Shown in pieces: positions 1 through 64,000 of a stretch of DNA of 64,000 nucleotides. The stretch spans positions 26,826 through 90,825 of the forward strand of contig NZ_JAFQSO010000007.1 in NCBI RefSeq assembly GCF_017409525.1, written 5' to 3'. Under the pieces are notes generated by a model. That model was not told where the DNA came from. It saw only the letters and a list, made by a program, of their open reading frames with translations, and ran no database searches. The translations under genes were made by a program, and so were the position numbers. This DNA comes from Methanobrevibacter sp. (GTDB lineage Archaea; Methanobacteriota; Methanobacteria; Methanobacteriales; Methanobacteriaceae). Position 1 is the stretch's first letter; the number at the start of each line of letters is the position of its first letter.

Positions 1-216
1 ATTTAAATAATCGCCGACATCATGATTTTCCAGATAATCAATGTTTTCCTGTGACAAATGATGATTGAAAACGCTTTTGAAATTTGAAGAGAATCCTCCA
101 TTTAGTTTGGAAGTGGAGATTCCATTGCGTTTAACATTAAACTTAACAAAAATAGTGTCCTTCAAGTAATATACTTCATCATTTAGTGAAGTTATAAAAA
201 AGAGTCTGTCTTTCAT
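1..216 (-). CDS. cbiZ: 5' part of probable adenosylcobinamide amidohydrolase (CbiZ family); runs off the window edge and is absent from the ORF track
   Basis: Manual translation from ATG at 216: MKDRLFFITSLNDEVYYLKDTIFVKFNVKRNGISTSKLNGGFSSNFKSVFNHHLSQENIDYLENHDVGDYLN, open to position 1. STSxLNGG...VFNH resembles the CbiZ N-terminus. Confidence 0.6.
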   Translation of the reverse strand, partial: MKDRLFFITSLNDEVYYLKDTIFVKFNVKRNGISTSKLNGGFSSNFKSVFNHHLSQENIDYLENHDVGDYLN

Positions 217-259
217 AAAAATAAAAAAAAGAAAAGAAATTATAAAAATTTCTTTATAT

Positions 260-1873
260 TTACATCATTGGAGGCATTCCTCCGCCCATTGCAGCAGGGT
301 CCATACCCATGTCTTCAGGGCCTTTAGTAGATGCAATTACATCATCAATTCTTAAAATCATTTCAGCTGCTTCAGATGCAGATTGGATAGCTTGTTTTTT
401 GACACGTTTAGGTTCGATTACACCAGCTTCTTTCATGTCTGCAACTTCACCAGAGAATACATCTAATCCCATGTAGAAAGAGTCTTCTTGTGCTGCTCTT
501 AAATCTACCAAGGAGTCAATGCTGTCTAAACCTGCGTTTTCAGCTAAGGTTTTTGGTACGATTTCTAAAGCTTCTGCAAATGCGTTTACAGCTAATTGTT
601 CTCTTCCAGAAATAGATTCTGCGTAGTCTTTGAGTTTTTTAGCCATTGCAATTTCAGGAGCTCCTCCACCAGCAACGACTTTGTCGTCTTCTACAGTAGC
701 TGCAACTACACCGATAGCGTCTTCGATTGCTCTTACGATTTCATCCACGATGTGTTTGGTACTGCCTCTTACGAATAAGGTTACTGATTTTGCACCGCTG
801 CATTCTTCAACAAAGATCATGTCTTCACCGGAGATTTTTCTTTCTTCTACAACTCCAGCAATACCTAAATCTTCTTCAGTTAAGTCATCTAAGTTAGTGA
901 TGACGTTTGCTCCAGTAGCTCTGGATAATTTTTGAATGTCAGATTTTTTAACTCTTCTTACAGCTAAAACACCAGCTTTGGATAAGTAATGTTGTGCTAA
1001 GTCATCAATACCTTTTTGTGCGAACAATACGTTTGCGCCAGCACCGACAATTTTATCCACCATGTCTTTGACCATTTTTTCTTCTTGTTCGATGAAAGCT
1101 TGCATTTGAGCAGGGTCAGTGATAGTGATTTCAGCATCCATTTCAGTTTCTTTAACTTCTAATGGAGTGTTGATTAATGCGATTTTAGCATCTTTGATTT
1201 CAGATGGCATGCCTGGGTGTACTCTTTCTTTGTCTACGATTACACCTTCAACTAAGTTGGATTCTTCAACAACAGCTCCATCTTTTTTCTCGATTTTAAT
1301 GTTGTCGATGTCTACACCATCATCATCTGCTACTGCTTCTACAGCATCAACGATTAATTTTGCTAATGGTTCACGTGCTGCTTCGGTTCCTTTTCCAGTC
1401 ATAGCAGTCATAGCTACTTTCAATAATACTTCAGAATCAACATCTTCGATTGCGATTTCATCTAAGATTTCTTGTGCTTTTTCAGCTGCTTTTCTGTATC
1501 CCATAGCTATGATGGTTGGGTGAATGTCAGAGTCAAGTAATGTTTCGGATTTTTTCAATAATTCACCAGCGATAATTACTGCAGTGGTGGTTCCGTCTCC
1601 GACTTCGTCTTCTTGGGTTTTTGCCACTTCTACAAGCATTTTTGCTGCTGGGTGTTCAATATCCATTTCTTTTAAGATTGTAACTCCGTCATTAGTTACA
1701 ACAATGTCACCAAGTCCGTCGACTAACATTTTGTCCATTCCTTTAGGACCTAAAGTAGTTCTTACAGTTTCAGCTAATACTTTACCAGCTAAAATGTTAT
1801 TTCTTTGTGCATCTCTTCCGACAGACCTGTTAGTACCTTCCGGTAAAATAAAAATTGGTTGTCCTTGTGCCAT
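260..1873 (-). CDS. thsA: Thermosome (group II chaperonin) subunit
   Basis: [19 protein letters not shown] and GDGTTT motifs; GGM-rich C-terminal tail. Confidence 0.97.
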
Positions 1874-1986
1874 TAATAATCACCTTTTTTTAATTTTCAA
1901 ATAATTAGATCAGTTTATAATATCAACATGAGAAAATAAGTTATAGTGTTGACTAAACCTTTCTACTTATTACATGAGTTTAAGGT

Positions 1987-2003
1987 TATATAAATACTTT
2001 ATG
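1987..2003 (-). promoter_or_regulatory. Putative TATA box/BRE of the thermosome gene
   Basis: Minus strand reads ataaaagta-TTTATATA about 115 nt upstream of the ATG. Confidence 0.5.
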
Positions 2004-2222
2004 GTATAAAGTAAATTAAAGTAAGAAAAAGAAATTACCGAGAAGAGGGGCTGAAAAAACCATCACAATAATGGCATTTTCACTTGATTATATTAGTGGA
2101 ATAAAATTAAAACATCGAAATTATCATTGGAAACTTACATTATATTAAAAGCAAACTAAAAAAATAATAAGATTGATGATGATATATAGATGCACTGGAA
2201 AAAAATTAAAAATAAAAAAAGT

Positions 2223-2244
2223 TTTTGAGAAATTAATCTCAAAA
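2223..2244 (-). terminator. Hairpin followed by a T-run downstream of the coiled-coil gene
   Basis: Perfect 8-bp inverted repeat ttttgaga-aattaa-tctcaaaa; the adjacent plus-strand A-run is a T-run on the minus strand. Confidence 0.45.
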
Positions 2245-2290
2245 TATAGACTCAGAATAACCCCATTAAAGGAATTGAATGTAGGTAAGA

Positions 2291-3439
2291 TTACCTACGT
2301 TGTTGTTTTTTCTCTAATCTGAAAGGTGGTGTCCTTTCAATAGTATCATAAGCTTCTTGTTCATCTTGAAGTTCATTAAAGAAAGCATTAATTTCTTCCA
2401 ATCTTTTAATTTTGTCATTTTTCCTATTCAATTCATTTTGAAGGTTAAGATATTCTTCACGAGGGATAGTTTGCTGTTTTAAATATCTAAGTTCATTTTC
2501 TTTTGAATTGAATTCGGATTGAAGGGAAAGGAATTCTTCACGAGGGACAGTTTTCTGTTGTAAATATTCAATTTGAGTATTTTTTGATGCCAATTCATTT
2601 TCCAATCTATTTTGAAGGGAAATGTATTCATCTTTAGGGATAGTCTGTTCTTTTAGAGTATTAATTTGATTATCCAAATTAACCATTTCAGTTTCGAATT
2701 GGGTCTGGAGATTATTATAATCTTCTTTAGGGATAGTTTGTTCTTTTAGATTGGTAATCTCACTGTTCATTTCATTGATTTTTGCTTCGAACTGATTTTG
2801 AAGATCCAAATACTCTTCTTTAGGAATAGTCTGTTCTCTTAAAACATCAATCTGAGTGTCTCTTTGAGATATCTCATTATCTTTTAAAACAAGTTCATTA
2901 TTCTTAAGCTCAATTTGTTTTTCAAGCTCCATAATTTGAGTTTTAGACTCGACATTATTTTCCAATTTGATTACTTTGATTTTATAATCATCGATGGTTC
3001 TTGAAAGCACATTGATTTGAGCATCTCTCTCAGCGACACTTTTATAGGATTCGTTTAATCTTTCGTTGACATCTGCCAATTCCTTTTTCTTATATTCTCT
3101 TAATTGATCAGCAAAATATTCTTTAATTTCATCAAGGGAATTATTAACATAATCCAGTTCGTAGATTCTATCCTCTTGATTTTTGATTAAACTGTCCTTT
3201 TCCTCTAATTGTCTTTTTAGAAGATTTATTTCATCTTCTGCTTTGAATTTAATAACAGAAACTTCTTTTTCTTTATCTACAATGTCTTTTTCGAGTTCTC
3301 GAATCCTTTGGGGAGTGTTATCGTTACATCGCTCCACTTCAAGTTCAGTTAAATCTAATTTTAACTTATTAAGCTCTAATAGGCAAGACCGAATTAAAGA
3401 TTGTAGAGTATCTTTTTCAGCATCAATTCCTATTTCCAT
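2291..3439 (-). CDS. Coiled-coil protein with five internal T(I/V)P(K/R)-E repeats; function unknown
   Basis: 382 aa, E/K/L/N/Q-rich heptad pattern; repeated (K/R/Q)(E/Q)(Q/K)T(I/V)P(K/R)(E/D)(E/D)(Y/F)xxLQ motif. Confidence 0.85.
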   Translation of the reverse strand: MEIGIDAEKDTLQSLIRSCLLELNKLKLDLTELEVERCNDNTPQRIRELEKDIVDKEKEVSVIKFKAEDEINLLKRQLEEKDSLIKNQEDRIYELDYVNNSLDEIKEYFADQLREYKKKELADVNERLNESYKSVAERDAQINVLSRTIDDYKIKVIKLENNVESKTQIMELEKQIELKNNELVLKDNEISQRDTQIDVLREQTIPKEEYLDLQNQFEAKINEMNSEITNLKEQTIPKEDYNNLQTQFETEMVNLDNQINTLKEQTIPKDEYISLQNRLENELASKNTQIEYLQQKTVPREEFLSLQSEFNSKENELRYLKQQTIPREEYLNLQNELNRKNDKIKRLEEINAFFNELQDEQEAYDTIERTPPFRLEKKQQRR

Positions 3440-3669
3440 TCTATCCCTTAGTTTAAATTTTATCCCAATATCGTATTCAAATTATTGTATATTTATGAAT
3501 TTGAAAACTCCGATATATTGTACAATATAATTCCTTGCTATAAATTATTTATTTTATACTATTTAAATTAAACCCTTAAACTATCCTAAAAATGAAAATA
3601 AAAACAATAAGAAAAAAGATAGAAAAAACAAAAAAAATTAAAAAAAATAAGAAAAATAAATTGATAAAA

Positions 3670-4719
3670 TTAGAGTATTTTATCATTAATTAATTCAGCA
3701 TTCAATATTGAAGCTCCTGCAGCTCCACGAATAGTATTATGTCCAACAAGAACATATTTAAAACTATTATCAAATGCTTGGTCCTTTCTCAACCTACCAA
3801 CAGTAACAGCCATACCATTACCTGCATTTCTGTCCATTCTTGGTTGAGGACGGTCATCTTCTTCTTTGACAATGACTGGATTTTCAGGAGCAGAATACAA
3901 ATTTAATTCTTGTGGCAATCCTTTGAAATTTACCATACTATCTTTAACATCCGCAATGTCAAAGTCATCATCTAACTCCACAAATACCGCTTCAGTATGA
4001 CCATCAATTACAGGCACCCTATGACATGATGCACTTAAACTGAAATCTGCATCAATTACATCAGTCCCATCAAAAGAACCTAACAGATAGAGGGATTCAG
4101 TTTCCATTTTTTCTTCTTCCTGACCAATATATGGAACAAGATTATCCACAATAGCCATTGATGGAACGCCATTATAACCTGCACCAGACACAGCTTGCAT
4201 GGTTGAAACTCTAACAGATTTTAAATCAAAATTATCCACTAATGGTTTCAATGTCAAAGCTAAAGCAATAGTTGAACAGTTAGGGTTGGTGACAATGAAT
4301 CCATCCCAATTATTTTCCTTTTGTTGAGCATCAATCATGTCTAAACACTTAGGATTGACTTCAGGAATCACCAATGGAATATTTTTCTTCATCCTATGTG
4401 CGCTAGCATTACTTGCAACAACATACTCTTTAGCGAAATCTTTTTCGACTTTTAGAGCGAAATCAGCTGGGAGAGATGAAAATACAATATCCACATCGTT
4501 ATCCATTGCATCGGGATTAGTTTCTACAACCTTAATATCCTTAACGGATTCTGGCATCTCTTCATTCATATACCAAGTTGTAGCATCCTCATATCTTTTT
4601 CCAGCAGAACGAGAAGACGCTGCTAAAGCTGTAATTTCAAAATCCGGATGGTTTTCAAGTAATTGGATAAATCTTTGACCTACCATCCCAGTTGCACCGA
4701 GTACTCCAACATTTACCAT
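3670..4719 (-). CDS. asd: Aspartate-semialdehyde dehydrogenase
   Basis: GATGMVG, SNAS, NPNCST and GHNTIRGAAG motifs. Start placed at ATG 4719 because the GTG at 4728 is part of the AGGTGA RBS. Confidence 0.96.
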   Translation of the reverse strand: MVNVGVLGATGMVGQRFIQLLENHPDFEITALAASSRSAGKRYEDATTWYMNEEMPESVKDIKVVETNPDAMDNDVDIVFSSLPADFALKVEKDFAKEYVVASNASAHRMKKNIPLVIPEVNPKCLDMIDAQQKENNWDGFIVTNPNCSTIALALTLKPLVDNFDLKSVRVSTMQAVSGAGYNGVPSMAIVDNLVPYIGQEEEKMETESLYLLGSFDGTDVIDADFSLSASCHRVPVIDGHTEAVFVELDDDFDIADVKDSMVNFKGLPQELNLYSAPENPVIVKEEDDRPQPRMDRNAGNGMAVTVGRLRKDQAFDNSFKYVLVGHNTIRGAAGASILNAELINDKIL

Positions 4720-4728
4720 ATAACTCAC

Positions 4729-5550
4729 CTATTCTAATCCTAAAACATCATTCATACTACTTACAATACCTTTTTCAGCAGATGGAATGTATCTAATAGC
4801 TCTAATTACACCAGCAATAAATACTTCCCTAGTATGGGCCTGGTGTTTAACTTCCAATCTTTCACCATCACCGACAAACATTACGGTGTGGTCTCCAACA
4901 ATGTCTCCACCACGGATTGCATGAACACCGATTTCATCAGGAGTTCTTTTACCAACCAATCCTTGTCTACCGTAGACTCCAACTTCATCAGTATCACGGC
5001 CAAGCTCTTCAGCTATTACTTCAAAAGCAGTCATGGCAGTTCCTGATGGAGCATCCTTTTTCTGATTGTGATGAGCTTCAATAATCTCAATATCATAATC
5101 GTATAAAAGCGGAGCTAATTTCTTTAAAGTATTGAAAAATACATTAACTCCAATAGACATGTTTGATGAAATTACCGCAGGGACATTATTGTCTTTAACG
5201 TTTTTAATGTTTTCCGCCATCTGATCATCGCTAAATCCAGTAGTTCCAACAACAACACCTACGCCACATGAGGTAGCCACTTTGATGGTGTCAACTGCGG
5301 CATGAGCGATTGTGAAATCAACCAATACATCAGCACCGGAAGCTTTTAAAGCCTTTTCCAAATCTTCAGATCCAACAATTTCAACGCCAAGTTCATCAAT
5401 TCCGGCCTGAAGACCGGCGTCTTTACCCGCAAGAGGAGTGTTTGGCATTTCAATAGCTGCAACTACTTCCATGTCGTCTTGTTCTGTAATTTTTCTAATA
5501 ATACCAGAGCCCATTCTACCTGCAGCTCCAGTGACTGCTACTTTAATCAT
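4729..5550 (-). CDS. dapB: 4-hydroxy-tetrahydrodipicolinate reductase
   Basis: GAAGRMG, GTTG and EAHHNQKKDAPSGTA motifs. Confidence 0.97.
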   Translation of the reverse strand: MIKVAVTGAAGRMGSGIIRKITEQDDMEVVAAIEMPNTPLAGKDAGLQAGIDELGVEIVGSEDLEKALKASGADVLVDFTIAHAAVDTIKVATSCGVGVVVGTTGFSDDQMAENIKNVKDNNVPAVISSNMSIGVNVFFNTLKKLAPLLYDYDIEIIEAHHNQKKDAPSGTAMTAFEVIAEELGRDTDEVGVYGRQGLVGKRTPDEIGVHAIRGGDIVGDHTVMFVGDGERLEVKHQAHTREVFIAGVIRAIRYIPSAEKGIVSSMNDVLGLE

Positions 5551-5562
5551 AATAATACCAAC

Positions 5563-6456
5563 TTAAATTAAATCAGAATCTTTTAACGCTTTTTTAAGAA
5601 CTTCTAAGTTTTCTTCTTTCATTTCACATAATGGTTGTCTGAGAGGTCCTGCAGGAAGTCCCATCAGATTCATTGCAGTTTTTACAGGGACAGGATTGCT
5701 TTCTATAAACAGGGCCCTTATAATATCGAGCATCTCATAGTGAAGTTCGAATGCTCTTGTATAATCATCATTTAAAATACTGTTAACCATTAGGGACATT
5801 CTTTTTGCATCAATATTTGCAGATGCACTGATTACACCAGTTCCGCCAACAGCCATTATCGGCAATGTTAATGAGTCTTCACCGGAAAGGATGTTGAAGT
5901 CATCCTCAAGATTTTCACGGGAAAGTGCCTGGTAAATATCAGATACCTTATCAACGCTACCGCTAGCCTCTTTAATAGCTTCGACACCATCAACTTTAGC
6001 CAATTCGACTGCAGTTTCTACTGCAATGTCAGAGCCGGTACGTGATGGAACGTTGTATGCTATGAGAGGAATATCACATTTCTCAGCAATTGTGCTGTAA
6101 TGTTCCACTAATGCGTGCTGTTGCGGTTTATTGTAATATGGAGTGATTAACAATGCAGCATCAGCACCAGCATCAACGGAAAATTTAGTCAAGGACAATG
6201 CTTCTGATGTGGCATTGCTGCCTGTTCCGGCAATAGTCTGGACTCTGCCATCAACTTCATCGACTAAAATTTCAATTATCCTTTGATGCTCATCATGAGA
6301 AATAGTGGCTGATTCGCCCGTGGTTCCTGCACCAACTAAACCGTCAACACCTTGATCAATTAAATAATTAATGTTTGACCTAAAACCTTCTTCATCGATA
6401 TTTTTTTCTTTATCAAATGGAGTTACCATTGCAACGTAAGTTCCTTCAAATTTCAT
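5563..6456 (-). CDS. dapA: 4-hydroxy-tetrahydrodipicolinate synthase
   Basis: GTTGES, YNVPSRT, IKEAS and ESNPVPVK motifs. Confidence 0.97.
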
Positions 6457-7673
6457 TCTAAAACCTCATTAACTAATTTGCATGCTCTTTTACCATCTTT
6501 CCAATCAACAAATAATACGACTGCTGTTTGAGAGGAAGTAATTTCAACTATATTAATGTTATTTTTTCTAAGTGGTTCGGTAATGCCTGAGATAATACCT
6601 GGAGTTTCAATAATGTCAGGACTGACCAAAGTAATCATTGCTGTGTCTCTACCTAAAGAGAGAGAACTTAATACTTCAGTTTCAACCACTAAATTATGTA
6701 AAATATGATATGCCTGTTCTGCATCCTTCTTATTAACAAATGTTGTGATTGAATTTTGACCTGCAGAAATTCCAAAAATATTAATATCATTTTTAGCAAG
6801 ACAACCGGTTAAATCGGCCAGCAGCCCTACTTTTTTAAGCATTGCTTCTCCAACAAGAACAATAAGTGAAATAGGATCCTTGTAAAGGGATACGGATTTT
6901 AAAATATCTCCTTCAAAGGGTCCGGTAATACGGGTACCCTTAGCTTTTAAATCGCCATGAGCGAAATTGATAATTTTTGCACTGATTAATGGATCTTTAT
7001 ATTTTAATGCATGGGGATGTAAGACTTGTGCACCATGAGTAGCTAAATCTCTCATTTCTTCAACTGTTATCTCCTCCAATAATTCCGCTTCCTCGATTTT
7101 ATTAGGGTCAGTTGACATTACGCCATCTACATCAGTGACAATTACAACTTCATTTGCATTTAAACAATGTCCAATTAAAAATGCTGAAATATCACTTCCG
7201 CCTCTTCCTAAAGTGGTGATTTCTCCACTAGGTCCTTTTCCTAAAAATCCACAAATGACTGGAATAATACCTTGATTTACAAGACTTTCAATACCGTTGA
7301 TTTTCTTGTTAGTTGTGTTAAAATCAATTTTAGCTTCAAGAGAATTAGAATCAGTTACAATCGGCCATAATTCATTATAAGGATCAATAAATTCGGATTT
7401 TACGCCTAAAGATTCAATAGTTGCTGAGAATAATCTAGCACTAGTTAATTCACCCATAGCCATAATCTCTGCCTTCTGCTTGTCTGTTAATCCAGTTCCA
7501 ATTGCGTCATTGGATAGACCAATTAACTCGTCAGTAGTCTTGTTAACTGCAGAAACTACAACTACTACCTGATTGCCTTTCATATACTCATTTACAACGG
7601 ACTGCGCCGCTTTTTTAATTCTGGAACCGTCTCCTACCGAGGTTCCACCGAATTTCGCTACTATTAAATCCAT
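6453..7673 (-). CDS. lysC: Aspartate kinase
   Basis: [21 protein letters not shown] motifs; two C-terminal ACT domains. Confidence 0.96.
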
Positions 7674-7904
7674 AAATTCACCTATTTCATAAAAACTATT
7701 AAAAGTTTCCCATATTTTTGAGTTTACAAAAATATTAATTTATATTTATATCTAATCATATTAATATACTTTAATTAAAATAATGCCTATTAAAATGAAA
7801 ATACTGAAAAATTAAAATTAAAAAATTTATACAAAAAAAGAAATTTCCAAAAACAGATTAAAAAATTTTAATAAAAAAAAGTAGTAAGAAAATATGAAAA
7901 AAGC

Positions 7905-8102
7905 TTATTCTTGGGTTTGTTCAATCCTTACAAGCCTTGTAACATATCCTGCAATTTTATTTCTTAAATGTTTAGTACTTACAGTAGAGTATTCTTGTAC
8001 TAATTTTTTATTTTCCTCAAAATCAGTGGTGAAAACTCCTTTGTGAGTTTCAATAAGTTCTTTTGCTAAACGTTTAACAAATGAAGTTCTAATATTGCCC
8101 AT
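7905..8102 (-). CDS. rps17e: 30S ribosomal protein S17e
   Basis: [11 protein letters not shown]...RNKIAGYVT; AAGGAGG RBS ahead of ATG 8102. Confidence 0.96.
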
Positions 8103-8430
8103 CAACATTCCTCCTTAAAATTTTTTCTTGCTCATTTTTATTTAAAATAGTCAGCATGTCCACTATTTGATCAATAATATCAACATCAAGACCCAATTCT
8201 CTACAAAGAGTATCTATTTTCTCATGAACTATATCCTCCCTACTTTCATCAAAAATAGGCATACCGAGATACTCTTTAGAAAGTGCAATATCTTGTGCTA
8301 AAGCTGTTCTTTGATAAATCAAATCAAATAATTCATTATCAATTTCATCAATGCGATTTCGGGATTTTTCGAGAAGTTCCTCAGCTTCCTGCTTATTGCT
8401 AATAGATTTAATCTCATAATCACTTGTCAA
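8089..8430 (-). CDS. Chorismate mutase (AroQ type)
   Basis: [11 protein letters not shown]...R...DESRE pattern; near aroK. Confidence 0.85.
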
Positions 8431-8504
8431 AAAATCACCAAATTGATAACAATGATAATAATATAATTTATTAGCATCATAGTATATAAACTATATGTTT
8501 CCAA

Positions 8505-9692
8505 TCAAAGAATGGAACAATAATTTAAAAGTGATTTCATCATAGATAGCGATTTTGAAACTGACCCTGAAACTATAGTACCGCGAGGGGCTATAACTTC
8601 GCAAGTTACTGCTGGAATGCCTTTCAGACTAACAACATCCTCCAAAGCTCCAGGATATTCCACCCCTGCTTCATTGTATATCAAGCATTTTACATTGCTT
8701 TTTTTAGCAATATATTTTGCAATGGTTGCACTTTCGCCAGTCGGGTTATATGTTCCCATGGCAACATTCTTTCCGGGAACGCCTCCAGGCTTGGTGCAGT
8801 GGAAATCGCCATAAGCATCACATTTATATTTAACAATCAATTGCACTGTCTTATACGAGATTGTTCCTTTCACATTTGCATTCCTATTTAATTTAATATT
8901 ATAATCTCTGACATTTTTTTCAGTGGCTTTTGGATGCATGAACGGCATTATGTAAACAGTTCCATTAATTGGATTGGATTCCAAATGTTTAATTAGTTTT
9001 AATGCTGCAATCTGTGAGGACAACTCATTTCCATGAACTCCTGCAGTGATGAAAACGACTTTTCCGTTTCCGCCCTGAAACTTAACGACAGGAGTTCCTG
9101 ATTTTGCAAGATAAACCATTTTTCTAACTAAAGCAGAATCTGGAAGATTGGCTTTTATTTTTTTATTTTTAGTGACAACCCCACCGGAATTCCACTTATA
9201 ATTTATATAGGAATAAGCGTTTTTGACTTTGAAATTCTTCTTGCCGGAAATTCCCCCAGAAGAATAAGTCACTGGATAATTTCCAGCGCTCAAGTTTAGG
9301 TATATCTTAGCTACACCACTAGAGTTTGTAAAAACATTGTAAACCTTGTTATTCACTTTAAATTTAACTGACTGGTTTTCTATTGCTTTTCCTTTCTTAT
9401 CTAAAACCGTGACTTGGAATTTGGTTGGATTTCCATAGGTGGCTGTGACATCTTTTGCAGAAATTTTTGAAACCGCATTGTTGGTTTTTTTATCTGTTGA
9501 AGAACCGGATAAATTATAATAACTGCTTGAAGCTTTCAAATCATTGTCTGGAATTTCAATTGAACTGGAAACCGAATCGTTAGCTGCAGCTAATGTGGAA
9601 TTGCATGAATCAGGATTTACATCACTGGCATTGACCGCCGATAGTGATATGACTAAAAAAAATAAAAAAATTATGAAGTAGTATCTCTTCAT
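8505..9692 (-). CDS. Secreted Ig-like-domain protein with a C-terminal M14/succinylglutamate desuccinylase-aspartoacylase family metallopeptidase domain (copy 2)
   Basis: Signal peptide; adhesin-like Ig repeat (TNSSGVA); GVHGNE, LNR, DFH and TCEV motifs. Confidence 0.8.
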   Translation of the reverse strand: MKRYYFIIFLFFLVISLSAVNASDVNPDSCNSTLAAANDSVSSSIEIPDNDLKASSSYYNLSGSSTDKKTNNAVSKISAKDVTATYGNPTKFQVTVLDKKGKAIENQSVKFKVNNKVYNVFTNSSGVAKIYLNLSAGNYPVTYSSGGISGKKNFKVKNAYSYINYKWNSGGVVTKNKKIKANLPDSALVRKMVYLAKSGTPVVKFQGGNGKVVFITAGVHGNELSSQIAALKLIKHLESNPINGTVYIMPFMHPKATEKNVRDYNIKLNRNANVKGTISYKTVQLIVKYKCDAYGDFHCTKPGGVPGKNVAMGTYNPTGESATIAKYIAKKSNVKCLIYNEAGVEYPGALEDVVSLKGIPAVTCEVIAPRGTIVSGSVSKSLSMMKSLLNYCSIL

Positions 9693-11248
9693 ATTATCGA
9701 ATTAAATTTCAATAAATGTTTCATCATGTTTAGAGAAATATTTACTGATTTTGTTGTCACTGTATTATGTGGAAGGACTACTTCACAAATTACGGCTGGA
9801 ATGCCTTTTTTATTAACATTGTCCGCTAATGCACCAGGATATTCCTGACCTGCATATTTGTACAGCCGTTTATTTACATTACAATTTTTATAGATATACT
9901 CGGTTAGCGCTTCACAATCTTTTGCAGGGCTTCTTGATCCCATCACGATATTTTGACCCGGTGCTCCGCCAGGCTTTGTTGTGTGGAAATCCCCATATGA
10001 ATCACATTTAAGTTTTACCACCATATTCACAATCTTATTAGAGACAGTTCCAGGATTAGCGGCTACACGATTGAAATCCTTATCTGTGAACCTAACCTTT
10101 TTGGAGATTGCTTTTACATTAACGAAAGGAATAATGTAAACAGTTCCGTTAATCGGATTCTCAGTCATATATTTAATCAATTTCATTGCAGCTACTTGGG
10201 AAGACAACTCATTACCGTGAACGCCTGCAGTCAAGAAGACAACTTTACCTGACCCTCCTTTAACTGTCAATAAAGGAATGCCTTTTTTGGTTGCCGCTAC
10301 AGCTTGTTTAACCCAGTAATTATTAGGCATGTACTTTTTGATTAGCGGCGCTTTAGTAACATCTCCCTTAAGGCCCCAATATAAAATTTTCATTGTGATT
10401 TTATTGGTGACAGTGTATTTGTTTTGACCGCGCATATCATCAAGAGAATAGCTAATCATGTATTTTCCAGAGTCATAATTCAGATACAAGGCAGCATAAC
10501 CTTTAGCATCAGTTCGATTATTATATACTCTATCTCCAACTGTGAATTTCACATTAGCTCCTGAAATTGGATTTCCATCATTATCCAAGACCTTAATAGT
10601 GTATTTCGCCCAAGTACCGTATTTAACTTTTATGTCTCCAGAAGAAGTAATTTTATATGAATATAAAGTAATATTCCGTGTAACTGAAGCATTGCCGTAT
10701 TCGATGAAAATTTGATAATCGCCTGCACCTAAACGAATAGGCAATTTACCCTTTCCATTTTCATCAGTGCTGATTGAATAAGCTATACTGTTAAGTATTA
10801 CTGTAACGTCATCAACTGAAACCCCCTTACCATTTGAGTCCAGAAGTTTAAAGGTATAAACTGGGTTTGCATTATAATAACAAGCATAATCATCAGCTTG
10901 AATAGTTATATTTTGTGTGGAATTACCCTCAGTAGAATTACCCTCAGTCACATTACCAGAAGTAGAATTATCATCATTGAAATTACCCTCAGTCACATTA
11001 CCAGAAGTAGAATTATCATCATTGAAATTACCCTCAGTCACATTACCAGAAGTAGAATTACCCCCAGTAGAATTATCATCTACATCAGTAGTTTCATTAG
11101 AATCAGAAATAATTGTGCTGATGTCACCATCATCACAGAAAATATCATCATTAGTACTTTCCATTACAGAATCAGTGAAATTATCTGATGCTGAAACAGA
11201 TGAAATACTAACAAATAATATTAACATTAATATCATCAAACGTTTCAT
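9689..11248 (-). CDS. Secreted Ig-like-domain protein with a low-complexity N/S/T linker and a C-terminal M14/AstE-AspA family domain (copy 1)
   Basis: Signal peptide MKRLMILMLIL (ATG 11248 overlaps the aroK TGA); two Ig-like repeats; GVHGNE, FNR, DFH and ICEV motifs. Confidence 0.8.
   Translation of the reverse strand: MKRLMILMLILFVSISSVSASDNFTDSVMESTNDDIFCDDGDISTIISDSNETTDVDDNSTGGNSTSGNVTEGNFNDDNSTSGNVTEGNFNDDNSTSGNVTEGNSTEGNSTQNITIQADDYACYYNANPVYTFKLLDSNGKGVSVDDVTVILNSIAYSISTDENGKGKLPIRLGAGDYQIFIEYGNASVTRNITLYSYKITSSGDIKVKYGTWAKYTIKVLDNDGNPISGANVKFTVGDRVYNNRTDAKGYAALYLNYDSGKYMISYSLDDMRGQNKYTVTNKITMKILYWGLKGDVTKAPLIKKYMPNNYWVKQAVAATKKGIPLLTVKGGSGKVVFLTAGVHGNELSSQVAAMKLIKYMTENPINGTVYIIPFVNVKAISKKVRFTDKDFNRVAANPGTVSNKIVNMVVKLKCDSYGDFHTTKPGGAPGQNIVMGSRSPAKDCEALTEYIYKNCNVNKRLYKYAGQEYPGALADNVNKKGIPAVICEVVLPHNTVTTKSVNISLNMMKHLLKFNSII
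10936..11060. repeat. 45-bp perfect tandem repeat (2.8 copies) encoding NDDNSTSGNVTEGNF
   Basis: aattaccctcagtcacattaccagaagtagaattatcatcattga at 10936 and 10981, partial copy at 11026; degenerate 15-bp units flank it. Confidence 0.95.
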
Positions 11249-12111
11249 ATCATCACACAACCTTTATTGTCAACATTTGTTTCTATAATTTTTCCATCAT
11301 ATTTACTCCAACATTCTTTAACATCATCAATTGACTCTTCATCAACGATTGCAACAAATGAAGAGCCAGTACCAGATAATCCGGAAGCAATAGCTCCTGA
11401 TTGAAGGGCATCAACAGCTATTGTTGAATCAAATCCTAAAGTTGCGGAATAAATTAATCCATTTAAATTTAATGCTTTAAAATAATTTTTTTGCTTTGCA
11501 AATTCAAAAGCGGTTTCAACCAGAGGCGCTAACAATTTCATTCTTTCAGGGTCTGAATCACCTGATTTCGAATAGAAATTAGGCATATATACTAAAATAG
11601 GATGTTCTTCCATTTTTTCTTTTACAATGAACTCCCTGTTTTTATTATCGGTCACTACAACCCCTCCGAAATAGGAAGCTGTTGCATCATCAAAAGAGCC
11701 GGTTATTGTAACTCCCGCATCCAGCGATGCATCAATTGCCATGTTAATTGTTTCCAAATCATCAAGAGGAGCTAAATCAAATTCCTCGCTGATTATTGAA
11801 GATACAACTTTAACGATTGCATTAGATGAGGCGCTGCTGCTTGACAGTCCAGATGCCATCGGTAAACTAGATTGTGTTTTCAAATCAACTCCAAATTCAT
11901 TTTTATCAATATTATAATGCTTGAACACCTTTTCGGCACACAAATGCATTAATCCAGTATCTGCTCCAACATCATTGGAGCAAGTAATCGAATTACTTGT
12001 TGATTTGGCAATGCATCTAATATCCAAACCAATGCCGAATGCTGAACCAAAGCCAGTTGCAATAGCATTAATGATTGTTGCCGAACCTGGAGACCTCACA
12101 GCTTTTTTCAT
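11245..12111 (-). CDS. aroK: Archaeal shikimate kinase (GHMP family)
   Basis: SATIINAIATG, LSSSSA, TGSFDDA and LSGTGSS motifs. Confidence 0.94.
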   Translation of the reverse strand: MKKAVRSPGSATIINAIATGFGSAFGIGLDIRCIAKSTSNSITCSNDVGADTGLMHLCAEKVFKHYNIDKNEFGVDLKTQSSLPMASGLSSSSASSNAIVKVVSSIISEEFDLAPLDDLETINMAIDASLDAGVTITGSFDDATASYFGGVVVTDNKNREFIVKEKMEEHPILVYMPNFYSKSGDSDPERMKLLAPLVETAFEFAKQKNYFKALNLNGLIYSATLGFDSTIAVDALQSGAIASGLSGTGSSFVAIVDEESIDDVKECWSKYDGKIIETNVDNKGCVMI

Positions 12112-13193
12112 TATTTAACCTCATCATAAGGAATATCCACTTTTGAAAATATCTTGGCCCTGCTTCTTGCATTTAATGATAAAGCCACCCTATACTCCTC
12201 ATCATTAATTACCTTATCGATTGCGCTTGCAATTGAAGAAACTTTGTTAGGATTGATTAAAAGACCCACATCTTCATTAATAATTTCGGTTATTCCTCCC
12301 ACATCACTACCGATTACAGGTTTACCGCATGCTAAAGCTTCAATTAAAACTATGCCAAAACTTTCAGAAAAGGAAGGTAGTACCAAAACATCACAACTAG
12401 GAATAATGTTTTCCACATCATTTCTAGACCCTGTGAATATCACATCACGGACGTTTTCGTCCTCAACTTTCTTGTTAAGCTTTTTATATAAAGGCCCATC
12501 ACCTACAATGACCAGATAATAATCACTGTTTGCAATCTTTTTAGCTTCAATCAAAGACTCGACATTTTTCCTTCTAATCAGATTACCTACGAAAAGCACG
12601 ATAGGCTTGTCGACCAATTTGTTTTCTTGTTTGAAAGAATCATTCTCCTTTAAAGAAAACTTATCAATGTCAACGGAGTTCCAACAAATTGAAGTTTTAT
12701 CGGAAATGCCGGTAACACCAGTGGCAATAATTTCATGTTTTAAAGCATTGCTTACCGCAAAAACGCGATCTGCTTTTTTTAATACATTTTTAATAGTGGA
12801 ACGCATCAATGGTTGTTTCTTGTATACTTCAAACATTTCAGATCCATGTGCAGTAACATAAGTTTTTATGTCATGCTCATTTCCAACTTCAACAGCAGCA
12901 GCTCCTGCAGGGAACAGGTAATGACCATGAATGATGTCAATGTCAACTTTTTCCAGAAGGTTTTCTAATGCTTTTTTAGCATTCTTTTTAAACATTAAAC
13001 CTCTGACGCCGGGAATGTTTAGTCCTTTAGTTCCAATCACATGTATCCCATCAATATCTTCAATATTCTTATGGGGATATGTGATTACATAAACCTCATG
13101 TCCCTGCTTTACAAGTTCCTTTGATAAAGTATGAATATGAACACCTACACCACCCACATGAGGCGGGAACTGGCCAACCATAGCTATTTTCAT
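12111..13193 (-). CDS. Glycosyltransferase family 4 (GT-B)
   Basis: PPHVGG, HGH, ESFGIVLIEA (EX7E) motifs. Confidence 0.92.
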   Translation of the reverse strand: MKIAMVGQFPPHVGGVGVHIHTLSKELVKQGHEVYVITYPHKNIEDIDGIHVIGTKGLNIPGVRGLMFKKNAKKALENLLEKVDIDIIHGHYLFPAGAAAVEVGNEHDIKTYVTAHGSEMFEVYKKQPLMRSTIKNVLKKADRVFAVSNALKHEIIATGVTGISDKTSICWNSVDIDKFSLKENDSFKQENKLVDKPIVLFVGNLIRRKNVESLIEAKKIANSDYYLVIVGDGPLYKKLNKKVEDENVRDVIFTGSRNDVENIIPSCDVLVLPSFSESFGIVLIEALACGKPVIGSDVGGITEIINEDVGLLINPNKVSSIASAIDKVINDEEYRVALSLNARSRAKIFSKVDIPYDEVK

Positions 13194-13233
13194 AAATTAA
13201 AATCTCCACTAATTATATTATTATTTAGTGATG

Positions 13234-13317
13234 TTATTGTTTAAATAAATATCCGAAAATTAGAAAAATTCTTTAATAAAAAAAGTCAAGTTTAATGTCT
13301 TATGCAGAGAATAAATC
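13234..13317. repeat. Direct repeat copy 1 (left of NRPS); includes a candidate TATA element for the GT4-aroK operon
   Basis: ttattgtttaaataaatatccgaaaattagaaaaattctt (40 bp) is identical to 25629..25668; close similarity continues for about 45 bp more. Confidence 0.9.
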
Positions 13318-13634
13318 TCGTAATATTTAACCAATATGTTCAAATCGTGAAAAAATTAACTCCACTGTCCTCACCCCTTGGAAAAATGGAAGAACCCCAT
13401 AAACATAGGGGAAAAACTGAAGTGATTCTTAAATAAACACTACTTAAATTCATGTTTATCCACCCTCATTATTGATTACTTCTTATTTTGATAACATTAA
13501 CATTATATCATAACTATATATGGATATTATAACGAAATATTATAATATAATTTGAATGTTAATTAATAACAAAATTTCTCGTGTTTTTAATTGGAATAAT
13601 ACTATTGCACAAAAAATACTTTAAAGCTTGAAGC

Positions 13635-13639
13635 GGAGG
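13635..13639 (+). promoter_or_regulatory. Ribosome-binding site of the NRPS
   Basis: GGAGG 7 nt upstream of the TTG start at 13647. Confidence 0.75.
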
Positions 13640-13646
13640 CCATATA

Positions 13647-16600
13647 TTGAATTATTATCAAGATGTTAAATTTATATTGAATGTTGATGTTAATGAGAAT
13701 TCAATAGAAAATGCCTTTAACAAGGCAAAAAACATTTTGAATTGGAGGATTGATGAAAATTCTAATGCAATCCTAATCGATGAGGAAGTCGATTATCAGA
13801 TTAAGGATGTTTCCAATTTAAAAGAAACCTCTGTTGAGGAAATTATAGATTCATTTTTTGATTTTACATTTGATGATATTATTGATGTTCCACTTTACAG
13901 ATTTCTAGTATTGAAAAACAATGAAAATTTTACAATTTTAGCAAACATCAACTCACTAATATTCGACTATTCCTCAATAAATGATTTCTATGAATTATTT
14001 GATAATTCTGAAAAATCTCCTCCAAAATTCAATCTGGATTCATATTATAAGGATGTTCAAGTTTACCTAAAATCTTCCGATTTTGAAAATGAATCCCGTT
14101 ATTGGAAAAACTACGTCCTAAACTCTAGCAAGCATATCAAATTCTACAACATAAAACATGACCATTATAAGAGCCAAAAAATTAATCCTGATATGAATTC
14201 CGTTTCCAGATTCATTAAAAATCATGATTGTACTTTATTTGATTTTTATGGAAGCATATTCTCACTATACTTGTCCCGCATTGACAGACTGGACGGATGT
14301 TTATTAAAAACTATTGTCCCCCGAAAAACTGATTTACAGATATTTGATAAAAATACTCTTTTTAAAGTTGATGTAAATGACCATGATTCATTCGATGATT
14401 TGTTGGATGAATTCGAATCAGCTTTAAAAAATGCTGTTGATAATACTAAAGTTGATGTTGACAATTATTTGGGTGAAAATGTCTCTTATTATACAATTTA
14501 TGATTTTTATGATTTAAATGAAAACATTAGTGTTTATAATGGAGAGGATTCAGCTTTAACATTGAACATTTATGAAAACTCATTGGAATTGCTTTACAAT
14601 TCAGACCTGTTTTCAGATGAATATATTGGGCGTATGGCAAAAAATATTGAAAGTTTGATTGATAATGTTTTAAATTCTCCTAATGCCGCAACAAGTGATA
14701 TTGATATCCTTTCAGAGGATGAAAAAAAGTTACTTCTTGATTTTTATAAGGGAATTGAAGATGATATTGACAAAGAGTTTATACTCAGCAAATATTTCCG
14801 CCATATTGCAATCAGTAATCCAGATATTATTGCTGTTGATGACGGTGTTGATCGGATAAGCTATGGTGAGCTGGAAAAATCAAGCAATTCAATTGCAAAT
14901 GATTTATTTGAGAATTACAATATTTCTTTAGGAAGTCATGTTGCTTTATTATTGCCTCGCAATTATCATTTTCTTGAATTGGTTTTAGCTTTAAATAAAA
15001 TTGGAGCCACATTCGTCCCAATAGATCTTACATATCCGATTAAACGTATTGAGCACATGTTGGAGATTTCTGAATCCGTGTGCATTGTCACTACTGAAGA
15101 TATTGCAAATAAATCTGATTTTAATCTAAATGTGGTTTGCATTGAAGACTTAAATTATGATGATGATGCTGATGTTGATATAATCTCTAGAAGCGAGGAT
15201 TTATTTTCTATAATGTTCACATCAGGAACTACAGGTCTTCCAAAGGGAGTGATGGTTTCCAATTATCAGATGGGTAGTTTAAGTATTGCTTTTAAACACC
15301 TCTTTTCTTTTTCATGTGGCGAGACTGCCGGATGTTATGTAAGTTTCAGTTTTATTGCATCATATATGGCTTATGTTGTATTGGCATTGGGGGGATGTGT
15401 CAGGATATTCAATGAAAATGAGCAGAAAAACAGCTTATTGATAATAGAAGCCCTTAAAGAAACACCAATGAATAATTTGATTTTACCTCCGACCATCGGC
15501 GTTCCTATTTATGACAATGAAGATTTGAAATTGGACTATCTTATTTTGGCAGGTGCAAAATTAAATGAACTAAGTAAACGGGACAGACATACCAAATTAG
15601 TTAATTTTTATGGCACAACAGAATTGATTTTAACAATTAGTAAAATTTATAATTTGAATGATGTTAAAGATAATCGTGTGCCCGTTGGTAAGCCTGTTGC
15701 TAACACATGGGTTTATGTTTTAGATGAAAATAGTAATATAATGCCTATTGGAGTTCCAGGAGAGTTATGTGTTTCCGGTGAAATTGTAAGTTCAGGATAT
15801 TACAATAATCCTGAATTAACAAATCAATTTTTTGTAGACAATCCAATCGCTGACAGTGAAAGTAATGGAATAATGTATCGTACCGGAGATATAGGATTTT
15901 ACAATCCGGAGGGAGAAATTGAAATTATTGGACGTGAAGACGATCAGTTGTCTGTCAGAGGTTTTCGTGTCGAATCAAATGAAATTCTTATCATAATGAA
16001 GAAATTTAAAGAAATTTCAGACGTTTATTTGGATGTTGATAATGACAACCTGATTGCATACTATACAACAAATGCCGAGTTGGACATAAATGAAGTTAAA
16101 GAAAATTTAGAAGATAATTTGCCTAGTTACATGATTCCTTCCCTTTTCATTGAATTGGATGAAATTCCATTAAATCTCAATGGAAAAATCGATAAATCTT
16201 CATTAAAAACAGCTTTAGATAATGATAACATTGAAATAACTGATGAAGTTATCAGCCATGTTGTTAATGCATTTAAAGAGGTTTTAAATATTGATTCTGT
16301 TTTCATTGATGATGATTTTGTTGGCAGAGGGGGCAATTCATTGTCTGCAATGAAATTACAATTATTATTGAAAGAAAAATTGGGCGTTAATTTATCCTCA
16401 AATGAAATAATAAGTCTTTCCACACCAAAAGACATCAGCAATCATATTAAATATAATATGAATATTCATTCGGCTCTTTATGAAGACAAATATCTGTTTG
16501 ATGAACCATGTCCTCTATCAGAATCACAATTAAACGTTTATCTTGATGAAAGTGTAAATGATATGGGCACAGCATACAACAATCCATTTAAAATAAAGTT

Positions 16601-19600
16601 AAAAGACAATTATTCCGTTAGTGAACTTAAAAATGCATTAATTAAATTGTTTGAAGTATTTCCTATTTTAAAAGCTCGTGTCTTTAGCGATGATGGAATT
16701 CTGTCCTTTGCATTTGATGCAGAACCTGAAATTAATGAAGGACATCTGAATGACATTAACTCTTTTGTCAAATCCTTTGAATTCGACAAATATTTATCCA
16801 GATTTTTAATTGTTGAAAATAAGCAATCTGTTATATTATGCGCTGATTTCCATCATTTGATTTTTGACGGCACATCATTGAACATCTTACTAGATGTCCT
16901 GTTTTCGATTTTGAATGGAGAAGATGTTGATTTTGTTGATTATGGGGTGTTAAAACAGGTTTTATTTGAAGAAAATATCGATTCAAATTATATGGATAAT
17001 GCCCATGAATTCTTTGATGAAATGCTGGCTGATAATGATGAGGTTTATGATTTACTGCCTTCTCTAAAAAGCAGTGAAGATGAATTTGAATTGGTAGATA
17101 CAATAGAGCTGGATGCGGAATATTTAAATTCATTCTTACAAAAGCATTCCATTACACATAATCAGTTCTTCGCTAGCGTTTTTGCATATGCCTTATCAAG
17201 ATTCAGCGGTTCGAATAAGGTTCTTTTCAATATTATAGATGACGGCAGAGGCAATATTGATTTGTCAGAGTCTGTAGGAATGTTCGTTAAAACATTGCCC
17301 GTCCTATTGGACTGCACAAATCAGAATGTTGATTCTTTTTTAGATTATTCTTCCACTTTGATTAATTCTGTAATGAAATATGATTTGTATCCTTTCCGTC
17401 TTTTGGCTAGTGAATATGATTTAAATTCAAATATCTTATTCCAATATTCCCATGATCTTTTTAATGACATGCTAAATAAAGAAGATTCAAAATATGGTAT
17501 TGAAGAATTGGAACATGATTTGAATGCAGATTTATCTTTATCTATTTTCAACGCTGGCGAAGATAGATTAATGATTAGGACTTTATATTCATCATTATAT
17601 TCTAAAGATTTCATTGAGCATTTTGTTGAATCTTATAAGCTAATTCTGCAGGATATAATTGAAGTTGAAGAATTAAAAGACATCAATTATACTGCAGGTG
17701 TTGATTTTGAGCTTTTAGACAGTTATAATCAGACTGGACATTCCTTGATTTATGAGGATATTTTGGATGCTTTTAATGACAATCTTGCCAAATATCCTAA
17801 AAACAATCTTGTAAGTTACAATGATAATGTTTACAGTTATGATGAAGGCGCTTTCATAGCCGATAAGATAGCCGACAGTTTAAGAAGTTTTGGTGTTGGA
17901 AAAGGGGAAAATGTCGCATTTTTAGTTGAAAGATCTGAATTATACATTTTCAGCATTTTAGGTATTCTGTCTGCCGGAGCGGTTTATGTTCCTTTGGATG
18001 ATAGTTTGCCTGATGAGCGTTTAAGTTTTATGTTGAGGGATACTAACTCTAAGGTTGTTATTGTTAGTGATGAAACTAGTGAACGTGCATTTAATTTGGG
18101 TGGTAATTGTATTACTTTAAATATTTCTGAGATTGTCAATGATGAAATTGGTATATTGTCTTGTTTGCCTGTTGTTTATAGTGATTTAGCTTGTATTTTA
18201 TACACTAGTGGTACTACTGGCGTTCCTAAAGGTGTAAAAATTACCCGCAAATCTGTAATTAATTTATCAAATTATTTTGCTGAGGATTATCCTTTTGATA
18301 ATTTAGATGTGTGTGGTTTGTATCCTTCCATTGGTTTTGATGCAGCTTCTCAATCAATATTCAAAACTATTTATGCAGGTGCTTCTCTGGTTATTATTCC
18401 AGATGACATTAAATTAGATATGATAAGGATGAATGATTATTTCTTAAAGTATAATGTCACATACTCTGCAATTCCTACTCAAGTAGCTAAACTTTTCATG
18501 CAAACTGTTGAGGATACTTCTTTAAAGAGTTTATCAATTGGTGGTGAAAAATTAGGTGAGTTTGAAAATCCTTTAAATCATATGTTAATTGATGAATTTG
18601 GACCTACTGAAGCATTTGCTTTTATCTCATCAATTGACAATTCTAAAAAAATTGATTCGTCCTCAGTAGGATTCCTAAATTACAATACAAAAACTTATAT
18701 TTTAGATAATGAATTTAGACAAGTGCCAATTGGTGCTGTCGGTGAATTGTATTTGGCAGGTTATCAAATAGCTGATGGATATCTAAATCGTGAAGAAGAA
18801 AATATCAAATCATTTATTGAAAATCCATTTGATGATAGTGTTGATTATGGTGTTTTGTATCGTACTGGCGATATGGTGCGTTTATTGCCTGATGGGTCTT
18901 TGGGTCTTGTTGGTCGTCGTGACAGTCAAGTTAAAATCAGTGGAAATCGTGTAGAATTATCAGAAATTGAATCGGTAATTCGTGAAATTGATTATATTAC
19001 GGATGTGACAGTTCAAACTATCAAACATATGGATAATTATGAATTGGTGGCTTATGTTGTAGCATCTGATGAATCTGATGATGAAACTCTAAAAGAGCAT
19101 GTTCGTGATTATGTTGCTCAATTTAAACCAGGTTATATGATTCCTTCATTTGTTGTCCGTTTGGACAGTATCCCTCTTAATATCAATGGTAAAATCGATT
19201 ATAGGCATCTGCCTGAAGTTGATTTGGACAGTTTGCGTGTGGAGTATGTTGCTCCAAATAATGAAATTGAAAAACAAATAGCCAATGCATTTGAGATTGT
19301 ATTTAATCAAAAAGACATTGGATTAAACGATGACTTTGTTCGTCTTGGCGGAGATTCCATCACTGCCATTCGTGTTGTTTCACTCTTGGAGAAAAATGAC
19401 ATTAACTGTGGTGCTGGAGATATATTGAATTATAAAACTCCATATTTGATTGCTCAAAATGTTGGCAGCATAGAGAAAGTTGCATACGATGCAGTAGAGG
19501 GAATTATGGATTTGCTTCCTATTCAGGAGTATTTCTTTGATCAAATTAACGAGGATGAATTTTCACAACACTTTATCTTAAAATCCTCAGAAAAAATAGA

Positions 19601-22600
19601 TATAAATACATTACAAGAATCTTTTGATGAATTATGCAATGTTCATGACATGCTTCGTACAAAATACAGCTATGATGAAAATGGAAAAGTAATACAGGAA
19701 ATATTGCCCGTGAATACCCAAATCCGTGAAATAGGTGAACATAATATCACCGAGAATCTTGAAGAATCACTGAAAGCAATCTATATAAAATCATTCAAAT
19801 CACTTAGCATAAAGAATAAGTTAATTGAAATCAATTTAATCCATCACAATAACGAATCCTACCTCATGTTCATCATCCATCATTTAATCATAGACGGAGT
19901 AAGCTGGAACATTCTAATCACAGATCTAACCCACATCTACACCAATTTAAAACAAGGAAAAGAAATTGAACTTTTAAGGCCGTATCCTTATAAAAATTGG
20001 GTGGAAGATGTTAGATATTTGGCTGAAAATATCAGTTATGAAGAAAAACAGCACTGGACAAAATTAAACCGACAAATTGATGATTCTACTATCAAAGGAG
20101 ATAATAAACCATTTGCGTTAGATTTTGATGTGAATTATGATGCGGATAATCTTTTGATGTTGTCTGAAGAGGAATATTGGGCCTTAGCAATCGCAAGAGC
20201 ATATAAAAAGACATATGGAAAAGAGTTAATATTAAACCGTGAGAGCCATGGCCGTGATGAGAGTATTGCAAAACTTAACAGAACAATAGGATGGTTCACA
20301 AGCCAATACCCAATACTAATCAACACAAACAACAAAAATGACAACATTTCCATAATGAACGATGTCTACAACATCAAAACAGCACTCAGAGACGTTAAAA
20401 ATTTAGGTTTGAATTATTCCTCCTTAATCTACACAACAAAAGAATTAGAATTCAAGCACTGCCCAGTAACCTTCAATTTCCTAAGCAGCGAATTTGCATT
20501 CGAAAACGAACTATTTGAATCATACATTCCAAAATCGGCTTCTAATGAGGAAATAAACATTAAACAAGACCCTACCTCTTATGGTATCACATTCAATATT
20601 GCTCGCAATGCTGATTCGTATATGGTTAGTGGGGATTATGCAGATAATACTTACATAGGCAATGATTTCAATGTTTTCATTAAAAATATCGAATCTGAAT
20701 TGAAATTCCTTGGCAATTATACATTCAAGGACAATAACATTGTTTGTTGTTTGTCTGAGTCTCAATTGGGCATTTATCTGGATGAAAAAGTGCATGAAAA
20801 AGATACTGCATATTCAGCACATGGAATTTTCGAATATGATGCCAAATATACGACTGAGAACATTAAAGATGCCATTCATGCTTTAATTAATAGGCATCCC
20901 ATCTTAAAAGGCCGAATTTTAGACACTGAAAACCTGCCTCTTTTAATTTGTGACAGCTATCCAACAATTGAAATAATCAATACGACAGATTATTCAAATC
21001 TAATCAAAGCATTCGATTTAGATAAATTCTTAGCGCGTTTTTACATCTTAGATAATGAGCAAAAGAAATTTGTATTTTATGATATGCACCATATCATTAG
21101 TGATGCAACCAGCTGTACAATCATTAATAAAGAATTACGGCAAGCTTTATTGGGCAAATTAGATGATAATGTGGATTTGGGCTTTGCTTATGCCAGCCGA
21201 AATTCATTTGAATCCCACTACAATCATAAATATGAATCCTCTCAGAAATTCTTCCATGATGAATTTGCCGACATTGATGAAATCCAACATCTTTTAAGTG
21301 ACCTTGATGGAGATAAAGGTAGTGTTAGTCTTCCTATTAGGGGCGTTCGTGATGATATTGAAACATTTACGGAAAATATTGGCATTAGTGTTGGCAGTTT
21401 ATTGAATGCTGCATTTGCATATACATATTCACGTTTCATAGGTGGCAACAAGGTTTACTATAACTTTACTGAACATGGCCGGCATGAAGATTACTCACAA
21501 AATGCAATTGGAATGTTTGTGCGAACAATACCAATCATTGCAAATTGTGAAAATAAATCGATTAATGATTACTTGACCAATATGTCTGATTTAATCTTAA
21601 ACTCAATGACAAACAGCATATATCCATTTAGATTGCTTGCAAAAGAATACAATTTAAGTATCGATGTTGCATTTGAGTATAATCATGATTTGAATGATTT
21701 CGATATTGGCAATGATTTGGTGGCAAGTGATGATGCTGACGGCATTAGCGATTTCTTATGTGTCGTCAATGACCTGGAAGACGGATTTGTCGTGACTGTA
21801 AGCCATTTAGATAAATTCAGCCAACATACAGCAAAACAATTCGTTAAAGCATTCAAAGAGGTGTTGGTCCAATTTTTAGAAAAAGAAAAACTAGAGGACA
21901 TCAGTTATATCTCCAATGAAGACATTGAACTTTTAGACAGTTATAATAAAACACAATGTCCTTTAAAGTATTGTGATATTTTGGATGCATTCAATGACAA
22001 TCTTGCCAGATACCCAAAAAACAGCCTGGTAACCTATAAAAATAATAGTTATACATATGATGAAAGTGCATTCATCGCCAATAAAATAGCAAACGATTTG
22101 AAGAAGATGGGCATTAATAAAAATGACAATGTTGCATTTTTAGTTGAGAGATCAGAATTATACCTGTTCACCATTTTAGGAATTCTATCCACCGGAGCAA
22201 CATACGTTCCTTTGGATGATGCCCTTCCGGATGAACGCATAAAGTTCATGATGGATGATGCTGATGCTGAAGTTGTTATTGTCTGTGATGATACTTACAA
22301 TCGTGCTAAAAATCTATCAGAGGAAAACAGACTTCTAAATATTTCAAACATTATCAAAGAAAATATTGGAACTTCTTCTAAGTTGGATGTTACTTATAGC
22401 GATTTGGCCTGTATCTTATACACCAGCGGCACTACAGGCATTCCTAAAGGAGTTAGAATAACACGCAAAGCTATTTTAAATCTTTCACAAACATACTGTG
22501 ACACATATGATTTTGGTCGGAATGATGTTTATGCTTTATATTCAAATATCGGATTTGACGCCGGATCTCAAGCAATCCTTCAAACAACATATGCCGGAGC

Positions 22601-25115
22601 TTCTTTAACTGTAATTCCTGAGGATATTAAATTTAATATTACTAAGTTGAATGAACATTTCATTAAACAGAATGTTACCCATACTTTTATTTCCACACAG
22701 GTCGCTAAACTGTTCATGGAGCAAATTGACAATACCTCATTAAGGATTTTATCAGTAGGCGGTGAGAAGTTAGGTAAATTCGAAAGTCCAAAAGATTATC
22801 GTTTAATTGATGCATACGGTCCAACCGAAACATTTGCATTCATATCTTCTATCGACAATGACGATAAAAAGGATGGGTCTTCAGCAGGCATGCTAAACGA
22901 AAATACTCGCGCGTATATTTTGGATGATAATTTCAGACGTGTTCCTGTCGGTGCTGTTGGTGAATTATGCTTAGCAGGTTACCAAATTGCCGACGGATAC
23001 CTAAACCGCCCAGAAGAAAACGCCAAAGCATTCATCAACAATCCATTTGATGATAAAGAAGGCTACAGCATATTGTATCGCACGGGAGATATGGTTCGGT
23101 TATTGCCTGATGGGTCATTGGGCATTGTTGGCCGTCGTGACAGCCAAGTTAAAATCAGAGGAAACCGTGTGGAACTGACAGAGGTTGAATCTGCAATAAG
23201 AGACATGGATTATATTAAAGATGTTACAGTCCAAATCACTTCAAATAATGGAAATAATGAATTAATTGCCTATATTGTACTGTCTGACGGTTTTTACGGA
23301 GATGACATTGATAATTCTGTTCGCGAATTCGTATCCAAATGCAAACCGAATTATATGGTTCCGTCATATGTAATAACATTGTATGAAATTCCTTTAAATG
23401 TAAACGGCAAAGTTGATAAGCGTGCTTTGCCCGATGTTGACATAGATAGTTTACGTGATAAATATGTCGCACCAAGAAACAAAAATGAAAAAGAAATTGT
23501 CGAAGCCTTTAAAAAAGCATTAAATTTAGAAAAAGTCAGTATATATGATGATTTCATTCGTTTAGGTGGAGATTCATTGACTGCAACTAAGTTATCATCC
23601 TATGTTAAGTCTGATGATGTCACTATGGCGGATATCTTCACTTTCCGCACTCCCGAGGCAATTGCAAAGAATATCTCTGAATACTCATTTGATTTGGATA
23701 TTTATTCTTTAGAAGATGGTTGTCCTTTGAATTCTGCGCAAAGTGATGTAATTGCAGATATAATAGGTTATAATAAATCGGATGCTTATCATGTAATAAG
23801 TTATATTCCTATCTCTAAGAAATATGATCTTGAAAAAATACTTAGTTCATTAGATGAGATGTTAAATATGCATCCGGTTTTAAGCATGCGCTTGAGTGAG
23901 CGGCATGATGAAAGTGATACTGATGTATCTAATCGAGATGCGCTTAATGATTTAATGAGAACTGCTAAAAAATTCGGAACCAAAAAATTCCTGAACATTA
24001 TCAACGGATATGGAATAAAAGATATTTGCGGTCTTTACAATATGCTTAGAACCCTTATAAGGTTGTTTAAAGGAGAGTATCCGTATTTAGTGAAAGGAAA
24101 TAAACCCCCAATTTCAGTGGAATCCAAATTTGATAGGGATGTTTTAATTGATTTCCTTTCTGAAAGTTTCGATATCTATGATTGTTTATCTAAGTTCATG
24201 ATTATTGAATCTGAGGATTCCTATTATTTATTTTGTGTGGTTCATCATCTCATTTTTGATGCAGTTTCAGCAGGAGTATTCAAAAGTGATTTCATGACGC
24301 TTCTTGACGGAGGAAGCATCGATTTTGATGACGGATTTTTAAAGGCATCTGCTTTTACTCATCAAATGAAAAGAACCGGAAAATTCAATGAAGCAAGGGA
24401 ATTTTATCACAATATTCTGTCAAATCTTGATGATGTAGACTTTTTACTGGAAGATAATCCTTCAGCTGAAGGTTATAATATGTCAACATATGATTTGGAT
24501 TTTGATAAAAAGGCATTCAAATCCTTTTTAAATAATGCTGGAATTAGTGAATACGTATTATTTATCGCTGTATTTTCTTATGCATTGTCCCAATTTGTAA
24601 ATGGTGATAAAGCCCAATTTATAATGAATGAAAATGGACGTGACAGATTCAACGAGAAATTCATATCCATGACCTCCAACCTGGTGCCGGTAGTTATAGA
24701 CTGCAAAGATCAAAGCATCAATTCATTTATTAGAGATGCCGCAGATACTGTTTACAAATCATTGAGATATAGCTATTATCCAACTTTCCTGCTTTATCCG
24801 AAATACGACTTTGAAAGAGATATAGCATTCCAATTTGTACCCAACTGGATTGCAGACGATTTTGATAGTTTTGAGAATATTGATGATATGGGTGCAGGAG
24901 AAATTATTAATCAAGTCCTTAATGATTTCAATGATTTTGTAACGGAATTATTTGTTCAAGTTCACCAAAACGGTGATGATTACAGGTTAATTATCTCACA
25001 TTCAAACAAATATTCCCAAAAGATGATTAATGACTTCAAAGACACTTACACATCAATTTTATCAAATATTATTAATGCATCCATGTCCTCTGATTTAAGC
25101 AGCACTTTGAAATAG
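13647..25115 (+). CDS. Three-module non-ribosomal peptide synthetase: C*-A-T-C-A-T-E-C-A-T-C, no TE
   Basis: Three A domains (FTSGTTGLPKG, YTSGTTGVPKG, YTSGTTGIPKG; YRTGD; NGK). Three carrier serines (GGNS 16338, GGDS 19356, GGDS 23574). C motifs HHLIFDG 16851, HHIISDA 21087, HHLIFDA 24243. E domain HHLIIDGVSW 19878 with ESHGRD and RTIGWFT. Confidence 0.96.
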   Translation: MNYYQDVKFILNVDVNENSIENAFNKAKNILNWRIDENSNAILIDEEVDYQIKDVSNLKETSVEEIIDSFFDFTFDDIIDVPLYRFLVLKNNENFTILANINSLIFDYSSINDFYELFDNSEKSPPKFNLDSYYKDVQVYLKSSDFENESRYWKNYVLNSSKHIKFYNIKHDHYKSQKINPDMNSVSRFIKNHDCTLFDFYGSIFSLYLSRIDRLDGCLLKTIVPRKTDLQIFDKNTLFKVDVNDHDSFDDLLDEFESALKNAVDNTKVDVDNYLGENVSYYTIYDFYDLNENISVYNGEDSALTLNIYENSLELLYNSDLFSDEYIGRMAKNIESLIDNVLNSPNAATSDIDILSEDEKKLLLDFYKGIEDDIDKEFILSKYFRHIAISNPDIIAVDDGVDRISYGELEKSSNSIANDLFENYNISLGSHVALLLPRNYHFLELVLALNKIGATFVPIDLTYPIKRIEHMLEISESVCIVTTEDIANKSDFNLNVVCIEDLNYDDDADVDIISRSEDLFSIMFTSGTTGLPKGVMVSNYQMGSLSIAFKHLFSFSCGETAGCYVSFSFIASYMAYVVLALGGCVRIFNENEQKNSLLIIEALKETPMNNLILPPTIGVPIYDNEDLKLDYLILAGAKLNELSKRDRHTKLVNFYGTTELILTISKIYNLNDVKDNRVPVGKPVANTWVYVLDENSNIMPIGVPGELCVSGEIVSSGYYNNPELTNQFFVDNPIADSESNGIMYRTGDIGFYNPEGEIEIIGREDDQLSVRGFRVESNEILIIMKKFKEISDVYLDVDNDNLIAYYTTNAELDINEVKENLEDNLPSYMIPSLFIELDEIPLNLNGKIDKSSLKTALDNDNIEITDEVISHVVNAFKEVLNIDSVFIDDDFVGRGGNSLSAMKLQLLLKEKLGVNLSSNEIISLSTPKDISNHIKYNMNIHSALYEDKYLFDEPCPLSESQLNVYLDESVNDMGTAYNNPFKIKLKDNYSVSELKNALIKLFEVFPILKARVFSDDGILSFAFDAEPEINEGHLNDINSFVKSFEFDKYLSRFLIVENKQSVILCADFHHLIFDGTSLNILLDVLFSILNGEDVDFVDYGVLKQVLFEENIDSNYMDNAHEFFDEMLADNDEVYDLLPSLKSSEDEFELVDTIELDAEYLNSFLQKHSITHNQFFASVFAYALSRFSGSNKVLFNIIDDGRGNIDLSESVGMFVKTLPVLLDCTNQNVDSFLDYSSTLINSVMKYDLYPFRLLASEYDLNSNILFQYSHDLFNDMLNKEDSKYGIEELEHDLNADLSLSIFNAGEDRLMIRTLYSSLYSKDFIEHFVESYKLILQDIIEVEELKDINYTAGVDFELLDSYNQTGHSLIYEDILDAFNDNLAKYPKNNLVSYNDNVYSYDEGAFIADKIADSLRSFGVGKGENVAFLVERSELYIFSILGILSAGAVYVPLDDSLPDERLSFMLRDTNSKVVIVSDETSERAFNLGGNCITLNISEIVNDEIGILSCLPVVYSDLACILYTSGTTGVPKGVKITRKSVINLSNYFAEDYPFDNLDVCGLYPSIGFDAASQSIFKTIYAGASLVIIPDDIKLDMIRMNDYFLKYNVTYSAIPTQVAKLFMQTVEDTSLKSLSIGGEKLGEFENPLNHMLIDEFGPTEAFAFISSIDNSKKIDSSSVGFLNYNTKTYILDNEFRQVPIGAVGELYLAGYQIADGYLNREEENIKSFIENPFDDSVDYGVLYRTGDMVRLLPDGSLGLVGRRDSQVKISGNRVELSEIESVIREIDYITDVTVQTIKHMDNYELVAYVVASDESDDETLKEHVRDYVAQFKPGYMIPSFVVRLDSIPLNINGKIDYRHLPEVDLDSLRVEYVAPNNEIEKQIANAFEIVFNQKDIGLNDDFVRLGGDSITAIRVVSLLEKNDINCGAGDILNYKTPYLIAQNVGSIEKVAYDAVEGIMDLLPIQEYFFDQINEDEFSQHFILKSSEKIDINTLQESFDELCNVHDMLRTKYSYDENGKVIQEILPVNTQIREIGEHNITENLEESLKAIYIKSFKSLSIKNKLIEINLIHHNNESYLMFIIHHLIIDGVSWNILITDLTHIYTNLKQGKEIELLRPYPYKNWVEDVRYLAENISYEEKQHWTKLNRQIDDSTIKGDNKPFALDFDVNYDADNLLMLSEEEYWALAIARAYKKTYGKELILNRESHGRDESIAKLNRTIGWFTSQYPILINTNNKNDNISIMNDVYNIKTALRDVKNLGLNYSSLIYTTKELEFKHCPVTFNFLSSEFAFENELFESYIPKSASNEEINIKQDPTSYGITFNIARNADSYMVSGDYADNTYIGNDFNVFIKNIESELKFLGNYTFKDNNIVCCLSESQLGIYLDEKVHEKDTAYSAHGIFEYDAKYTTENIKDAIHALINRHPILKGRILDTENLPLLICDSYPTIEIINTTDYSNLIKAFDLDKFLARFYILDNEQKKFVFYDMHHIISDATSCTIINKELRQALLGKLDDNVDLGFAYASRNSFESHYNHKYESSQKFFHDEFADIDEIQHLLSDLDGDKGSVSLPIRGVRDDIETFTENIGISVGSLLNAAFAYTYSRFIGGNKVYYNFTEHGRHEDYSQNAIGMFVRTIPIIANCENKSINDYLTNMSDLILNSMTNSIYPFRLLAKEYNLSIDVAFEYNHDLNDFDIGNDLVASDDADGISDFLCVVNDLEDGFVVTVSHLDKFSQHTAKQFVKAFKEVLVQFLEKEKLEDISYISNEDIELLDSYNKTQCPLKYCDILDAFNDNLARYPKNSLVTYKNNSYTYDESAFIANKIANDLKKMGINKNDNVAFLVERSELYLFTILGILSTGATYVPLDDALPDERIKFMMDDADAEVVIVCDDTYNRAKNLSEENRLLNISNIIKENIGTSSKLDVTYSDLACILYTSGTTGIPKGVRITRKAILNLSQTYCDTYDFGRNDVYALYSNIGFDAGSQAILQTTYAGASLTVIPEDIKFNITKLNEHFIKQNVTHTFISTQVAKLFMEQIDNTSLRILSVGGEKLGKFESPKDYRLIDAYGPTETFAFISSIDNDDKKDGSSAGMLNENTRAYILDDNFRRVPVGAVGELCLAGYQIADGYLNRPEENAKAFINNPFDDKEGYSILYRTGDMVRLLPDGSLGIVGRRDSQVKIRGNRVELTEVESAIRDMDYIKDVTVQITSNNGNNELIAYIVLSDGFYGDDIDNSVREFVSKCKPNYMVPSYVITLYEIPLNVNGKVDKRALPDVDIDSLRDKYVAPRNKNEKEIVEAFKKALNLEKVSIYDDFIRLGGDSLTATKLSSYVKSDDVTMADIFTFRTPEAIAKNISEYSFDLDIYSLEDGCPLNSAQSDVIADIIGYNKSDAYHVISYIPISKKYDLEKILSSLDEMLNMHPVLSMRLSERHDESDTDVSNRDALNDLMRTAKKFGTKKFLNIINGYGIKDICGLYNMLRTLIRLFKGEYPYLVKGNKPPISVESKFDRDVLIDFLSESFDIYDCLSKFMIIESEDSYYLFCVVHHLIFDAVSAGVFKSDFMTLLDGGSIDFDDGFLKASAFTHQMKRTGKFNEAREFYHNILSNLDDVDFLLEDNPSAEGYNMSTYDLDFDKKAFKSFLNNAGISEYVLFIAVFSYALSQFVNGDKAQFIMNENGRDRFNEKFISMTSNLVPVVIDCKDQSINSFIRDAADTVYKSLRYSYYPTFLLYPKYDFERDIAFQFVPNWIADDFDSFENIDDMGAGEIINQVLNDFNDFVTELFVQVHQNGDDYRLIISHSNKYSQKMINDFKDTYTSILSNIINASMSSDLSSTLK

Positions 25116-25628
25116 GATTATGATGTCTGAAATTTTTAGTTTTTCTGAAAGTTATTGAATGGCTGTTTTTAAGTTGAACCACCTCACCTATAGAGGTCAA
25201 AGATTCCAAGATTTAATGATAATTAAGTATTTTCCGGGCAATTTTCGGTAAATTCCAACCTATTGAAATCAATGAACTCTAAACAGTATGAGAAGTCAGA
25301 ATAAATGTTAAAATGTAGTGGTGGTTGAAATAAAACACACATCGGGTAATTTTTATATTTGAAAAAAATAATAATTTATTAAGCATAATCTCAAGGATAT
25401 GATTTTGAAAAGTTTTTTCATTTATTTTTAGGATTTTGAATTTTGGAGACAATCATGCCATTGAATATAATTAAAGACAGGGAAGTATACAGCATATATG
25501 AATTAGCTTTCTAAACTATTTTTTATTTGAATTATCGTTTGTTTAAGGATATTACATATAAATATTAATAAATAATAAGGCACTACGGCTATAATCTAGA
25601 GAACTATAAAGTAGTGATAAATAGCATA

Positions 25629-25714
25629 TTATTGTTTAAATAAATATCCGAAAATTAGAAAAATTCTTAATAAAAAAAAGTCAAATTTAATGTCTTATTA
25701 CAGAGAAAAAAATC
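25629..25714. repeat. Direct repeat copy 2 (right of NRPS, downstream of cbiD)
   Basis: Matches 13234..13317: 40 identical bp, then a few substitutions and indels. Confidence 0.9.
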
Positions 25715-25848
25715 CCTACAATATTCGCTGTAGACATTAAAAATCAATAGATGTACATCTTCAAAGAGGTTTACTTTAAAAATAACTCTCTCGTATAATC
25801 TTATTTTAAAATTTTATATAAACTTAACTATTTTTAAAAAGAAGGTAA

Positions 25849-26928
25849 TTAAACAGTGCCCATATTGTCGTTCAAATAATTCCCTTCCATATCCACTAAA
25901 ATCACATTCAAATCCAAGTCAAATCGTTGCATGCATCGCTCATGAATTGCAGATGCGATGCTGTTTGAAACTTCTAATGAAAGGCCGACTTCATTTAAGA
26001 TGTCCATCATGTCATCAGTTGTTTTGGAATCGTATAATTTTTGCAGATTTTCCCGGTCAACACCACAGAGAGCTGCATGAGTAACCATTATCTCGCGCCT
26101 GCCGTCTGCAACAGCATGCTTTGTGTCAAATATTCCTCCGGCAACTTTTATTAGTTTGCCCATGTGGCCAAAGTAAGTGAATTTAGTGATTCCCCTATTT
26201 TCAGCTTCTTCAAACATGAACCCGACATAATTACCAGTTTGAATGATTTGTTCCTTTGCAACATCCAATTTTTTAAGGGCTAATTTTTCGCCAATGTTTC
26301 CTGGAACGAAAACCAAATCCTCGATTTCAGAAGCGATGGCAACATCAATCTGCTTAACAATTGAATTTTTATATGCTTCACTGGACATTGACCTTGCAAT
26401 TCCAGTTGTTCCCAAAACGGATATCCCATCGACAATGCCCAATTTAGGATTCATTGTTTTTCGGGCAATATTCTTACCTTCAGGAATTGAGATTACAACT
26501 TTGGCTATTTTGCCATCAGGAATTTTATCTTCCAAGTTCTTAACAATCATGCTGCGAGGAACTGGATTGATTGCATAATCCCCAATGGGAATCTGAAGGC
26601 CGGGTTTTGTAACCTTGCCGACACCTTCTCCTCCAGTAATGACAACATTAGATTCTTCTGCGGTTTTATCCAATAATTCCACAGTGGCAATAATGTCCAA
26701 ATTAACAGTTACATCAGGATCATTATATGGATTTTTATGAGCTACGGCTTGCGCCTTAAAAGAAGACAATAATTTACACTCATCAATAATAATATCTAAT
26801 GTTTTTTTGGGAGTTTCAACTTTAACGCATGCAATATCCGGCGATTCAATGATTGCATCCAAAGCGGCAAGGGAACATGCTGTTGCAACCGTGCCTGTTG
26901 TAACCCCAATATAGTTGTCATTAGTCAT
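25849..26928 (-). CDS. cbiD: Cobalt-precorrin-5B C1-methyltransferase
   Basis: GVTTGT, DPDVT, GISVLGTTGI and GHMGKLIKVAGG motifs. Confidence 0.95.
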   Translation of the reverse strand: MTNDNYIGVTTGTVATACSLAALDAIIESPDIACVKVETPKKTLDIIIDECKLLSSFKAQAVAHKNPYNDPDVTVNLDIIATVELLDKTAEESNVVITGGEGVGKVTKPGLQIPIGDYAINPVPRSMIVKNLEDKIPDGKIAKVVISIPEGKNIARKTMNPKLGIVDGISVLGTTGIARSMSSEAYKNSIVKQIDVAIASEIEDLVFVPGNIGEKLALKKLDVAKEQIIQTGNYVGFMFEEAENRGITKFTYFGHMGKLIKVAGGIFDTKHAVADGRREIMVTHAALCGVDRENLQKLYDSKTTDDMMDILNEVGLSLEVSNSIASAIHERCMQRFDLDLNVILVDMEGNYLNDNMGTV

Positions 26929-26959
26929 TTTAACAAAAAAGAATGAAAAAAAGTTTAAT

Positions 26960-27223
26960 TTAGATTAAAGATTTGAGCCTGTCAAGAAGTTCTCCTTCAG
27001 CAGGTGCCCCCAAGAATTCCAATTCGCCATTAATCATAATAGTGGGAACAGCCATTATTTGATAATCGATTGCTCTTTGTCTATTTTCTGCACTTTCATC
27101 GATTTTTATTATTTCTACATCGATTGCATCGCCTAATTCATTTTTTGCTGCTTGAGCAGCATCAATTGCTGCCGGACAATGCGGACAGGAGTTAGTTGAA
27201 AATACTTCTACTTTAATTGCCAT
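26960..27223 (-). CDS. Archaeal thioredoxin/glutaredoxin-like protein
   Basis: CPHC active site; MAVPT cis-Pro motif; 87 aa. Confidence 0.92.
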   Translation of the reverse strand: MAIKVEVFSTNSCPHCPAAIDAAQAAKNELGDAIDVEIIKIDESAENRQRAIDYQIMAVPTIMINGELEFLGAPAEGELLDRLKSLI

Positions 27224-27351
27224 TATATTAATCTCCTATAATTTGATTTAAAACTATTTTAATAATTTGTAATATATAACTGTTACCACCTTCAATAGTT
27301 TTCAAATGCTCTCTGCAAATATTTATTATATATTAAAAAAATAAAAATTAA

Positions 27352-29430
27352 ATGATTAAAATGGAAAATTTACCTGATGAAATTAAAGCAATAATAAATG
27401 ATGCATATCCTTACATTAAAGAGTTCAATCCTGCTCAAAAAGCAGTTATCGAATCAGGATATTTAGATGACACATCAAATTACATTATTTCAATTCCAAC
27501 AGCAAGTGGAAAAACTGTTCTGGGAGTACTTCCTGCACTTAAAACTATTCTCCAAGGTGGAAAAGCAGTTTATGCTGCCCCTCTTCTTTCAATCCAAAAT
27601 GAAAAAGTAAAGGAGTTTAAAGCATTTGAAAAGCATGGAATCAATGTGGGAAAACACCCATCCAGTTCAGATTTATCAGTCATGGTTTTTGAGTCATTTG
27701 ATGCACTAACACGATTTTCATGGGACAATCTGCGTGACGTTGACACATTAATCATCGATGAATTTCACATGATTGGAGAATTCACCAGAGGCCCTACACT
27801 TGAAGCTGCAATAACTAGGGCAAAAATTATAAACCCTTCCATGAGAATCATTGCCCTTTCTGCAACATTGAGAAATATTGAAGAGATTGAAGGATGGCTT
27901 GAAGGGACATGCATTGAACACGACTACAGGCCCGTCCCATTGAATAAAGAGGTCCTTGATGCGGAAATGTTCAATACCAAAAATAAGAATGATGTCATTG
28001 TTAAGGTAATCGAGAAAGCAATCAAAGACAAATCACAGGCTTTGGCCTTCGTGTCAACAAGAAGGTTTACAGAAAGCTTAGCCACTTACGTTTCTGGAAA
28101 AATCAGCAAAAAAATAAACGTTAAGCAAAGGGAAAAATTCAAAGAAGTCGCTGAAAAATTGCTTGAAGTGCCAAAAAAGAAAGGCTCCCTTCCAACAACG
28201 ACCTGTGTCAAGCTAGCTGAAGCGGCTGAAAAGGGCGTCGCATTCCATCATGCAGGACTATTCAATGAACAGAAAGAAATCATTGAAGATGAATTTAGAA
28301 AAGGAAACATTTTAATGATTACTGCAACACCAAGTTTAATGTATGGAGTCAATCTGCCTTCAAAAACCGTGATTATTAGGGACCATACACGCTGGACAAG
28401 CAATGGACCTCAACCGATTCCTGTTTTTGACTATGAGCAGATGTCAGGGAGAGCCGGAAGACCCCAATATGATGATGTGGGATACTCATATCTCATCGCC
28501 AAAACAATGGATGAAGCTCTGAATTTACAAGAATACTATGTTGAAGGAGAAATTGAATTAACCAACTCCAAATTGGTGGACAATAAAGACGCAATCTACA
28601 GGCAAATCATAGCCCAAATCGCCTCAACACTTTCAAAAGACATTAATGATTTAACTGACTTTTTTGGAAAAACGCTTTATGGATATCAAATGAGCAACAA
28701 TCCCTCAATGTCACTATTTGCAGAGGATAGCCTAAAGTATGAGCTTGAGAATGCATTGAGCTTTTTGCTTCAAAATGGAATCATAAGAGCAACACCCGAA
28801 GGGCTTAAAACTACTGAATTTGGAAATCTAATTGCAAAATCCAATTACAGCGTCGAAACAGCTGTAAAAATAAAAGAATATATTTCAACCATGAGCGAAA
28901 TGAATGTTGAGGAGTTCATCTATGCACTTTCCGAAACTCCAGATTTGCCGTTAATCTCATTTAAAGGAAGAAAATCAAAAGATCCTGTTCGTGACAAATT
29001 ATCCGAAGTAGGATTATTTGCAGTAGATATTGGAAACCCCGAAGCGACAACAGTTTCCCTAATTGAATGGATCAATGAGAGAAGCGAATATGAAATTGAA
29101 AACAAGTATAACGTTTATTCCGCTTCAACTAGAAGATCCGCTTATGAAGCGTCACGCCTTGTGAGATTTGCTAAAAATACATCAGAGGTTTTGGGAAATT
29201 ATTCCAATCTAAAAGACTTCGATTTCCTATCTGCTAGACTATACTACGGTGTGAAAGAAGACATAATACCATTAGTCGTTGGCGTAAAAAGACTTGGTAG
29301 AAAAAGAGCTAGAAATGTGGTTGAAATATTTGGTAACGATTTAAGTGGTGTATCTCAAAAAGAACTGCAACAAATTGAAGGAATCGGACCTAAACTTGCT
29401 GAAAAAATTAGATTGTTTTGTGAAAAATGA
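27352..29430 (+). CDS. Ski2/Hel308-like SF2 helicase
   Basis: PTASGKT, DEFH, SAT, FHHAGL and QMSGRAGR motifs; C-terminal helix-hairpin-helix (GIGPK). Confidence 0.92.
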   Translation: MIKMENLPDEIKAIINDAYPYIKEFNPAQKAVIESGYLDDTSNYIISIPTASGKTVLGVLPALKTILQGGKAVYAAPLLSIQNEKVKEFKAFEKHGINVGKHPSSSDLSVMVFESFDALTRFSWDNLRDVDTLIIDEFHMIGEFTRGPTLEAAITRAKIINPSMRIIALSATLRNIEEIEGWLEGTCIEHDYRPVPLNKEVLDAEMFNTKNKNDVIVKVIEKAIKDKSQALAFVSTRRFTESLATYVSGKISKKINVKQREKFKEVAEKLLEVPKKKGSLPTTTCVKLAEAAEKGVAFHHAGLFNEQKEIIEDEFRKGNILMITATPSLMYGVNLPSKTVIIRDHTRWTSNGPQPIPVFDYEQMSGRAGRPQYDDVGYSYLIAKTMDEALNLQEYYVEGEIELTNSKLVDNKDAIYRQIIAQIASTLSKDINDLTDFFGKTLYGYQMSNNPSMSLFAEDSLKYELENALSFLLQNGIIRATPEGLKTTEFGNLIAKSNYSVETAVKIKEYISTMSEMNVEEFIYALSETPDLPLISFKGRKSKDPVRDKLSEVGLFAVDIGNPEATTVSLIEWINERSEYEIENKYNVYSASTRRSAYEASRLVRFAKNTSEVLGNYSNLKDFDFLSARLYYGVKEDIIPLVVGVKRLGRKRARNVVEIFGNDLSGVSQKELQQIEGIGPKLAEKIRLFCEK

Positions 29431-29444
29431 AAAAAATAGGAGGA

Positions 29445-29744
29445 TTAACCTCCACCTTCAGCAACACTTGAATCCATTTGCATGTTTTCAAGTTTTTCTG
29501 CTTTTTCTTTTAAAGCTTCTACATCCAGTTCATCATTGCCGTCATCATCGAATTGTTTCTTTAAATCTTTTTCATCAAGCAATTCGACTAGACTTGAACG
29601 ATACCATAAATTAGTTTTATCGATTTTGACCCAATCAACACCATCAGTGGTTTTTACATCCAGGACCTTGCCGATTGTTCCCGTATCGACATATCTGACA
29701 TGTGAATCAAGAGCAATCTCTTTATCTCTTGCATCAAAAGCCAT
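29445..29744 (-). CDS. Conserved methanogen protein (DUF2098-like)
   Basis: VRYVDTGTIGKV...LWY pattern; acidic tail ending EGGG. Confidence 0.7.
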   Translation of the reverse strand: MAFDARDKEIALDSHVRYVDTGTIGKVLDVKTTDGVDWVKIDKTNLWYRSSLVELLDEKDLKKQFDDDGNDELDVEALKEKAEKLENMQMDSSVAEGGG

Positions 29745-29762
29745 AATACTACCTTTTTAAAT

Positions 29763-30032
29763 TTATTCGTCGTCGACTTCAATAGTAGCTTCAACAGTTT
29801 CTTCGTCTTGTGGTTTTGGAATTTCCTTGTTTAAAATGACATATGCTCCAATGGTAGCTATATCATCAAATTCAATTTCAAGTTCATCTTTAGAGAAGAG
29901 ATTTTTTTGTAAAGTCAATGTGATTTTTTCAATTTGACCTGTTTCTGCATTGAAATCAACATTGTCAACTTTACCTACTTCATATGCCTTTTTATCTAAA
30001 ACGGTAGAACCTAAAAAGTCTCTAATTTTCAT
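29763..30032 (-). CDS. PRC-barrel domain protein
   Basis: GSTVLDKKAYEVGKVDNV...IATIGAYVIL. Confidence 0.85.
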   Translation of the reverse strand: MKIRDFLGSTVLDKKAYEVGKVDNVDFNAETGQIEKITLTLQKNLFSKDELEIEFDDIATIGAYVILNKEIPKPQDEETVEATIEVDDE

Positions 30033-30137
30033 AATTTCACCTTCATAATTATTAATATAATATTATATTGAATAAACAAGTATTTAAATAAATACAATTA
30101 TATAACATTAACTATTAATTTAATCGCTGGTGAAAAA

Positions 30138-31802
30138 ATGGAAAAAGCATGTCGAATTATTATTGAAGATATCCTAAATGGCAAAATATCTACTCGACGT
30201 GACCTTGAAGTTGAAAAAAGACAGCTCTGCAGGGATTTGAAACTATCCAGATTCATGAGCAATGCCGACATACTGGAATATGCAAAACCTGAAGAAAAGG
30301 AAATCGTTTCAGGGATTCTGAAGAAAAAGCCTACAAGGACAATGTCCGGCGTTGCAATCGTTGCAGTCATGTGTCATCCGCATAAATGCCCTCATGGAAG
30401 ATGTTTTTATTGTCCTGAAAGTGAAATAGCCCCTCCAAGCTATACTGGTGAGGAACCGGCTGCGCTTAGGGGAAGAATGTATGAATTTCATCCATATGTC
30501 CAATGTTTTAACAGGTTAAAGCAACTGAAAAAAATTGGCCATCCCATCGATAAAGTGGAACTAATAATAATGGGAGGAACATTTCCATCAAGAGATTTGT
30601 GCTATCAGGAATGGTTCGTTTCACAATGCCTTAAGGCAATGACTGATTTTGGACTTATAATTGAAAATAAGCCAACGAATTATGACTATAATCTAGATTG
30701 CAATGAAATCAGAAGTTTCGAAAAGGGAGTGTTCAAAGCATATCCCCCGAATGACTATGTCTTAATAGAGGACATCCAAGGAGCAAATGAGAATTCCAAA
30801 GTAAGATGCGTTGGAATGACATTTGAGACCCGTCCGGATTACTGCAAAAAAGAGCATATCAACAGGATGTTGGATTTTGGAGTTACAAGAGTAGAACTGG
30901 GCGTGCAGACTTTATCTGATGAGTTATACAAGAAAATAAAAAGAGGCCATACGATAGCTGACGTTATTGAATCCAATCAGCTTCTAAGAGATTCCGCAAT
31001 AAAAGTGGCAATGCATATGATGCCTGGACTTTTTGTAGATGAAAAGCAGGACCTTAAAATGTTTAAAAGGCTATTCAGTGATGATAACTTTAAACCGGAC
31101 ATGCTTAAGATTTATCCATGTCTTGTTACGAAAGGCAGTGAACTGTATGATTTGTGGGCCGAAGGCAAATACAGTCCTTACACTGATGAACAGGCCGTCG
31201 ATTTGATTGTAAAAATCAAAGAGATTCTTCCGAAATGGGTAAGAACCATGAGAATACAAAGGGACATTCCTTCAACCCTCATTGAAGCGGGCGTCAAGAA
31301 ATCCAATTTAGGAGAACTCGTTTACAACAAACTCGATGAAAAGCATATCAGCTGCCAATGCATAAGATGCCGTGAAATAGGGCACAAGAAAACTTCAAGA
31401 GAATATGAATTGGATGAATTTGAGATGTTTAAGGAAACCTACACGGCATGTGAAGGTGAGGAAAACTTCTTATCCATTGAAGATGTAAATGAAGAGAGCA
31501 TTGCAGGATTTTTAAGACTGCGTTTTCCATCTGAAAATCATTTCAGAGCGGAAATTTCAGACAAAACCTCACTTATCAGAGAACTGCATGTATACGGCAA
31601 CATGATAAAAATTGGAGATAAAAATCCAAAAATTGGCCAGCACACCGGATTTGGCGAAAAACTCCTAAAAGAAGCTGAAAGTCTATCTATTGATAAAGGA
31701 TATGAGGAAGTGGCCATCATCAGTGGAATCGGGTCCCGAAATTATTATCGTAAATTCGGATATGAAAAGGTTGGCCCTTACATGAAGAAAAGACTGATAT
31801 GA
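30138..31802 (+). CDS. elp3: Elp3 tRNA uridine(34) carboxymethyltransferase (radical SAM + KAT)
   Basis: [22 protein letters not shown] and QHTGFG motifs. Confidence 0.96.
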
Positions 31803-31855
31803 AAATATTTAAATATATGTTCGTATAAATACTAACTAATCAAGAGAGTGGTACT

Positions 31856-32593
31856 ATGGTAATATATAATATTAAAAACTCAAAAGAATTAGCAAGTTAC
31901 ATCAACTACACTAATTTAAACAACTTAATCACCGAAGCGGAAATGAGAGAATTTCTTGAAAAAGCAAAAGAGCTAAATTTTAATTCAGTGATCATATCAC
32001 CGACATACGTTCCGTTAGCCAAAGAAATTTTAGCTGACACCGACATCAAAGTGGGAAGCGTTGTCGGATTTCCTTTAGGTTTTGAAAGCACTGAAAGTAA
32101 GGTGGCCGAAGCAAAATCCTTAGTCGAAAATGGAGCCGATGAAATCGAAGTAGTGGCCAATCTAAGCTATATAAAAGATGAAAAATATGACTTGCTTGAA
32201 GCTGAAATAAGCCAAATAAAGGCAGCCATAGGAGACAAGACCCTCAAAATCATTATTGAAACCAAAGCATTGGAAGACTATCAAAAGGCAAATATCGCAA
32301 AAGCCGCAGAAAAATCCGGAGCTGATTTCGTCAAAACCGCAACAGGATTTGTGAGTCCGAACCACATATTCGAAAATGTCAATGACATCAATATCTTCCA
32401 GAAGCATGCTCCAAAAATAAAAATTGAAATAAACGGAGGCATTAACGATTATAAAACTGCCAATCAAATATTAACTGGCGGTGCAGATAAAATTGGAAGT
32501 GATTTCGGTTATGAGATTGTTCAAAGATACAAGGATTTAAGAGAAAACACCCAAGTAACACCAAAACCTATCACTCTAACCAAAAAGGATTAA
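31856..32593 (+). CDS. deoC: Deoxyribose-phosphate aldolase
   Basis: VGFPLG, GADEI, KIIIET and FVKTATG motifs. Confidence 0.9.
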   Translation: MVIYNIKNSKELASYINYTNLNNLITEAEMREFLEKAKELNFNSVIISPTYVPLAKEILADTDIKVGSVVGFPLGFESTESKVAEAKSLVENGADEIEVVANLSYIKDEKYDLLEAEISQIKAAIGDKTLKIIIETKALEDYQKANIAKAAEKSGADFVKTATGFVSPNHIFENVNDINIFQKHAPKIKIEINGGINDYKTANQILTGGADKIGSDFGYEIVQRYKDLRENTQVTPKPITLTKKD

Positions 32594-32682
32594 TGTGGCA
32601 ATTCCACTTAATCCAATTATTTTTTAAATAGCTAGAAAATCATCACAAAAAAATAAATTCTAGTAAAAATAGTAAAAAAGAA

Positions 32683-32755
32683 TGCCATGTGCCGGACTTG
32701 AACCAGCGACATCTAGATCTTCAGTCTAGCGTTCTCCCATCTGAACTAACATGGC
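32683..32755 (-). tRNA. tRNA-Phe(GAA)
   Basis: GCCATGT acceptor stem; CTAGA-CTGAAGA-TCTAG anticodon arm; TTCAAGT T-loop; no encoded CCA. Confidence 0.96.
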
Positions 32756-32758
32756 ATA

Positions 32759-32830
32759 TGGACCGAACGAGATTCGAACTCGTGATCTCCTCCACGTCAA
32801 AGAGGAATCATACCCCTAGACCACCGGTCC
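32759..32830 (-). tRNA. tRNA-Val(GAC)
   Basis: GGACCGG acceptor stem; CCTCT-TTGACGT-GGAGG anticodon arm; ACGAG-TTCGAAT-CTCGT T-arm; 3-nt spacer to tRNA-Phe. Confidence 0.93.
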
Positions 32831-32862
32831 TTATACAACATAATATAGTTTAGAACAAGTGA

Positions 32863-32878
32863 TATATAAAGTTTTCTT
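32863..32878 (-). promoter_or_regulatory. TATA box/BRE of the tRNA-Val-Phe transcript
   Basis: aagaaaac-TTTATATA about 33 nt upstream of tRNA-Val. Confidence 0.6.
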
Positions 32879-32989
32879 AAGAGTATGAAAATAATTAAAA
32901 ATAGTTAAAAATAAAAAAAATTGACCAAAGAAATGGCCAATAGATTTTATTATAGAAAGCTTTTTTTTGAAAATAACCAATTAGTAAAT

Positions 32990-33190
32990 CTATTTGATTG
33001 CTAATTTGATATCTTCAGCTTTTACAGTTTTTCTACCAGCGTGGCGTGCGAAATTAACAGCTTTTTGTGCGATTTCGTCACCTTTTTCTTCTAATGCTTC
33101 AGCTAATGCAATTTTTGCATCGTCACTAATTCTTTGTGCGCCAGCATTTTTTAAGATACGACCGACTGGTGCGATTGGTAATTCACTCAT
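32990..33190 (-). CDS. Archaeal histone (HMf-type), 66 aa
   Basis: [22 protein letters not shown]...[12 protein letters not shown]. True start is ATG 33190 with GGAGGTG RBS; the ORF-track start at 33280 is too long. Confidence 0.97.
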
Positions 33191-33389
33191 TATGACACCT
33201 CCAATTAAATGATAGTACACAATAGTATATAAAGGTATCGGTAAAAATGAATAAAAATCGCCTATATTATAACACATCAATTATTTCTATATGCTTTTGA
33301 AAACCAAATAAAAATAGATAAATTATATAAAATTAAAGGATAAAAATTAGGTGAAAATATGAAAATAAGTTATTACATTAACTTAAAAA

Positions 33390-34670
33390 TTATTCTTTCA
33401 ATAATTCGCTTTTAAGGTATGTGGCTGTTGCATCAGTTATTTTTACCTTAACGAATGAACCTAATTTAACATCATCAACAATTACAGGAATATACGAATC
33501 AGTTTTTGCAATAAATCCGCCTTTAGAACCTTTTTCTACAACCAATACCTTTTGAGTGGTTCCAACCAGTTCCCGGTTTTCATTTTCGGTTATTTTTGAT
33601 TTAATTTCTGATAAAAATTTTGATCTTTTCTTCATCACATCAAAAGGAACCTCACGAAGTGAAGATGACAGGGCACCCTTTCTGTGCTGATACTTTGACA
33701 AATGTATCAAACTTGGCTTAACATTTTCAAGAAATTTCACAGTTTGGTCAAAATCGTCATCATTTTCTGTCGGATAACCTACAATAATATCAACTGCCAA
33801 TGTCAAATCAGGAATTTCATTTCTAAATTTGGATACGATATCCAAATATTGGATTATGGTGTGACCCCTCCTCATGTCTGATAAAACCTTGTCACTACCT
33901 GATTGTACCGGCAAGTGAATGAAATCATATACCTTCGGATGTTTTATTGCATCGATTATTTCATCAGCATTGCCCAAAACATTTTTAGGATGCATCATTC
34001 CAACACGTACTCTGAAATCTCCTTTTAAATTAGCCACTTCTTTGATTAAATCAGATAGGTTTTCACCGCTGTCACGACCGAATGCAGCAGTGTCCTGAGC
34101 AGTGAGTTGAATCTCGCAGGCCCCATTTTCAATGGCCATCCTGGCCTCTTCAACAATGTCTGCAATAGGATAGCTATTCAATGGCCCGCGTGCAAAACGA
34201 GTGCAACAGAATGTGCATGCACCTAAGCATCCTTCACAGATTTGAATAATATGAATCAAACTATCGTCCGTTAATTTGGGAACGCCCACTTTAGTGTCTT
34301 TTGAAAATCCGCATTCGCGAATTACTTCCCCACAATAAGTGTCCATAACCACATCAGCAGACTTGTTTAATTGATGAGGCCCAATCCATGAACAATTTGG
34401 CCCTATCTTATCCAATTTTTCAGGATCTATTTCAACCATGCATCCGCTGACAACAATCTTCTTTTCAGGATATTTTTCCTGAAGCCGCTGGATTTTGTGT
34501 ATCATCTTATTTTCGGTGGGCAATTTAACATAGCAGGTATTCACAATAATCACATCAGCCGATTCAATATCATCAACAATGACTATGTCATTTTCAACCA
34601 AAACACCAGCAATAATCTGTGCATCCGCCTTGTTGAATGTGCATCCGTAAGATTCAATATACGCTTTCAT
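33390..34670 (-). CDS. mtaB: tRNA t6A methylthiotransferase (archaeal MtaB/MiaB-like)
   Basis: UPF0004 N-terminus (YGCTFN, NTC); CLGACTFC radical SAM motif; TRAM domain. Confidence 0.9.
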   Translation of the reverse strand: MKAYIESYGCTFNKADAQIIAGVLVENDIVIVDDIESADVIIVNTCYVKLPTENKMIHKIQRLQEKYPEKKIVVSGCMVEIDPEKLDKIGPNCSWIGPHQLNKSADVVMDTYCGEVIRECGFSKDTKVGVPKLTDDSLIHIIQICEGCLGACTFCCTRFARGPLNSYPIADIVEEARMAIENGACEIQLTAQDTAAFGRDSGENLSDLIKEVANLKGDFRVRVGMMHPKNVLGNADEIIDAIKHPKVYDFIHLPVQSGSDKVLSDMRRGHTIIQYLDIVSKFRNEIPDLTLAVDIIVGYPTENDDDFDQTVKFLENVKPSLIHLSKYQHRKGALSSSLREVPFDVMKKRSKFLSEIKSKITENENRELVGTTQKVLVVEKGSKGGFIAKTDSYIPVIVDDVKLGSFVKVKITDATATYLKSELLKE

Positions 34671-34682
34671 AAAAATCCACGC

Positions 34683-35303
34683 TTAAGAAGTTTTCTTAAC
34701 AATATCCTTAGTCAAATCATAATCATAGTTGCTGAATTTAACAGGTTTTGAATAAACTCTTGTAATTACTGCGGCCTTTGCAAAACCGGAAGTCAATTTT
34801 CTCTCCTGGGTCTTTACAACATGCACCTTTACAACATGTTTATCTATCTTGACAATGTCTCCAGGGGCAATTTCGAAATCCCTTTCCAAATCCAATTTAT
34901 AAGAGTCGACTTCACCATGCAAATCTACAGAAAAACCAATACGGGCCGGAATTTCAATAGAATTGGCCCAAATAGTATTTATATCTTCAAGTTTAGCTTT
35001 TTTTACTCTTTTATCTCCAACTTCAATGCTTGTGACTTCAACCTGACCCATATCTGAAAGCAATACATCACCGCTTTTCAATTCATCACTTGGAGATAAT
35101 TCTATTGTTGTTTTATGAGATTTATCTTGCTCTGAAATAATTAATCTATAAGGCCTAGGCTTTTTTAAAGAGATGACATCTTTAAAAACATGACCGCAAT
35201 CTTCACATTTCAATAAGTATTCTTCTGTTAGCTTTTTCTTTGATGATTTCTGTTTCGAGTTTAAAATTTCAACATCATCACTACCACAAATCGGACAATC
35301 CAT
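34683..35303 (-). CDS. HVO_0476-family zinc-finger protein
   Basis: CPICG...CEDCGH zinc ribbon followed by the conserved archaeal domain. Confidence 0.75.
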   Translation of the reverse strand: MDCPICGSDDVEILNSKQKSSKKKLTEEYLLKCEDCGHVFKDVISLKKPRPYRLIISEQDKSHKTTIELSPSDELKSGDVLLSDMGQVEVTSIEVGDKRVKKAKLEDINTIWANSIEIPARIGFSVDLHGEVDSYKLDLERDFEIAPGDIVKIDKHVVKVHVVKTQERKLTSGFAKAAVITRVYSKPVKFSNYDYDLTKDIVKKTS

Positions 35304-35329
35304 TTTTAATACCTCTTAAATTATAAAAA

Positions 35330-35815
35330 TTATTCTTTATCATTCAGATAATGGTTAACTAAACCACCATCTTCCAAAATATTTAACATGAACTCTTTAA
35401 ATGGTTCGAAAGTAGTTGATTCACCGGTGGTTTCATTTATTAGTTCTCCTTTGGACAAATCAATGCTCATAATGTCCCCGTCTTTTGCTTCGATATCTGA
35501 TACGATGACCGGCAAACCAATGTTAATAGCATTCCTGTAGAAAATCCTTGCAAAAGACTTGGCGATGATTGCATCAACACCAGCAGTTTTGATGGCCACT
35601 GGAGCTTGCTCTCTTGAAGACCCGCATCCGAAATTTTCATCAGCTACAATAATGTCTCCTTTTTCAACATTCTTTGTAAAGTCCGGACGTTCGCCTTCAA
35701 GAACATGATCCGCCAAATCCTGAGGATTGAATGTTCTCAAATACCTTCCAGGAATTATCACATCAGTGTCAATATTTTCTCCGAAAGTCCATGTTTTTCC
35801 TTTAATAATATCCAT
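35330..35815 (-). CDS. hacB: Homoaconitase small subunit (3-isopropylmalate dehydratase family)
   Basis: DTDVIIPGRYLRT (YLRT loop), NFGCGSSREQA. Confidence 0.88.
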   Translation of the reverse strand: MDIIKGKTWTFGENIDTDVIIPGRYLRTFNPQDLADHVLEGERPDFTKNVEKGDIIVADENFGCGSSREQAPVAIKTAGVDAIIAKSFARIFYRNAINIGLPVIVSDIEAKDGDIMSIDLSKGELINETTGESTTFEPFKEFMLNILEDGGLVNHYLNDKE

Positions 35816-35920
35816 TTATATCACTAGGCAATAATCTATAAAAATAATCTAAAAAAATACAGAAGTATTTGGGAAAACCCAAATACTGAAATAAGTTTTA
35901 AGGTGATTTGAAAATTTTCT

Positions 35921-37426
35921 TTAATTTTTTGATTTCAATGGTTTTGCAAATTCCTGTTCAACATCTTGACGATACATTGAATTCATGGTACAGAACGGAA
36001 TGATTCTACCGTCAGGAGTTGCATAATGAATCACGCATTTTTTAACCCTATCCTCATCGAAATTGAATGGATCCATGAAGTGCATACAGGAAATAAGCAT
36101 TGCATCCTTGGAAAAGTCTCCCAGAGCATCATAAGACCTTTTGGTAAATACATTTAATAAAATTCTAGAAATATCTAAGTTTTCAGGAGATTTGCTTTTA
36201 TGAACCATTCTTGGAAGTCTCTTGGTTGCGCTAGCTAAAACTCTTTTCTTTGCAGCAAACTTGCCTTCAAGAATAATATCTGCATACTCATCTATCTTTT
36301 CACATAAATCCTCAACATCAATGAAGTCAGTGATAGGAATCAGTTTATCTTTGCCCGGCCCTTCTGTTTTGTCCCTAAATACATAAGTGGCTATTCCACA
36401 ATGTTGATGACAATTCAAGGTTACTTTTGGCCTGTCTTCACCATCAAGAGCGGAAATGAACCTAGCTATAGGTTCAACAAATGAAGGTGGGTAAAATGCA
36501 TCGGTTGAAACCTGACCGTCACTTTCATCTTCAATAATTTTTACAAAGTCAGGGATTGTAATTCTTTGCTCTTCCACTTCATCGGCAGGGGTTCTTCCTG
36601 CAAATGAAACTGGTTGGAAATTAACGCCGTAAATAATATCATTATTGTCAAATGCGAACTTGATGATTTCTCCGACTTGGTGGTCATTCACTCCTTTGAT
36701 TAAAGTAGGAACCAATACCATTCCCAATCCTGCTTTTCTACAGTTTTCAATGGCCTGCAACTTTTGAGGAAGCAAATCTTTTCCCCTGTTGTTAATGTAT
36801 GGTTCCGGAGTAACACCATCAAATGCCAAGTAAATTGTATTACAGCCGGCTTCTTTCAATTCTTTTGCAAGACTTTCTTTTCTAGCTAACCTCAAACCAT
36901 TTGTAGCTATTTGAACATGAGTAAACCCTTCTTCTTTTGCCATGGCAACAAGTTCCACAAGGTCCTTTCTGACTGTAGGCTCTCCACCAGCATATTGAAT
37001 AGCTGGGCATGGATAAGGTTCTAGGTTTCTTAAATTCCTAAGCATCTGCCTAATTTCATCTTGAGTAGGCTCATACAGGTATCCTGCAGCAGCCGCATTA
37101 GCAAAACAAACCGGACATCTTAAATTACATCTGTTTGTTACATCGATTAATCCCAATACAGTTGAAGTTTCATGTTTTGAACATAATCCGCAATTGCTTG
37201 GACAAGGTGCAGAATCCTCAACGGAAGGATTATTGACAGCTGTAATTGACGGAGTAAATTTTTCAGCCCTTTTATATAATTCTTCATCTCCCCAGTAAGT
37301 GTTTACGAATTCCCCATGCTCATCACAAGTTTTTTTGATGAAGACTTTGCCGTCTTCACTGAAAACTTCAGCATCAAGAGGCTTGCCACATTCTGGGCAT
37401 AAACTTTTCGTATCTTTAATTTTCAA
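35921..37426 (-). CDS. tes: Tetraether lipid synthase / GDGT-MAS (MJ0619 family radical SAM)
   Basis: N-terminal CPEC...CDEH, CPSNCGLC, CNLRCPVC SAM motif, and C-terminal HCG/ISCMHF/CVIHY/IPFC cysteines. Confidence 0.9.
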   Translation of the reverse strand: MKIKDTKSLCPECGKPLDAEVFSEDGKVFIKKTCDEHGEFVNTYWGDEELYKRAEKFTPSITAVNNPSVEDSAPCPSNCGLCSKHETSTVLGLIDVTNRCNLRCPVCFANAAAAGYLYEPTQDEIRQMLRNLRNLEPYPCPAIQYAGGEPTVRKDLVELVAMAKEEGFTHVQIATNGLRLARKESLAKELKEAGCNTIYLAFDGVTPEPYINNRGKDLLPQKLQAIENCRKAGLGMVLVPTLIKGVNDHQVGEIIKFAFDNNDIIYGVNFQPVSFAGRTPADEVEEQRITIPDFVKIIEDESDGQVSTDAFYPPSFVEPIARFISALDGEDRPKVTLNCHQHCGIATYVFRDKTEGPGKDKLIPITDFIDVEDLCEKIDEYADIILEGKFAAKKRVLASATKRLPRMVHKSKSPENLDISRILLNVFTKRSYDALGDFSKDAMLISCMHFMDPFNFDEDRVKKCVIHYATPDGRIIPFCTMNSMYRQDVEQEFAKPLKSKN

Positions 37427-37567
37427 ATTATCACCTTCACTAACAATATTACACCATTAGCACAAACTTCATAATATTATATATTTAAATTAATTAAATA
37501 TTTAAACTTATTCAATATATATACTAGTTATAATATAATATATATAAAAAATATTGGAGAAAACTCA

Positions 37568-38134
37568 ATGAATATTGATATTCAAATGATTTTAATTGCA
37601 TGTGTTACTACACTCTACTTTATCCTTCCAGCATACTTTTCAAACGGAGGGGGACTGGTCTTTGGCGGAGGCCTTCCGGTAGATTTCGGAAAAACCGACA
37701 GCAAAGGCATTCGTTGGATAGGCGATGGAGTTACCTGGAGAGGGTTAATTGGCGGGACACTAATCGGAATTTTGACAGGAGCCGTCCAAGGATATTTCGG
37801 CCCGCAAATACTTGCAGCATTTGGACAATACATCATAACTCCAATAATCACCGACATCCCTAGCGGAATAGTAATCGGATTTTTGCTTGGTTTCGGTGCT
37901 CTTTTAGGTGATGCTCTAGGCAGTTTTTTAAAAAGAAGATTGGGAATTGGTCGTGGAAAACCTGCCCCAATTTTAGATCAGCTCGATTTTTTAATAGTTG
38001 CATTGCTGCTGGTTTCAACAGTTGTTGAACTTAGTCTGCTCTTCATCATAATAGCTATCGTATTGACATTAGCAATTCATTTAATATCCAATTCTTGCGC
38101 TTATTTACTTGGCTTAAAAGACGTGTGGTACTGA
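37568..38134 (+). CDS. carS: CDP-archaeol synthase
   Basis: PAYFSN, PVDFG, GDGVTWRG, GDALGSFLKRR and LDQLDF motifs. Confidence 0.93.
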   Translation: MNIDIQMILIACVTTLYFILPAYFSNGGGLVFGGGLPVDFGKTDSKGIRWIGDGVTWRGLIGGTLIGILTGAVQGYFGPQILAAFGQYIITPIITDIPSGIVIGFLLGFGALLGDALGSFLKRRLGIGRGKPAPILDQLDFLIVALLLVSTVVELSLLFIIIAIVLTLAIHLISNSCAYLLGLKDVWY

Positions 38135-38137
38135 TAT

Positions 38138-39160
38138 CTAACTCAGATACTTGTTCATCATGACTGCAGTTCCAACAGCCGGTGCTACAACACATTCCTC
38201 ATCAGTTAGGATATCTCCCATCGACTTGACTTCCAAGCCAAGGAGTTCAGCTGCAGGCTTATCCAATATATCCTTACCAAGCCCAGTCACTACAATCAAA
38301 TCTAAGTTTTGTGTTTCTTGAACCTGTTTTAGGCCTTCCGCAATCTGTTCAACTTGTTTTTGATGAATGAATTTGGACATTTCAACAACATCATCCATTG
38401 ATATCATTTCCAAATCTGCACATACGACACGGGCTATTCTTTTTGCGCAGTCAACTTTAGACTTTGACTCCCCATCAAACGTATCGCAGACATAATCATC
38501 CTCATCTATCAAATCCAAAACAGTGTAAACATCAGCAGTTTGCGCAAAAAGTTCTGAAGCAACCCTATACTCTTTTCCATTGAGTTCAACTTTATCTAAA
38601 AAGCTGGCGAGATTAGTTCTCAAAGTTCCCGTATACACTAACTCCCCTGTTGCAGACCTGTCAAAATCAGATTTGCCCAATGCGCATTCCTTTCCATCTT
38701 TTATTGGTATGATATCAGTTGTAGTGCTTCCAGTATCAATGAATATGCAATTGTCAGATATTAAAGTAGCTATTTGGGCTGTTGCAATCCAATTGGCTGC
38801 TGCTGCTTTAAGCGGAGCTTTTTGAATGTCCTCTTTTGAAAGCATTCCATCAATTCCAACATAAGCTATTGGGCATGAAAATGTATCCTCACATTTTTCA
38901 ACCACATCCAGAACCCCCTCTTTTTTCGTGTCATAAGCATCAACAAGTTCTGCAGTCATGGATATTCCGACAGCGTCAATCTCTTGAATTGGGCAGATTC
39001 TTTCAATTAATTCGACTAAAACCTGAGACAATTCATCATTATTACTCCACATTGGAAGGTAAGCAAAATCAACCTCTATATTTCTTATTTCATCATCTTC
39101 AAAGTCAATTATTGCCAAATCGGTGTTTGCTCCACCGATATCGAATCCCGCTACTTTCAT
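38138..39160 (-). CDS. mfnF: Methanofuran biosynthesis protein MfnF (hydantoinase/oxoprolinase family)
   Basis: FDIGGANTD, MTAELVD, AAANW, DTGSTTTD and ELVYTGTLRT motifs; adjacent to mfnD. Confidence 0.88.
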   Translation of the reverse strand: MKVAGFDIGGANTDLAIIDFEDDEIRNIEVDFAYLPMWSNNDELSQVLVELIERICPIQEIDAVGISMTAELVDAYDTKKEGVLDVVEKCEDTFSCPIAYVGIDGMLSKEDIQKAPLKAAAANWIATAQIATLISDNCIFIDTGSTTTDIIPIKDGKECALGKSDFDRSATGELVYTGTLRTNLASFLDKVELNGKEYRVASELFAQTADVYTVLDLIDEDDYVCDTFDGESKSKVDCAKRIARVVCADLEMISMDDVVEMSKFIHQKQVEQIAEGLKQVQETQNLDLIVVTGLGKDILDKPAAELLGLEVKSMGDILTDEECVVAPAVGTAVMMNKYLS

Positions 39161-39161
39161 A

Positions 39162-40250
39162 TTATGTTCTCCTGATTACCAAATTATCTCCGGACTTCTT
39201 AAATTCCACTTGTCCGTCTAAAGAAACATCAATATCATCAATGCTTATCTTTCCGTCAACCAGATCAACTATTGTTTTTCCTATGTTGATGTTAGATATT
39301 TTACTTAAGCCAACATAAGGGGTTGTGAATCTTGAATTTATCTCCAGAAGATAAACTGAATAGACATCTTTTTCATCAGCATTGATTAATAAGTCAACAC
39401 CAACAAAACCTTTTAAGCCGTCAATAGATTCTACTGCTTTTACTGCAATGTCATATGCCTCATCTTTGAATTTGCTATCATAAGGCAACTTTCCACCAAG
39501 ATAAGTTCCCTTATCGTTTTCAAGCTCTACAAATTGCTGGTTTAAACTTATTGGAATGGCTTTTTTGCCATCGGATATCAAGCTTACGCTTACATCCATT
39601 CCGTAAATAAACTCCTGGACGATGACTCTGGAGCCGGGTACGAATATCTTATCCAAATCCAAAGTTAAATCCTCAATATTTTCGATGACAACAATGTCCT
39701 CACAGTCAACTCCCATCAAAGGTTTAATTATTAACTTTAGTGGAGTTAGAGGGTCTTCAGCTTGCCATTTTTCGTATAAATTATCAATTGCTCTTTTCCA
39801 GTACCCCTTAGAATCAATTTTGAATCTAAATGTTCTTGGTTGCGGAACAATGCCTGCAAGTTCTTCATAAGTTACTGATTTATCAGATGACTTGAAACAA
39901 GCCTCTGATGAAGAATTGTATGTTTTTACATTATTTTCTTCCAATATCTTTGAAATTGAGTAAAGATTGTTGTTGTTTTCTGCAGCTATGAAAATTGCTT
40001 TTCTAAAATTGGATGCATTGCCTTCAAGCCAATCCACCACATCCCCCTGGATGAAAATAGGATTTACATTCTCATAACCATTTACAGCATCTTCATAAGA
40101 TTCATTTACAACCAAATCAACATTGAAATCATTTAAATCTTCTAAAAGACTGAAAAGTAAAGCTTCAGCTTCAGAAATGATGCATTTATCTTTTTCGCCT
40201 GAAGCCGTAAAATATTCGAATACCAAAATTGAGTCATTCTCTTGCATCAT
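39162..40250 (-). CDS. mfnD: Tyramine-L-glutamate ligase (ATP-grasp)
   Basis: FEYFTAS N-terminus; IIKP, VQEF, GFVGVD and [11 protein letters not shown]-grasp motifs. Confidence 0.85.
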
Positions 40251-41556
40251 AAGTAATCATCATACCATTTAAGTTTAATTCATCGCTTGGAAATATCATT
40301 TTTTCTCCGGTGAAGACCAAATTGACTAATGCATTTTCTCTTTTCTCGAATTCCAACACAGTAATGTCTTCATCGATTTGAGTCATCTTTCTTTCAAATG
40401 AAGTCATGATGTCCTCTGGAGCTGCAATGTTCAGCATGCCCTCAGCAAATGCCTTTTCAATTGCATCAACCGTATTTTCTGCCGCTTTTCCATCACCATA
40501 TGGATTTTCGGCATTCTTCATTTTTTCTGCGAATTCACTGTCGGTTAGGATTTTGTTTGCATTTTCCAGTATCGCATCCTTATTTGAACCGACCAAAATG
40601 TTTCCACCGGCAGCCACTGTTTCTGGCCTTTCAGTATTGTATCTTAGGGTTAATGCAGGCACATCCAGTGTTATTGCTTCTTCCTGAAGGCCTCCGGAGT
40701 CTGTCAATATTAATGTTGAGCTTGATGTTAGAAGCAAAAAGTCCAGATATCCTATCGGTTTTACGATGTGGACATGCTCCAAATCGTTAAGCTCATCGAA
40801 CAGGCCGAAGTTTTGCAGCGTGTTTTTGGTTCTTGGATGAATCGGGAAGATGATGTTCATTTGATTTAGCTCTTTTAAAGCGCCGATGATGTTTACCACT
40901 CTTTCTTTTACATCAACGTTTTCTGCCCTGTGCATTGTCAATGTTAAAATGTTATCCATGTTTTCAATATCGAGATCGGCTAGGGATTGCTCTCCGAATC
41001 CTCTTTTTTTAGCTATTTCCAAGTGCCTGAAGCAAGCGTCGACAACCGTGTTTCCGGTTATGAATAGATTTTTTCTTGACAGTCCTTCAGCCAAAAGGTT
41101 TATTGCTGATTCTTCGGTTGGAATGAAATACATTGTTGAGCAAACATCAGCAACCCTCCTGTTTATCTCTTCAGGCATTGTCGTATCAAATGACCTGAGG
41201 CCCGCTTCAACATGTCCAACCGCAATATGCAATTTGGCGCAAACGAGTGCACCCGCAAGGACGGCATTAGTATCGCCCTGAACCAAAACAACATCAGGCT
41301 TTTCATCCAGAAGGATCTCCTCAATACCTTTCATCATCAAACCAGTCTGTCTGGCATGAGACCCTGACCCCACATGAATATTGTAATCGGGAGCAGGAAT
41401 CTCCAAATCCCTAAAGAAATTATCAGACATTTCCTTGTCATAATGCTGACCAGTGTGCAAAACAACCTGGTCAATACCCCTCTTGTCAATTTCAGCAATA
41501 ATAGGAGCCATCTTAATAATTTCCGGCCTTGTGCCTAAAATAGTTGCAATTTTCAT
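40234..41556 (-). CDS. wecB: UDP-N-acetylglucosamine 2-epimerase (non-hydrolysing)
   Basis: [27 protein letters not shown] and DSGGLQEE motifs. Confidence 0.94.
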
Positions 41557-41629
41557 AATTAATCCTCAATTAATATATTGATTAAAATAGGTTAAATAAT
41601 TTTTACGAAAAATTGTTAAAAAAATAGCT

Positions 41630-41953
41630 TCAGTTAGTAATATAATTACCTATATAAAATGAACCAATAACGATTCCAAATGCTGTACAAACTGTAATCA
41701 TTGCCACATTTAATAAAAATGCCTCAATAATTGCATTAATTGATGTTTTCTCACCAGATTTGTTTTTCCTAATCATAGAATCAACTATCGGCGGAATTGT
41801 CATGATAAAACCAATAATTAAAATGAATGGGATTGCATCAAACCATATGTTGGAACTGTTATGGTTAAAAGCCAAATAAATTCCTAAAGCAAAACCTATG
41901 ATTATATTTAAAATGGAAAACTTATCAAAAACATCATAAACTCGAGTCATCAC
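41630..41953 (-). CDS. Small membrane protein (about 3 TM), function unknown
   Basis: 107 aa with hydrophobic segments; GGTGTTG RBS-like sequence upstream. Confidence 0.7.
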   Translation of the reverse strand: MMTRVYDVFDKFSILNIIIGFALGIYLAFNHNSSNIWFDAIPFILIIGFIMTIPPIVDSMIRKNKSGEKTSINAIIEAFLLNVAMITVCTAFGIVIGSFYIGNYITN

Positions 41954-41995
41954 AACACCTTAATTTAGTATATTTACACATCTACTATATAATTG

Positions 41996-42856
41996 TTAAT
42001 GTAATTCATTTAAGCTTTTTATGATTGACTCGCGAATGGCGTACCTTTTTTGCAAATCCGATAAGGAATCGGCCAAATCTCTTCTAAATCGTTCACATGC
42101 ATAATCATCATATCTGAATTTAATTCCATCATATTGAATGTCCATTAAAATCAAATATTCCGCTTCCATTACCCTGATATATGCCCTTGGTTCGCCTTCC
42201 TTCGGATTCAATAGCCTTTCTGCATCATCCAAATCCATTTCTCCAGTAGAGACATCCACAAAAACCCTCATCATCTTCCTTACCATATTCCATAAAAATG
42301 ACTCGCCATAGATGTCTACAAATATCGGGGACAATGTCTCATGCAAGTTTGGAAACTCCCTTTTGTGATAGTCATCCAGATTAACTTTCGTGATTTTAAT
42401 ATCATCAATAGTTCTTGTGGTTGTTTTCTGAAAGCGCTTTGTAAAATTGGTGAAGTTATGAGTGCCCTTAAACAGCTCAGCGCATTCATTCATTCTATCA
42501 ATATCCAAATCTTGGAATAACAGATACCTGTAATGCCTCATTTGAGCATAGCGAGGTTTGAACGCATAACGGACAGGTGCAGATGCCAATATCTGAATAT
42601 CATCAGGAAGAGAATTGTTTATTTCATTCACTCGCACTTCCTTTTCTGACTGGAAACTGATTACATTGCCTAAACTATGAACCCCCGCATCGGTTCTTCC
42701 CGCAATCCTGAATCTTGACTTTTTTAAATCATCGATATAGTCTAATTTACGAAGGTGATAAATCAATTCCTCTTCCACGGTTCTTAAATCAGGCTGCCTT
42801 TGAAAACCGTGAAAGTTGGTTCCGATGTATCCAATCTTTAGTGCCGTTCTCTTCAT
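41996..42856 (-). CDS. truA: tRNA pseudouridine(38-40) synthase
   Basis: GFQRQP, AGRTDAGVHS, GTHNF and FLWNMVR motifs; start placed at MKRTALK. Confidence 0.94.
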   Translation of the reverse strand: MKRTALKIGYIGTNFHGFQRQPDLRTVEEELIYHLRKLDYIDDLKKSRFRIAGRTDAGVHSLGNVISFQSEKEVRVNEINNSLPDDIQILASAPVRYAFKPRYAQMRHYRYLLFQDLDIDRMNECAELFKGTHNFTNFTKRFQKTTTRTIDDIKITKVNLDDYHKREFPNLHETLSPIFVDIYGESFLWNMVRKMMRVFVDVSTGEMDLDDAERLLNPKEGEPRAYIRVMEAEYLILMDIQYDGIKFRYDDYACERFRRDLADSLSDLQKRYAIRESIIKSLNELH

Positions 42857-42923
42857 CACTATAATATTAAACACAATATAAAATAAGCTTTTAGGAAAAG
42901 ACCCGATTTTAAAAAAAAAAAGA

Positions 42924-43484
42924 TTATAATTTCACAGCATACTTGAAATCGTTAGAGTTGGAATTAATGTCCAATTTTTGAATCTGTTTATCCATATGGA
43001 CAGTTTGTAGTTCATTATTGGTGTCCAACACCACAATAAATCCCATTTTTAACCAAAATTCCATTGCTCCATCCAATGTTTTATGAGTATGTAAATAGAT
43101 ATTCGCATATCCCGCATTATTTGCAAAATTTTCAGCTATGCAGAACATTTTAGATGCCAGGCCGCAACGCCTATACCTTCTATCAACGAAAAGTCTCCAG
43201 ATACTTGAAGTAGTTTGCCTTGAGTAGGAATGTTCGAATTCTGGAAAATCCTTATCATAAGCTCTTATTCCAATAGTCGCTATGATTTCACCAGTTTCAG
43301 AATAAGCAACAAAGAAATTATTTCTTTCAGGTTTGATATAATACTCATCCATTTTCATGATGTCCTGATGCCATTCAGGAACATAACCGTGCCCGAATTC
43401 ATCCTTAATCATTGAAAATATGAATTCCTGAATTCGTGAAATTTCTCCAGAATCGTTTCTCAACTCTTTTATAATGACATCCAT
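42924..43484 (-). CDS. GNAT family N-acetyltransferase
   Basis: LFVDRRYRRCGLAS acetyl-CoA-binding motif. Confidence 0.88.
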   Translation of the reverse strand: MDVIIKELRNDSGEISRIQEFIFSMIKDEFGHGYVPEWHQDIMKMDEYYIKPERNNFFVAYSETGEIIATIGIRAYDKDFPEFEHSYSRQTTSSIWRLFVDRRYRRCGLASKMFCIAENFANNAGYANIYLHTHKTLDGAMEFWLKMGFIVVLDTNNELQTVHMDKQIQKLDINSNSNDFKYAVKL

Positions 43485-43630
43485 ACCAACACATCTAAGA
43501 GGTTATTACTTTTGGCCTTGAAATTATTCAATTAGTAATACTTTTTTAAATATTCTGAATAACTTCAATATTGATGTAGTTGTGCAAAGTATATAAAATT
43601 TTTTATTCGAATGTCTAAAGGCAATATTAA

Positions 43631-45001
43631 TTAATTAAAAGTATTAATTAATCTCTTAATTTGTAAGTCTGCCCAAATCATTGTTATATTATTTGATACA
43701 ATTTCACCTAAAACGATTCCCATCCAAGCTCCCCAAACACCCCAATTAAGTACAACACCCATTAAAACTGCGAAAAATAGTGTAAATCCAGTTTCCCTCA
43801 AGATTGTCTGAAACATTGCAGTAATACCTTTGCCTATTCCCTGGAAGACATAAGTCGAAGCGACACCAACTGCCATTGTAGGATAATAGATTACAATCCA
43901 CTGCAAAAAGCTTGTCAACTCACTCGCAATCCTAACGCTGCTTCCGCTAGAAGCAAATACATATGCAATATCACCAGCAAATACGTTTGTCAATATTGCA
44001 ACAGCGAATGCGAACACAATGGATATTTTCATTGCATACCTGTGGGCTATCTTAATGTTCTCATAATTTCGGGCCCCATAATTGGCCGCAACAACACTTA
44101 TCAAAGCTGTTCCAATGGCCAAAATCGGAGTTGTTCCGATGGTCACTATTCTCCAACCTGTAGAATAGACAGCAACCGAATCCGTTGAGCTTAAAAATGC
44201 AAGAAGAGCCGAAAAGACAGCTGCAAAAAAAGCATTGTTTAAAAGTTGAATGCTTGCAGGGATTCCGACTTTTATAATATCCCATCCAATGGAAGCCTTA
44301 AATTCAAAATTAGACAAAATAGGAGCCAGATAAGTATCCTTTTTAATATAAAACCAATAGATTAAAATTAAGATAACGAAAACGGCGGATATCAATGTTG
44401 CAATTGCCGCACCCCTAACGCCTAAATTTAAAGAATAGATAAAGATTGGATCCAGAATCATGTTTAGGATAGCTGATGCAATCATGGCATACATCGGCCT
44501 GGTCGAGTCCCCTTCGCCCCTGTAAATTCCATATAATGCATTTGAAAGTATTATGAAAACGGAACCCAAAACAATGACATTTCCATAATCGGTTGCATAA
44601 CCAATTGTCTGGCCGACACCCATCGCATTTAAAATTGGAACAAGCAAAACAAAAAGGATAACCGTTATTATGATTGACACCAACATATCTATTAGAATTG
44701 AGTGAACTGAAGCATTATCCGCTTTGGATTTATTTTCTTCACCGATGTATTTTGAAATGGCAAAAGCTGAACCCGCTCCAAGCCCATTTCCAAAGCCAAC
44801 CAAAATCATGAATATTGGCGTGAAAAATCCAACTCCTGCAAGAGCATCAGCTCCCAAACCGGACACCCAAGCAGCATCAATAAGACTATAAAAACTAGAA
44901 ATAAGCAATGAAATAATCAACGGTATAGACATGCTTACTAATGCTTTTTTAGGATTTCCAAGCATTACATCTACACTCTTCGAATTTTCACTGCTTTTCA
45001 T
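43631..45001 (-). CDS. MATE family efflux transporter
   Basis: 12 TM pattern; IDAAWV, RGEGD and NMILDPIFI motifs. Confidence 0.93.
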   Translation of the reverse strand: MKSSENSKSVDVMLGNPKKALVSMSIPLIISLLISSFYSLIDAAWVSGLGADALAGVGFFTPIFMILVGFGNGLGAGSAFAISKYIGEENKSKADNASVHSILIDMLVSIIITVILFVLLVPILNAMGVGQTIGYATDYGNVIVLGSVFIILSNALYGIYRGEGDSTRPMYAMIASAILNMILDPIFIYSLNLGVRGAAIATLISAVFVILILIYWFYIKKDTYLAPILSNFEFKASIGWDIIKVGIPASIQLLNNAFFAAVFSALLAFLSSTDSVAVYSTGWRIVTIGTTPILAIGTALISVVAANYGARNYENIKIAHRYAMKISIVFAFAVAILTNVFAGDIAYVFASSGSSVRIASELTSFLQWIVIYYPTMAVGVASTYVFQGIGKGITAMFQTILRETGFTLFFAVLMGVVLNWGVWGAWMGIVLGEIVSNNITMIWADLQIKRLINTFN

Positions 45002-45065
45002 AAGTAAATATTAAAACTTATACAAATATAAATCTTTCAAGAAAACAAATTTAAAAAAAATAAAA

Positions 45066-47435
45066 TTAGAATAGTGGATCTTTCACCATTCCGATTCTAA
45101 ATGAGTTCAAGATTACCAAAAGGGTCAATCCCAAATCTCCAAAACCAACAGACATCATTAAAGTAATAATGCTCAAAATAGCAAGAACTACACATAGCAA
45201 TTTTACTGCAATCGCAACAGTGATATTCTCTTTAATGATTCTCATTGTTTTGCGGCTTAATGAGAACAGATAAGGCAGTTTTGAAATATCATCCTGCATC
45301 AGGGCAACATCTGCAGTTTCAATAGCCACATCAGAACCTGCCGCACCCATTGCAATACCAATGTTTGCACGTGCAAGGGCCGGCGCATCGTTGATGCCGT
45401 CCCCAACCATGGCCACATCACCGAATTTGTTTCTTATTGTATCCAGGAGGTTGAGCTTATCTTCAGGCATCAAATTAGAATAAACATAGTCAATTCCAAT
45501 TTCATCCGCAACGCTTTTAGCGGCAAGTTTATTGTCACCAGTAAGCATTACTGTCTCTACACCCTGATCTTTCAAGTCCCTGATAACTTCCACTGCCTTA
45601 GGCCTAATCACATCAGACACAGTAATGATGGCCAAGACCTTTTCGGCATTGCCGACAAATATCAAGGTTTTACCGTTGGAATACCTGTCAATGTCCTCTT
45701 TAGACATGTCAAAGCTGGATTCTTCAATCAACGGTTCATTTGCTGCATAATATTTCTCTCCATTAATGTCTCCTAGAATACCCTTTCCAGGAACATTCTT
45801 GAAGTCACTGATTTCATCAAAACTTATGCCGTTTTTGGATGCATAGTTTACAACAGCCTGTGCAATCGGGTGGGAAGACTGGTTTTCTAGAGATGCAGCA
45901 ATTTCTACAATATCCTCTTTAGAATATGAGTCATCCAATACAACAACTTCGCTTAATTTGAGTTTTCCTTCAGTTAATGTACCTGTTTTATCAAAGATTA
46001 CAGCTCTAATATCCCTCATTTCCTCAACATAGGTACTTCCTTTAATTATAACCCCATTTCTGGTAGCTGAAGTAATGGCAGATACCATTCCAACCGGTGT
46101 TGAAATTAAAAATGCACATGGGCATGAAATCACTAAAAGTGAAAGGGCCTTATAAACCCAATCAGTTAGATTTTGACCGAACAACAATGGCGGAACGAAA
46201 GCTACAATAGCTGCACCAACCATCATTATTGGAGTGTAGTATTTAGCTACTTTCTCGACCAGGGATTCTGTTTCTGACCTGTTCAACTGTGACCTTTTTA
46301 CCAATGTCACTATCTTGGATATTACTGAATCTTTTGACTTTTTGGTTACAATGATTTCCAGATATCCATCTTCACTGACGGTTCCTGAAAATACCTCATC
46401 ACCGACATGTTTAAGTACAGGAACGCTCTCTCCAGTAATTGAAGCCTGATTAACAGATGAAGAACCTGAAACAACATTACCGTCAAGCGGAATCTTATCT
46501 CCAGGCTTTACAATAACAATGTCTCCAATATTTACATCATCGACATTCCTGATTTCATGGCCACCATCCACCTTTACCTTTGCGGTTTCAGGAGCGATTT
46601 CCACTAATGATTTAATGGACCTTTTTGCCCTTAGCTCTGCATAGTCCTCCAGGAATTCTGCAATATAATACAGGAATGTTACAGCAGCACCCTCTTCAGG
46701 ATGACCTATGATAAAGGAGGCAACACAAGCAATACACATCAACATTGCAGGGCCGACAGTATGTTTTTTAACTAATGAATTATAAGCCATGACAGCTATT
46801 TCATAACCTGCAATTACAGCTCCTGCCATGTAAACGACAGTGATAGCTGTTGGTGAAACAGACAAGAATTCAAGAACATGCCCCAATATGAACAGAAGAC
46901 CGCTTGCAACAATAATCTGGATTGGCCTGTTATATATTAAAGGCTTTCCTTCAGCCAGCAATTCTTCATCCCCATGGCCATGTTCATGTCCATTGTCATC
47001 GTCATCGTCACAATCTGGACAGCCACAAAGACTAATTTCAACATCATCATCGTGATGAATGTGCTCATGCTCATCAGAACAACAATCATCATCCCCATGA
47101 CCATGACTATGATCATGATGGTGCTCATGCTCATCAGAACAACAATCATCATCCCCATGGCCATGACTATGGTCATGATGGTCATCATCTGCACAATCAG
47201 AGCAACCACAAAGACTTATATCAACATCTTCATCATAATCTATCTCTTGCCTATGGTCGTAAACACTTAAATCAGTATTTTTTTGGAAATCTTCAAGTAA
47301 CTGTTTATTATAATGATTAGAATTTTCACAATGAATATCATCACATTTTGGGTCAAAACAGATGTAATTATAATGTTTAGGATTGAAGCAAATCTCATCA
47401 CTGCAATCAGAATCATAACATCTATTTACTACCAT
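45066..47435 (-). CDS. Heavy-metal P1B-type ATPase (ZntA/CadA-like) with a Cys/His/Asp-rich N-terminal extension
   Basis: TGES, SCPC, DKTGTLT, HP and GDGIND motifs; Lys in the penultimate TM and DxG in the last TM indicate the P1B-2 class. Confidence 0.94.
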   Translation of the reverse strand: MVVNRCYDSDCSDEICFNPKHYNYICFDPKCDDIHCENSNHYNKQLLEDFQKNTDLSVYDHRQEIDYDEDVDISLCGCSDCADDDHHDHSHGHGDDDCCSDEHEHHHDHSHGHGDDDCCSDEHEHIHHDDDVEISLCGCPDCDDDDDNGHEHGHGDEELLAEGKPLIYNRPIQIIVASGLLFILGHVLEFLSVSPTAITVVYMAGAVIAGYEIAVMAYNSLVKKHTVGPAMLMCIACVASFIIGHPEEGAAVTFLYYIAEFLEDYAELRAKRSIKSLVEIAPETAKVKVDGGHEIRNVDDVNIGDIVIVKPGDKIPLDGNVVSGSSSVNQASITGESVPVLKHVGDEVFSGTVSEDGYLEIIVTKKSKDSVISKIVTLVKRSQLNRSETESLVEKVAKYYTPIMMVGAAIVAFVPPLLFGQNLTDWVYKALSLLVISCPCAFLISTPVGMVSAITSATRNGVIIKGSTYVEEMRDIRAVIFDKTGTLTEGKLKLSEVVVLDDSYSKEDIVEIAASLENQSSHPIAQAVVNYASKNGISFDEISDFKNVPGKGILGDINGEKYYAANEPLIEESSFDMSKEDIDRYSNGKTLIFVGNAEKVLAIITVSDVIRPKAVEVIRDLKDQGVETVMLTGDNKLAAKSVADEIGIDYVYSNLMPEDKLNLLDTIRNKFGDVAMVGDGINDAPALARANIGIAMGAAGSDVAIETADVALMQDDISKLPYLFSLSRKTMRIIKENITVAIAVKLLCVVLAILSIITLMMSVGFGDLGLTLLVILNSFRIGMVKDPLF
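47061..47180. repeat. 60-bp tandem duplication encoding HHDHSHGHGDDDCCSDEHEH
   Basis: 47061..47120 and 47121..47180 are identical at 58 of 60 positions. Confidence 0.95.
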
Positions 47436-47453
47436 CGTATCACCAATTAAAAA

Positions 47454-47837
47454 TTATTCTAATATATGCTCTAGACCTACTTTGTAAATCATTTCAATGT
47501 GAAGATCTGTAAGGGAATATCTTGCCATTTTTCCCTCTTTTTGGTATTTGACAATATTGTTTGCACGCAATATCCTCAACTGATTTGAAACGGTTGTCTG
47601 GTTTAAATCAAGTGCTTCGCAAATATCACATACGCATAAATCTTCAACACAAAGCAGTGAAATAATTTTTAATCTTGTTGGATTTCCAAATATTTTAAAA
47701 AATTCTGATAAATCTGAGTATTCATCTTCTGAAGGCATGCGCTCTTTTACACGTGCAACAGCATCTTCGTGAGAGTTGAATACCTCACACACATCATCAT
47801 TTTTATTTTCAAGATTATCATTTTTCATTGTCATCAC
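47454..47837 (-). CDS. ArsR/SmtB family metal-sensing repressor (CadC/ZiaR-like)
   Basis: GNPTRLKII, LCVCD (alpha3) and DLH-x10-H (alpha5) motifs plus an N-terminal Cys; directly upstream of the ATPase. Confidence 0.92.
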   Translation of the reverse strand: MMTMKNDNLENKNDDVCEVFNSHEDAVARVKERMPSEDEYSDLSEFFKIFGNPTRLKIISLLCVEDLCVCDICEALDLNQTTVSNQLRILRANNIVKYQKEGKMARYSLTDLHIEMIYKVGLEHILE

Positions 47838-47852
47838 ATATATTATATATTT

Positions 47853-47909
47853 ACATATTATGATATGTTTATGTATTTAAATGTTGTCATATCATGATAT
47901 TGTGATATG
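47853..47909. promoter_or_regulatory. Candidate ArsR operator palindromes flanking a TATA box
   Basis: acatat-tatg-atatgt (47853..47868) and catatca-N8-tgatatg (47888..47909), with minus-strand TTTAAATA between them. Confidence 0.5.
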
Positions 47910-47934
47910 TTAATGAAAAAAAATAAAAAAATGG

Positions 47935-48378
47935 TTAAACATCATAATAGCTAACATTTTCGCCTAGATAATTAACATTATCAACCAACAAAACCTCTTT
48001 AGGAAACTTAATATCCCCTAAAGAACGATTTTCCAGGATGTTGCATCCCATATACTGCTCAATATAAGCATCACAGACAAATTCTGAGTGAAGCTTACTT
48101 GCATCCCAATAGCTCATTATTACAATGGTTCCATTGCCAAAAAAGACTTGTTTGCTTCCTAAAGATTCCATCCATTCAATCGTTTCATTGTCATAGCCTT
48201 CATACGGATCACTTGTTTTAATCTCTTCAATAACTTTAGATAACTCCACAGGACCTTCTGAAGACACGGTTAAGTTTGCTTTAATTACAGACTCATTAGT
48301 ATTCACTGTAGAAAAAACAATAGTCACTGACAAAATGGCTAAAAGTATGATTACAATAAATGTAACGCTTTTGTTCAT
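47935..48378 (-). CDS. Secreted or membrane-anchored hypothetical protein
   Basis: N-terminal hydrophobic helix; 147 aa. Confidence 0.75.
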   Translation of the reverse strand: MNKSVTFIVIILLAILSVTIVFSTVNTNESVIKANLTVSSEGPVELSKVIEEIKTSDPYEGYDNETIEWMESLGSKQVFFGNGTIVIMSYWDASKLHSEFVCDAYIEQYMGCNILENRSLGDIKFPKEVLLVDNVNYLGENVSYYDV

Positions 48379-48395
48379 TTAAGAACCTCCGGATA

Positions 48396-48860
48396 TTATT
48401 TTTTAACAACACCCGTTAATGTTCCATCAATGATGCAATCAAAATCAAACTTGCCTAACCAATCGGCTTTTGTGAACATGTCCATGAAGCAAACGCCGAT
48501 GATTCTGCCATCCTCTTTTAGAATTTCATCAACTAAATCATTTAGCTCATCCGTATCAACATCATATTTTGGCATCGATAGACCGCCCAACAATACAACT
48601 ACATCAGAGCCATGAGGATCTGAGACTTCATCCTTAAGCACCATAGCATATGATTTTGACTCAAATTCATGGCAATCGCCAATATCCAATAACGGAATGA
48701 AATGAGTCTCTTTGTCCCTAACAACATAGGACAAAAACTCTGCAAATGGTGTGCACACGCTAGGAGACCCAACAAAAGTAATCTTTTCTGCATCCCCCAC
48801 TTCCTTTTTGAATGTTACAAGTTGCCCATTCAATCCTTTCCATTCATAAACATCTTCCAT
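48396..48860 (-). CDS. DUF2124-family methanogen protein
   Basis: GSPSVCTPFAE, GGLSMP and GVCFM motifs; start placed at ATG 48860 after an AGGTGA RBS. Confidence 0.75.
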   Translation of the reverse strand: MEDVYEWKGLNGQLVTFKKEVGDAEKITFVGSPSVCTPFAEFLSYVVRDKETHFIPLLDIGDCHEFESKSYAMVLKDEVSDPHGSDVVVLLGGLSMPKYDVDTDELNDLVDEILKEDGRIIGVCFMDMFTKADWLGKFDFDCIIDGTLTGVVKK

Positions 48861-48944
48861 GGAAATCACCTTAATTGAATGTTTATATCCTATTAACTTT
48901 ATAATTTTTGATTAAATTCTTAACTGCCTCTCTTGCAAATAACC

Positions 48945-49433
48945 TCAATTGATTTTCGGCAGAAACCTATTTGATTTTTTAACATAATCCTCATAATCCT
49001 TTCCAAAATCTTTTTTAAGGCGCTGCTCCTCTTTTCTAACTTGAACATTCATTATCAAAACTTCTATTATGAAAACAATTACGGCCCCTATGGACATGAG
49101 AGCTATTAAGACTCCAACATGATATATGAAAACGCCAAGCAGCATCGGATTTCTGCAAATCCCATAAGGCCCATCCGTCATCAATGAATTGGTTCTGGGC
49201 GCAACTTCATGGTTGAATGCGTCGAACGGGTTTCCTCCACCGACATTTTTCATGTAGACTATTGACCAAATGCTCAATCCAATACCAATTATGGCCATTA
49301 TAATCAATATGGACATCTGGATTAAACTCAATACTGCAGGATTGGGGCTTCCAGATGCTAAAAACATTACATAGGGTATTGCGATTATGAAAATGATTAA
49401 GCCTAACAGATACCCTATGAAGTCACGATTCAT
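48945..49433 (-). CDS. Isoprenylcysteine carboxyl methyltransferase/PEMT-family membrane protein
   Basis: GPYGICRNPM...EE...FG..Y motif. Confidence 0.85.
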   Translation of the reverse strand: MNRDFIGYLLGLIIFIIAIPYVMFLASGSPNPAVLSLIQMSILIIMAIIGIGLSIWSIVYMKNVGGGNPFDAFNHEVAPRTNSLMTDGPYGICRNPMLLGVFIYHVGVLIALMSIGAVIVFIIEVLIMNVQVRKEEQRLKKDFGKDYEDYVKKSNRFLPKIN

Positions 49434-49460
49434 AATATCACTACAAACATGATGAAAACC

Positions 49461-50822
49461 TTATTTTTTAACGATTGCAGTTCTCTTAACAGTGTCTTTA
49501 CCATAAGTTGCAGTATATGTTATCTTTTTGCCAACTTTAAGTTTCTTAAGCACAGACTTTGGAATTGTGACTTTTACTATTCCTTTTGAATTGGTTTTTG
49601 CTTTATAAGTTTTGCCATTGAACGTGAATGTTACCTGCTTGTATTTTATAGGATTCTTGTTTTTTAGCGTTGCCTGTAGAGTCAGACTTTTAGCCGATTT
49701 CTTAACTGTGGCCGCATTGAGTGTTACTAAATGCTTGATGGTTATTGTGCTTTGAGCATAAGCCTGATTTCCACTTGCCTCCAGAGTATACTTTCCTGGC
49801 TTGATGTTGGTTGGAATTTTAAAAGTGATTTTGCCATTGACTGGCTTGTAGGTAGTTGTGACTGAGTTGAATGTAATGGCTACACTTGAAAGCTCATAAA
49901 CTGTTAATGTGATGCTTCTAGAATCCTTATAGAACGTATAAACGGCATTTTGGACGATAATTTTAGGCTCGCTTCTGACCTCAACGACAAGATTAACTGT
50001 CTTTTTAGGGTATTTGGAATCTCCAGGATAAGTTACTTCAACATCGTGCTTTCCAATGCCTACAATTTCAACCCCGCCAACCTTGTAGGTGGATTTTTTG
50101 CCGTCAATGTAAAAATCTATCTCTTTTTCTACATCATATGGTACTGTAACCACTACAACTGCATTGCCCACTACCATAACCTCAAGGATATATGTAACGT
50201 TAACTGTTTTCTTTTGCTTGATTGAACCAACGGTTACTTCAATGTCATGCTCGCCAAATGGAAGCGAATCTATTGGGTAATTGTAATACCTTCTATTGTC
50301 ATTAAGTTCTATTGAATAAAATTTAGAGCCGTCGGCATATATCTCAAAGTTTCCCTTGACATTATCCGCTACGCGGACCACAACGTTTCTTGAGGCATAG
50401 ATTCCCTGCACAACAGGGTTAGGGATATCAATTATTACTGGAGTTGCCGTGAAGCTTATCAATCTGGAATAGGGTTGATAGTATTTATTTCCGACAAACT
50501 CGAATTTCAGAGTGTGGTTTCCCTCTGTAAAGTTATAATCGTAATACCCCCCAATGTATCTAAATTGTGTGCCTCTTTCAAAATCCTCACCATGGTAATC
50601 TATTGATTTATTGTCAATGTACAAGTTGAATTCATTTGCTTCGCATTCTTCAGGCACATGGTAGATGTAAACATCATGCCTTTCGTTTGTAAGCACCTGA
50701 TTGTCAATTTCACCATATGAAACGACAACATCATCAATAGGGCTTGTGGCATTATCATCAGCAGCGCTGACTGCCCCAATTGTCATAAAAGCTATTAGAA
50801 TAATCAGTAATATTTTTTTCAT
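49461..50822 (-). CDS. Adhesin-like surface protein with Ig-like repeats and a Lys-rich C-terminal domain
   Basis: Signal peptide (IGAVSA); C-terminal FNGKTYKAKTNSKG domain typical of Methanobrevibacter adhesin-like proteins. Confidence 0.85.
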   Translation of the reverse strand: MKKILLIILIAFMTIGAVSAADDNATSPIDDVVVSYGEIDNQVLTNERHDVYIYHVPEECEANEFNLYIDNKSIDYHGEDFERGTQFRYIGGYYDYNFTEGNHTLKFEFVGNKYYQPYSRLISFTATPVIIDIPNPVVQGIYASRNVVVRVADNVKGNFEIYADGSKFYSIELNDNRRYYNYPIDSLPFGEHDIEVTVGSIKQKKTVNVTYILEVMVVGNAVVVVTVPYDVEKEIDFYIDGKKSTYKVGGVEIVGIGKHDVEVTYPGDSKYPKKTVNLVVEVRSEPKIIVQNAVYTFYKDSRSITLTVYELSSVAITFNSVTTTYKPVNGKITFKIPTNIKPGKYTLEASGNQAYAQSTITIKHLVTLNAATVKKSAKSLTLQATLKNKNPIKYKQVTFTFNGKTYKAKTNSKGIVKVTIPKSVLKKLKVGKKITYTATYGKDTVKRTAIVKK

Positions 50823-50939
50823 TTTAAATCCTCAAGAACAATTCTTGTTAATATATTTCAAGGAAAGATTATTTAAAATTTAATACGAAAACTGTTTATA
50901 GAAAAGTGAATCATATCTCATTTTACAGAGCGAAATTGT

Positions 50940-53198
50940 TCAATCAACATCCTTAAGGGCTTCAACCATATTCAAATCATTGATTTTACCTGAAAACATT
51001 AAATTAACAACAATAGATATGGTAAATGTTATTGCTGCAGACAGCAGCATATTTCCCCAAGTTAGGGACGGCACATAATAAAGGGAATCCCCAGCGGCAT
51101 TCATCATCAATGTCATGAAGTAGAAACCCAACGGAATTCCCAAAACGAATCCGATAGCTGTAAATATGATGTTCTGAGTCAACAATAATTTCCTTAAGAT
51201 GTTTGTTTTAAAACCCAACACCTTTAAGGTTGCTATTTCCCTTTCCATTTCTGTGAATGATAAAATGCCCAGATTATACAATACCAAAATAGCCAATGCG
51301 ACCGCTACAAATGTAACTACATAAACCATCATCATTACTGCAGTGGTCATTTGATCCCAGCTTTCCTTCATCTCCCCAATAGTTGAAACCGATTTGATTG
51401 AGTCATAATCATTATCGAATTCCTCTTGAGTTAAGATGTTTGTCGGTGTGAAATTCAAACCTTGATCTTCTAACGTGTCAGGAGACATTATTAAACCCTG
51501 TGAAATAGGTTCTGCATGAATTTGCCCTATTTCAGAGCTGACCCACTCATCACTACCGACAATATGCCATTTAATAGTATCCCCAACGGTTAAATTAAAC
51601 CTTTCAGCGAGCTTGACTGAAATTGAAACATCACCCTCATCAATTTCAATCGGGTTTCGGGCACTGTCCGTGTAGGATATCAAATCCGTGTTGTTTGAAA
51701 CCAGCAGCATTACTGTGTCTTCCATATCGTTGGCTTTTATTTCAATCGACTGCTGCATTATGAAACTGCCGTCGGTCTCATTTAAGATATCATTTAATTC
51801 AACAGGATTGGCATTATTGGAAATCAACAGCTTTGACTCAAAATGACTGATGTCATCATATTCCCATTCCTTCAGTTCCTTCATGCTGTCATTCATACCG
51901 AATGCCGCAATCAATAATGCAACACATCCCATTACTCCCACTATTGTCATTAATGCTCTAAAATTATTTCTTCTGGCATCACGCCAATTCCAACGAAGAT
52001 TGAAATTCAAATGATTCCAGATCCCTGATCTTTCAACCCGACTTTTTGAAGAAATGTTCGGAGCTTTTGACCTTAATGTATTTGCAGGATTCTCATTTGA
52101 GATTCTCCTGCATGACAGATATGTAACAAAAATAGATAATAACACCATCAATACTGAAATGTAGATAAAGCTCATATCAAAACCAGGATTCCACCTAGGC
52201 ATGCTGTAACTTGATGTCAATGTTGGATAAAACATTCTAGGAATTACCGCAGGCCCTATCATTAAACCTAAAATGGCTCCTGCCAAAACGGGCCAAAATC
52301 CATAAGAAATGTAATGCAGGATTATTATTTTATCTTTGAATCCAACAGCTTTTAGAATTCCAATTTGAGTGCGCTGATGTGTGACTATCCGAGTCATTGT
52401 CGTCAAGAGAGTTAGAAATGTGACTAAAATAAATACAATAGGGAATACATCCCCAATCATCTTATGCTGTGCCATTTCATCGGCGAATTTGGAAACGCTG
52501 ATTTGGTCTTCCTGTTTGGTGAATGACAAGTAATCTATTGAATCATCCAATTTGTCTTTAAACTCACTATCCGAGCAATTATACTTAACAAGAGCAGTAT
52601 TATAAACTATATCTCCAGGAAATGCCTCACTAGACAAATATGCAAATCCAATCTGTGAAAAGTCAGGAGTAAATGATGAGGGGGAGGATTCATATATGTA
52701 TTCCGGAGAATAACCCAAACCTTTTATCTCCTTTGTAATCTCAAGGCCATTAATTTCAAAGGTGATGTTGTCTCCAACCTTCAAGTCCCTCTCATGGGCA
52801 AAACGCTTATCCAGCCAGACCCCAGAATCATCAGATGCATTGAAATCTTCACCTTCGGTAGAATAGAACTTGGATATCGTTCCGTTTTCCGTGAAGTGCA
52901 GCGTGATGTCAGGATTGTTTTCCATGTCTGCCTGCGATTGAATGACAAATTGCCTATCGATTTCGTTTGAAAATTCCCTTATTTCATCTATTGAAGAGTC
53001 ATCAAAGTTAGTGTTGTAAATCCAGCCATCAGCCAGGTTTGTCTGGGCATAATAATCATTGGAAGTCTGCACAAGCCCATAGTATTCCCCATATATTCCA
53101 CAGTAAGCAAAAATGCCTAAAAATGCCATGAGAAAAATTGCAATAAACTGCGTTTTATTGATCTTAATATCTCTCAACATTTTTTTGGATAGTGACAT
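50940..53198 (-). CDS. ABC transporter permease (FtsX/MacB-like, duplicated)
   Basis: Two FtsX halves (IGILKAVG; EIATLKVLG) with large extracellular loops. Confidence 0.92.
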   Translation of the reverse strand: MSLSKKMLRDIKINKTQFIAIFLMAFLGIFAYCGIYGEYYGLVQTSNDYYAQTNLADGWIYNTNFDDSSIDEIREFSNEIDRQFVIQSQADMENNPDITLHFTENGTISKFYSTEGEDFNASDDSGVWLDKRFAHERDLKVGDNITFEINGLEITKEIKGLGYSPEYIYESSPSSFTPDFSQIGFAYLSSEAFPGDIVYNTALVKYNCSDSEFKDKLDDSIDYLSFTKQEDQISVSKFADEMAQHKMIGDVFPIVFILVTFLTLLTTMTRIVTHQRTQIGILKAVGFKDKIIILHYISYGFWPVLAGAILGLMIGPAVIPRMFYPTLTSSYSMPRWNPGFDMSFIYISVLMVLLSIFVTYLSCRRISNENPANTLRSKAPNISSKSRVERSGIWNHLNFNLRWNWRDARRNNFRALMTIVGVMGCVALLIAAFGMNDSMKELKEWEYDDISHFESKLLISNNANPVELNDILNETDGSFIMQQSIEIKANDMEDTVMLLVSNNTDLISYTDSARNPIEIDEGDVSISVKLAERFNLTVGDTIKWHIVGSDEWVSSEIGQIHAEPISQGLIMSPDTLEDQGLNFTPTNILTQEEFDNDYDSIKSVSTIGEMKESWDQMTTAVMMMVYVVTFVAVALAILVLYNLGILSFTEMEREIATLKVLGFKTNILRKLLLTQNIIFTAIGFVLGIPLGFYFMTLMMNAAGDSLYYVPSLTWGNMLLSAAITFTISIVVNLMFSGKINDLNMVEALKDVD

Positions 53199-53422
53199 GA
53201 TATACTATTTGAAAAACTGAATATAAAAAACCTCTTTTTAATTGAATATATGAACCATTAAAAAACACGAATTGACATCAATATTGCAAAATATCATGGC
53301 ACCAATACATTAACATTAAGTGCAATGCAACAGCACCATTACTAAAAATTGAGATATATATCAAAAAAGTAAAAATGATAAAAATTAGAAAAAACAGCTA
53401 AACGTGACCGAACAGCATCAAG

Positions 53423-54127
53423 TCACCATTCCAAATCTGTGACCTTTTTCGGACTTTCATTAATGACAACACTTTCGATTTGGCCGTTTTTGATTCGGAT
53501 GACCTTATCGGCCGCCTCAGCAAGTATTGCATTGTGGGTCACGATGACGACAGTGGTATCCTGATTATTGCTCATATCCTGAAGCAAATTCAAAATGAGA
53601 ACTCCTGTCTTGGAGTCAAGGGCTCCTGTCGGCTCATCACATAAAAGCATTGTCGGCCTTTTAGCGACAGCCCTGGCTATTGATACCCTCTGCTGTTCAC
53701 CACCAGACAATTGCGCTGGAAATTGATTTGCATGATTTTTAAGTCCAACAGAATCAAGAACCTTTAAGCCATCTATATCCACATCAACAATGTCTTTCAT
53801 TAGCTCAACGTTTTCAAGAGCTGTCAGGTTTGGAATCAGGTTATAGAACTGGAAAATGAAACCTACATTCTTGGCCCTGTAACTTGTAAGCTGGTTGTCA
53901 TCGAATTTCTCCACATGATTGCCTTTTACAATAATCTCTCCAGAAGTGACTGTATCAAGCCCTCCTAAAAGATTCAGGAGTGTCGATTTGCCCGCTCCAG
54001 ACGGCCCTAGAATCACGACGAATTCACCTTCATCAATCGTGAAATTTACCTTATCCATGGCCTTTAAGGTGTGGTCACCAGATTTATAAAACTTATCCAC
54101 ATCTCTAAATTCAATAATTGTAGTCAT
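53423..54127 (-). CDS. ABC transporter ATP-binding protein (LolD/MacB-like)
   Basis: [18 protein letters not shown] and VTH motifs. Confidence 0.95.
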
Positions 54128-54272
54128 TAATATTTTTTCTTGAATTAGTTATACTTATATTTTTATTTTTTTTTAAAAAATCAAATTTAGTTTTCATCAA
54201 CACCCCCATTAAAGAAACATATAAAACATTTCAAAACTAAAAATTATATTATAATAAAATAGTACAGGAAAA

Positions 54273-55016
54273 ATGCAAATGTCATTTAAAAAAGATGAAA
54301 TGTTGATAATGCCTGCTGTCGACATTAAAAACGGGAAATGCGTGCAACTTGTTCAAGGCGAACCGGGCAGTGAAATGGTTGAAATAGACAATCCTGAAAA
54401 AGTTGCAAGACACTGGGAGGATTTAGGAGCTCAAAACATCCATGTCATCGATTTGGATGGAACAATAAATGGGGTTGCCAGCTTTGATGTAATCAAAAAA
54501 ATCCTAAAGGAAGTGTCAGTTCCGATTCAACTTGGCGGCGGGATAAGGAGCGTTGAATATGCTCGTCAACTCTTGGATTTGGATATCGAAAGAATAATCA
54601 TTGGAACAATGGGAATCAAACAGCCGGAAACAATTACTCAACTTTCAGACGAATACGGTTCTGATAGAATCATGATTTCCCTTGACAGCAAGGACAATAA
54701 AGTCGTGATTAAGGGATGGCAGGAAAAAATCGACAAGTCCCCAAGTGAAATCTCACAAGATTTCAAAGACCACGGGGCGGGCAGCATCCTGTTTACAAAT
54801 GTTGACGTTGAAGGCCTTTTAGGCGGTTTTTACACACAACCTGTAGAAGAGCTGAAAAAATCTGTAGATTTGCCTATTGTTTATTCCGGAGGAATCACAA
54901 CAATAGATGACATTAAGAAATTAAATGAAAGCGGTGTCGAGGGAGTTGTAATTGGCTCTGCACTTTACACAGATAAAATTGATTTGACTGAAGCTTTAAA
55001 ATACCAAAAGAGGTAA
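54273..55016 (+). CDS. hisA: ProFAR isomerase
   Basis: [27 protein letters not shown] and SGGI motifs. Confidence 0.95.
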
Positions 55017-55020
55017 TCAG

Positions 55021-55485
55021 ATGAAAAAAGTAATGGCAAGTGGAACATTCGATTTATTGCATCCGGGTCATGGCGTTTACCTTCAAGAAGCAAAGAACCT
55101 TGGAGGATACAAATCCAAACTTTACGTTGTTGTGGCAAGAGATTCAACAGTTGAAAAAAGAAAAAGAGTGCCGATTGTTGGCGAGAATCAGCGTTTGGAA
55201 TTGATTAAAATGTTGAAACCTGTGGATGAAGCTTATTTAGGTAACGAAGAAGGGGACATATTTAAAATTGTAAAAGAAATCGACCCGGACATTATAGCTA
55301 TTGGACCTGATCAGACACACAATGTTGAAAAACTGCAAAAGGCGGTTGATGAGAGAGGCCTGAAGGCACGCGTGCAACGTGTCAAAGTCTATCACAAAGA
55401 TGAACTCGACAGTAGCTGTAAAATTATTAAAAAGATTAAGAACACTGACTTTGAAGGAAAAATATTGGATAACTGTGAAGATTAG
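55021..55485 (+). CDS. ribL: Archaeal FAD synthase (cytidylyltransferase fold)
   Basis: [19 protein letters not shown] and SSC motifs. Confidence 0.88.
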
Positions 55486-55499
55486 AGGAGATTATTAAA

Positions 55500-56522
55500 A
55501 TGTTTAAAGTAGCTATTATAGGAGCAAGCGGATATACTGGTGGAGAGCTTTTAAGAATGCTTTTGAACCATCCTGAAGTAGAGATAACAGACATCACTTC
55601 AAGACAATACGATGGAACTCCAGCACATAAAATCCACCCACACATACGAGATTCAGGACTAGTGTTTAAGAACAAAAGCCCTGCAGATTTGGATGCCGAT
55701 GTCGTATTCACTGCAACACCTCATGGAGCATCCATGAAAATTGTCCCGGAAATCCTGGAAACCGGCGCAAAGGTCGTTGACTTAAGCGGAGATTACAGAT
55801 ACAGGGACACAGCAGTATATGAAAAATGGTATGGAATGGAACACACTGACAGTGAAAATAAGGGCGCATTCGGACTTCCCGAACTATACAGGGATGAAAT
55901 CAAAAAAGCAGACCTTGTTGCAAATCCTGGATGTTTCCCAACAGGCGCGATTTTATCTTCATATCCGCTAGTCAAAAACGATATCGTCGATAGAATAATT
56001 ATCGATTCAAAAACTGGAGTCAGCGGAGCTGGAATCAATCCGTCAGCAACTACACATTATCCAAACATTGCAGATAACGTGAATCCATATAAGATATCTT
56101 CACACAGACACATGTCTGAAATACAACAGGAACTAAAAGGCTTTGAAGGCGTTAAAGTATCGTTTACTCCTCATTTGGTGCCTGTAATAAGGGGAATACA
56201 AACTACAAGCCATAGCTTTTTAAACGAGGAGAATATGGATATCACACCAGATGAAATCAGAAAACTTTACCAAAAGGAATATGGAGGAGAATTCTTTATC
56301 AAACTTATGGATGAAGGGGAAATTCCACACCTGAGTGCCGTGAGAGGATCCAATTTCGTTCATGTTGGAGGCTTTGAAATAGATGAGACCGGAAGACTTG
56401 TCATGCTTTCAGCCATCGACAACCTTGTCAAAGGCGCATCCGGTCAAGCCATACAGAACATGAACATCATTCTAGGCATAGACGAAACTGCAGGTTTAAC
56501 ACACTTCGGCCTTCATCCTTAA
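55500..56522 (+). CDS. argC: N-acetyl-gamma-glutamyl-phosphate reductase
   Basis: GASGYTG, ANPGCF, SGAG and [11 protein letters not shown] motifs. Confidence 0.96.
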
Positions 56523-56549
56523 TAAAAATTAAATAGAAAGGGGATTGAA

Positions 56550-57044
56550 ATGAGTACAATATTCATATATTACTCGCAAGGAGGAAGAACAGATTTAGTG
56601 GCTAGAATATTGGCCAAACATTTAGATGGGGATTTAGTGAGAATTAAAGATTTGAAAAAACGTAAAGGATTTGGAAACAAATTAATATCTTCAATAAACG
56701 CATTCAGGGAAACAAAAACAGATATCTCTCCTGAAAAAGTCGATGTAAGCAATTATGATACAATCTATTTCGGAACACCGACCTGGGCCGGAAATCCAAC
56801 ACCTGCAATCCTGACAATAATTGACAGATGCAATCTAACCGGGAAGGATGTGATTCTATTTGCCACCATGGACGGCACCAATGCGGATTCGAACATTAAA
56901 AGACTTGAAGAAAAAATTAAAATGCGAGGCGGAAGAGTTATTGAAACCTTCACACTTGCAACAAAAGACAAAACCCCCGAACAGTTAGTTAAGGATACTG
57001 AAGCAATAATCGAAATTAAAGATTTGAAAATCTATAAAAGGTAG
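56550..57044 (+). CDS. Flavodoxin family protein
   Basis: YYSQGGRT and GTPTWAG motifs. Confidence 0.88.
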
Positions 57045-57049
57045 TTAAT

Positions 57050-57529
57050 ATGGCTCAAAAAGATAAATCTGAATTGAAAATTAAAGCAATTGAAAACGGT
57101 ACAGTGATAGACCACATTACAGCGAATAAATCCCTGCATATTCTCAAGATTTTAGGTCTTCCGGATAATGAAACAAAAAACGTCACAATAGCTATGAACG
57201 TGTCATCATCTGAAATTGGAAGAAAGGATATCCTGAAAATTGAAAACAGAGAATTGGATCATAATGAACTAAATCAAATTGCTTTGGTTGCTCCTAAGGC
57301 CACAATTAACATTATTAGAAACTTTGAACCTGTTAAAAAAGATAAAATTGGGCTTCCTGAAAAAATCACATCAATCTTAAAGTGTACAAACCCCAAATGC
57401 ATCACCAACTATTCCAATGAGCCTATAACCCCTAAGTTTAATGTTATTGAGGAATATCCTCCTGTCGTCAGGTGCCATTATTGTGAAAAACTAATAAAAA
57501 CAGAAGAAATCGAAAAACAATTCGAATAA
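57050..57529 (+). CDS. pyrI: Aspartate carbamoyltransferase regulatory chain
   Basis: [23 protein letters not shown] and CHYCE motifs. Confidence 0.96.
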
Positions 57530-57531
57530 CA

Positions 57532-58740
57532 TTATTTATTTAATAAATAATCAGCCAATCTTTTTGCAAGTGCGAGTATTGTTAAAATAGGCGGTTTTCC
57601 AGGGGAAATTGGCAATACGCTTGCATCACATACATACAGATTCGGTATTTCAGTTTCCAGATTGCTGTCAACCACTTTTCCTATAGGCACTGTTCCGCCA
57701 GGATGCGCTCCCCTATAGACAGTCGAACCGATTGTGGTCGGGTCAACCCCTGCCTTTTCCAAGATCATGCCCGCAACAGCAACCCCTTCAGCGAGATATC
57801 GGATATCATTAATGGTGTTTACCTTATTAATAAAGCCATCACTGTGAACATATCCCTTGGCCTCATCAGGTGTCTTCACCATAATAGATAATATGTCCTC
57901 ATCCCTTACGTCATCGCGATTGATGTTATCTTTAATGAATGATGAAAAATGAGGGGACAAAACAAAGTTTTTGCCTATCACCAAACCTGCCATCTGCACT
58001 TCAGAGTTGAATTTGATGTCCTTAAGATAGCCTCCAACGGTTACAAAAGGATCGAAGAACAGCTCACGGCCGATGCCTGTCAAGCCAGAACTTCTCAATA
58101 TTACCGCTGATTCGACAGCCCCTGCACATAAAATAATCTTATCGGATTTAAGCAGGTATTCCTCGCCATCTTTTATATATTTAACGCCGCAAGCTTCAAG
58201 GTTGCATAGAATAATGTCTTTCACGTTTGCTCCGCTTATCAATTCTGCGCCGGCTTCGACTGCCTTATCTACGAAATCCTTTGCAGTCCATTTTGCATTG
58301 GCCGGACATCCAAATGCACATCTGCCGCATTGAACACATTCCTCTTCCCGAATGGCTTTTGGCATTTTTTGAGTATTTAATCCCAATTCATTAGCGGCAT
58401 CTAAAAATAGCTGTGTTCCTCTACCAATATGGGAATCATCAAGTTCATGAACACCAACCAATTTTTCCAAATATTCGTATTCATCTGTCAAATCAATTCC
58501 ATATTGATGAAGTTCACTGTCTAGGGCCCTTACCATATTGGCCATGGACACGATTGTTGAACCTCCAACACATGTCGTTGCAAGCAAATCGACATCGGGA
58601 ACATATTCATTATAATAATTAAATCCATCTTTAGGATTGATATATTGTCCTTTTTCCAAGATGATGACTTCCTGGCCATTTCTTGCAAGCTCATAAGCCA
58701 AAATTCCACCACCCGCACCGGTACCGACAATTATATACAT
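57532..58740 (-). CDS. GMC family FAD oxidoreductase with a CxxCxxCxxxCP motif
   Basis: GTGAGG, VGGST, CVQCGRCAFGCP, HPGG and CDASVLP motifs. Confidence 0.88.
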   Translation of the reverse strand: MYIIVGTGAGGGILAYELARNGQEVIILEKGQYINPKDGFNYYNEYVPDVDLLATTCVGGSTIVSMANMVRALDSELHQYGIDLTDEYEYLEKLVGVHELDDSHIGRGTQLFLDAANELGLNTQKMPKAIREEECVQCGRCAFGCPANAKWTAKDFVDKAVEAGAELISGANVKDIILCNLEACGVKYIKDGEEYLLKSDKIILCAGAVESAVILRSSGLTGIGRELFFDPFVTVGGYLKDIKFNSEVQMAGLVIGKNFVLSPHFSSFIKDNINRDDVRDEDILSIMVKTPDEAKGYVHSDGFINKVNTINDIRYLAEGVAVAGMILEKAGVDPTTIGSTVYRGAHPGGTVPIGKVVDSNLETEIPNLYVCDASVLPISPGKPPILTILALAKRLADYLLNK

Positions 58741-58984
58741 TGAATCACCAAATTTTTAAAGAGCATTTCCTAAATGTATATTAAACTTTATAATATAAAA
58801 ACATTAGTATTCTCTAAAATATAAAATTTAATAAAGAAAATATAAACAAACTTTAAAAATACTGAATTTTAATGAACATTATTAAAATGTTGCCTCCCAA
58901 TATCATTATTGCTTTAAATTTAAAAAATATTTATTAGATACGTAATACTAAATTAAATATTAGATTAATATAATGTGTGATAAA

Positions 58985-60355
58985 ATGGAAGAACATCTAG
59001 ATTTATTTGAAAAAGTTATTGAACAAACTTCCAAAAAAGTAGATTACATTGATATTCGCTCAGGAATTGGTGTGAACACATCACTATTAATGAAAGATGG
59101 GGATGTGGATGAAATCAACACCGGGATGAGCTTAGGCGCAAGAATCAGAGTGCTAAATAATGGCGCATGGGGTTTTGCATATACCACAGACTTGTCAAAA
59201 ATCAATGAAATAACCCAAACCGCTATAAAATTATCCGGTTCACTTAAAGGGGATGTCAGATTAAGTGAAAGCGAAGTTGTTAAAGATAAGATCAAAGTAG
59301 ATGTCAAAATACCTTTCAAAGACGTGTCCGTTGAAGAGAAAAAGGAAATCATGAAAACAGCCTGCGATGCTGCAGCAATCGATAAGGTAAACAGCACAAC
59401 AGCAAGCTATGTGGACAGCGAAGTGAATGAGCTATTCATGAACAGTGAAGGCAGCGAAATTCAAATCTCCACATCCCGAGTCAGGATGGCCTTGAATGCC
59501 TCTGCAACAGATGGTGAAATAATTCAATTCGGTCACGGCAGCATGGGCGGAGTCAAAGGCTTTGAAGCAATAGCCGACAGAGACATTGAAGAGTTCGGAA
59601 GAGAAATCGGCGAAAAGGCAGTTAGATTGCTTGATGCCAAACCTGCACCTTCCGGGAAATTTCCAGTAATAGCCGACCCCGAACTAACTGGAGTTTTAAT
59701 ACATGAGGCATTGGGCCATGCTGTAGAAGGCGATTTAATCCTTCAAAATGATTCAATACTCAAAGATAAACTAGGCGAGATGATTGCATCAGATATCGTG
59801 AATATTTTTGATGATGCAAGCCTAAAAGAAGGCTTTGGATACTACCCTTATGATGTTGAAGGCATAAAAACAAAACCGAACCAATTAGTTAAGGACGGAA
59901 AATTGATTTCACTTTTAAACTCAAGGGAAACCGCATCACAGCTGGGCATGAAATCATCCGGGAATGCAAGATCCATAATTTCCGAAAAACCAATTGTAAG
60001 AATGAGCAATACCTACCTGCAACCAGGAGACAACACATTTGAAGAATTAATCGAAGACATTCCCGATGGAATCTATCTTAAAGGTTCAAGAGGAGGGCAA
60101 GTGGACACTGGAAAAGGCATTTTCCAGTTCAATGCCGCTGAAGGATATTTGATTGAAAACGGCGAGTTGAAAACACCTCTTAGAGACGTTTCACTATCCG
60201 GAAATATCCTGGAAACATTGAAAAACATTGACGCCATTGGAAATGACTTTAAATTAAGCGTCGGATTTTGCGGAAAGGACGGGCAAACTGCCCCTGTAGG
60301 CGATGGAGGACCTCACACAAGAATATTGAATGCATTAGTAGGAGGAATGGGATAA
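58985..60355 (+). CDS. tldD: TldD family metalloprotease
   Basis: HEALGH zinc motif, RMSNT and C-terminal CGK. Confidence 0.92.
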
Positions 60356-60912
60356 TGATTAGTGATAGAGCAGGACAATATTTAGTTGAAATAGCAAAAA
60401 AAACAATCGAACATTACATTGAAACAAAAGAGACCTTGGAAATACCTGAAGACCATCCTATTGAACTGGATGAAAAATTAGGTGTCTTCGTTACATTAAA
60501 CAAAAACAATGCGTTAAGAGGCTGCATCGGCTATGCCGAACCAATCGAACCTGCCATAAAAGCGACTATAGAAGTGGCTATTGCCGCTGCTTTTAACGAT
60601 CCGAGATTCAGTGCGGTAACTAAAGATGAATTTCCAATACTCGATTTGGAAGTCACAGTCTTGACAAAACCTGAAATGATTATAGTGGCCCATCCTGACC
60701 AATACTTTGAGGAAATTGAAATTGGTGAAGATGGCTTAATTATCCAAAAGGGATATTCAAGAGGCCTTTTACTCCCACAAGTAGCAACAGAAAACGCATT
60801 CACAATCGAGGAGTTCTTAGAACATACCTGCATGAAGGCGGGAATAAGTGCAGACAGCTGGATGGATGAAAGCTGCGATGTTTATAAATTCCAGGGCCAA
60901 ATTTTCAAATAG
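60355..60912 (+). CDS. AMMECR1-domain protein (TIGR00296 family)
   Basis: GVFVTL, LRGCIG, DPRF and LLLPQV motifs. True start is ATG 60355, overlapping the tldD stop (TAATG). Confidence 0.9.
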   Translation: MISDRAGQYLVEIAKKTIEHYIETKETLEIPEDHPIELDEKLGVFVTLNKNNALRGCIGYAEPIEPAIKATIEVAIAAAFNDPRFSAVTKDEFPILDLEVTVLTKPEMIIVAHPDQYFEEIEIGEDGLIIQKGYSRGLLLPQVATENAFTIEEFLEHTCMKAGISADSWMDESCDVYKFQGQIFK

Positions 60913-61052
60913 TGATAAAAATGATGGCACCATAGAAATTATCAGTTGCTTATGAAATTACTTGTCAAAAGGCTATTTCAAAAAATACCCCATCTAATTG
61001 GCCGGTTCATAATCAATACTATCATCCGAAAGCCAAAGCCCAACATTCCCAC

Positions 61053-62827
61053 CTAATTTTCTACTATCAATTCCTGCTCCTTTTTAAACATGTCAATTGC
61101 ATATCTCATTGACCATGCCATTACGCTTTCTTTTGAATCCAAATCCTCATCGGCATCAGCGTCTTTATCTATTATATCCAATAAATTTTTATTCAATTCA
61201 TCAGAGCATCCATTAACATCAAGATAAGACAATATAAAATTACATAAATTTGAAATCATGAACTGGAGATTGTACAATTCCCTGTTATCATCATTCACCT
61301 GAATGTTTTCACGGACAATGCTTTCAGAGACAAACAGGGTTGTCTTGTTTCCCGCATTCTCTCCAAGACATTTCTGGCGGATTAGATCAATTGACTTTTC
61401 ATTGATGCGCCAGCAGATTTCCAGATTGTTTCTTGTTTCTTTTTCAATAGAATATGGTAAAAACTTAAAGTTAAAGAGTGAAACCGCACCTACACCGACA
61501 ATCACCCACAGTATTTTTAATGTGATGGCATCCGGAGCATTAATATAGGACAGGGAAGTCATGACAGACATCAGTGTTGTTGCAGTATTTCTGATTAACC
61601 TGTCCTTAATTTTCCAAACGAAGATAAAAAGACATGTTACAACAACGATAAAAATCATAGTTCCCTTGGATACTGGAATGAAAGGCAGGGCAATAAGGAG
61701 AATTGCAAAAATAAAAATCCCTAAAAACGTTGCCTGAATACGTTTTTTGGCAGTGTATGCCATATCATCAATATATGGCACCATCATTGAAACGGTTACA
61801 AAAAAGAGCCATTTGGTAAAAGGCAAATTGAAAAGCAATGTTAACACTTCCCACAAAAGCATTATGACTGCCATTTTAAATGCAAATACGAATTTGACGG
61901 AACGAAAAGTGAACTGGCTTCTGTTGAATGGCTTGAATATTTGAATCAGTATCTTTTTGTTTGGGATTGCAGATTCATCGCTTAAATCCTTATTCAGTTC
62001 ATTGACAATGATTTCAAGATTCAATAGGACATGCTTCATTTTCATTGACTTGATTTCAATTCCCTCAAAGACTTCCTCGATTTTAATCACACGGATTTCA
62101 GAGAGGACTTTTTTAATGTATCTTAGTTCCTCCCCAGATAAATCGCTTAGAGAAAGAGATATCCCACGGACTGGAACGCTTTTATAATGTTGAGAACAGA
62201 TTGCTGTTTTGGACTTGGGAAGTATTTGTATTCAAAACGGTGATACAGGGATAAATAAAAGCCTTTTGCTGTTTTAAAACTGTCGGTAGAAACCTCCTTG
62301 CCTTCCAGTTTCAAATCAATTGCCCTCCTCAGCTCTTCAACAAGATTATCCAGTGTTTCCTTAGATAAATTATAGTGCTTATCCCTGTTAATGACAATAT
62401 TTAAGCCAACGATGAATACGGCTCCGAAAGCCAGTGCCATGAGCCTCAAAGGCAGATTTTCAAGGGACACGGGATTTGCCGACATGATGAAATAACACAG
62501 AAGATAAGGCATGTAAACGTCACTTCTAAAGAGGCGATATGAGGAGAGTGTAGTTCCAAAAACAACCAGAAACGTCAGAATGCAGCTTAAAATCGTTATC
62601 GGACTATTAAGATAAGAAACGATTCCCATAACCAGCAGCAAACCTAAAATCTTAACAAAAGATAAGCCCGGTTTATATGACAAATCCTCATTGAGATTCA
62701 TGAATGCGGCTATGATGATCATTATCCCTACTGCAGTATTTTTCCTTCCAAAAAAAATCATGTAAAAAAGCATTGCCCCAATCAATGCTGAAAACATGAA
62801 TATTTTTCGTTTTATAGCCTTATCCAT
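61053..62827 (-). pseudogene. FUSC/aromatic acid exporter-family membrane protein split by a 1-nt frameshift near 62150 (true pseudogene or sequencing error)
   Basis: The 226-aa frame stops at 62147; the second frame is open from 62231 to 61053. Joined, they give about 590 aa with two TM clusters. Confidence 0.7.
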
Positions 62828-62907
62828 TTACTGCACCACATCCATTCAATAATCAAATCAGGAAAAAAATCATCATTAAAAAAAAGAAGAAAGTGAGAGA
62901 TGAACTC

Positions 62908-64000
62908 TCATGGTTTTTTGAATTTTTTATCAGGTTTTTTAATCTCTTTATCCGTCAGCCGGAGTGTCAGCACGAAAATGATTGCCATCAGGGCCGCCGT
63001 CACATACATTACGAACTGCATGGAATCCTTAATGATGACATTTACAACATTCTGAACAGTACTGTTTTCTGAATTAACCTCGTTTATACTGCCTATTGAC
63101 TGGAAGTAATTATATACGTTTTTCTCAAATGCCTGGTCACCGGAATGCTCCGGAGCATATGTATTGACTCCATCAGTAATACCTCCGATAACTCCAAGAA
63201 TTAAAATTACTCCGATAATTGCTGTACCCATTGACTGACCTAATGTCTGACCGGTTGTAACAATACCTGATGCATTGTTCTGACTTTCTTCAGGAATATT
63301 GCTTAATGCAATGTCCACACCTAAAGCCATTACAAAACCAAGCCCTGCCCCCAATACGAAGAGTCCAGGCATTAATTCAAGCATTGTAGTGGCCATTGTA
63401 AACTGCTGGCTTAAAATCAGACATCCGACGATTGATATTATACAACCTACAGACATGAGTATCTTGTGATTCAGTTTTGCAGACAGTTTCGGGGCCGCCA
63501 GTGCAAAAAGAAGCAAACCTAAAGTCATAGGAAGCAAAGTCAAACCTGTGTTGAATGCAGATAAAGCCAATACGCTTTGCAGATAAACGGAAACTGCAAA
63601 CAATGTTCCTCCCATAGCAAGATTAACCATTAACCTGAGGAGAGTACCGACCCGCAGATTTCTGTCTTTAAACAATTCAACATCTAGCAACGGTACGTTG
63701 CCTTTTCTTTTTCTTTTGATTTCAAACAATGCAAAGACCGCAAGGACAACCAGACCTGCAACCATTGCGGCTATACTGAAAGTGGTATCATCAGTCAGCA
63801 TCAAAATACCAATAACAAAGAGAACAAGGCCTGCAAAGGAAACGATAGATCCTGTGATATCCAATTCGCTTTTGGATCCGGTCGCTTCGAAATAAGGTAT
63901 TCTGCCGGAGAGTCCTAAAACGACTAAAACGATTATAAATTCAACTGCAAATCCTAGTCTCCAGGTGAAGTATGATGTCACAACCCCACCGAAAAGCGGA
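62908..64000 (-). CDS. MFS (DHA2-like) transporter, 5' end outside the window
   Basis: Frame is open to the window edge (PLFGGVVTSYFTWR, motif-C-like); PLLDVELF; multiple TM helices. Confidence 0.88.
   Translation of the reverse strand, partial: PLFGGVVTSYFTWRLGFAVEFIIVLVVLGLSGRIPYFEATGSKSELDITGSIVSFAGLVLFVIGILMLTDDTTFSIAAMVAGLVVLAVFALFEIKRKRKGNVPLLDVELFKDRNLRVGTLLRLMVNLAMGGTLFAVSVYLQSVLALSAFNTGLTLLPMTLGLLLFALAAPKLSAKLNHKILMSVGCIISIVGCLILSQQFTMATTMLELMPGLFVLGAGLGFVMALGVDIALSNIPEESQNNASGIVTTGQTLGQSMGTAIIGVILILGVIGGITDGVNTYAPEHSGDQAFEKNVYNYFQSIGSINEVNSENSTVQNVVNVIIKDSMQFVMYVTAALMAIIFVLTLRLTDKEIKKPDKKFKKP

Follow-up and report, generated by a model that had tools for sequence, protein, structure and literature searches.

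A non-ribosomal peptide synthetase gene at a probable insertion hot spot in the cbiD 3' end of Methanobrevibacter

Integrative elements that target the 3' ends of genes include the tRNA-targeting elements of archaea and bacteria as well as e14 and phage 21, both of which sit in icd of E. coli. CIMEs, found beside ICEs in Streptococcus, are cis-mobilizable, att-flanked elements that have no integrase, and casposons are characterized by long target duplications and a preference for gene 3' ends. To our knowledge, 'horizontal transfer' is usually the only explanation given for the non-ribosomal peptide synthetase (NRPS) genes of methanogens.

The genome of M. ruminantium M1 contains NRPS genes of probable bacterial origin (PMC2812497), and the NRPS gene described here resembles them in being large and multi-module, in belonging to a Methanobrevibacter and in being thought to be horizontally acquired. 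Flanking repeats and an insertion-site analysis, both of which are presented below for our locus, are not reported in the M1 paper (PMC2812497). Our locus lies in a 64,000-nucleotide stretch of DNA from Methanobrevibacter sp. (GCF_017409525.1 NZ_JAFQSO010000007.1:26826-90825), hereafter the window. Its NRPS is set apart from the M1 case by an identity of 52-64% to its closest homologs among genus representatives over the N-terminal 418 aa (best 64%), by a terminal condensation domain, and by its location at a probable cbiD hot spot. With a probability of roughly 0.6, the junction between cbiD and the GT4 glycosyltransferase gene is an insertion hot spot in one clade of the genus, with the NRPS as cargo of one of the inserts.

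The repeat pair and the DNA between its copies

Positions 13231-13303 and 25626-25698 are 93% identical over 73 nt without gaps, with a start-to-start spacing of 12,395 bp, and a gapped alignment extends the similarity to ~13326/25722 (86% over ~97 columns). The exact 40-mer shared by the two (13234-13273 = 25629-25668) has no further occurrence in the 64,000-nt window, and in a shuffle control 0 of 100 shuffles gave even one match to it. About 20 bp to the left are also similar across a 12-nt indel (TTTAGTG, the 12-nt gap and ATGTTATTG against AAAGTAGTGATAAATAGCATATTATTG). The direct repeat of ~85 bp that an initial annotation of the window had placed here is thus confirmed, with 40 bp exact and ~86-93% identity over 73-97 bp. 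The same annotation had stated that the repeats enclose the NRPS and non-coding DNA only. This holds in that no other intact gene lies between them, with the qualification that the interval also contains backbone sequence (see below), an IS4-like end and a DUF4013 gene fragment. As it had also stated, no intact integrase, transposase or tRNA gene is found inside, the nearest tRNAs being at 32.7 kb, and Pfam bears out the identities that it had given to the GT4, shikimate kinase, NRPS and CbiD genes.

Each copy of the repeat is a core plus the first ~75 bp (module A) of a ~750-bp backbone, placed at the left end of each unit. We name the backbone modules, in order, A, B, X, UL and Z, with A beginning right at the core. 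The order of units in the window is c1-[A-UL-NRPS-IS remnant-gene fragment-pseudo cbiD tail]-c2-[A-B]-c3/cbiD, where c1 to c3 are the core copies (Table 1). The two copies differ in structure: on the left A is fused directly to UL, modules B and X (~300 bp) being missing and the A/UL joint falling at an ATATT microhomology, and on the right A and B run into the cbiD stop, so that the last cbiD codons (MGTV and the stop, 25849-25865) come from backbone sequence. A similarity search of the genus found no homolog of 13491-13646 anywhere in it.

Table 1. Features of the cbiD-GT4 region, in positions of the window
Feature	Position	Strand	Basis or remark
GHMP-type shikimate kinase (aroK)	11245-12111	-	
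GT4 glycosyltransferase, leads the GT4-aroK-peptidase operon	12111-13193	-	Pfam Glycos_transf_1/Glyco_transf_4
Ancestral cbiD-GT4 junction: GT4 leader with RBS and old cbiD tail remnant (TTTAGTGAT)	13194-13233	-	
Left repeat, core and module A	13231-13326	+	Truncated; long hairpin without its 3' half
Core copy c1 (TTATTGTTTAAATAAAT)	13234-13250	+	15-mer identical to cbiD 3' end (codons YLNNN) of empty-site genomes
Backbone module UL, joined directly to A	13327-13490	+	Homologs in >20 genomes and on contig C5 of the same genome
Unique sequence before NRPS start	13491-13646	+	Similarity search of genus
NRPS cargo, 3822 aa	13647-25115	+	Pfam Condensation, AMP-binding, PP-binding
IS4-like DDE insertion sequence, ~50-bp terminal-end remnant	25127-25175	-	12 bp past NRPS stop
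DUF4013 membrane-protein gene, 5' fragment (upstream region and ~20 codons)	25397-25514	+	
Right terminus of NRPS unit: pseudo cbiD tail (AGTAGTGATAAATAGCAT), directly before c2	25570-25628	+	Weak
Right repeat, core and module A	25626-25722	+	Ungapped and gapped alignment
Core copy c2	25629-25645	+	
Module B	25723-25865	-	Candidate ~130-nt RNA or terminator
cbiD	25849-26928	-	Pfam CbiD
Core copy c3 (ATTGTCGTTCAAATAATT) in true cbiD 3' end (codons NYLNDN)	25865-25882	+	

Six Condensation, three AMP-binding and three PP-binding stretches were found by Pfam in the NRPS, which is therefore a modular non-ribosomal peptide synthetase. NRPS genes occur in 28 of 100 genomes of the genus, and the best match in a large protein collection reaches 75% identity over the first 500 aa. 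The proteins encoded by the flanks are 79-94% identical to those of relatives, as against <=64-75% for the NRPS to anything else, and the nearest homolog lies in a different context, which argues that the NRPS is foreign to the site. Its G+C content is 32.6%, compared with 36-39% for its neighbours. The same genome has a second NRPS gene at C21:~39852-41060; its open frame is 4422 aa long, and at the N-terminus it shares 55% identity with the window NRPS.

The IS4-like remnant is 86% identical to the end of an intact IS on contig C15 of the same genome (~184630-185879), and the DUF4013 fragment is 81% identical to C23:101618-101719, the start of an intact 259-aa gene. A search for IS ends on both sides of the cargo, as in a composite transposon, returned only 25127-25175, with nothing IS-like at 13327-13646. 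The intact C15 element encodes a 352-aa transposase (Pfam DDE_Tnp_1) between inverted ends (GGGGCCTGAATTTTTT / AAAAAATTCAGACCCC), and a 50-mer of the IS end is multi-copy and is found at contig ends in several congeners. The intact DUF4013 paralog lies outside the window, at C23:100896-101675.

Inserts enter the 3' end of cbiD

GT4 and cbiD are single-copy genes in about 100 of 102 species representatives (GT4 in 101 of 102), and in 86 they are found on the same contig. The gap between them is 10-42 bp in 50 of these 86 congeners, 50-300 bp in 11 and 650-2600 bp in 21; the largest gaps, one genome each, are 4.7 kb (G011), 10.7 kb (G076) and 12.66 kb, the last being that of the window and the largest of all. 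Because most congeners stand at 10-42 bp, direct adjacency, with GT4 following cbiD within 10-42 bp, is the ancestral state, and the longer spacers are therefore inserts. Among the syntenic loci fetched from sampled relatives, none carries an NRPS at cbiD-GT4. Thus the NRPS is an insertion between cbiD and GT4, as the initial annotation had proposed.

In the large protein collection, cbiD has no relatives closer than 90-91% identity; the contigs fetched for one of these contain a 762-bp spacer that is one backbone copy. All 24 conspecific contigs that encode an identical cbiD carry the NRPS; where NRPS contigs were compared as DNA, both repeats are present at ~100% identity, and the 24 include no excised or empty form. 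Given its presence in 24 of 24 contigs and its absence from relatives, the insert is species-specific and fixed in the sampled material. In principle, c1/A and c2/A could recombine and so excise the unit, though none of the 24 contigs lends this support.

The point of entry is visible in three empty-site genomes (G030, G055 and G081), with whose junctions 13194-13233 of the window aligns. There the cbiD coding end, ...GGAAATTATTTAAACAATAAC (NYLNNN), is followed by a few more codons, then by ~25-40 bp, and then by the GT4 start. The reverse complement of GGAAATTATTTAAACAATAAC is GTTATTGTTTAAATAATT, the first 15-17 bp of module A, and each of the three genomes has one copy of GTTATTGTTTAAATAATT, as cbiD coding sequence. 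The core of ~17 bp is TTATTGTTTAAATAAT-like and matches the cbiD 3' end in genomes with an empty site. Two direct copies of it surround the inserts of G004, G011, G025, G028, G041, G054, G068, G080 and G101, and two are also present in G078, where the GT4-side one is weak. In all, the core is duplicated around inserts in at least 10 genomes, the direct repeats sharing this core with the empty target site, and inserts other than that of the window, bounded by the duplicated core, are carried at the junction by at least 12 species. The genome of the window has three copies, at 13234, 25629 and 25865. Inserts therefore enter the last cbiD codons, just past ...NYLN(N/D)N, and each lies between two direct ~17-bp cores, one kept in cbiD and the other beside GT4; the C-terminal tail of CbiD that follows NYLN(N/D)N varies from genome to genome with the insert. 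The idea in the initial annotation that the flanking direct repeats are tied to the entry of DNA at the cbiD-GT4 site is upheld by this duplication of the core in relatives.

The number of separate entries may be smaller than the number of occupied sites. One left-junction variant, core+TAATT, is common to about eight genomes, and one ancestral insertion followed by internal turnover may explain part of the pattern in place of many independent insertions. The core is also AT-rich and TATA-like, and duplications could be favoured simply because selection retains the cbiD end together with a GT4 promoter.

From genome to genome the cores enclose unrelated DNA, with genes in some and short non-coding sequence in others. 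The inserts hold a PIN/MazE-like pair in G078, TetR and a CPBP protease in G045 and G080, a cluster of alcohol dehydrogenase (ADH), F420 reductase and regulator in G011, acetolactate decarboxylase in G021, and short non-coding pieces in G025, G101 and G028; in G076 there are an adhesin-like gene and two ORFs that resemble a split transposase, by appearance alone. In G045, in G076 and in the window, the cargo has a core+A on its GT4 side and a second, more complete backbone copy on the other. The spacer of G062 has the order A-B-X-UL-Z followed by a second A-B, with no NRPS, and tandem backbone copies without cargo are present in G004, G017 and G029. No integrase-like gene is present among the insert ORFs of G011, G021, G045, G078 and G080, of which Pfam covered the PIN, MazE-like and CPBP proteins and a TetR homolog. 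A search of the window's own genome with PF00589 gave none on contig C23 and three matches, on C6, C7 and C15. No recombinase is linked to the insert in any insert examined.

A unit of the same kind is found elsewhere in the genome of the window. Between an FKBP-type isomerase gene and a hexapeptide acetyltransferase gene lies a 2.5-kb unit (C5:79467-82049) with the order core-A-B-X-UL-Z-TetR-CPBP, a short cbiD-tail-like sequence and another core. Its TetR and CPBP/Rce1-like protease genes are the pair also present at cbiD-GT4 in G045 and G080. The two genes are ~95 bp apart in seven relatives, with a core-like TTTTTTTAAACAATA in the spacer. Since this site is empty in the seven relatives, a unit with such ends has been inserted in a place that has nothing to do with cbiD. 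At its right terminus (25570-25628), the NRPS unit is weakly similar to the TetR-CPBP unit at its own right end (z = 3.7, equalled by 1 of 500 shuffles), and the right-terminus comparisons overall, with z = 3.1-3.7 in two and 1.2 in a third, indicate weak homology. Compared with the cbiD 3' tail of G041, the same segment agrees at about 26 of 33 positions, a count made by eye on the strings and not from a computed alignment.

A dispersed non-coding backbone

When a query of ~100 bp from the repeat was searched against the whole genome, it matched at four places: the two in the window, C7:111403-111488 (89%) and C5:81929-81995 (78%). The right copy and those on C7 and C5 share about 240 bp, of which the left copy shares the first ~90 bp only. 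With the 240-bp query, matches were obtained in 57 of 100 genus genomes, at 1-7 copies each and 70-84% identity over the longer matches, and homologs of 13329-13478 are found in >20 genomes, always at a distance of ~150 bp downstream from the 240-bp part. When 14 full copies are aligned, they show a continuous conserved block of ~600 bp, with conservation to ~760 bp and an identity of 75-90%. The repeat is the shared end-piece of a genus-wide, integrase-less insert family and not a one-off duplication of the native spacer.

It is here that the initial annotation has to be corrected, as it had taken the repeat to be the native cbiD-GT4 spacer, duplicated in this one event; the native gap is 10-42 bp, and the repeat is the core together with the terminus of a dispersed element. 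A dispersed 85-mer unrelated to NRPS loci had itself been named there as evidence against the account. The 85-mer is indeed dispersed and is not found beside other NRPS loci, a result that overturns the account in part only. A long target duplication, in which a single insertion of the NRPS would have duplicated ~85 bp of native spacer and left a self-contained island, is very improbable. It would agree with the lack of the NRPS in relatives, and the two copies, with their 40 exact bp and two private substitutions (TTAGAAAAATTC) that both window copies have and other copies lack, may be sisters; indeed, over the first 45 bp the two A copies of the window are each other's best match. Yet a native spacer of 10-42 bp offers no 85-bp sequence to duplicate, the sequence is part of the ~750-bp element present in 57 of 100 genomes, and the two copies continue differently after A, into UL on the left and B on the right. 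Moreover, over ~97 columns the right copy resembles copies from other species or loci (88.8-89.8%) no less than it does the left copy (86%). A recent duplication or gene conversion of the left half of the repeat is a possibility that these substitutions suggest and that the data do not require.

Close pairs of copies (<15 kb apart) are in direct orientation in 11 of 11 cases in the genus, with 0 inverted. Truncated copies break off at heterogeneous points. One common, site-specific breakpoint where A ends was therefore considered and rejected, and the heterogeneity also speaks against the internal rearrangements being the work of a precise site-specific process. Separately, neither the inter-copy sequence of G062 nor module Z matched the left flank of the right copy significantly (z -1.4 to 1.7).

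Two small ORFs of the backbone, of ~50 aa on the plus strand and 64 aa on the minus strand, were rejected as genes: their variability by codon position (0.100/0.088/0.110) is that of the non-coding control. Their frames are broken in several copies and Pfam gave no match. Because of the even codon-position substitutions, the broken frames and the silence of Pfam, we treat the backbone as non-coding. Rfam 15 covariance models, those of group II introns and IS-associated RNAs included, gave no match at E <= 1 in four loci that together hold all four copies of the genome. Read on its minus strand, module B has a TATA-like box and two conserved hairpins, and a T8 run comes next, already within A. 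The folding energy of this strand is -28.3 kcal/mol (z = -3.3), compared with -17.0 for the plus strand, and there is no fold signal in the left repeat (13231-13326; z = -0.3). Over 28 copies, 98.6% of cells pair, and many of the pairs are G-U, equivalent to C-A on the other strand, which favours the minus strand; the covariation score is not significant (70 of 500 shuffles do as well), because the sequence is nearly invariant. In the window, 25668-25800 on the minus strand, with its two hairpins and T8 run, is a candidate ~130-nt structured RNA or terminator. Module Z contains a tandem iteron-like AAAATTGTAG(Y)CAT, present twice at ~+600 to +680 from the A start in most copies (e.g. that on C5).

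The left end of A is in most copies at promoter distance from a leftward gene, 26-130 bp upstream of it, with a TATA-like ATATTTATTTAAA on the minus strand, a placement that would fit an outward promoter. This placement, and the conserved minus-strand hairpins followed by a T-run, as in a terminator, would also be expected if the repeat were a conserved promoter/terminator module that selection has kept twice, non-mobile and around the NRPS by coincidence. We regard such a coincidence as quite unlikely: the right copy has no gene to drive, being separated by 510 bp of debris from the convergent end of the NRPS, empty sites exist at both the cbiD and the C5 loci, all 11 close pairs are direct repeats, and the core is identical to the cbiD coding end.

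At 29 NRPS homolog loci of the genus, the backbone is absent from 1.5 kb to each side of the N-terminal match, the upstream flank included; in these 1.5-kb flanks the 85-mer, which the initial annotation had proposed to look for beside other NRPS loci, is likewise absent. Nor is the backbone found around the closest NRPS homolog in metagenome contigs, so that the 29 genus loci and this homolog include no donor locus at which the backbone adjoins an NRPS. The homology of the closest homolog locus to the window ends at the coding ends. This homolog, of 4820 aa, lies beside two AAA_14/DUF4143 ATPase genes, and some of its contigs have an adjoining weak phage-integrase match. Such a neighbourhood suggests a different mobile context for a related synthetase.

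The tandem copies in G062 raise the question whether a spacer with two copies pre-existed in the window as well, the NRPS having been dropped between them by IS transposition or illegitimate recombination; the repeats would then be uninformative on its arrival. G062 has A-B-X-UL-Z and a second A-B in the same spacer without the NRPS, and in this it partly agrees with an observation that the initial annotation had named as evidence against itself, an NRPS-less relative with both copies. The cargo-free tandem backbones of G004, G017 and G029 point the same way, as do the IS4-like end 12 bp past the NRPS stop and the gene fragment, both of them unrelated insertions on the right flank. We nevertheless consider a pre-existing two-copy spacer unlikely. 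Homology to the inter-copy DNA of G062 is not detectable in the sequence that adjoins the right copy on its left (z = 0.3), and there is only one IS end, with nothing IS-like on the 5' side of the NRPS. The pseudo cbiD tail stands directly before c2, as it does at the right end of TetR-CPBP units, and cargo bracketed by core+A recurs, with different contents, in G045, G076 and G078 and on C5.

Arrival of the NRPS unit and comparison with known systems

A hot spot at the cbiD-GT4 junction with the NRPS as one of its cargoes is favoured by the spacer lengths, the core copy counts, the varied insert contents, the dispersed backbone, the direct orientation of close pairs, the C5 unit and the foreign character of the NRPS. 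Against it stand the lack of a linked recombinase, the three tyrosine-recombinase loci being on other contigs only, the lack of an excised or empty form in the 24 conspecific contigs and of a donor locus, and the weak homology of the right terminus. The most economical account of the window is that it contains two tandem units at the cbiD hot spot. The NRPS unit would have arrived as a circular or linear piece that already possessed the pseudo-tail-core-A sequence, the junction expected of an excised unit of the core/backbone insert family, and would have recombined with a resident backbone at its core/A. A trans-acting recombinase may have brought this about, or else homologous recombination of one backbone copy with another. 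On the left B-X, and on the right X-UL-Z, may later have been lost by deletion. Module A may provide an outward TATA-like promoter that keeps GT4-aroK expressed once these genes are cut off from cbiD.

Possibly, the backbone is itself the mobile machinery. More speculatively, and with the odds against it, the core and the ~750-nt backbone might represent an undescribed class of archaeal integrase-less cassettes, mobilised in trans or via a backbone RNA. Such cassettes would bring accessory genes, ranging from toxin-antitoxin pairs up to a 12-kb NRPS, to the cbiD 3' end and to AT-rich sites that resemble it, would rebuild the cbiD end and would give the downstream operon a promoter.

On the hot-spot reading, the landing site of an NRPS gene is resolved to the base, within the final cbiD codons, and the same site has been used in at least a quarter of the sampled species, with unrelated cargo and without a visible recombinase. 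Were the backbone the active part, gut and rumen methanogens would have in it a new way to gain and lose genes, and it would provide genetic tools, which the genus lacks, with a natural integration site that brings its own promoter. If the site is only a decaying hot spot, it still shows that the direct repeats flanking an island can be the termini of an element and not target duplications.

Among known systems, casposons share with this locus long target duplications and the preference for gene 3' ends, and differ from it in that neither Cas1 nor a polymerase is present here. The backbone is like MITEs in being small, multi-copy and non-coding; by inspection, its left end and its ~+760 end show no convincing terminal inverted repeats. 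Unlike in casposons and MITEs, the same core sequence is found at the left end of copies at unrelated loci, and the core therefore belongs to the element and is not a site-dependent duplication.

Integrative elements of gene 3' ends are closer. As with these, entry is in the last codons of a conserved gene (cbiD) and a direct repeat of the target core is formed, the gene is completed by the incoming sequence and its old end is displaced to the far side, and units accrete in tandem at one site. In contrast to them, the inserts examined have no integrase, the core is only ~17 bp and imperfect, and a long conserved non-coding backbone takes the place of recombination genes. With CIMEs the locus shares a cargo between att-like direct repeats, the lack of recombination genes and tandem units at one hot spot; it differs in its archaeal host, in its conserved non-coding backbone and in that no autonomous integrase-bearing partner was detected there in any genome. 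By analogy, the architecture appears to be that of gene-3'-end integrative elements combined with that of integrase-less, att-flanked (CIME-like) elements.

Follow-up and report, generated by a model that had tools for sequence, protein, structure and literature searches.

The locus studied here raises the question of what a single, very large non-ribosomal peptide synthetase (NRPS) gene might produce in a methanogen of the cattle gut, and whether it still serves its host. It was analysed within a stretch of DNA of 64,000 nucleotides (the window) from the 2.1-Mb genome of an uncultured cattle-gut Methanobrevibacter. To our knowledge, no archaeal non-ribosomal peptide has been identified so far, though rumen and gut members of this genus carry several synthetases each. 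The gene occupies positions 13647–25115 of the plus strand, as do all of its domains given below, encodes 3822 aa from a TTG start, and is the sole large ORF there. Its uninterrupted frame and a GGAGG motif at 13636–13640 (spacer of 6 nt) agree with the intact ORF and ribosome-binding site of the original prediction, and the same GGAGG-TTG start was present in an orthologue with 90.6% identity (L038).

Pfam searches with cut pieces of the protein gave the series Condensation (weak), AMP-binding, PP-binding, Condensation, AMP-binding with AMP-binding_C, PP-binding, Condensation-like, Condensation, AMP-binding with AMP-binding_C, PP-binding, and Condensation, i.e., the domain order C*-A-T-C-A-T-E-C-A-T-C. 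Motif A3, (T/Y)TSGTTGxPKG, was detected in three copies, and the AMP-binding scores of the three A domains ranged from 187 to 213 bits; with TIGR01733 they reached 278–332 bits against a cut-off of 317, A3 lying above and A1 and A2 slightly under it. Each A domain retained the A10 lysine (aa 847, 1849, and 3255) and the carrier serines were located at aa 898, 1904, and 3310, so that the three A domains with catalytic lysine and the three carrier serines predicted earlier were all recovered. HHxxxD(G/A) motifs were found at aa 1069, 2078, 2481, and 3533. A search of the 3822-aa protein for a TE or R motif or domain, including NAD_binding_4 and GxTGxLG, returned none. The A core motifs A3, A5, A7, A8, and A10, three matches to PF00550, C domains between the modules, and a PPTase in the genome mark it as a modular (type I) NRPS, and as far as its sequence tells, the gene is a complete, self-contained, and intact three-module NRPS.

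The first domain, C* (aa 1–375; 13647–14771), is a condensation-like, N-terminally truncated piece that matched the Pfam Condensation profile with 55.6 bits in two stretches (profile positions 26–268 and 345–456) and thus covers both lobes. At the position of HHxxxDG it carries NSLIFDY, which fits the C* of the original prediction, and other members of the family described below show HPSIFNY or HPLILNY there. Judged by this motif and a dN/dS of 0.22 (against L038), C* is catalytically dead yet under purifying selection. Lys2-type alpha-aminoadipate reductases (ADA) and ACV synthetase (C*) likewise have a dead condensation-like piece ahead of their first A domain, thought to support adenylation, and C* here may be kept, without condensation activity, as a comparable structural support for A1. 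Unlike ADA, it possesses both lobes, and the match of its C-lobe to the N-terminal region of Lys2 (TIGR03443 positions 76–224, E 5.7e-6) was weak and far beneath the family cut-off.

The adjoining adenylation domain A1 (aa 376–865; 14772–16241; AMP-binding 191.8 bits; motifs A3, A5, A7, A8, and A10) revealed the pocket IAMIIAFLTK, in which position 235 is Ile and Asp235 is absent, compared to pockets of the form D...K in A2 and A3. All pocket codes were obtained by MAFFT alignment against a ruler that we take to be the GrsA sequence and that reproduced the published DAWTIAAICK and K517. As Asp235 of A domains binds the alpha-amino group of the substrate, its replacement by Ile in A1 suggests a starter that is not an alpha-amino acid. 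Thus, with its all-hydrophobic pocket, A1 would adenylate a hydrophobic non-alpha-amino carboxylic acid and load it onto the carrier T1 (16242–16481; PP-binding; GGNSL with Ser898 at nt 16338); candidate substrates, each plentiful in the gut, are 2-hydroxy and 2-oxo acids and simple acids of the aryl or branched-chain type. C* as a starter C domain for lipo-initiation was also considered, but NSLIFDY together with Ile235 of A1 ruled this out.

Two elongation modules follow. C2 (16482–17831; HHLIFDG at aa 1069), assigned by motif and Pfam Condensation (125 bits), would couple the starter to the second building block, an amino acid chosen by A2 (17832–19250; pocket DAQ(A/S)SGEAFK, Pfam and pocket code) and held on T2 (19251–19490; PP-binding; GGDSI, Ser1904). 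The seventh domain (19491–20801; HHLIIDG at aa 2078) is, by sequence comparison, an epimerisation domain, as had been proposed: its best PDB matches were the E domains of GrsA, TycA, TycB, PvdL, and bacitracin synthase 3 (E 1e-23 to 1e-41) compared to about 1e-7 for ordinary C domains, and PIQEYF, HHLIIDGVSW, ESHGRD, and RTIGWFTSQYP were recognised in it by eye. It would turn residue 2 into the D form. C3 (20802–22031; HHIISDA at aa 2481; motif and Pfam Condensation with 102 bits) comes after E, so that its donor is expected to be D-configured; its best PDB matches were weak and to domains of the L-donor type. C3 would add the third residue, selected by A3 (22032–23468; pocket DAQ(F/T)SGAAFK, Pfam and pocket code) and carried by T3 (23469–23696; PP-binding; GGDSL, Ser3310). 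Since A2 and A3 share 63% identity and have similar pockets, residues 2 and 3 are predicted to be alike, and we know of no specificity code that either pocket fits.

The protein ends in a further condensation domain, C4 (23697–25112; HHLIFDA at aa 3533; Pfam and motif), and with no TE or R domain found, the terminal C domain that had been predicted in their place was verified. C4 carries an insertion of about 60 aa (aa 3418–3481; nt 23898–24089) that is conserved in the family; in the terminal C domains of ten aligned family sequences, this insertion and HH(L/I)IFDA were kept, with both His, the Asp, and the Ala invariant. We know of no counterpart to the insertion among terminal C domains with a free amine as acceptor. 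When the PDB was searched with its profile, C4 gave no match to the fungal CT domain (TqaA) and only distant ones to the elongation C domains of BacC, LgrA, and AmbB. AlphaFold2 modelling of C4 from the ten-sequence alignment reached a pLDDT of 51.9, leaving the N-lobe unresolved. No free-standing carrier protein was detected: an HMM built from seven T domains found only the four NRPSs in a six-frame translation of the genome. C4 would release the chain by transferring acyl-D-Xaa-L-Yaa to an acceptor nucleophile not bound to a carrier, namely water, an amine or alcohol in solution, or a group of the chain itself. The reading that we favour, and hold to be rather probable, is that of a self-contained enzyme for a small capped peptide with a non-amino-acid starter, a D-residue, a third residue, and release by C4. 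The product is likely acyl- or hydroxyacyl-D-Xaa-L-Yaa, freed by the terminal C domain. In this respect the biosynthetic part of the original prediction (non-amino-acid starter, D-configured residue 2, third residue, release by a terminal C domain) appears to stand, given Ile235 in A1, the E domain, C4, and a protein with neither TE nor R.

The gene had further been described as an orphan of unusual architecture, both of which were overstated. Besides the 3822-aa gene, the genome harbours three other NRPS genes, four in all, and an Sfp-type PPTase (219-aa frame; PF01648 55.9 bits; C1:74369–74653), which adjoins another NRPS, and the layout is standard for a large Methanobrevibacter family. One paralogue comprises four modules, with a loader (52–67% identity) and a T-C end (68–76%) like those of the 3822-aa NRPS; these are the two best-conserved parts between the paralogues, with identities of 76% between T3 and the paralogue's last T and of 68.5% between C4 and its terminal C. 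The other two NRPSs (frames of 4190 and 2612 residues) have their own C-A loaders and a reductase-type GxTGxLG end. We define the family here by a first A3 motif near aa 520–545 behind a C domain without HH, the motif SFSF(I/V/A/G)AS, HH(I/L)IFDA about 285 residues from the C-terminus, and an FKGEYPY insertion, all of which were found in the 3822-aa NRPS. Dozens of metagenomic Methanobrevibacter NRPSs displayed the same loader and terminal ends; SFSF(I/V/A/G)AS is a recurrent motif of the loader in the family, and 49 of about 125 listed homologues end 270–295 residues past HHxxxD, with HH(I/L)IFDA in most of those listed. Directly 3' of the four-module paralogue lies a gene for an MFS pump, and in other genomes, too, members of the family occur as single genes adjoining pumps. 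Since an MFS or FtsX permease adjoins the NRPS in relatives and paralogue, export of the product of the 3822-aa NRPS probably relies on a pump encoded at another locus. In L012, the homologue is preceded by a 279-aa protein that resembled an integrase by eye only; it had no Pfam match, and the assignment was abandoned.

In the chromosome, cbiD and a GT4 glycosyltransferase gene flank the NRPS, which entered between them on its own as a species-specific insertion: in 17/17 congeneric genomes the two flanking genes are adjacent, and in none does an NRPS lie between them. The island is bracketed by direct repeats of about 85 nt (left, 13229–13315; right, 25624–25712) with 93% identity, 12,395 nt apart, which belong to a dispersed intergenic repeat with further copies on C5 and C7, two contigs of this genome; at the right copy the contigs of X1, X5, and X16 break. 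An integrase-borne island was ruled out, as there is no other ORF of at least 80 aa between the repeats and no RNA gene or tRNA target. Rfam detected nothing within the island and only two tRNAs far downstream, and the island contains no transporter, tailoring gene, or regulator. Similarity to both L038 and a 99.7%-identical sister allele (L047, L049) starts exactly at 13510, and the conserved upstream region (13510–13646, plus strand) likely holds the promoter and 5' UTR. On the downstream side (25116–25358, plus strand), similarity to L038 ends at 25181 and that to the sister allele at 25358. The gene is an accessory one that moves between chromosomal sites as a single-gene cassette of about 11.85 kb.

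The cassette was found at two other sites, and both of these copies are broken, so that selection for it seems not to be strong everywhere. L038 has a 2-nt deletion in the NRPS, and in the sister allele, which is common in metagenomes of cattle, an inserted element interrupts the E-C3 linker at a site (20713–20720) that is intact in the window. The element generated a target duplication of 7–8 bp, (G)CAATTAT, and has terminal inverted repeats of 25 nt (tail of L040, head of L041). Our guess would be that two copies of one IS flank the sister allele. An exact 32-mer from its right flank had no match in JGI metagenome contigs, and tblastn with the 40-aa end of an ORF from its left flank returned chance-level matches only.

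In four metatranscriptomes, RNA contigs (at least 99% identity) spanned 13685–20570 with starts at 13685–13706; they derive from the disrupted sister allele. The 3' part of the NRPS was absent from RNA yet present in the DNA of three of the same samples, which rules out carry-over of DNA. Thus, the cassette promoter is active in vivo in the animal gut, with RNA from the disrupted sister allele, and the intact allele was represented only by exact contigs of low depth in one run (X29, type uncertain). Of both intergenic regions, a sigma-70 promoter scan gave chance-level matches and an intrinsic-terminator scan none, neither model being applicable to archaea.

Against this background, other readings of the gene were weighed. 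One is a depsipeptide logic as in enniatin and beauvericin synthetases, in which A1 would activate a 2-hydroxy acid and C4 would use the hydroxyl of this acid as nucleophile, yielding a macrolactone or, from two tripeptidol units, a cyclic dimer with an 18-membered ring. A truncated, dead C*, an A1 lacking Asp235, and a terminal C domain do match the fungal scheme (PMC11546977), and the loader and terminal T-C are the best-conserved parts between the paralogues, which would be expected were each to act on the substrate of the other. The likeness is, however, limited to layout: T3 is single, without a twin carrier before the terminal C, there is no KR domain to turn a keto acid into a hydroxy acid, a 9-membered ring of the monomer is unlikely, and the C4 profile matches bacterial elongation C domains, not fungal CT (TqaA). 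We consider this reading unlikely. That the gene is instead silent or decaying, a recent passenger with no role in its host, could explain why the NRPS stands alone in its island without exporter or regulator, why a widespread 99.7% allele is split by an element, and why L038 carries its deletion. Nevertheless, the 11.5-kb frame is uninterrupted and was identical at the protein level on 22 public contigs from many samples, dN/dS against L038 was 0.24 overall and 0.03–0.38 per domain with all motifs intact, the genome provides a PPTase, and the promoter is active in vivo, which makes decay improbable.

Two further readings concern the fate of the chain at C4. C domains at a C-terminus are typical of subunit junctions in multi-protein NRPSs, and with three other NRPSs in the genome the enzyme might be the first subunit of a longer line that hands its chain to a carrier of another synthetase, e.g., the four-module paralogue. 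We regard this as very improbable: the paralogue has its own loader of the same type and its own terminal C, the other two NRPSs have C-A loaders and R-domain ends of their own, no stand-alone A-T or T protein was found in the genome, relatives elsewhere are single genes beside pumps as well, and the island came alone to the cbiD-GT4 site. The original prediction had also named a cell-wall or lipid modifier. In such a role, C4 would place the peptide on pseudomurein, a glycan, or a lipid amine together with the neighbouring glycosyltransferase. A terminal C could in principle acylate a cell-bound amine, and the GT4 gene is located on the opposite strand, 450 nt upstream; yet the block of GT4, GHMP kinase, and cbiD is conserved without NRPS in 17/17 relatives, and elsewhere the same cassette lies between unrelated genes (paaK-like/ACT and iorAB). 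The linkage of GT4 and NRPS is thus accidental, the proposal found no support, and we give it hardly any credence.

Returning to the capped-peptide reading, one three-module protein from a large family sharing loader and releasing domain makes a convenient first target for heterologous expression, and the coexistence of intact and insertion-disrupted alleles in cattle metagenomes as near-isogenic controls makes comparative metabolomics feasible. A broader and more speculative idea, which we think doubtful, is that a dead C, a non-amino-acid loader, and an insertion-bearing terminal C together mark an archaeal and gut-bacterial family of hydroxy-acid-primed cyclic depsipeptides, convergent with the enniatin type and spread as a promoter-plus-gene cassette. 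If this were true, Archaea would have their first depsipeptides, and these would offer a tractable way into the chemical ecology of methanogens. Should a product act on syntrophy or on the fitness of methanogens, it would be of interest to methane mitigation.

Compared to known systems, release by a C domain onto a free amine is familiar from VibH. Terminal C domains also release onto free amines in rhabdopeptide and xenortide synthetases (PMC6195595). These are single-module subunits with docking domains or, in the case of VibH, a free-standing C domain, from which the three-module gene here differs. In enniatin, beauvericin, and bassianolide synthetases, C1 at the N-terminus is non-catalytic, C2 is canonical, and C3 at the C-terminus performs condensation and cyclisation (PMC11546977); these eukaryotic enzymes work iteratively and contain twin T domains plus an N-methyltransferase, in contrast to three distinct modules with an E domain and a single T3 here, and no close sequence relationship to these fungal cyclooligomer depsipeptide synthetases was detectable. 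In agreement with the original prediction, we found no characterised product and no near-identical characterised synthetase, NCBIfam equivalogs scoring far under their cut-offs and the best PDB matches being distant.

Nearer to hand, the NRPSs of M. ruminantium M1 (mru_0068, mru_0351) and M. millerae are large single-gene modular enzymes of likely bacterial origin (Leahy et al. 2010, PMC2812497; PMC4987999), and the products of those of M. ruminantium are unknown according to a paper on a PCP-R structure (PMC8024701). The 3822-aa NRPS shares genus, habitat, and single-gene modular form with the M1 genes; theirs end in a reductase domain, whereas it ends in C and has an E domain and a dead first C. 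With no terminal reductase, NAD_binding_4, or GxTGxLG, assignment to the mru_0068 or mru_0351 type was ruled out. The window genome holds one gene of each M1 type, to which identities were about 24–33% per domain. Published surveys put the number of NRPS clusters in rumen archaea at about 3.8 per genome, none with an identified product, and report 687 clusters, all in Methanobrevibacter, in 125 rumen archaeal genomes (PMC8241843), so that calling such genes rare in Archaea was overstated; they are common in this genus, and the 3822-aa gene adds one more. That study provides counts and similarity networks of a population that includes this kind of gene, to which the present analysis adds domain anatomy, insertion sites, and expression. 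The differences in NRPS content reported there between closely related genomes (PMC8241843) fit the mobility seen here and can be explained by a cassette moving between chromosomal sites.

The NRPS gene (13647..25115, +) is a single, uninterrupted ORF of 3822 aa starting with TTG, preceded by GGAGG at 13636-13640 with a 6-nt spacer, an arrangement also present in its 90.6%-identical orthologue (L038). Searching the whole protein against Pfam revealed three AMP-binding, three PP-binding, and six Condensation stretches, and cut pieces gave the order C(weak)-A-T-C-A-T-C-like-C-A-T-C. The C-like domain downstream of T2 proved to be an epimerisation (E) domain; among solved structures it was closest to the E domains in GrsA, TycA, TycB, PvdL, and bacitracin synthase 3 (E 1e-23 to 1e-41), compared with about 1e-7 for ordinary C domains, and the E-type motifs PIQEYF, HHLIIDGVSW, ESHGRD, and RTIGWFTSQYP were read in its sequence. 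Motifs A3, A5, A7, A8, and A10 were all in place (A10 lysines at aa 847, 1849, and 3255), as were carrier serines at aa 898, 1904, and 3310, and HHxxxD(G/A) was kept in C2, E, C3, and the terminal C4. Neither a thioesterase nor a reductase was found in the protein by Pfam and motif search. The observation underlying the original prediction, i.e., an intact ORF with a ribosome binding site, these domains and motifs, and no thioesterase or reductase, was borne out in every detail, and its biosynthetic reading of a non-amino-acid starter extended by two residues is sound.

The architecture had been called unusual, but turned out to be typical of its family, since loader, terminal C domain, and an insertion in the latter are shared across homologues. 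A paralogue of 4422 residues in the host genome, with four modules and without an E domain, resembles the window protein in its loader (C* 52%, A1 67%, T1 58%, C2 56% identity) and at its end (last T 76%, terminal C 68.5%), while identity falls to 30-60% in the inner modules. Among the best 120 database homologues, many have a first A domain starting near residue 520-545, preceded by a C domain that lacks the His motif, a loader motif SFSF(I/V/A/G)AS, and a last HH(I/L)IFDA about 285 residues before the C-terminus. An HHxxxD motif lies 270-295 residues before the protein end in 49 of about 125 homologues, as expected of a terminal C domain, and is mostly HH(I/L)IFDA among the matches listed. 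The insertion of about 60 residues (aa 3418-3481, ...KKFG...GLYNM...FKGEYPY) is conserved across the family, which ranges from roughly three to six modules and is newly defined here by common loader and terminal C. Named close homologues were all from Methanobrevibacter; a few family members are bacterial, e.g., from a Lachnospiraceae MAG and a 3.86-Mb genome.

MAFFT alignment with other C-type domains showed that C*, the weak first C domain, lacks the first c. 30 residues (the C1-motif region) and carries NSLIFDY at the HHxxxDG position (HPSIFNY in the paralogue, HPLILNY in the family protein P0057), so that it cannot be a canonical condensation catalyst. Its dN/dS against L038 was 0.22, the same as in the catalytic domains, which is new evidence for a domain that is dead yet under selection. 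The C-lobe bears a weak likeness to the Lys2 N-terminal region (TIGR03443 positions 76-224, E 5.7e-6), and C* may be retained as a structural partner of A1. Substrate pockets were read by alignment to GrsA-PheA, using a ruler sequence that reproduces the published DAWTIAAICK and K517, and gave IAMIIAFLTK for A1, DAQ(A/S)SGEAFK for A2, and DAQ(F/T)SGAAFK for A3. From the work of Conti in 1997 and Stachelhaus in 1999, Asp235 is said to bind the alpha-amino group of the substrate. Since this position is Ile in the otherwise intact A1, we infer a starter other than an alpha-amino acid, a view now supported by alignment; the pocket, hydrophobic throughout, suggests a hydrophobic substrate, either a 2-hydroxy or 2-oxo acid or a simple acid of the aryl or branched-chain type. 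A dead C* and a starter lacking an amine to be acylated are mutually consistent.

A2 and A3 are 63% identical, and their pocket type was found repeatedly within the family. As a local HMM of family T domains detected no carrier protein in the host genome outside its four NRPSs, the terminal C domain most likely releases the chain to a nucleophile not bound to a carrier or to an intrachain group. In relatives and for the paralogue, the sole companion of the NRPS gene is a pump, namely an MFS transporter directly downstream of the paralogue and, in loci from other genomes, an FtsX permease (L010) or MFS transporter (L012), which fits a self-contained, exported small peptide product.

The identical protein occurred on 22 contigs, always in the context of the window and with flanks of 99.9-100% identity. 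Two further contexts were detected, in both of which the likeness begins exactly at 13510; the gene forms a mobile cassette. The L038 copy (L038:1-16650) covers 13510-25181, lies between a paaK-like (phenylacetate-CoA-ligase-like)/ACT pair and iorAB (indolepyruvate/2-oxoacid ferredoxin oxidoreductase), and has lost 2 nt at gene position 5771, which breaks its frame. A second allele, 99.7% identical and frequent among cattle metagenomes, covers 13510-25358, and its flanks, unrelated to those of the window, end and begin with the inverted sequences TCTAGCACCCT and AGGGTGCTAGA. It is broken in the E-C3 linker (window 20713-20720) by an inserted element that is absent from the window's genome; its ends (L040:5532-5631 and L041:1-139) show terminal inverted repeats of 25 nt, G(AA/GC)TATGTAAAAAATTTTGTGGGTT, and the target is duplicated over 7-8 bp. 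Such natural knock-out alleles are new for this cassette. Against L038, the loader shows 70% amino acid identity (dS 0.75-1.0), compared with 91-99% (dS 0.07-0.29) for the rest, a divergence which argues that the gene itself is recombinant. In DNA contigs of four cattle runs (X6, X9-X11), 23170 was joined back to 18978 plus 25 other letters at full allele depth, which may represent a hybrid A3/A2 junction marking an extra-module variant or another NRPS sharing segments.

Four bovine metatranscriptomes of one study contained contigs of at least 99% identity across 13685-20570, with none between 20.7 and 25.1 kb and hardly any on flanking genes. Carry-over of DNA as their source was ruled out, since for three of these samples, DNA runs covered the whole island evenly and with SNPs identical to the RNA contigs. 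They derive from the disrupted 99.7% allele, whose transcript stops before the insertion at 20713-20720, and the promoter of the cassette is active in the animal, in-vivo activity being new here. The intact allele was represented only by exactly matching contigs of low depth from a single run (X29), the library type of which is uncertain. At 80% likeness, window 19000-25000 matched many transcripts of 80-95% identity in cattle metatranscriptomes X25-X27, so that the family is broadly transcribed in this habitat.

Insertion site and cassette edges are likewise newly described. The gene is bracketed by a direct repeat of about 85 nt (13229-13315 and 25624-25712; 93% identical), part of a dispersed intergenic repeat, R-X-Y, of about 240-550 nt with at least three occurrences in the host genome (window 13229-13315 and 25607-25848, C5:81470-82022, C7:111386-111625). 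It may act as a promoter module or represent a MITE-like element or a small RNA. In a related species, it occurs once, unsplit, between GT4 and cbiD (L017:18114-18634). These two genes, which flank the NRPS gene in the window, adjoin each other in 17/17 congeneric genomes examined, with gaps of 12 bp to 4.7 kb, varying small cargo, and in none an NRPS; the junction is thus an insertion hotspot, the NRPS there being confined to this species. Cargo in relatives (L015, L016, L021, L022, L029) included a conserved 155-aa protein in three, a 269-aa secreted protein, a 322-aa protein, and a block of 4.7 kb with genes resembling those for dehydrogenases and regulators.

Elsewhere in the window, 8505-11260 (-) holds two tandem paralogous genes, each for an AstE/AspA-like catalytic domain joined to Ig-like or carboxypeptidase-regulatory domains, the second encoding 504, 519, or 523 aa by strain via a short repeat near 10963-11016; the L039 strain has a recombinant stretch (92.7% identical) in this region. 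Two adjacent tRNA genes at 32683-32830 (-) were the sole Rfam matches.

The host genome (2.11 Mb, 23 contigs) harbors four NRPS ORFs including the window gene; "orphan" holds only as regards the product. Besides the paralogue, there are genes for 4190 residues (C21:10594-23163) and 2612 residues (C1:63605-71440), both with a reductase-type motif at the end, resembling mru_0351 and mru_0068, respectively, of M. ruminantium M1; the 2612-residue gene adjoins that of an Sfp-type phosphopantetheinyl transferase. The loader A domain of the mru_0068-like protein likewise lacks Asp235 (IVRGIGSIAK), the mru_0351-like protein has three near-identical pockets, DVD(D/E)FGSITK, and C21:6544-7320 holds a weak DDE fragment of IS240 type. 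Products of the M. ruminantium NRPSs were still unknown in 2021 (PMC8024701), and our literature search found none for Methanobrevibacter thereafter. Public metagenome runs of gut or bovine origin that contain the window gene number at least 20 and belong to about ten studies. Methanobrevibacter NRPS genes have been known since 2010 (PMC2812497; PMC4987999), and a rumen genome survey recorded 687 NRPS clusters among 125 archaeal genomes, in Methanobrevibacter only and at about 3.8 per genome (PMC8241843). The presumed rarity in Archaea therefore applies outside this genus but not within it, and the window gene is a further member of a kind already known and common in its genus.

Follow-up and report, generated by a model that had tools for sequence, protein, structure and literature searches.

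Methanobrevibacter species encode many Firmicutes-like NRPSs without known products (PMC2812497, PMC8024701, PMC8241843). Rumen members of the genus carry several NRPS clusters per genome (PMC8241843), and as of 2021 no product of an archaeal NRPS was known (PMC8024701). Among adenylation (A) domains, those that activate 2-keto acids have an aliphatic residue in place of Asp235 (PMC10949194, PMC13643306). Our full-text literature search returned neither an account of the C*-A1-T1 starter design described here nor any Methanobrevibacter NRPS product. We analyzed such a starter in the window, a 64,000-nucleotide stretch of a Methanobrevibacter sp. genome. With a probability of about 0.65, we propose that the first A domain of its NRPS (A1) charges the carrier domain T1 with a hydrophobic carboxylic acid lacking an α-amine, that the condensation-like domain preceding it (C*) is a structural remnant and that the following condensation domain (C2) would form the first amide.

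The NRPS ORF covers positions 13647..25115 on the forward strand and encodes a protein of 3822 aa in a Methanobrevibacter-type archaeon. According to the positions of its motifs, the domain order is C*-A1-T1-C2-A2-T2-E-C3-A3-T3-Cterm (Table 1), and Pfam detects C, A, T and AMP-binding_C domains only. A gap of 6 nt separates a GGAGG site from the TTG start codon, and homologues share the N-terminus MNYY and begin at the same point; therefore no domain has been lost upstream of C*. The neighbors are archaeal housekeeping genes coding for a thermosome, a Hel308-type helicase, ELP3, CbiD and an HMPTM radical-SAM enzyme. Next to the NRPS there is neither a gene for precursor supply nor one for tailoring, which we weighed against an acid-capping role of the first module. 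Likewise, neither here nor in two bacterial loci is the NRPS flanked by a gene for a reductase, an acyl ligase or a carrier. The genome of 2.11 Mb contains four NRPS ORFs and one Sfp-type PPTase, the latter counted in favor of acid capping. A second of these NRPSs (contig C21, 4422 aa) also starts with a C* module, its A1 carrying the pocket code IAVFVAFFGK.

Table 1 Features of the starter module and of C2, in window coordinates.
Feature	Position	Strand	Basis
Ribosome-binding site GGAGG and start codon	13636..13649	+	GGAGG 13636-13640; TTG 13647-13649
C* condensation-like domain, aa 1-375	13647..14771	+	Pfam Condensation E=5e-15
INSLIFDY, HHxxxDG remnant	13947..13970	+	translation and phmmer alignment
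A1 adenylation domain, aa 376-860	14772..16226	+	PF00501; TIGR01733 278 bits
A3 P-loop motif FTSGTTGLPKG, intact	15216..15248	+	invariant columns F524-K533
A4 motif SFSFIASYM	15342..15368	+	Ile570=235, Ala571=236, Met574=239
A5 motif NFYGTTE and pocket residues	15603..15635	+	Phe654=322, Leu662=330, Thr663=331; Thr657 at Pro325
A10 motif NGKID, intact	16179..16193	+	Lys847 = Lys517, invariant
T1 carrier domain	16260..16448	+	PF00550 best stretch aa 872-934; GGNSL motif
C2 condensation domain	16497..17816	+	HHLIFDG 16851-16871; Pfam E=3.8e-36

By sequence C* is hard to recognize, as the Pfam match (E=5e-15) comes chiefly from its C-terminal part and a PDB search reaches only E=5e-4. An earlier note, made from the DNA letters, had called the domain degenerate and had read INSLIFDY in the place of HHxxxDG. 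Translation and a phmmer alignment, in which 'laninslifd' of C* pairs with 'tsvhhiild' of SrfA-C, confirm this reading: the first His is replaced by Asn102, the catalytic second His by Ser103 and the Gly by Tyr108, and Asp107 is kept. The AlphaFold2 model, calculated from an alignment of 29 family sequences, has a pLDDT of 89.5 and a pTM of 0.88. In a Foldseek search it superimposes over its whole length on solved condensation domains with E-values down to 1e-20, and the C domains of LgrA, Txo1/2, SrfA-C and CDA-C1 give TMq values of 0.68-0.76. All matches listed lie between 0.64 and 0.76 and include the teicoplanin X domain at ranks 35 and 45. As modeled, C* has the complete two-lobe condensation fold without the catalytic His. 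A dN/dS of 0.24-0.32 indicates purifying selection. The term degenerate thus undersells the domain.

The loss of the catalytic His extends to the relatives. In 40 full-length homologues this position is Ser in 28, Pro in eight, Glu in two, Lys in one and His in one, i.e. it is lost in 39, and the first His of the motif is retained in 22. Mean pairwise identity is 45-50% for C* versus 59-65% for A1, T1 or C2. C* therefore agrees with Cs domains in having an N-terminal C fold but not in the catalytic second His, and it agrees with X-type domains in having lost this residue while retaining fold and selective constraint. In rumen bacterial relatives, found on a 3.86-Mb contig of assembly GCA_000703065.1 and in a Lachnospiraceae MAG, only the C-lobe of C* is left in front of an A1 with the same type of code (VAVIVAFVAK). 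This points to a structural role of the C-lobe beside the A domain. The full fold under selection, the lost His and the reduction to the C-lobe in bacteria together argue against catalysis and against a docking surface formed by the whole domain.

A1 is an A domain of the NRPS type. Its best domain-level model is TIGR01733 with 278 bits; the highest-scoring fatty-acid-CoA ligase model reaches 151 bits, and on this basis we ruled out a FAAL or acyl-CoA ligase. The nearest PDB sequences are LgrA-A1, GrsA and TycA, all of them amino-acid-activating, a relationship that we weighed against acid capping. The core motifs A3 (SGTTGxPKG), A5 (YGxTE), A7 (YxTGD), A8 (GRxDxQxKxxGxRxE) and A10 (NGKxD) are present and invariant in relatives. 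Within A4 the ATT codon at 15354-15356 encodes Ile570 in SFSFIAS (15342-15362), and phmmer pairs 'sfsfias' of A1 with 'sfsfdgs' of LgrA, placing the Ile on Asp235, as the earlier note had proposed. A1 thus lacks the Asp235 with which α-amino-acid A domains bind the α-ammonium group and retains their carboxylate-binding Lys517 (Lys847).

The remaining pocket was read in GrsA numbering anchored on the A4, LPPT, AG(A/S), A5 and A10 motifs. Residues I570, A571, M574, I612, I633, A635, F654, L662, T663 and K847 give the code IAMIIAFLTK, identical to the one previously derived by eye. The pocket is hydrophobic throughout, and none of the ten residues is acidic. The pocket segments of the A1 family likewise contain no conserved acidic residue that replaces Asp235. 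The reference code of GrsA is DAWTIAAICK (PMC11355689). When phmmer aligns A1 with 1AMU, the two differ in length by three residues, which is consistent with the offsets to GrsA of 335/334/332/330. MAFFT columns displace position 239 by one residue in elongation domains, where a direct count makes A2 239 a Gln, so motif-anchored codes are given for A1 and alignments were used for position 235 and A5 only. We know of no specificity code that matches IAMIIAFLTK; we weighed this, too, against acid capping.

Other acid-activating types were compared with A1. A domains of the DhbE/EntE type for aryl acids are stand-alone, have Asn at position 235 and accommodate ring hydroxyls in a polar pocket. 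A1 has neither Asn235 nor a polar pocket, it is integrated in a module and no DhbE/EntE-type entry occurs among its best 60 PDB matches, so this type was ruled out. The β-amino-acid type was rejected as there is no Asp at position 236. With an aliphatic residue at 235 (Val or Ile in 50 of 55 family members) A1 resembles keto-acid A domains (Ak/KAL). Known α-keto-acid modules contain a KR (A-KR-T), which reduces the tethered keto acid. The module analyzed here has no KR, in line with the earlier note: A8 and A10 are only 81 aa apart, leaving no KR insertion, and KR/SDR domains are absent from the Pfam content of the protein and from that listed for about 75 relatives. The lack of a cis KR in these proteins was counted against acid capping.

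In order to place A1 among its relatives, aa 1-940 of the NRPS, the starter module, served as query. The search revealed a large family of NRPSs of 2100-6600 aa with starter modules 50-79% identical to the query and differing numbers of downstream modules; the named homologues are from Methanobrevibacter. Scans of contig collections for the starter module added three usable genome loci and five metagenome loci, so the sample derives mostly from the protein search. C* starters occur in 23 of 102 species genomes of the genus and in 34 of 327 of the order; a single genome contains as many as nine.

All A domains of 54 family proteins and of the other three NRPS ORFs in the window genome were then compared. 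Position 235 of the 55 starter A domains is Val in 28, Ile in 22, Thr in three and Gly in two, and in none is it Asp, as opposed to 118 of 118 downstream A domains from the same proteins. Five starters with the A3 variants FTSGTSG or FTSGTMG lack Asp235 by direct alignment as well. When 174 A domains were placed in a maximum-likelihood tree, the 55 starters grouped as a single clade (support 1.0) without intruders, and the stem leading to it measures 1.14 substitutions per site. Two further residues change with Asp235. Pro325 of YGPTE is present in all 118 elongation domains and in 0/55 starters, 47 of which have Thr, and the Glu of GGE is Ala in starters. In PheA (1AMU) the carbonyl of Gly324 binds the α-amine, and Pro325 adjoins this glycine. 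Read from these alignments, the Asp235-less starter is a family trait and not a chance lesion. Pocket positions 239, 330 and 331 differ by subclade (e.g. IAVFVAFFGK, VAVIVAFCGK, IARIIAFMAK). A variable pocket, invariant catalytic motifs and a dN/dS of 0.13-0.17 for A1, the tightest constraint measured in this analysis, are evidence for a working specificity pocket.

The proposed acid-capping, amine-independent initiation module (C*-A1-T1) would operate as follows. A1 would be an active A domain of the NRPS type whose pocket lacks both the Asp235 carboxylate and any other acidic residue. As the acidic pocket residues are all lost, its substrate would be a hydrophobic carboxylic acid without an α-ammonium group, which A1 would adenylate and transfer to Ser898 of T1. 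This phosphopantetheine-attachment serine of GGNSL (16338-16340) is intact and invariant in relatives. C* would perform no condensation because the catalytic His is gone, and may be kept as a folded platform for A1 and T1. C2 is, to judge by its motif HHLIFDG, the first catalytically competent condensation domain of the NRPS; it would take the T1-bound starter as donor and join the cap to residue 2. The E domain would epimerize residue 2, residue 3 would be added next and the terminal C domain would free an N-capped tripeptide with a D-residue. Most likely the peptide would begin with a greasy non-amino-acid cap. That module 1 loads a hydrophobic non-amino acid was the proposal of the earlier note, and the restriction of the Asp235 loss to starters, the exchange of Pro325 for Thr and the intact motifs of A1 support it.

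Conservation of the catalytic motifs bears on the idea that A1 is dead or vestigial, in which case T1 would be charged in trans or module 1 passed over. Lesions at canonical residues in two domains of module 1 would fit this, as would a TIGR01733 score below the cut-off of 317 bits, but A2 misses the same cut-off with 302 bits. Moreover, A3, the Glu of A5, the Asp of A7, A8 and the Lys of A10 are invariant in 54 relatives, which suggests that A1 is not dead, and the low dN/dS agrees; we regard the idea as very improbable. Only slightly less so is activation of an ordinary or N-modified α-amino acid such as Phe, Leu or Val, the amine being tolerated without Asp235. Kinship with GrsA and TycA, which activate Phe, and with LgrA-A1, which activates Val, speaks for it, and A236, I299 and A301 are common to A1 and the Phe code. 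It leaves unaccounted for a pocket from which acidic residues are missing without conserved replacement, and an Asp loss that is universal in starters yet absent from the 118 elongation domains that these proteins also contain. A starter C domain without activity, too, is sensible only if there is no amine to acylate.

A further explanation, unlikely though better placed than the previous two, is that C* has been repurposed in the manner of an X domain and docks a trans-acting reductase, aminotransferase or oxygenase onto the T1-bound starter. In that case the peptide would be capped by a keto or hydroxy acid processed on T1 and not by the acid that A1 had activated, an idea compatible with what we propose for A1. 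In its favor are the confidently modeled full fold of C* and the purifying selection on it despite the lost His, as well as the teicoplanin X domain that Foldseek matched to C*. No candidate gene for a partner enzyme was found in the flanks here or in the two bacterial loci, and the bacterial relatives have deleted the whole N-lobe with A1 the same. A platform formed by C-lobe and A domain fits this deletion better than a docking surface does.

Within the acid-capping explanation, the probability given above was split roughly among three substrate classes, the class itself being inferred. The α-substituent of a starter is not used in chain growth, hence plain, keto and hydroxy acids are each chemically workable. 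A plain aryl-alkyl or branched short-chain acid (e.g. phenylpropionate, phenylacetate, isovalerate) is our tentative first choice, an α-keto acid is possible at lower probability and an α-hydroxy acid is rather unlikely. Phenylpropionate, phenylacetate and isovalerate are all common rumen acids. Over the pocket region A1 scores 85 bits against GrsA, 84.7 against TycA and 70 against LgrA-A1. The proximity of GrsA and TycA, together with the residues shared with the Phe code, mildly favors an aryl-alkyl acid, which could be phenylpropionate, phenylacetate, phenylpyruvate or phenyllactate; an acid of the branched short-chain type is equally possible.

Although this chemistry has precedent, the module offers a concrete handle on the unsolved natural products of archaea. 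A non-amino cap would correct automated product predictions, which presume an amino acid plus lipoinitiation, and would narrow mass spectrometric searches to acyl-capped short peptides with D-residues. A1-T1 would provide a small soluble construct for the deorphanization of archaeal NRPSs. As its members range from those with a complete, inactive C domain to those with the C-lobe alone, the family also lends itself to a study of the structural support that a C domain gives to the A domain beside it. Archaea lack acyl-ACP and acyl-CoA fatty-acid donors. A broader and doubtful reading is that a mobile, often single-gene NRPS family in rumen and gut methanogens and some Lachnospiraceae initiates in a manner of its own, having rebuilt a former lipoinitiation module. 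Its A domain would directly activate a free acid that fermentation supplies to the environment (phenylpropionate, phenylacetate or a branched volatile fatty acid, for instance), and the starter C domain would serve only as scaffold. If true, archaea would obtain N-capped D-amino-acid peptides in this way and their secondary metabolism would be tied to the rumen acid pool. A nesting of the bacterial N-lobe-less genes in the archaeal clade would imply gene flow from archaea to bacteria.

Among described systems, Mru_0068 and Mru_0351 of M. ruminantium M1 are likewise archaeal, of presumed bacterial origin and C-first (PMC2812497, PMC8024701). These two end in a reductase- or thioesterase-type release domain, whereas the NRPS analyzed here ends in a C domain, and neither an Asp235 loss nor a dead starter C domain is described in PMC2812497 and PMC8024701. 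Cs domains (CDA-C1, 4JN5/5DU9; SrfA-A) share with C* the C fold before the first A-T pair (TMq 0.72-0.76), but they have retained the catalytic His and serve to N-acylate the amino acid delivered by an Asp235 A domain, while C* has Ser and precedes an A domain without Asp235. The glycopeptide X domain (4TX2/4TX3) is likewise a conserved C fold without condensation chemistry. It is C-terminal and recruits cluster-encoded P450s, unlike the N-terminal C*, which has no partner genes nearby.

GrsA and TycA (1AMU, 5N81) are the nearest solved single-domain sequences in the pocket region and, like module 1, are initiation modules of Firmicute-type NRPSs. They keep Asp235 and Pro325, where A1 has Ile570 and Thr657, and have no N-terminal C domain; residues 239, 278 and 322 are W, T and A in them and M, I and F in A1. 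CesA/CesB (cereulide), StsA and CrpD-M2 (cryptophycin) share with A1 the aliphatic residue for Asp235, the hydrophobic pocket and the NRPS-type A domain (PMC10949194, PMC13643306). Modules of the CesA/StsA type are A-KR-T and feed an ester bond, whereas no family member has a cis KR and the Asp235-less module stands only at the start. No StsA-type keto-acid A-domain structure is among the best 60 PDB matches to A1, a result that we likewise weighed against acid capping. To our knowledge, IAMIIAFLTK does not resemble CesA/StsA-type codes. With the starter clade, NRPS A domains without Asp235 are represented by two independent lineages. The novelty of this clade is the combination of such an A domain with a folded, apparently disabled starter C domain that is fixed, as far as alignments tell, across a family of archaeal and rumen NRPSs.

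Besides the window gene (3822 aa), the same genome encodes three NRPS ORFs, of 4422 and 4190 aa on contig C21 and of 2612 aa on contig C1. The 4422-aa NRPS begins like the window gene with C*-A-T, where C* is a condensation-like starter domain without the catalytic His and the A domain carries Ile at GrsA position 235, and it finishes with a terminal C domain. The 2612-aa NRPS, organized as C-A-T-C-A-T-R, retains the catalytic His (QHILLDG), and the sole Sfp-type PPTase of the genome is encoded roughly 5 kb away. Judged by alignment columns alone, it also appears to have Ile at position 235, with the code IVEGIGSIAK.

Within the window gene, modules 2 and 3 are duplicates of each other, with 300-nt blocks that are 68-73% identical at a spacing of 4218 nt. 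Their directly counted pocket codes are DAQASGEAFK and DAQFSGAAFK, neither of which is known to match a specificity code. Since a direct repeat of 73 nt brackets the gene, it looks like a single-gene insertion. However, related copies at other sites of this genome mean that the repeat could be a dispersed intergenic element and not an island-specific att site.

Coordinates of the repeats, duplicated stretches and bacterial relatives
Feature	Location	Remark
73-nt direct repeat	window 13231-13303 and 25626-25698	copies 93% identical, one on each side of the NRPS gene
Further related repeat copies	C7:111403-111488; C5:81929-82022	contigs of the same genome
Duplicated module 2/module 3 stretches	window 17667-18605 and 21885-22823	
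Bacterial relatives	L002:10001-19810, L003:10001-19681 (assembly GCA_000703065.1)	proteins P0064-P0066, P0076, P0077, P0079

In some congeners (genomes G049, G046 and G057), the C* starter is present in five to nine copies, and it occurs in open frames of up to 19183 aa. These numbers indicate a strong lineage-specific expansion. A few copies in genus genomes contain internal stops. Arg occupies pocket position 239 in one subclade of the starter A domains, whose code is IARIIAF[MLI]AK (P0044, P0062, P0093, P0098, P0106, P0109 and P0120); this suggests that the starter acid of these enzymes would carry a distal acidic or polar group.

Several multi-module relatives (P0050, P0054 and P0078) are publicly annotated as 'D-alanine--poly(phosphoribitol) ligase subunit DltA', evidently a mis-call in which the DltA model matches an A domain.

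The relatives from rumen Firmicutes/Lachnospiraceae have a C* domain without the N-lobe. In the A-domain tree, in which most tips are unnamed metagenome proteins, these bacterial sequences are nested within the clade of Methanobrevibacter-type full-length starters. This nesting hints at a derived state for the N-lobe deletion in the bacterial relatives and may also point to transfer from archaea to bacteria.
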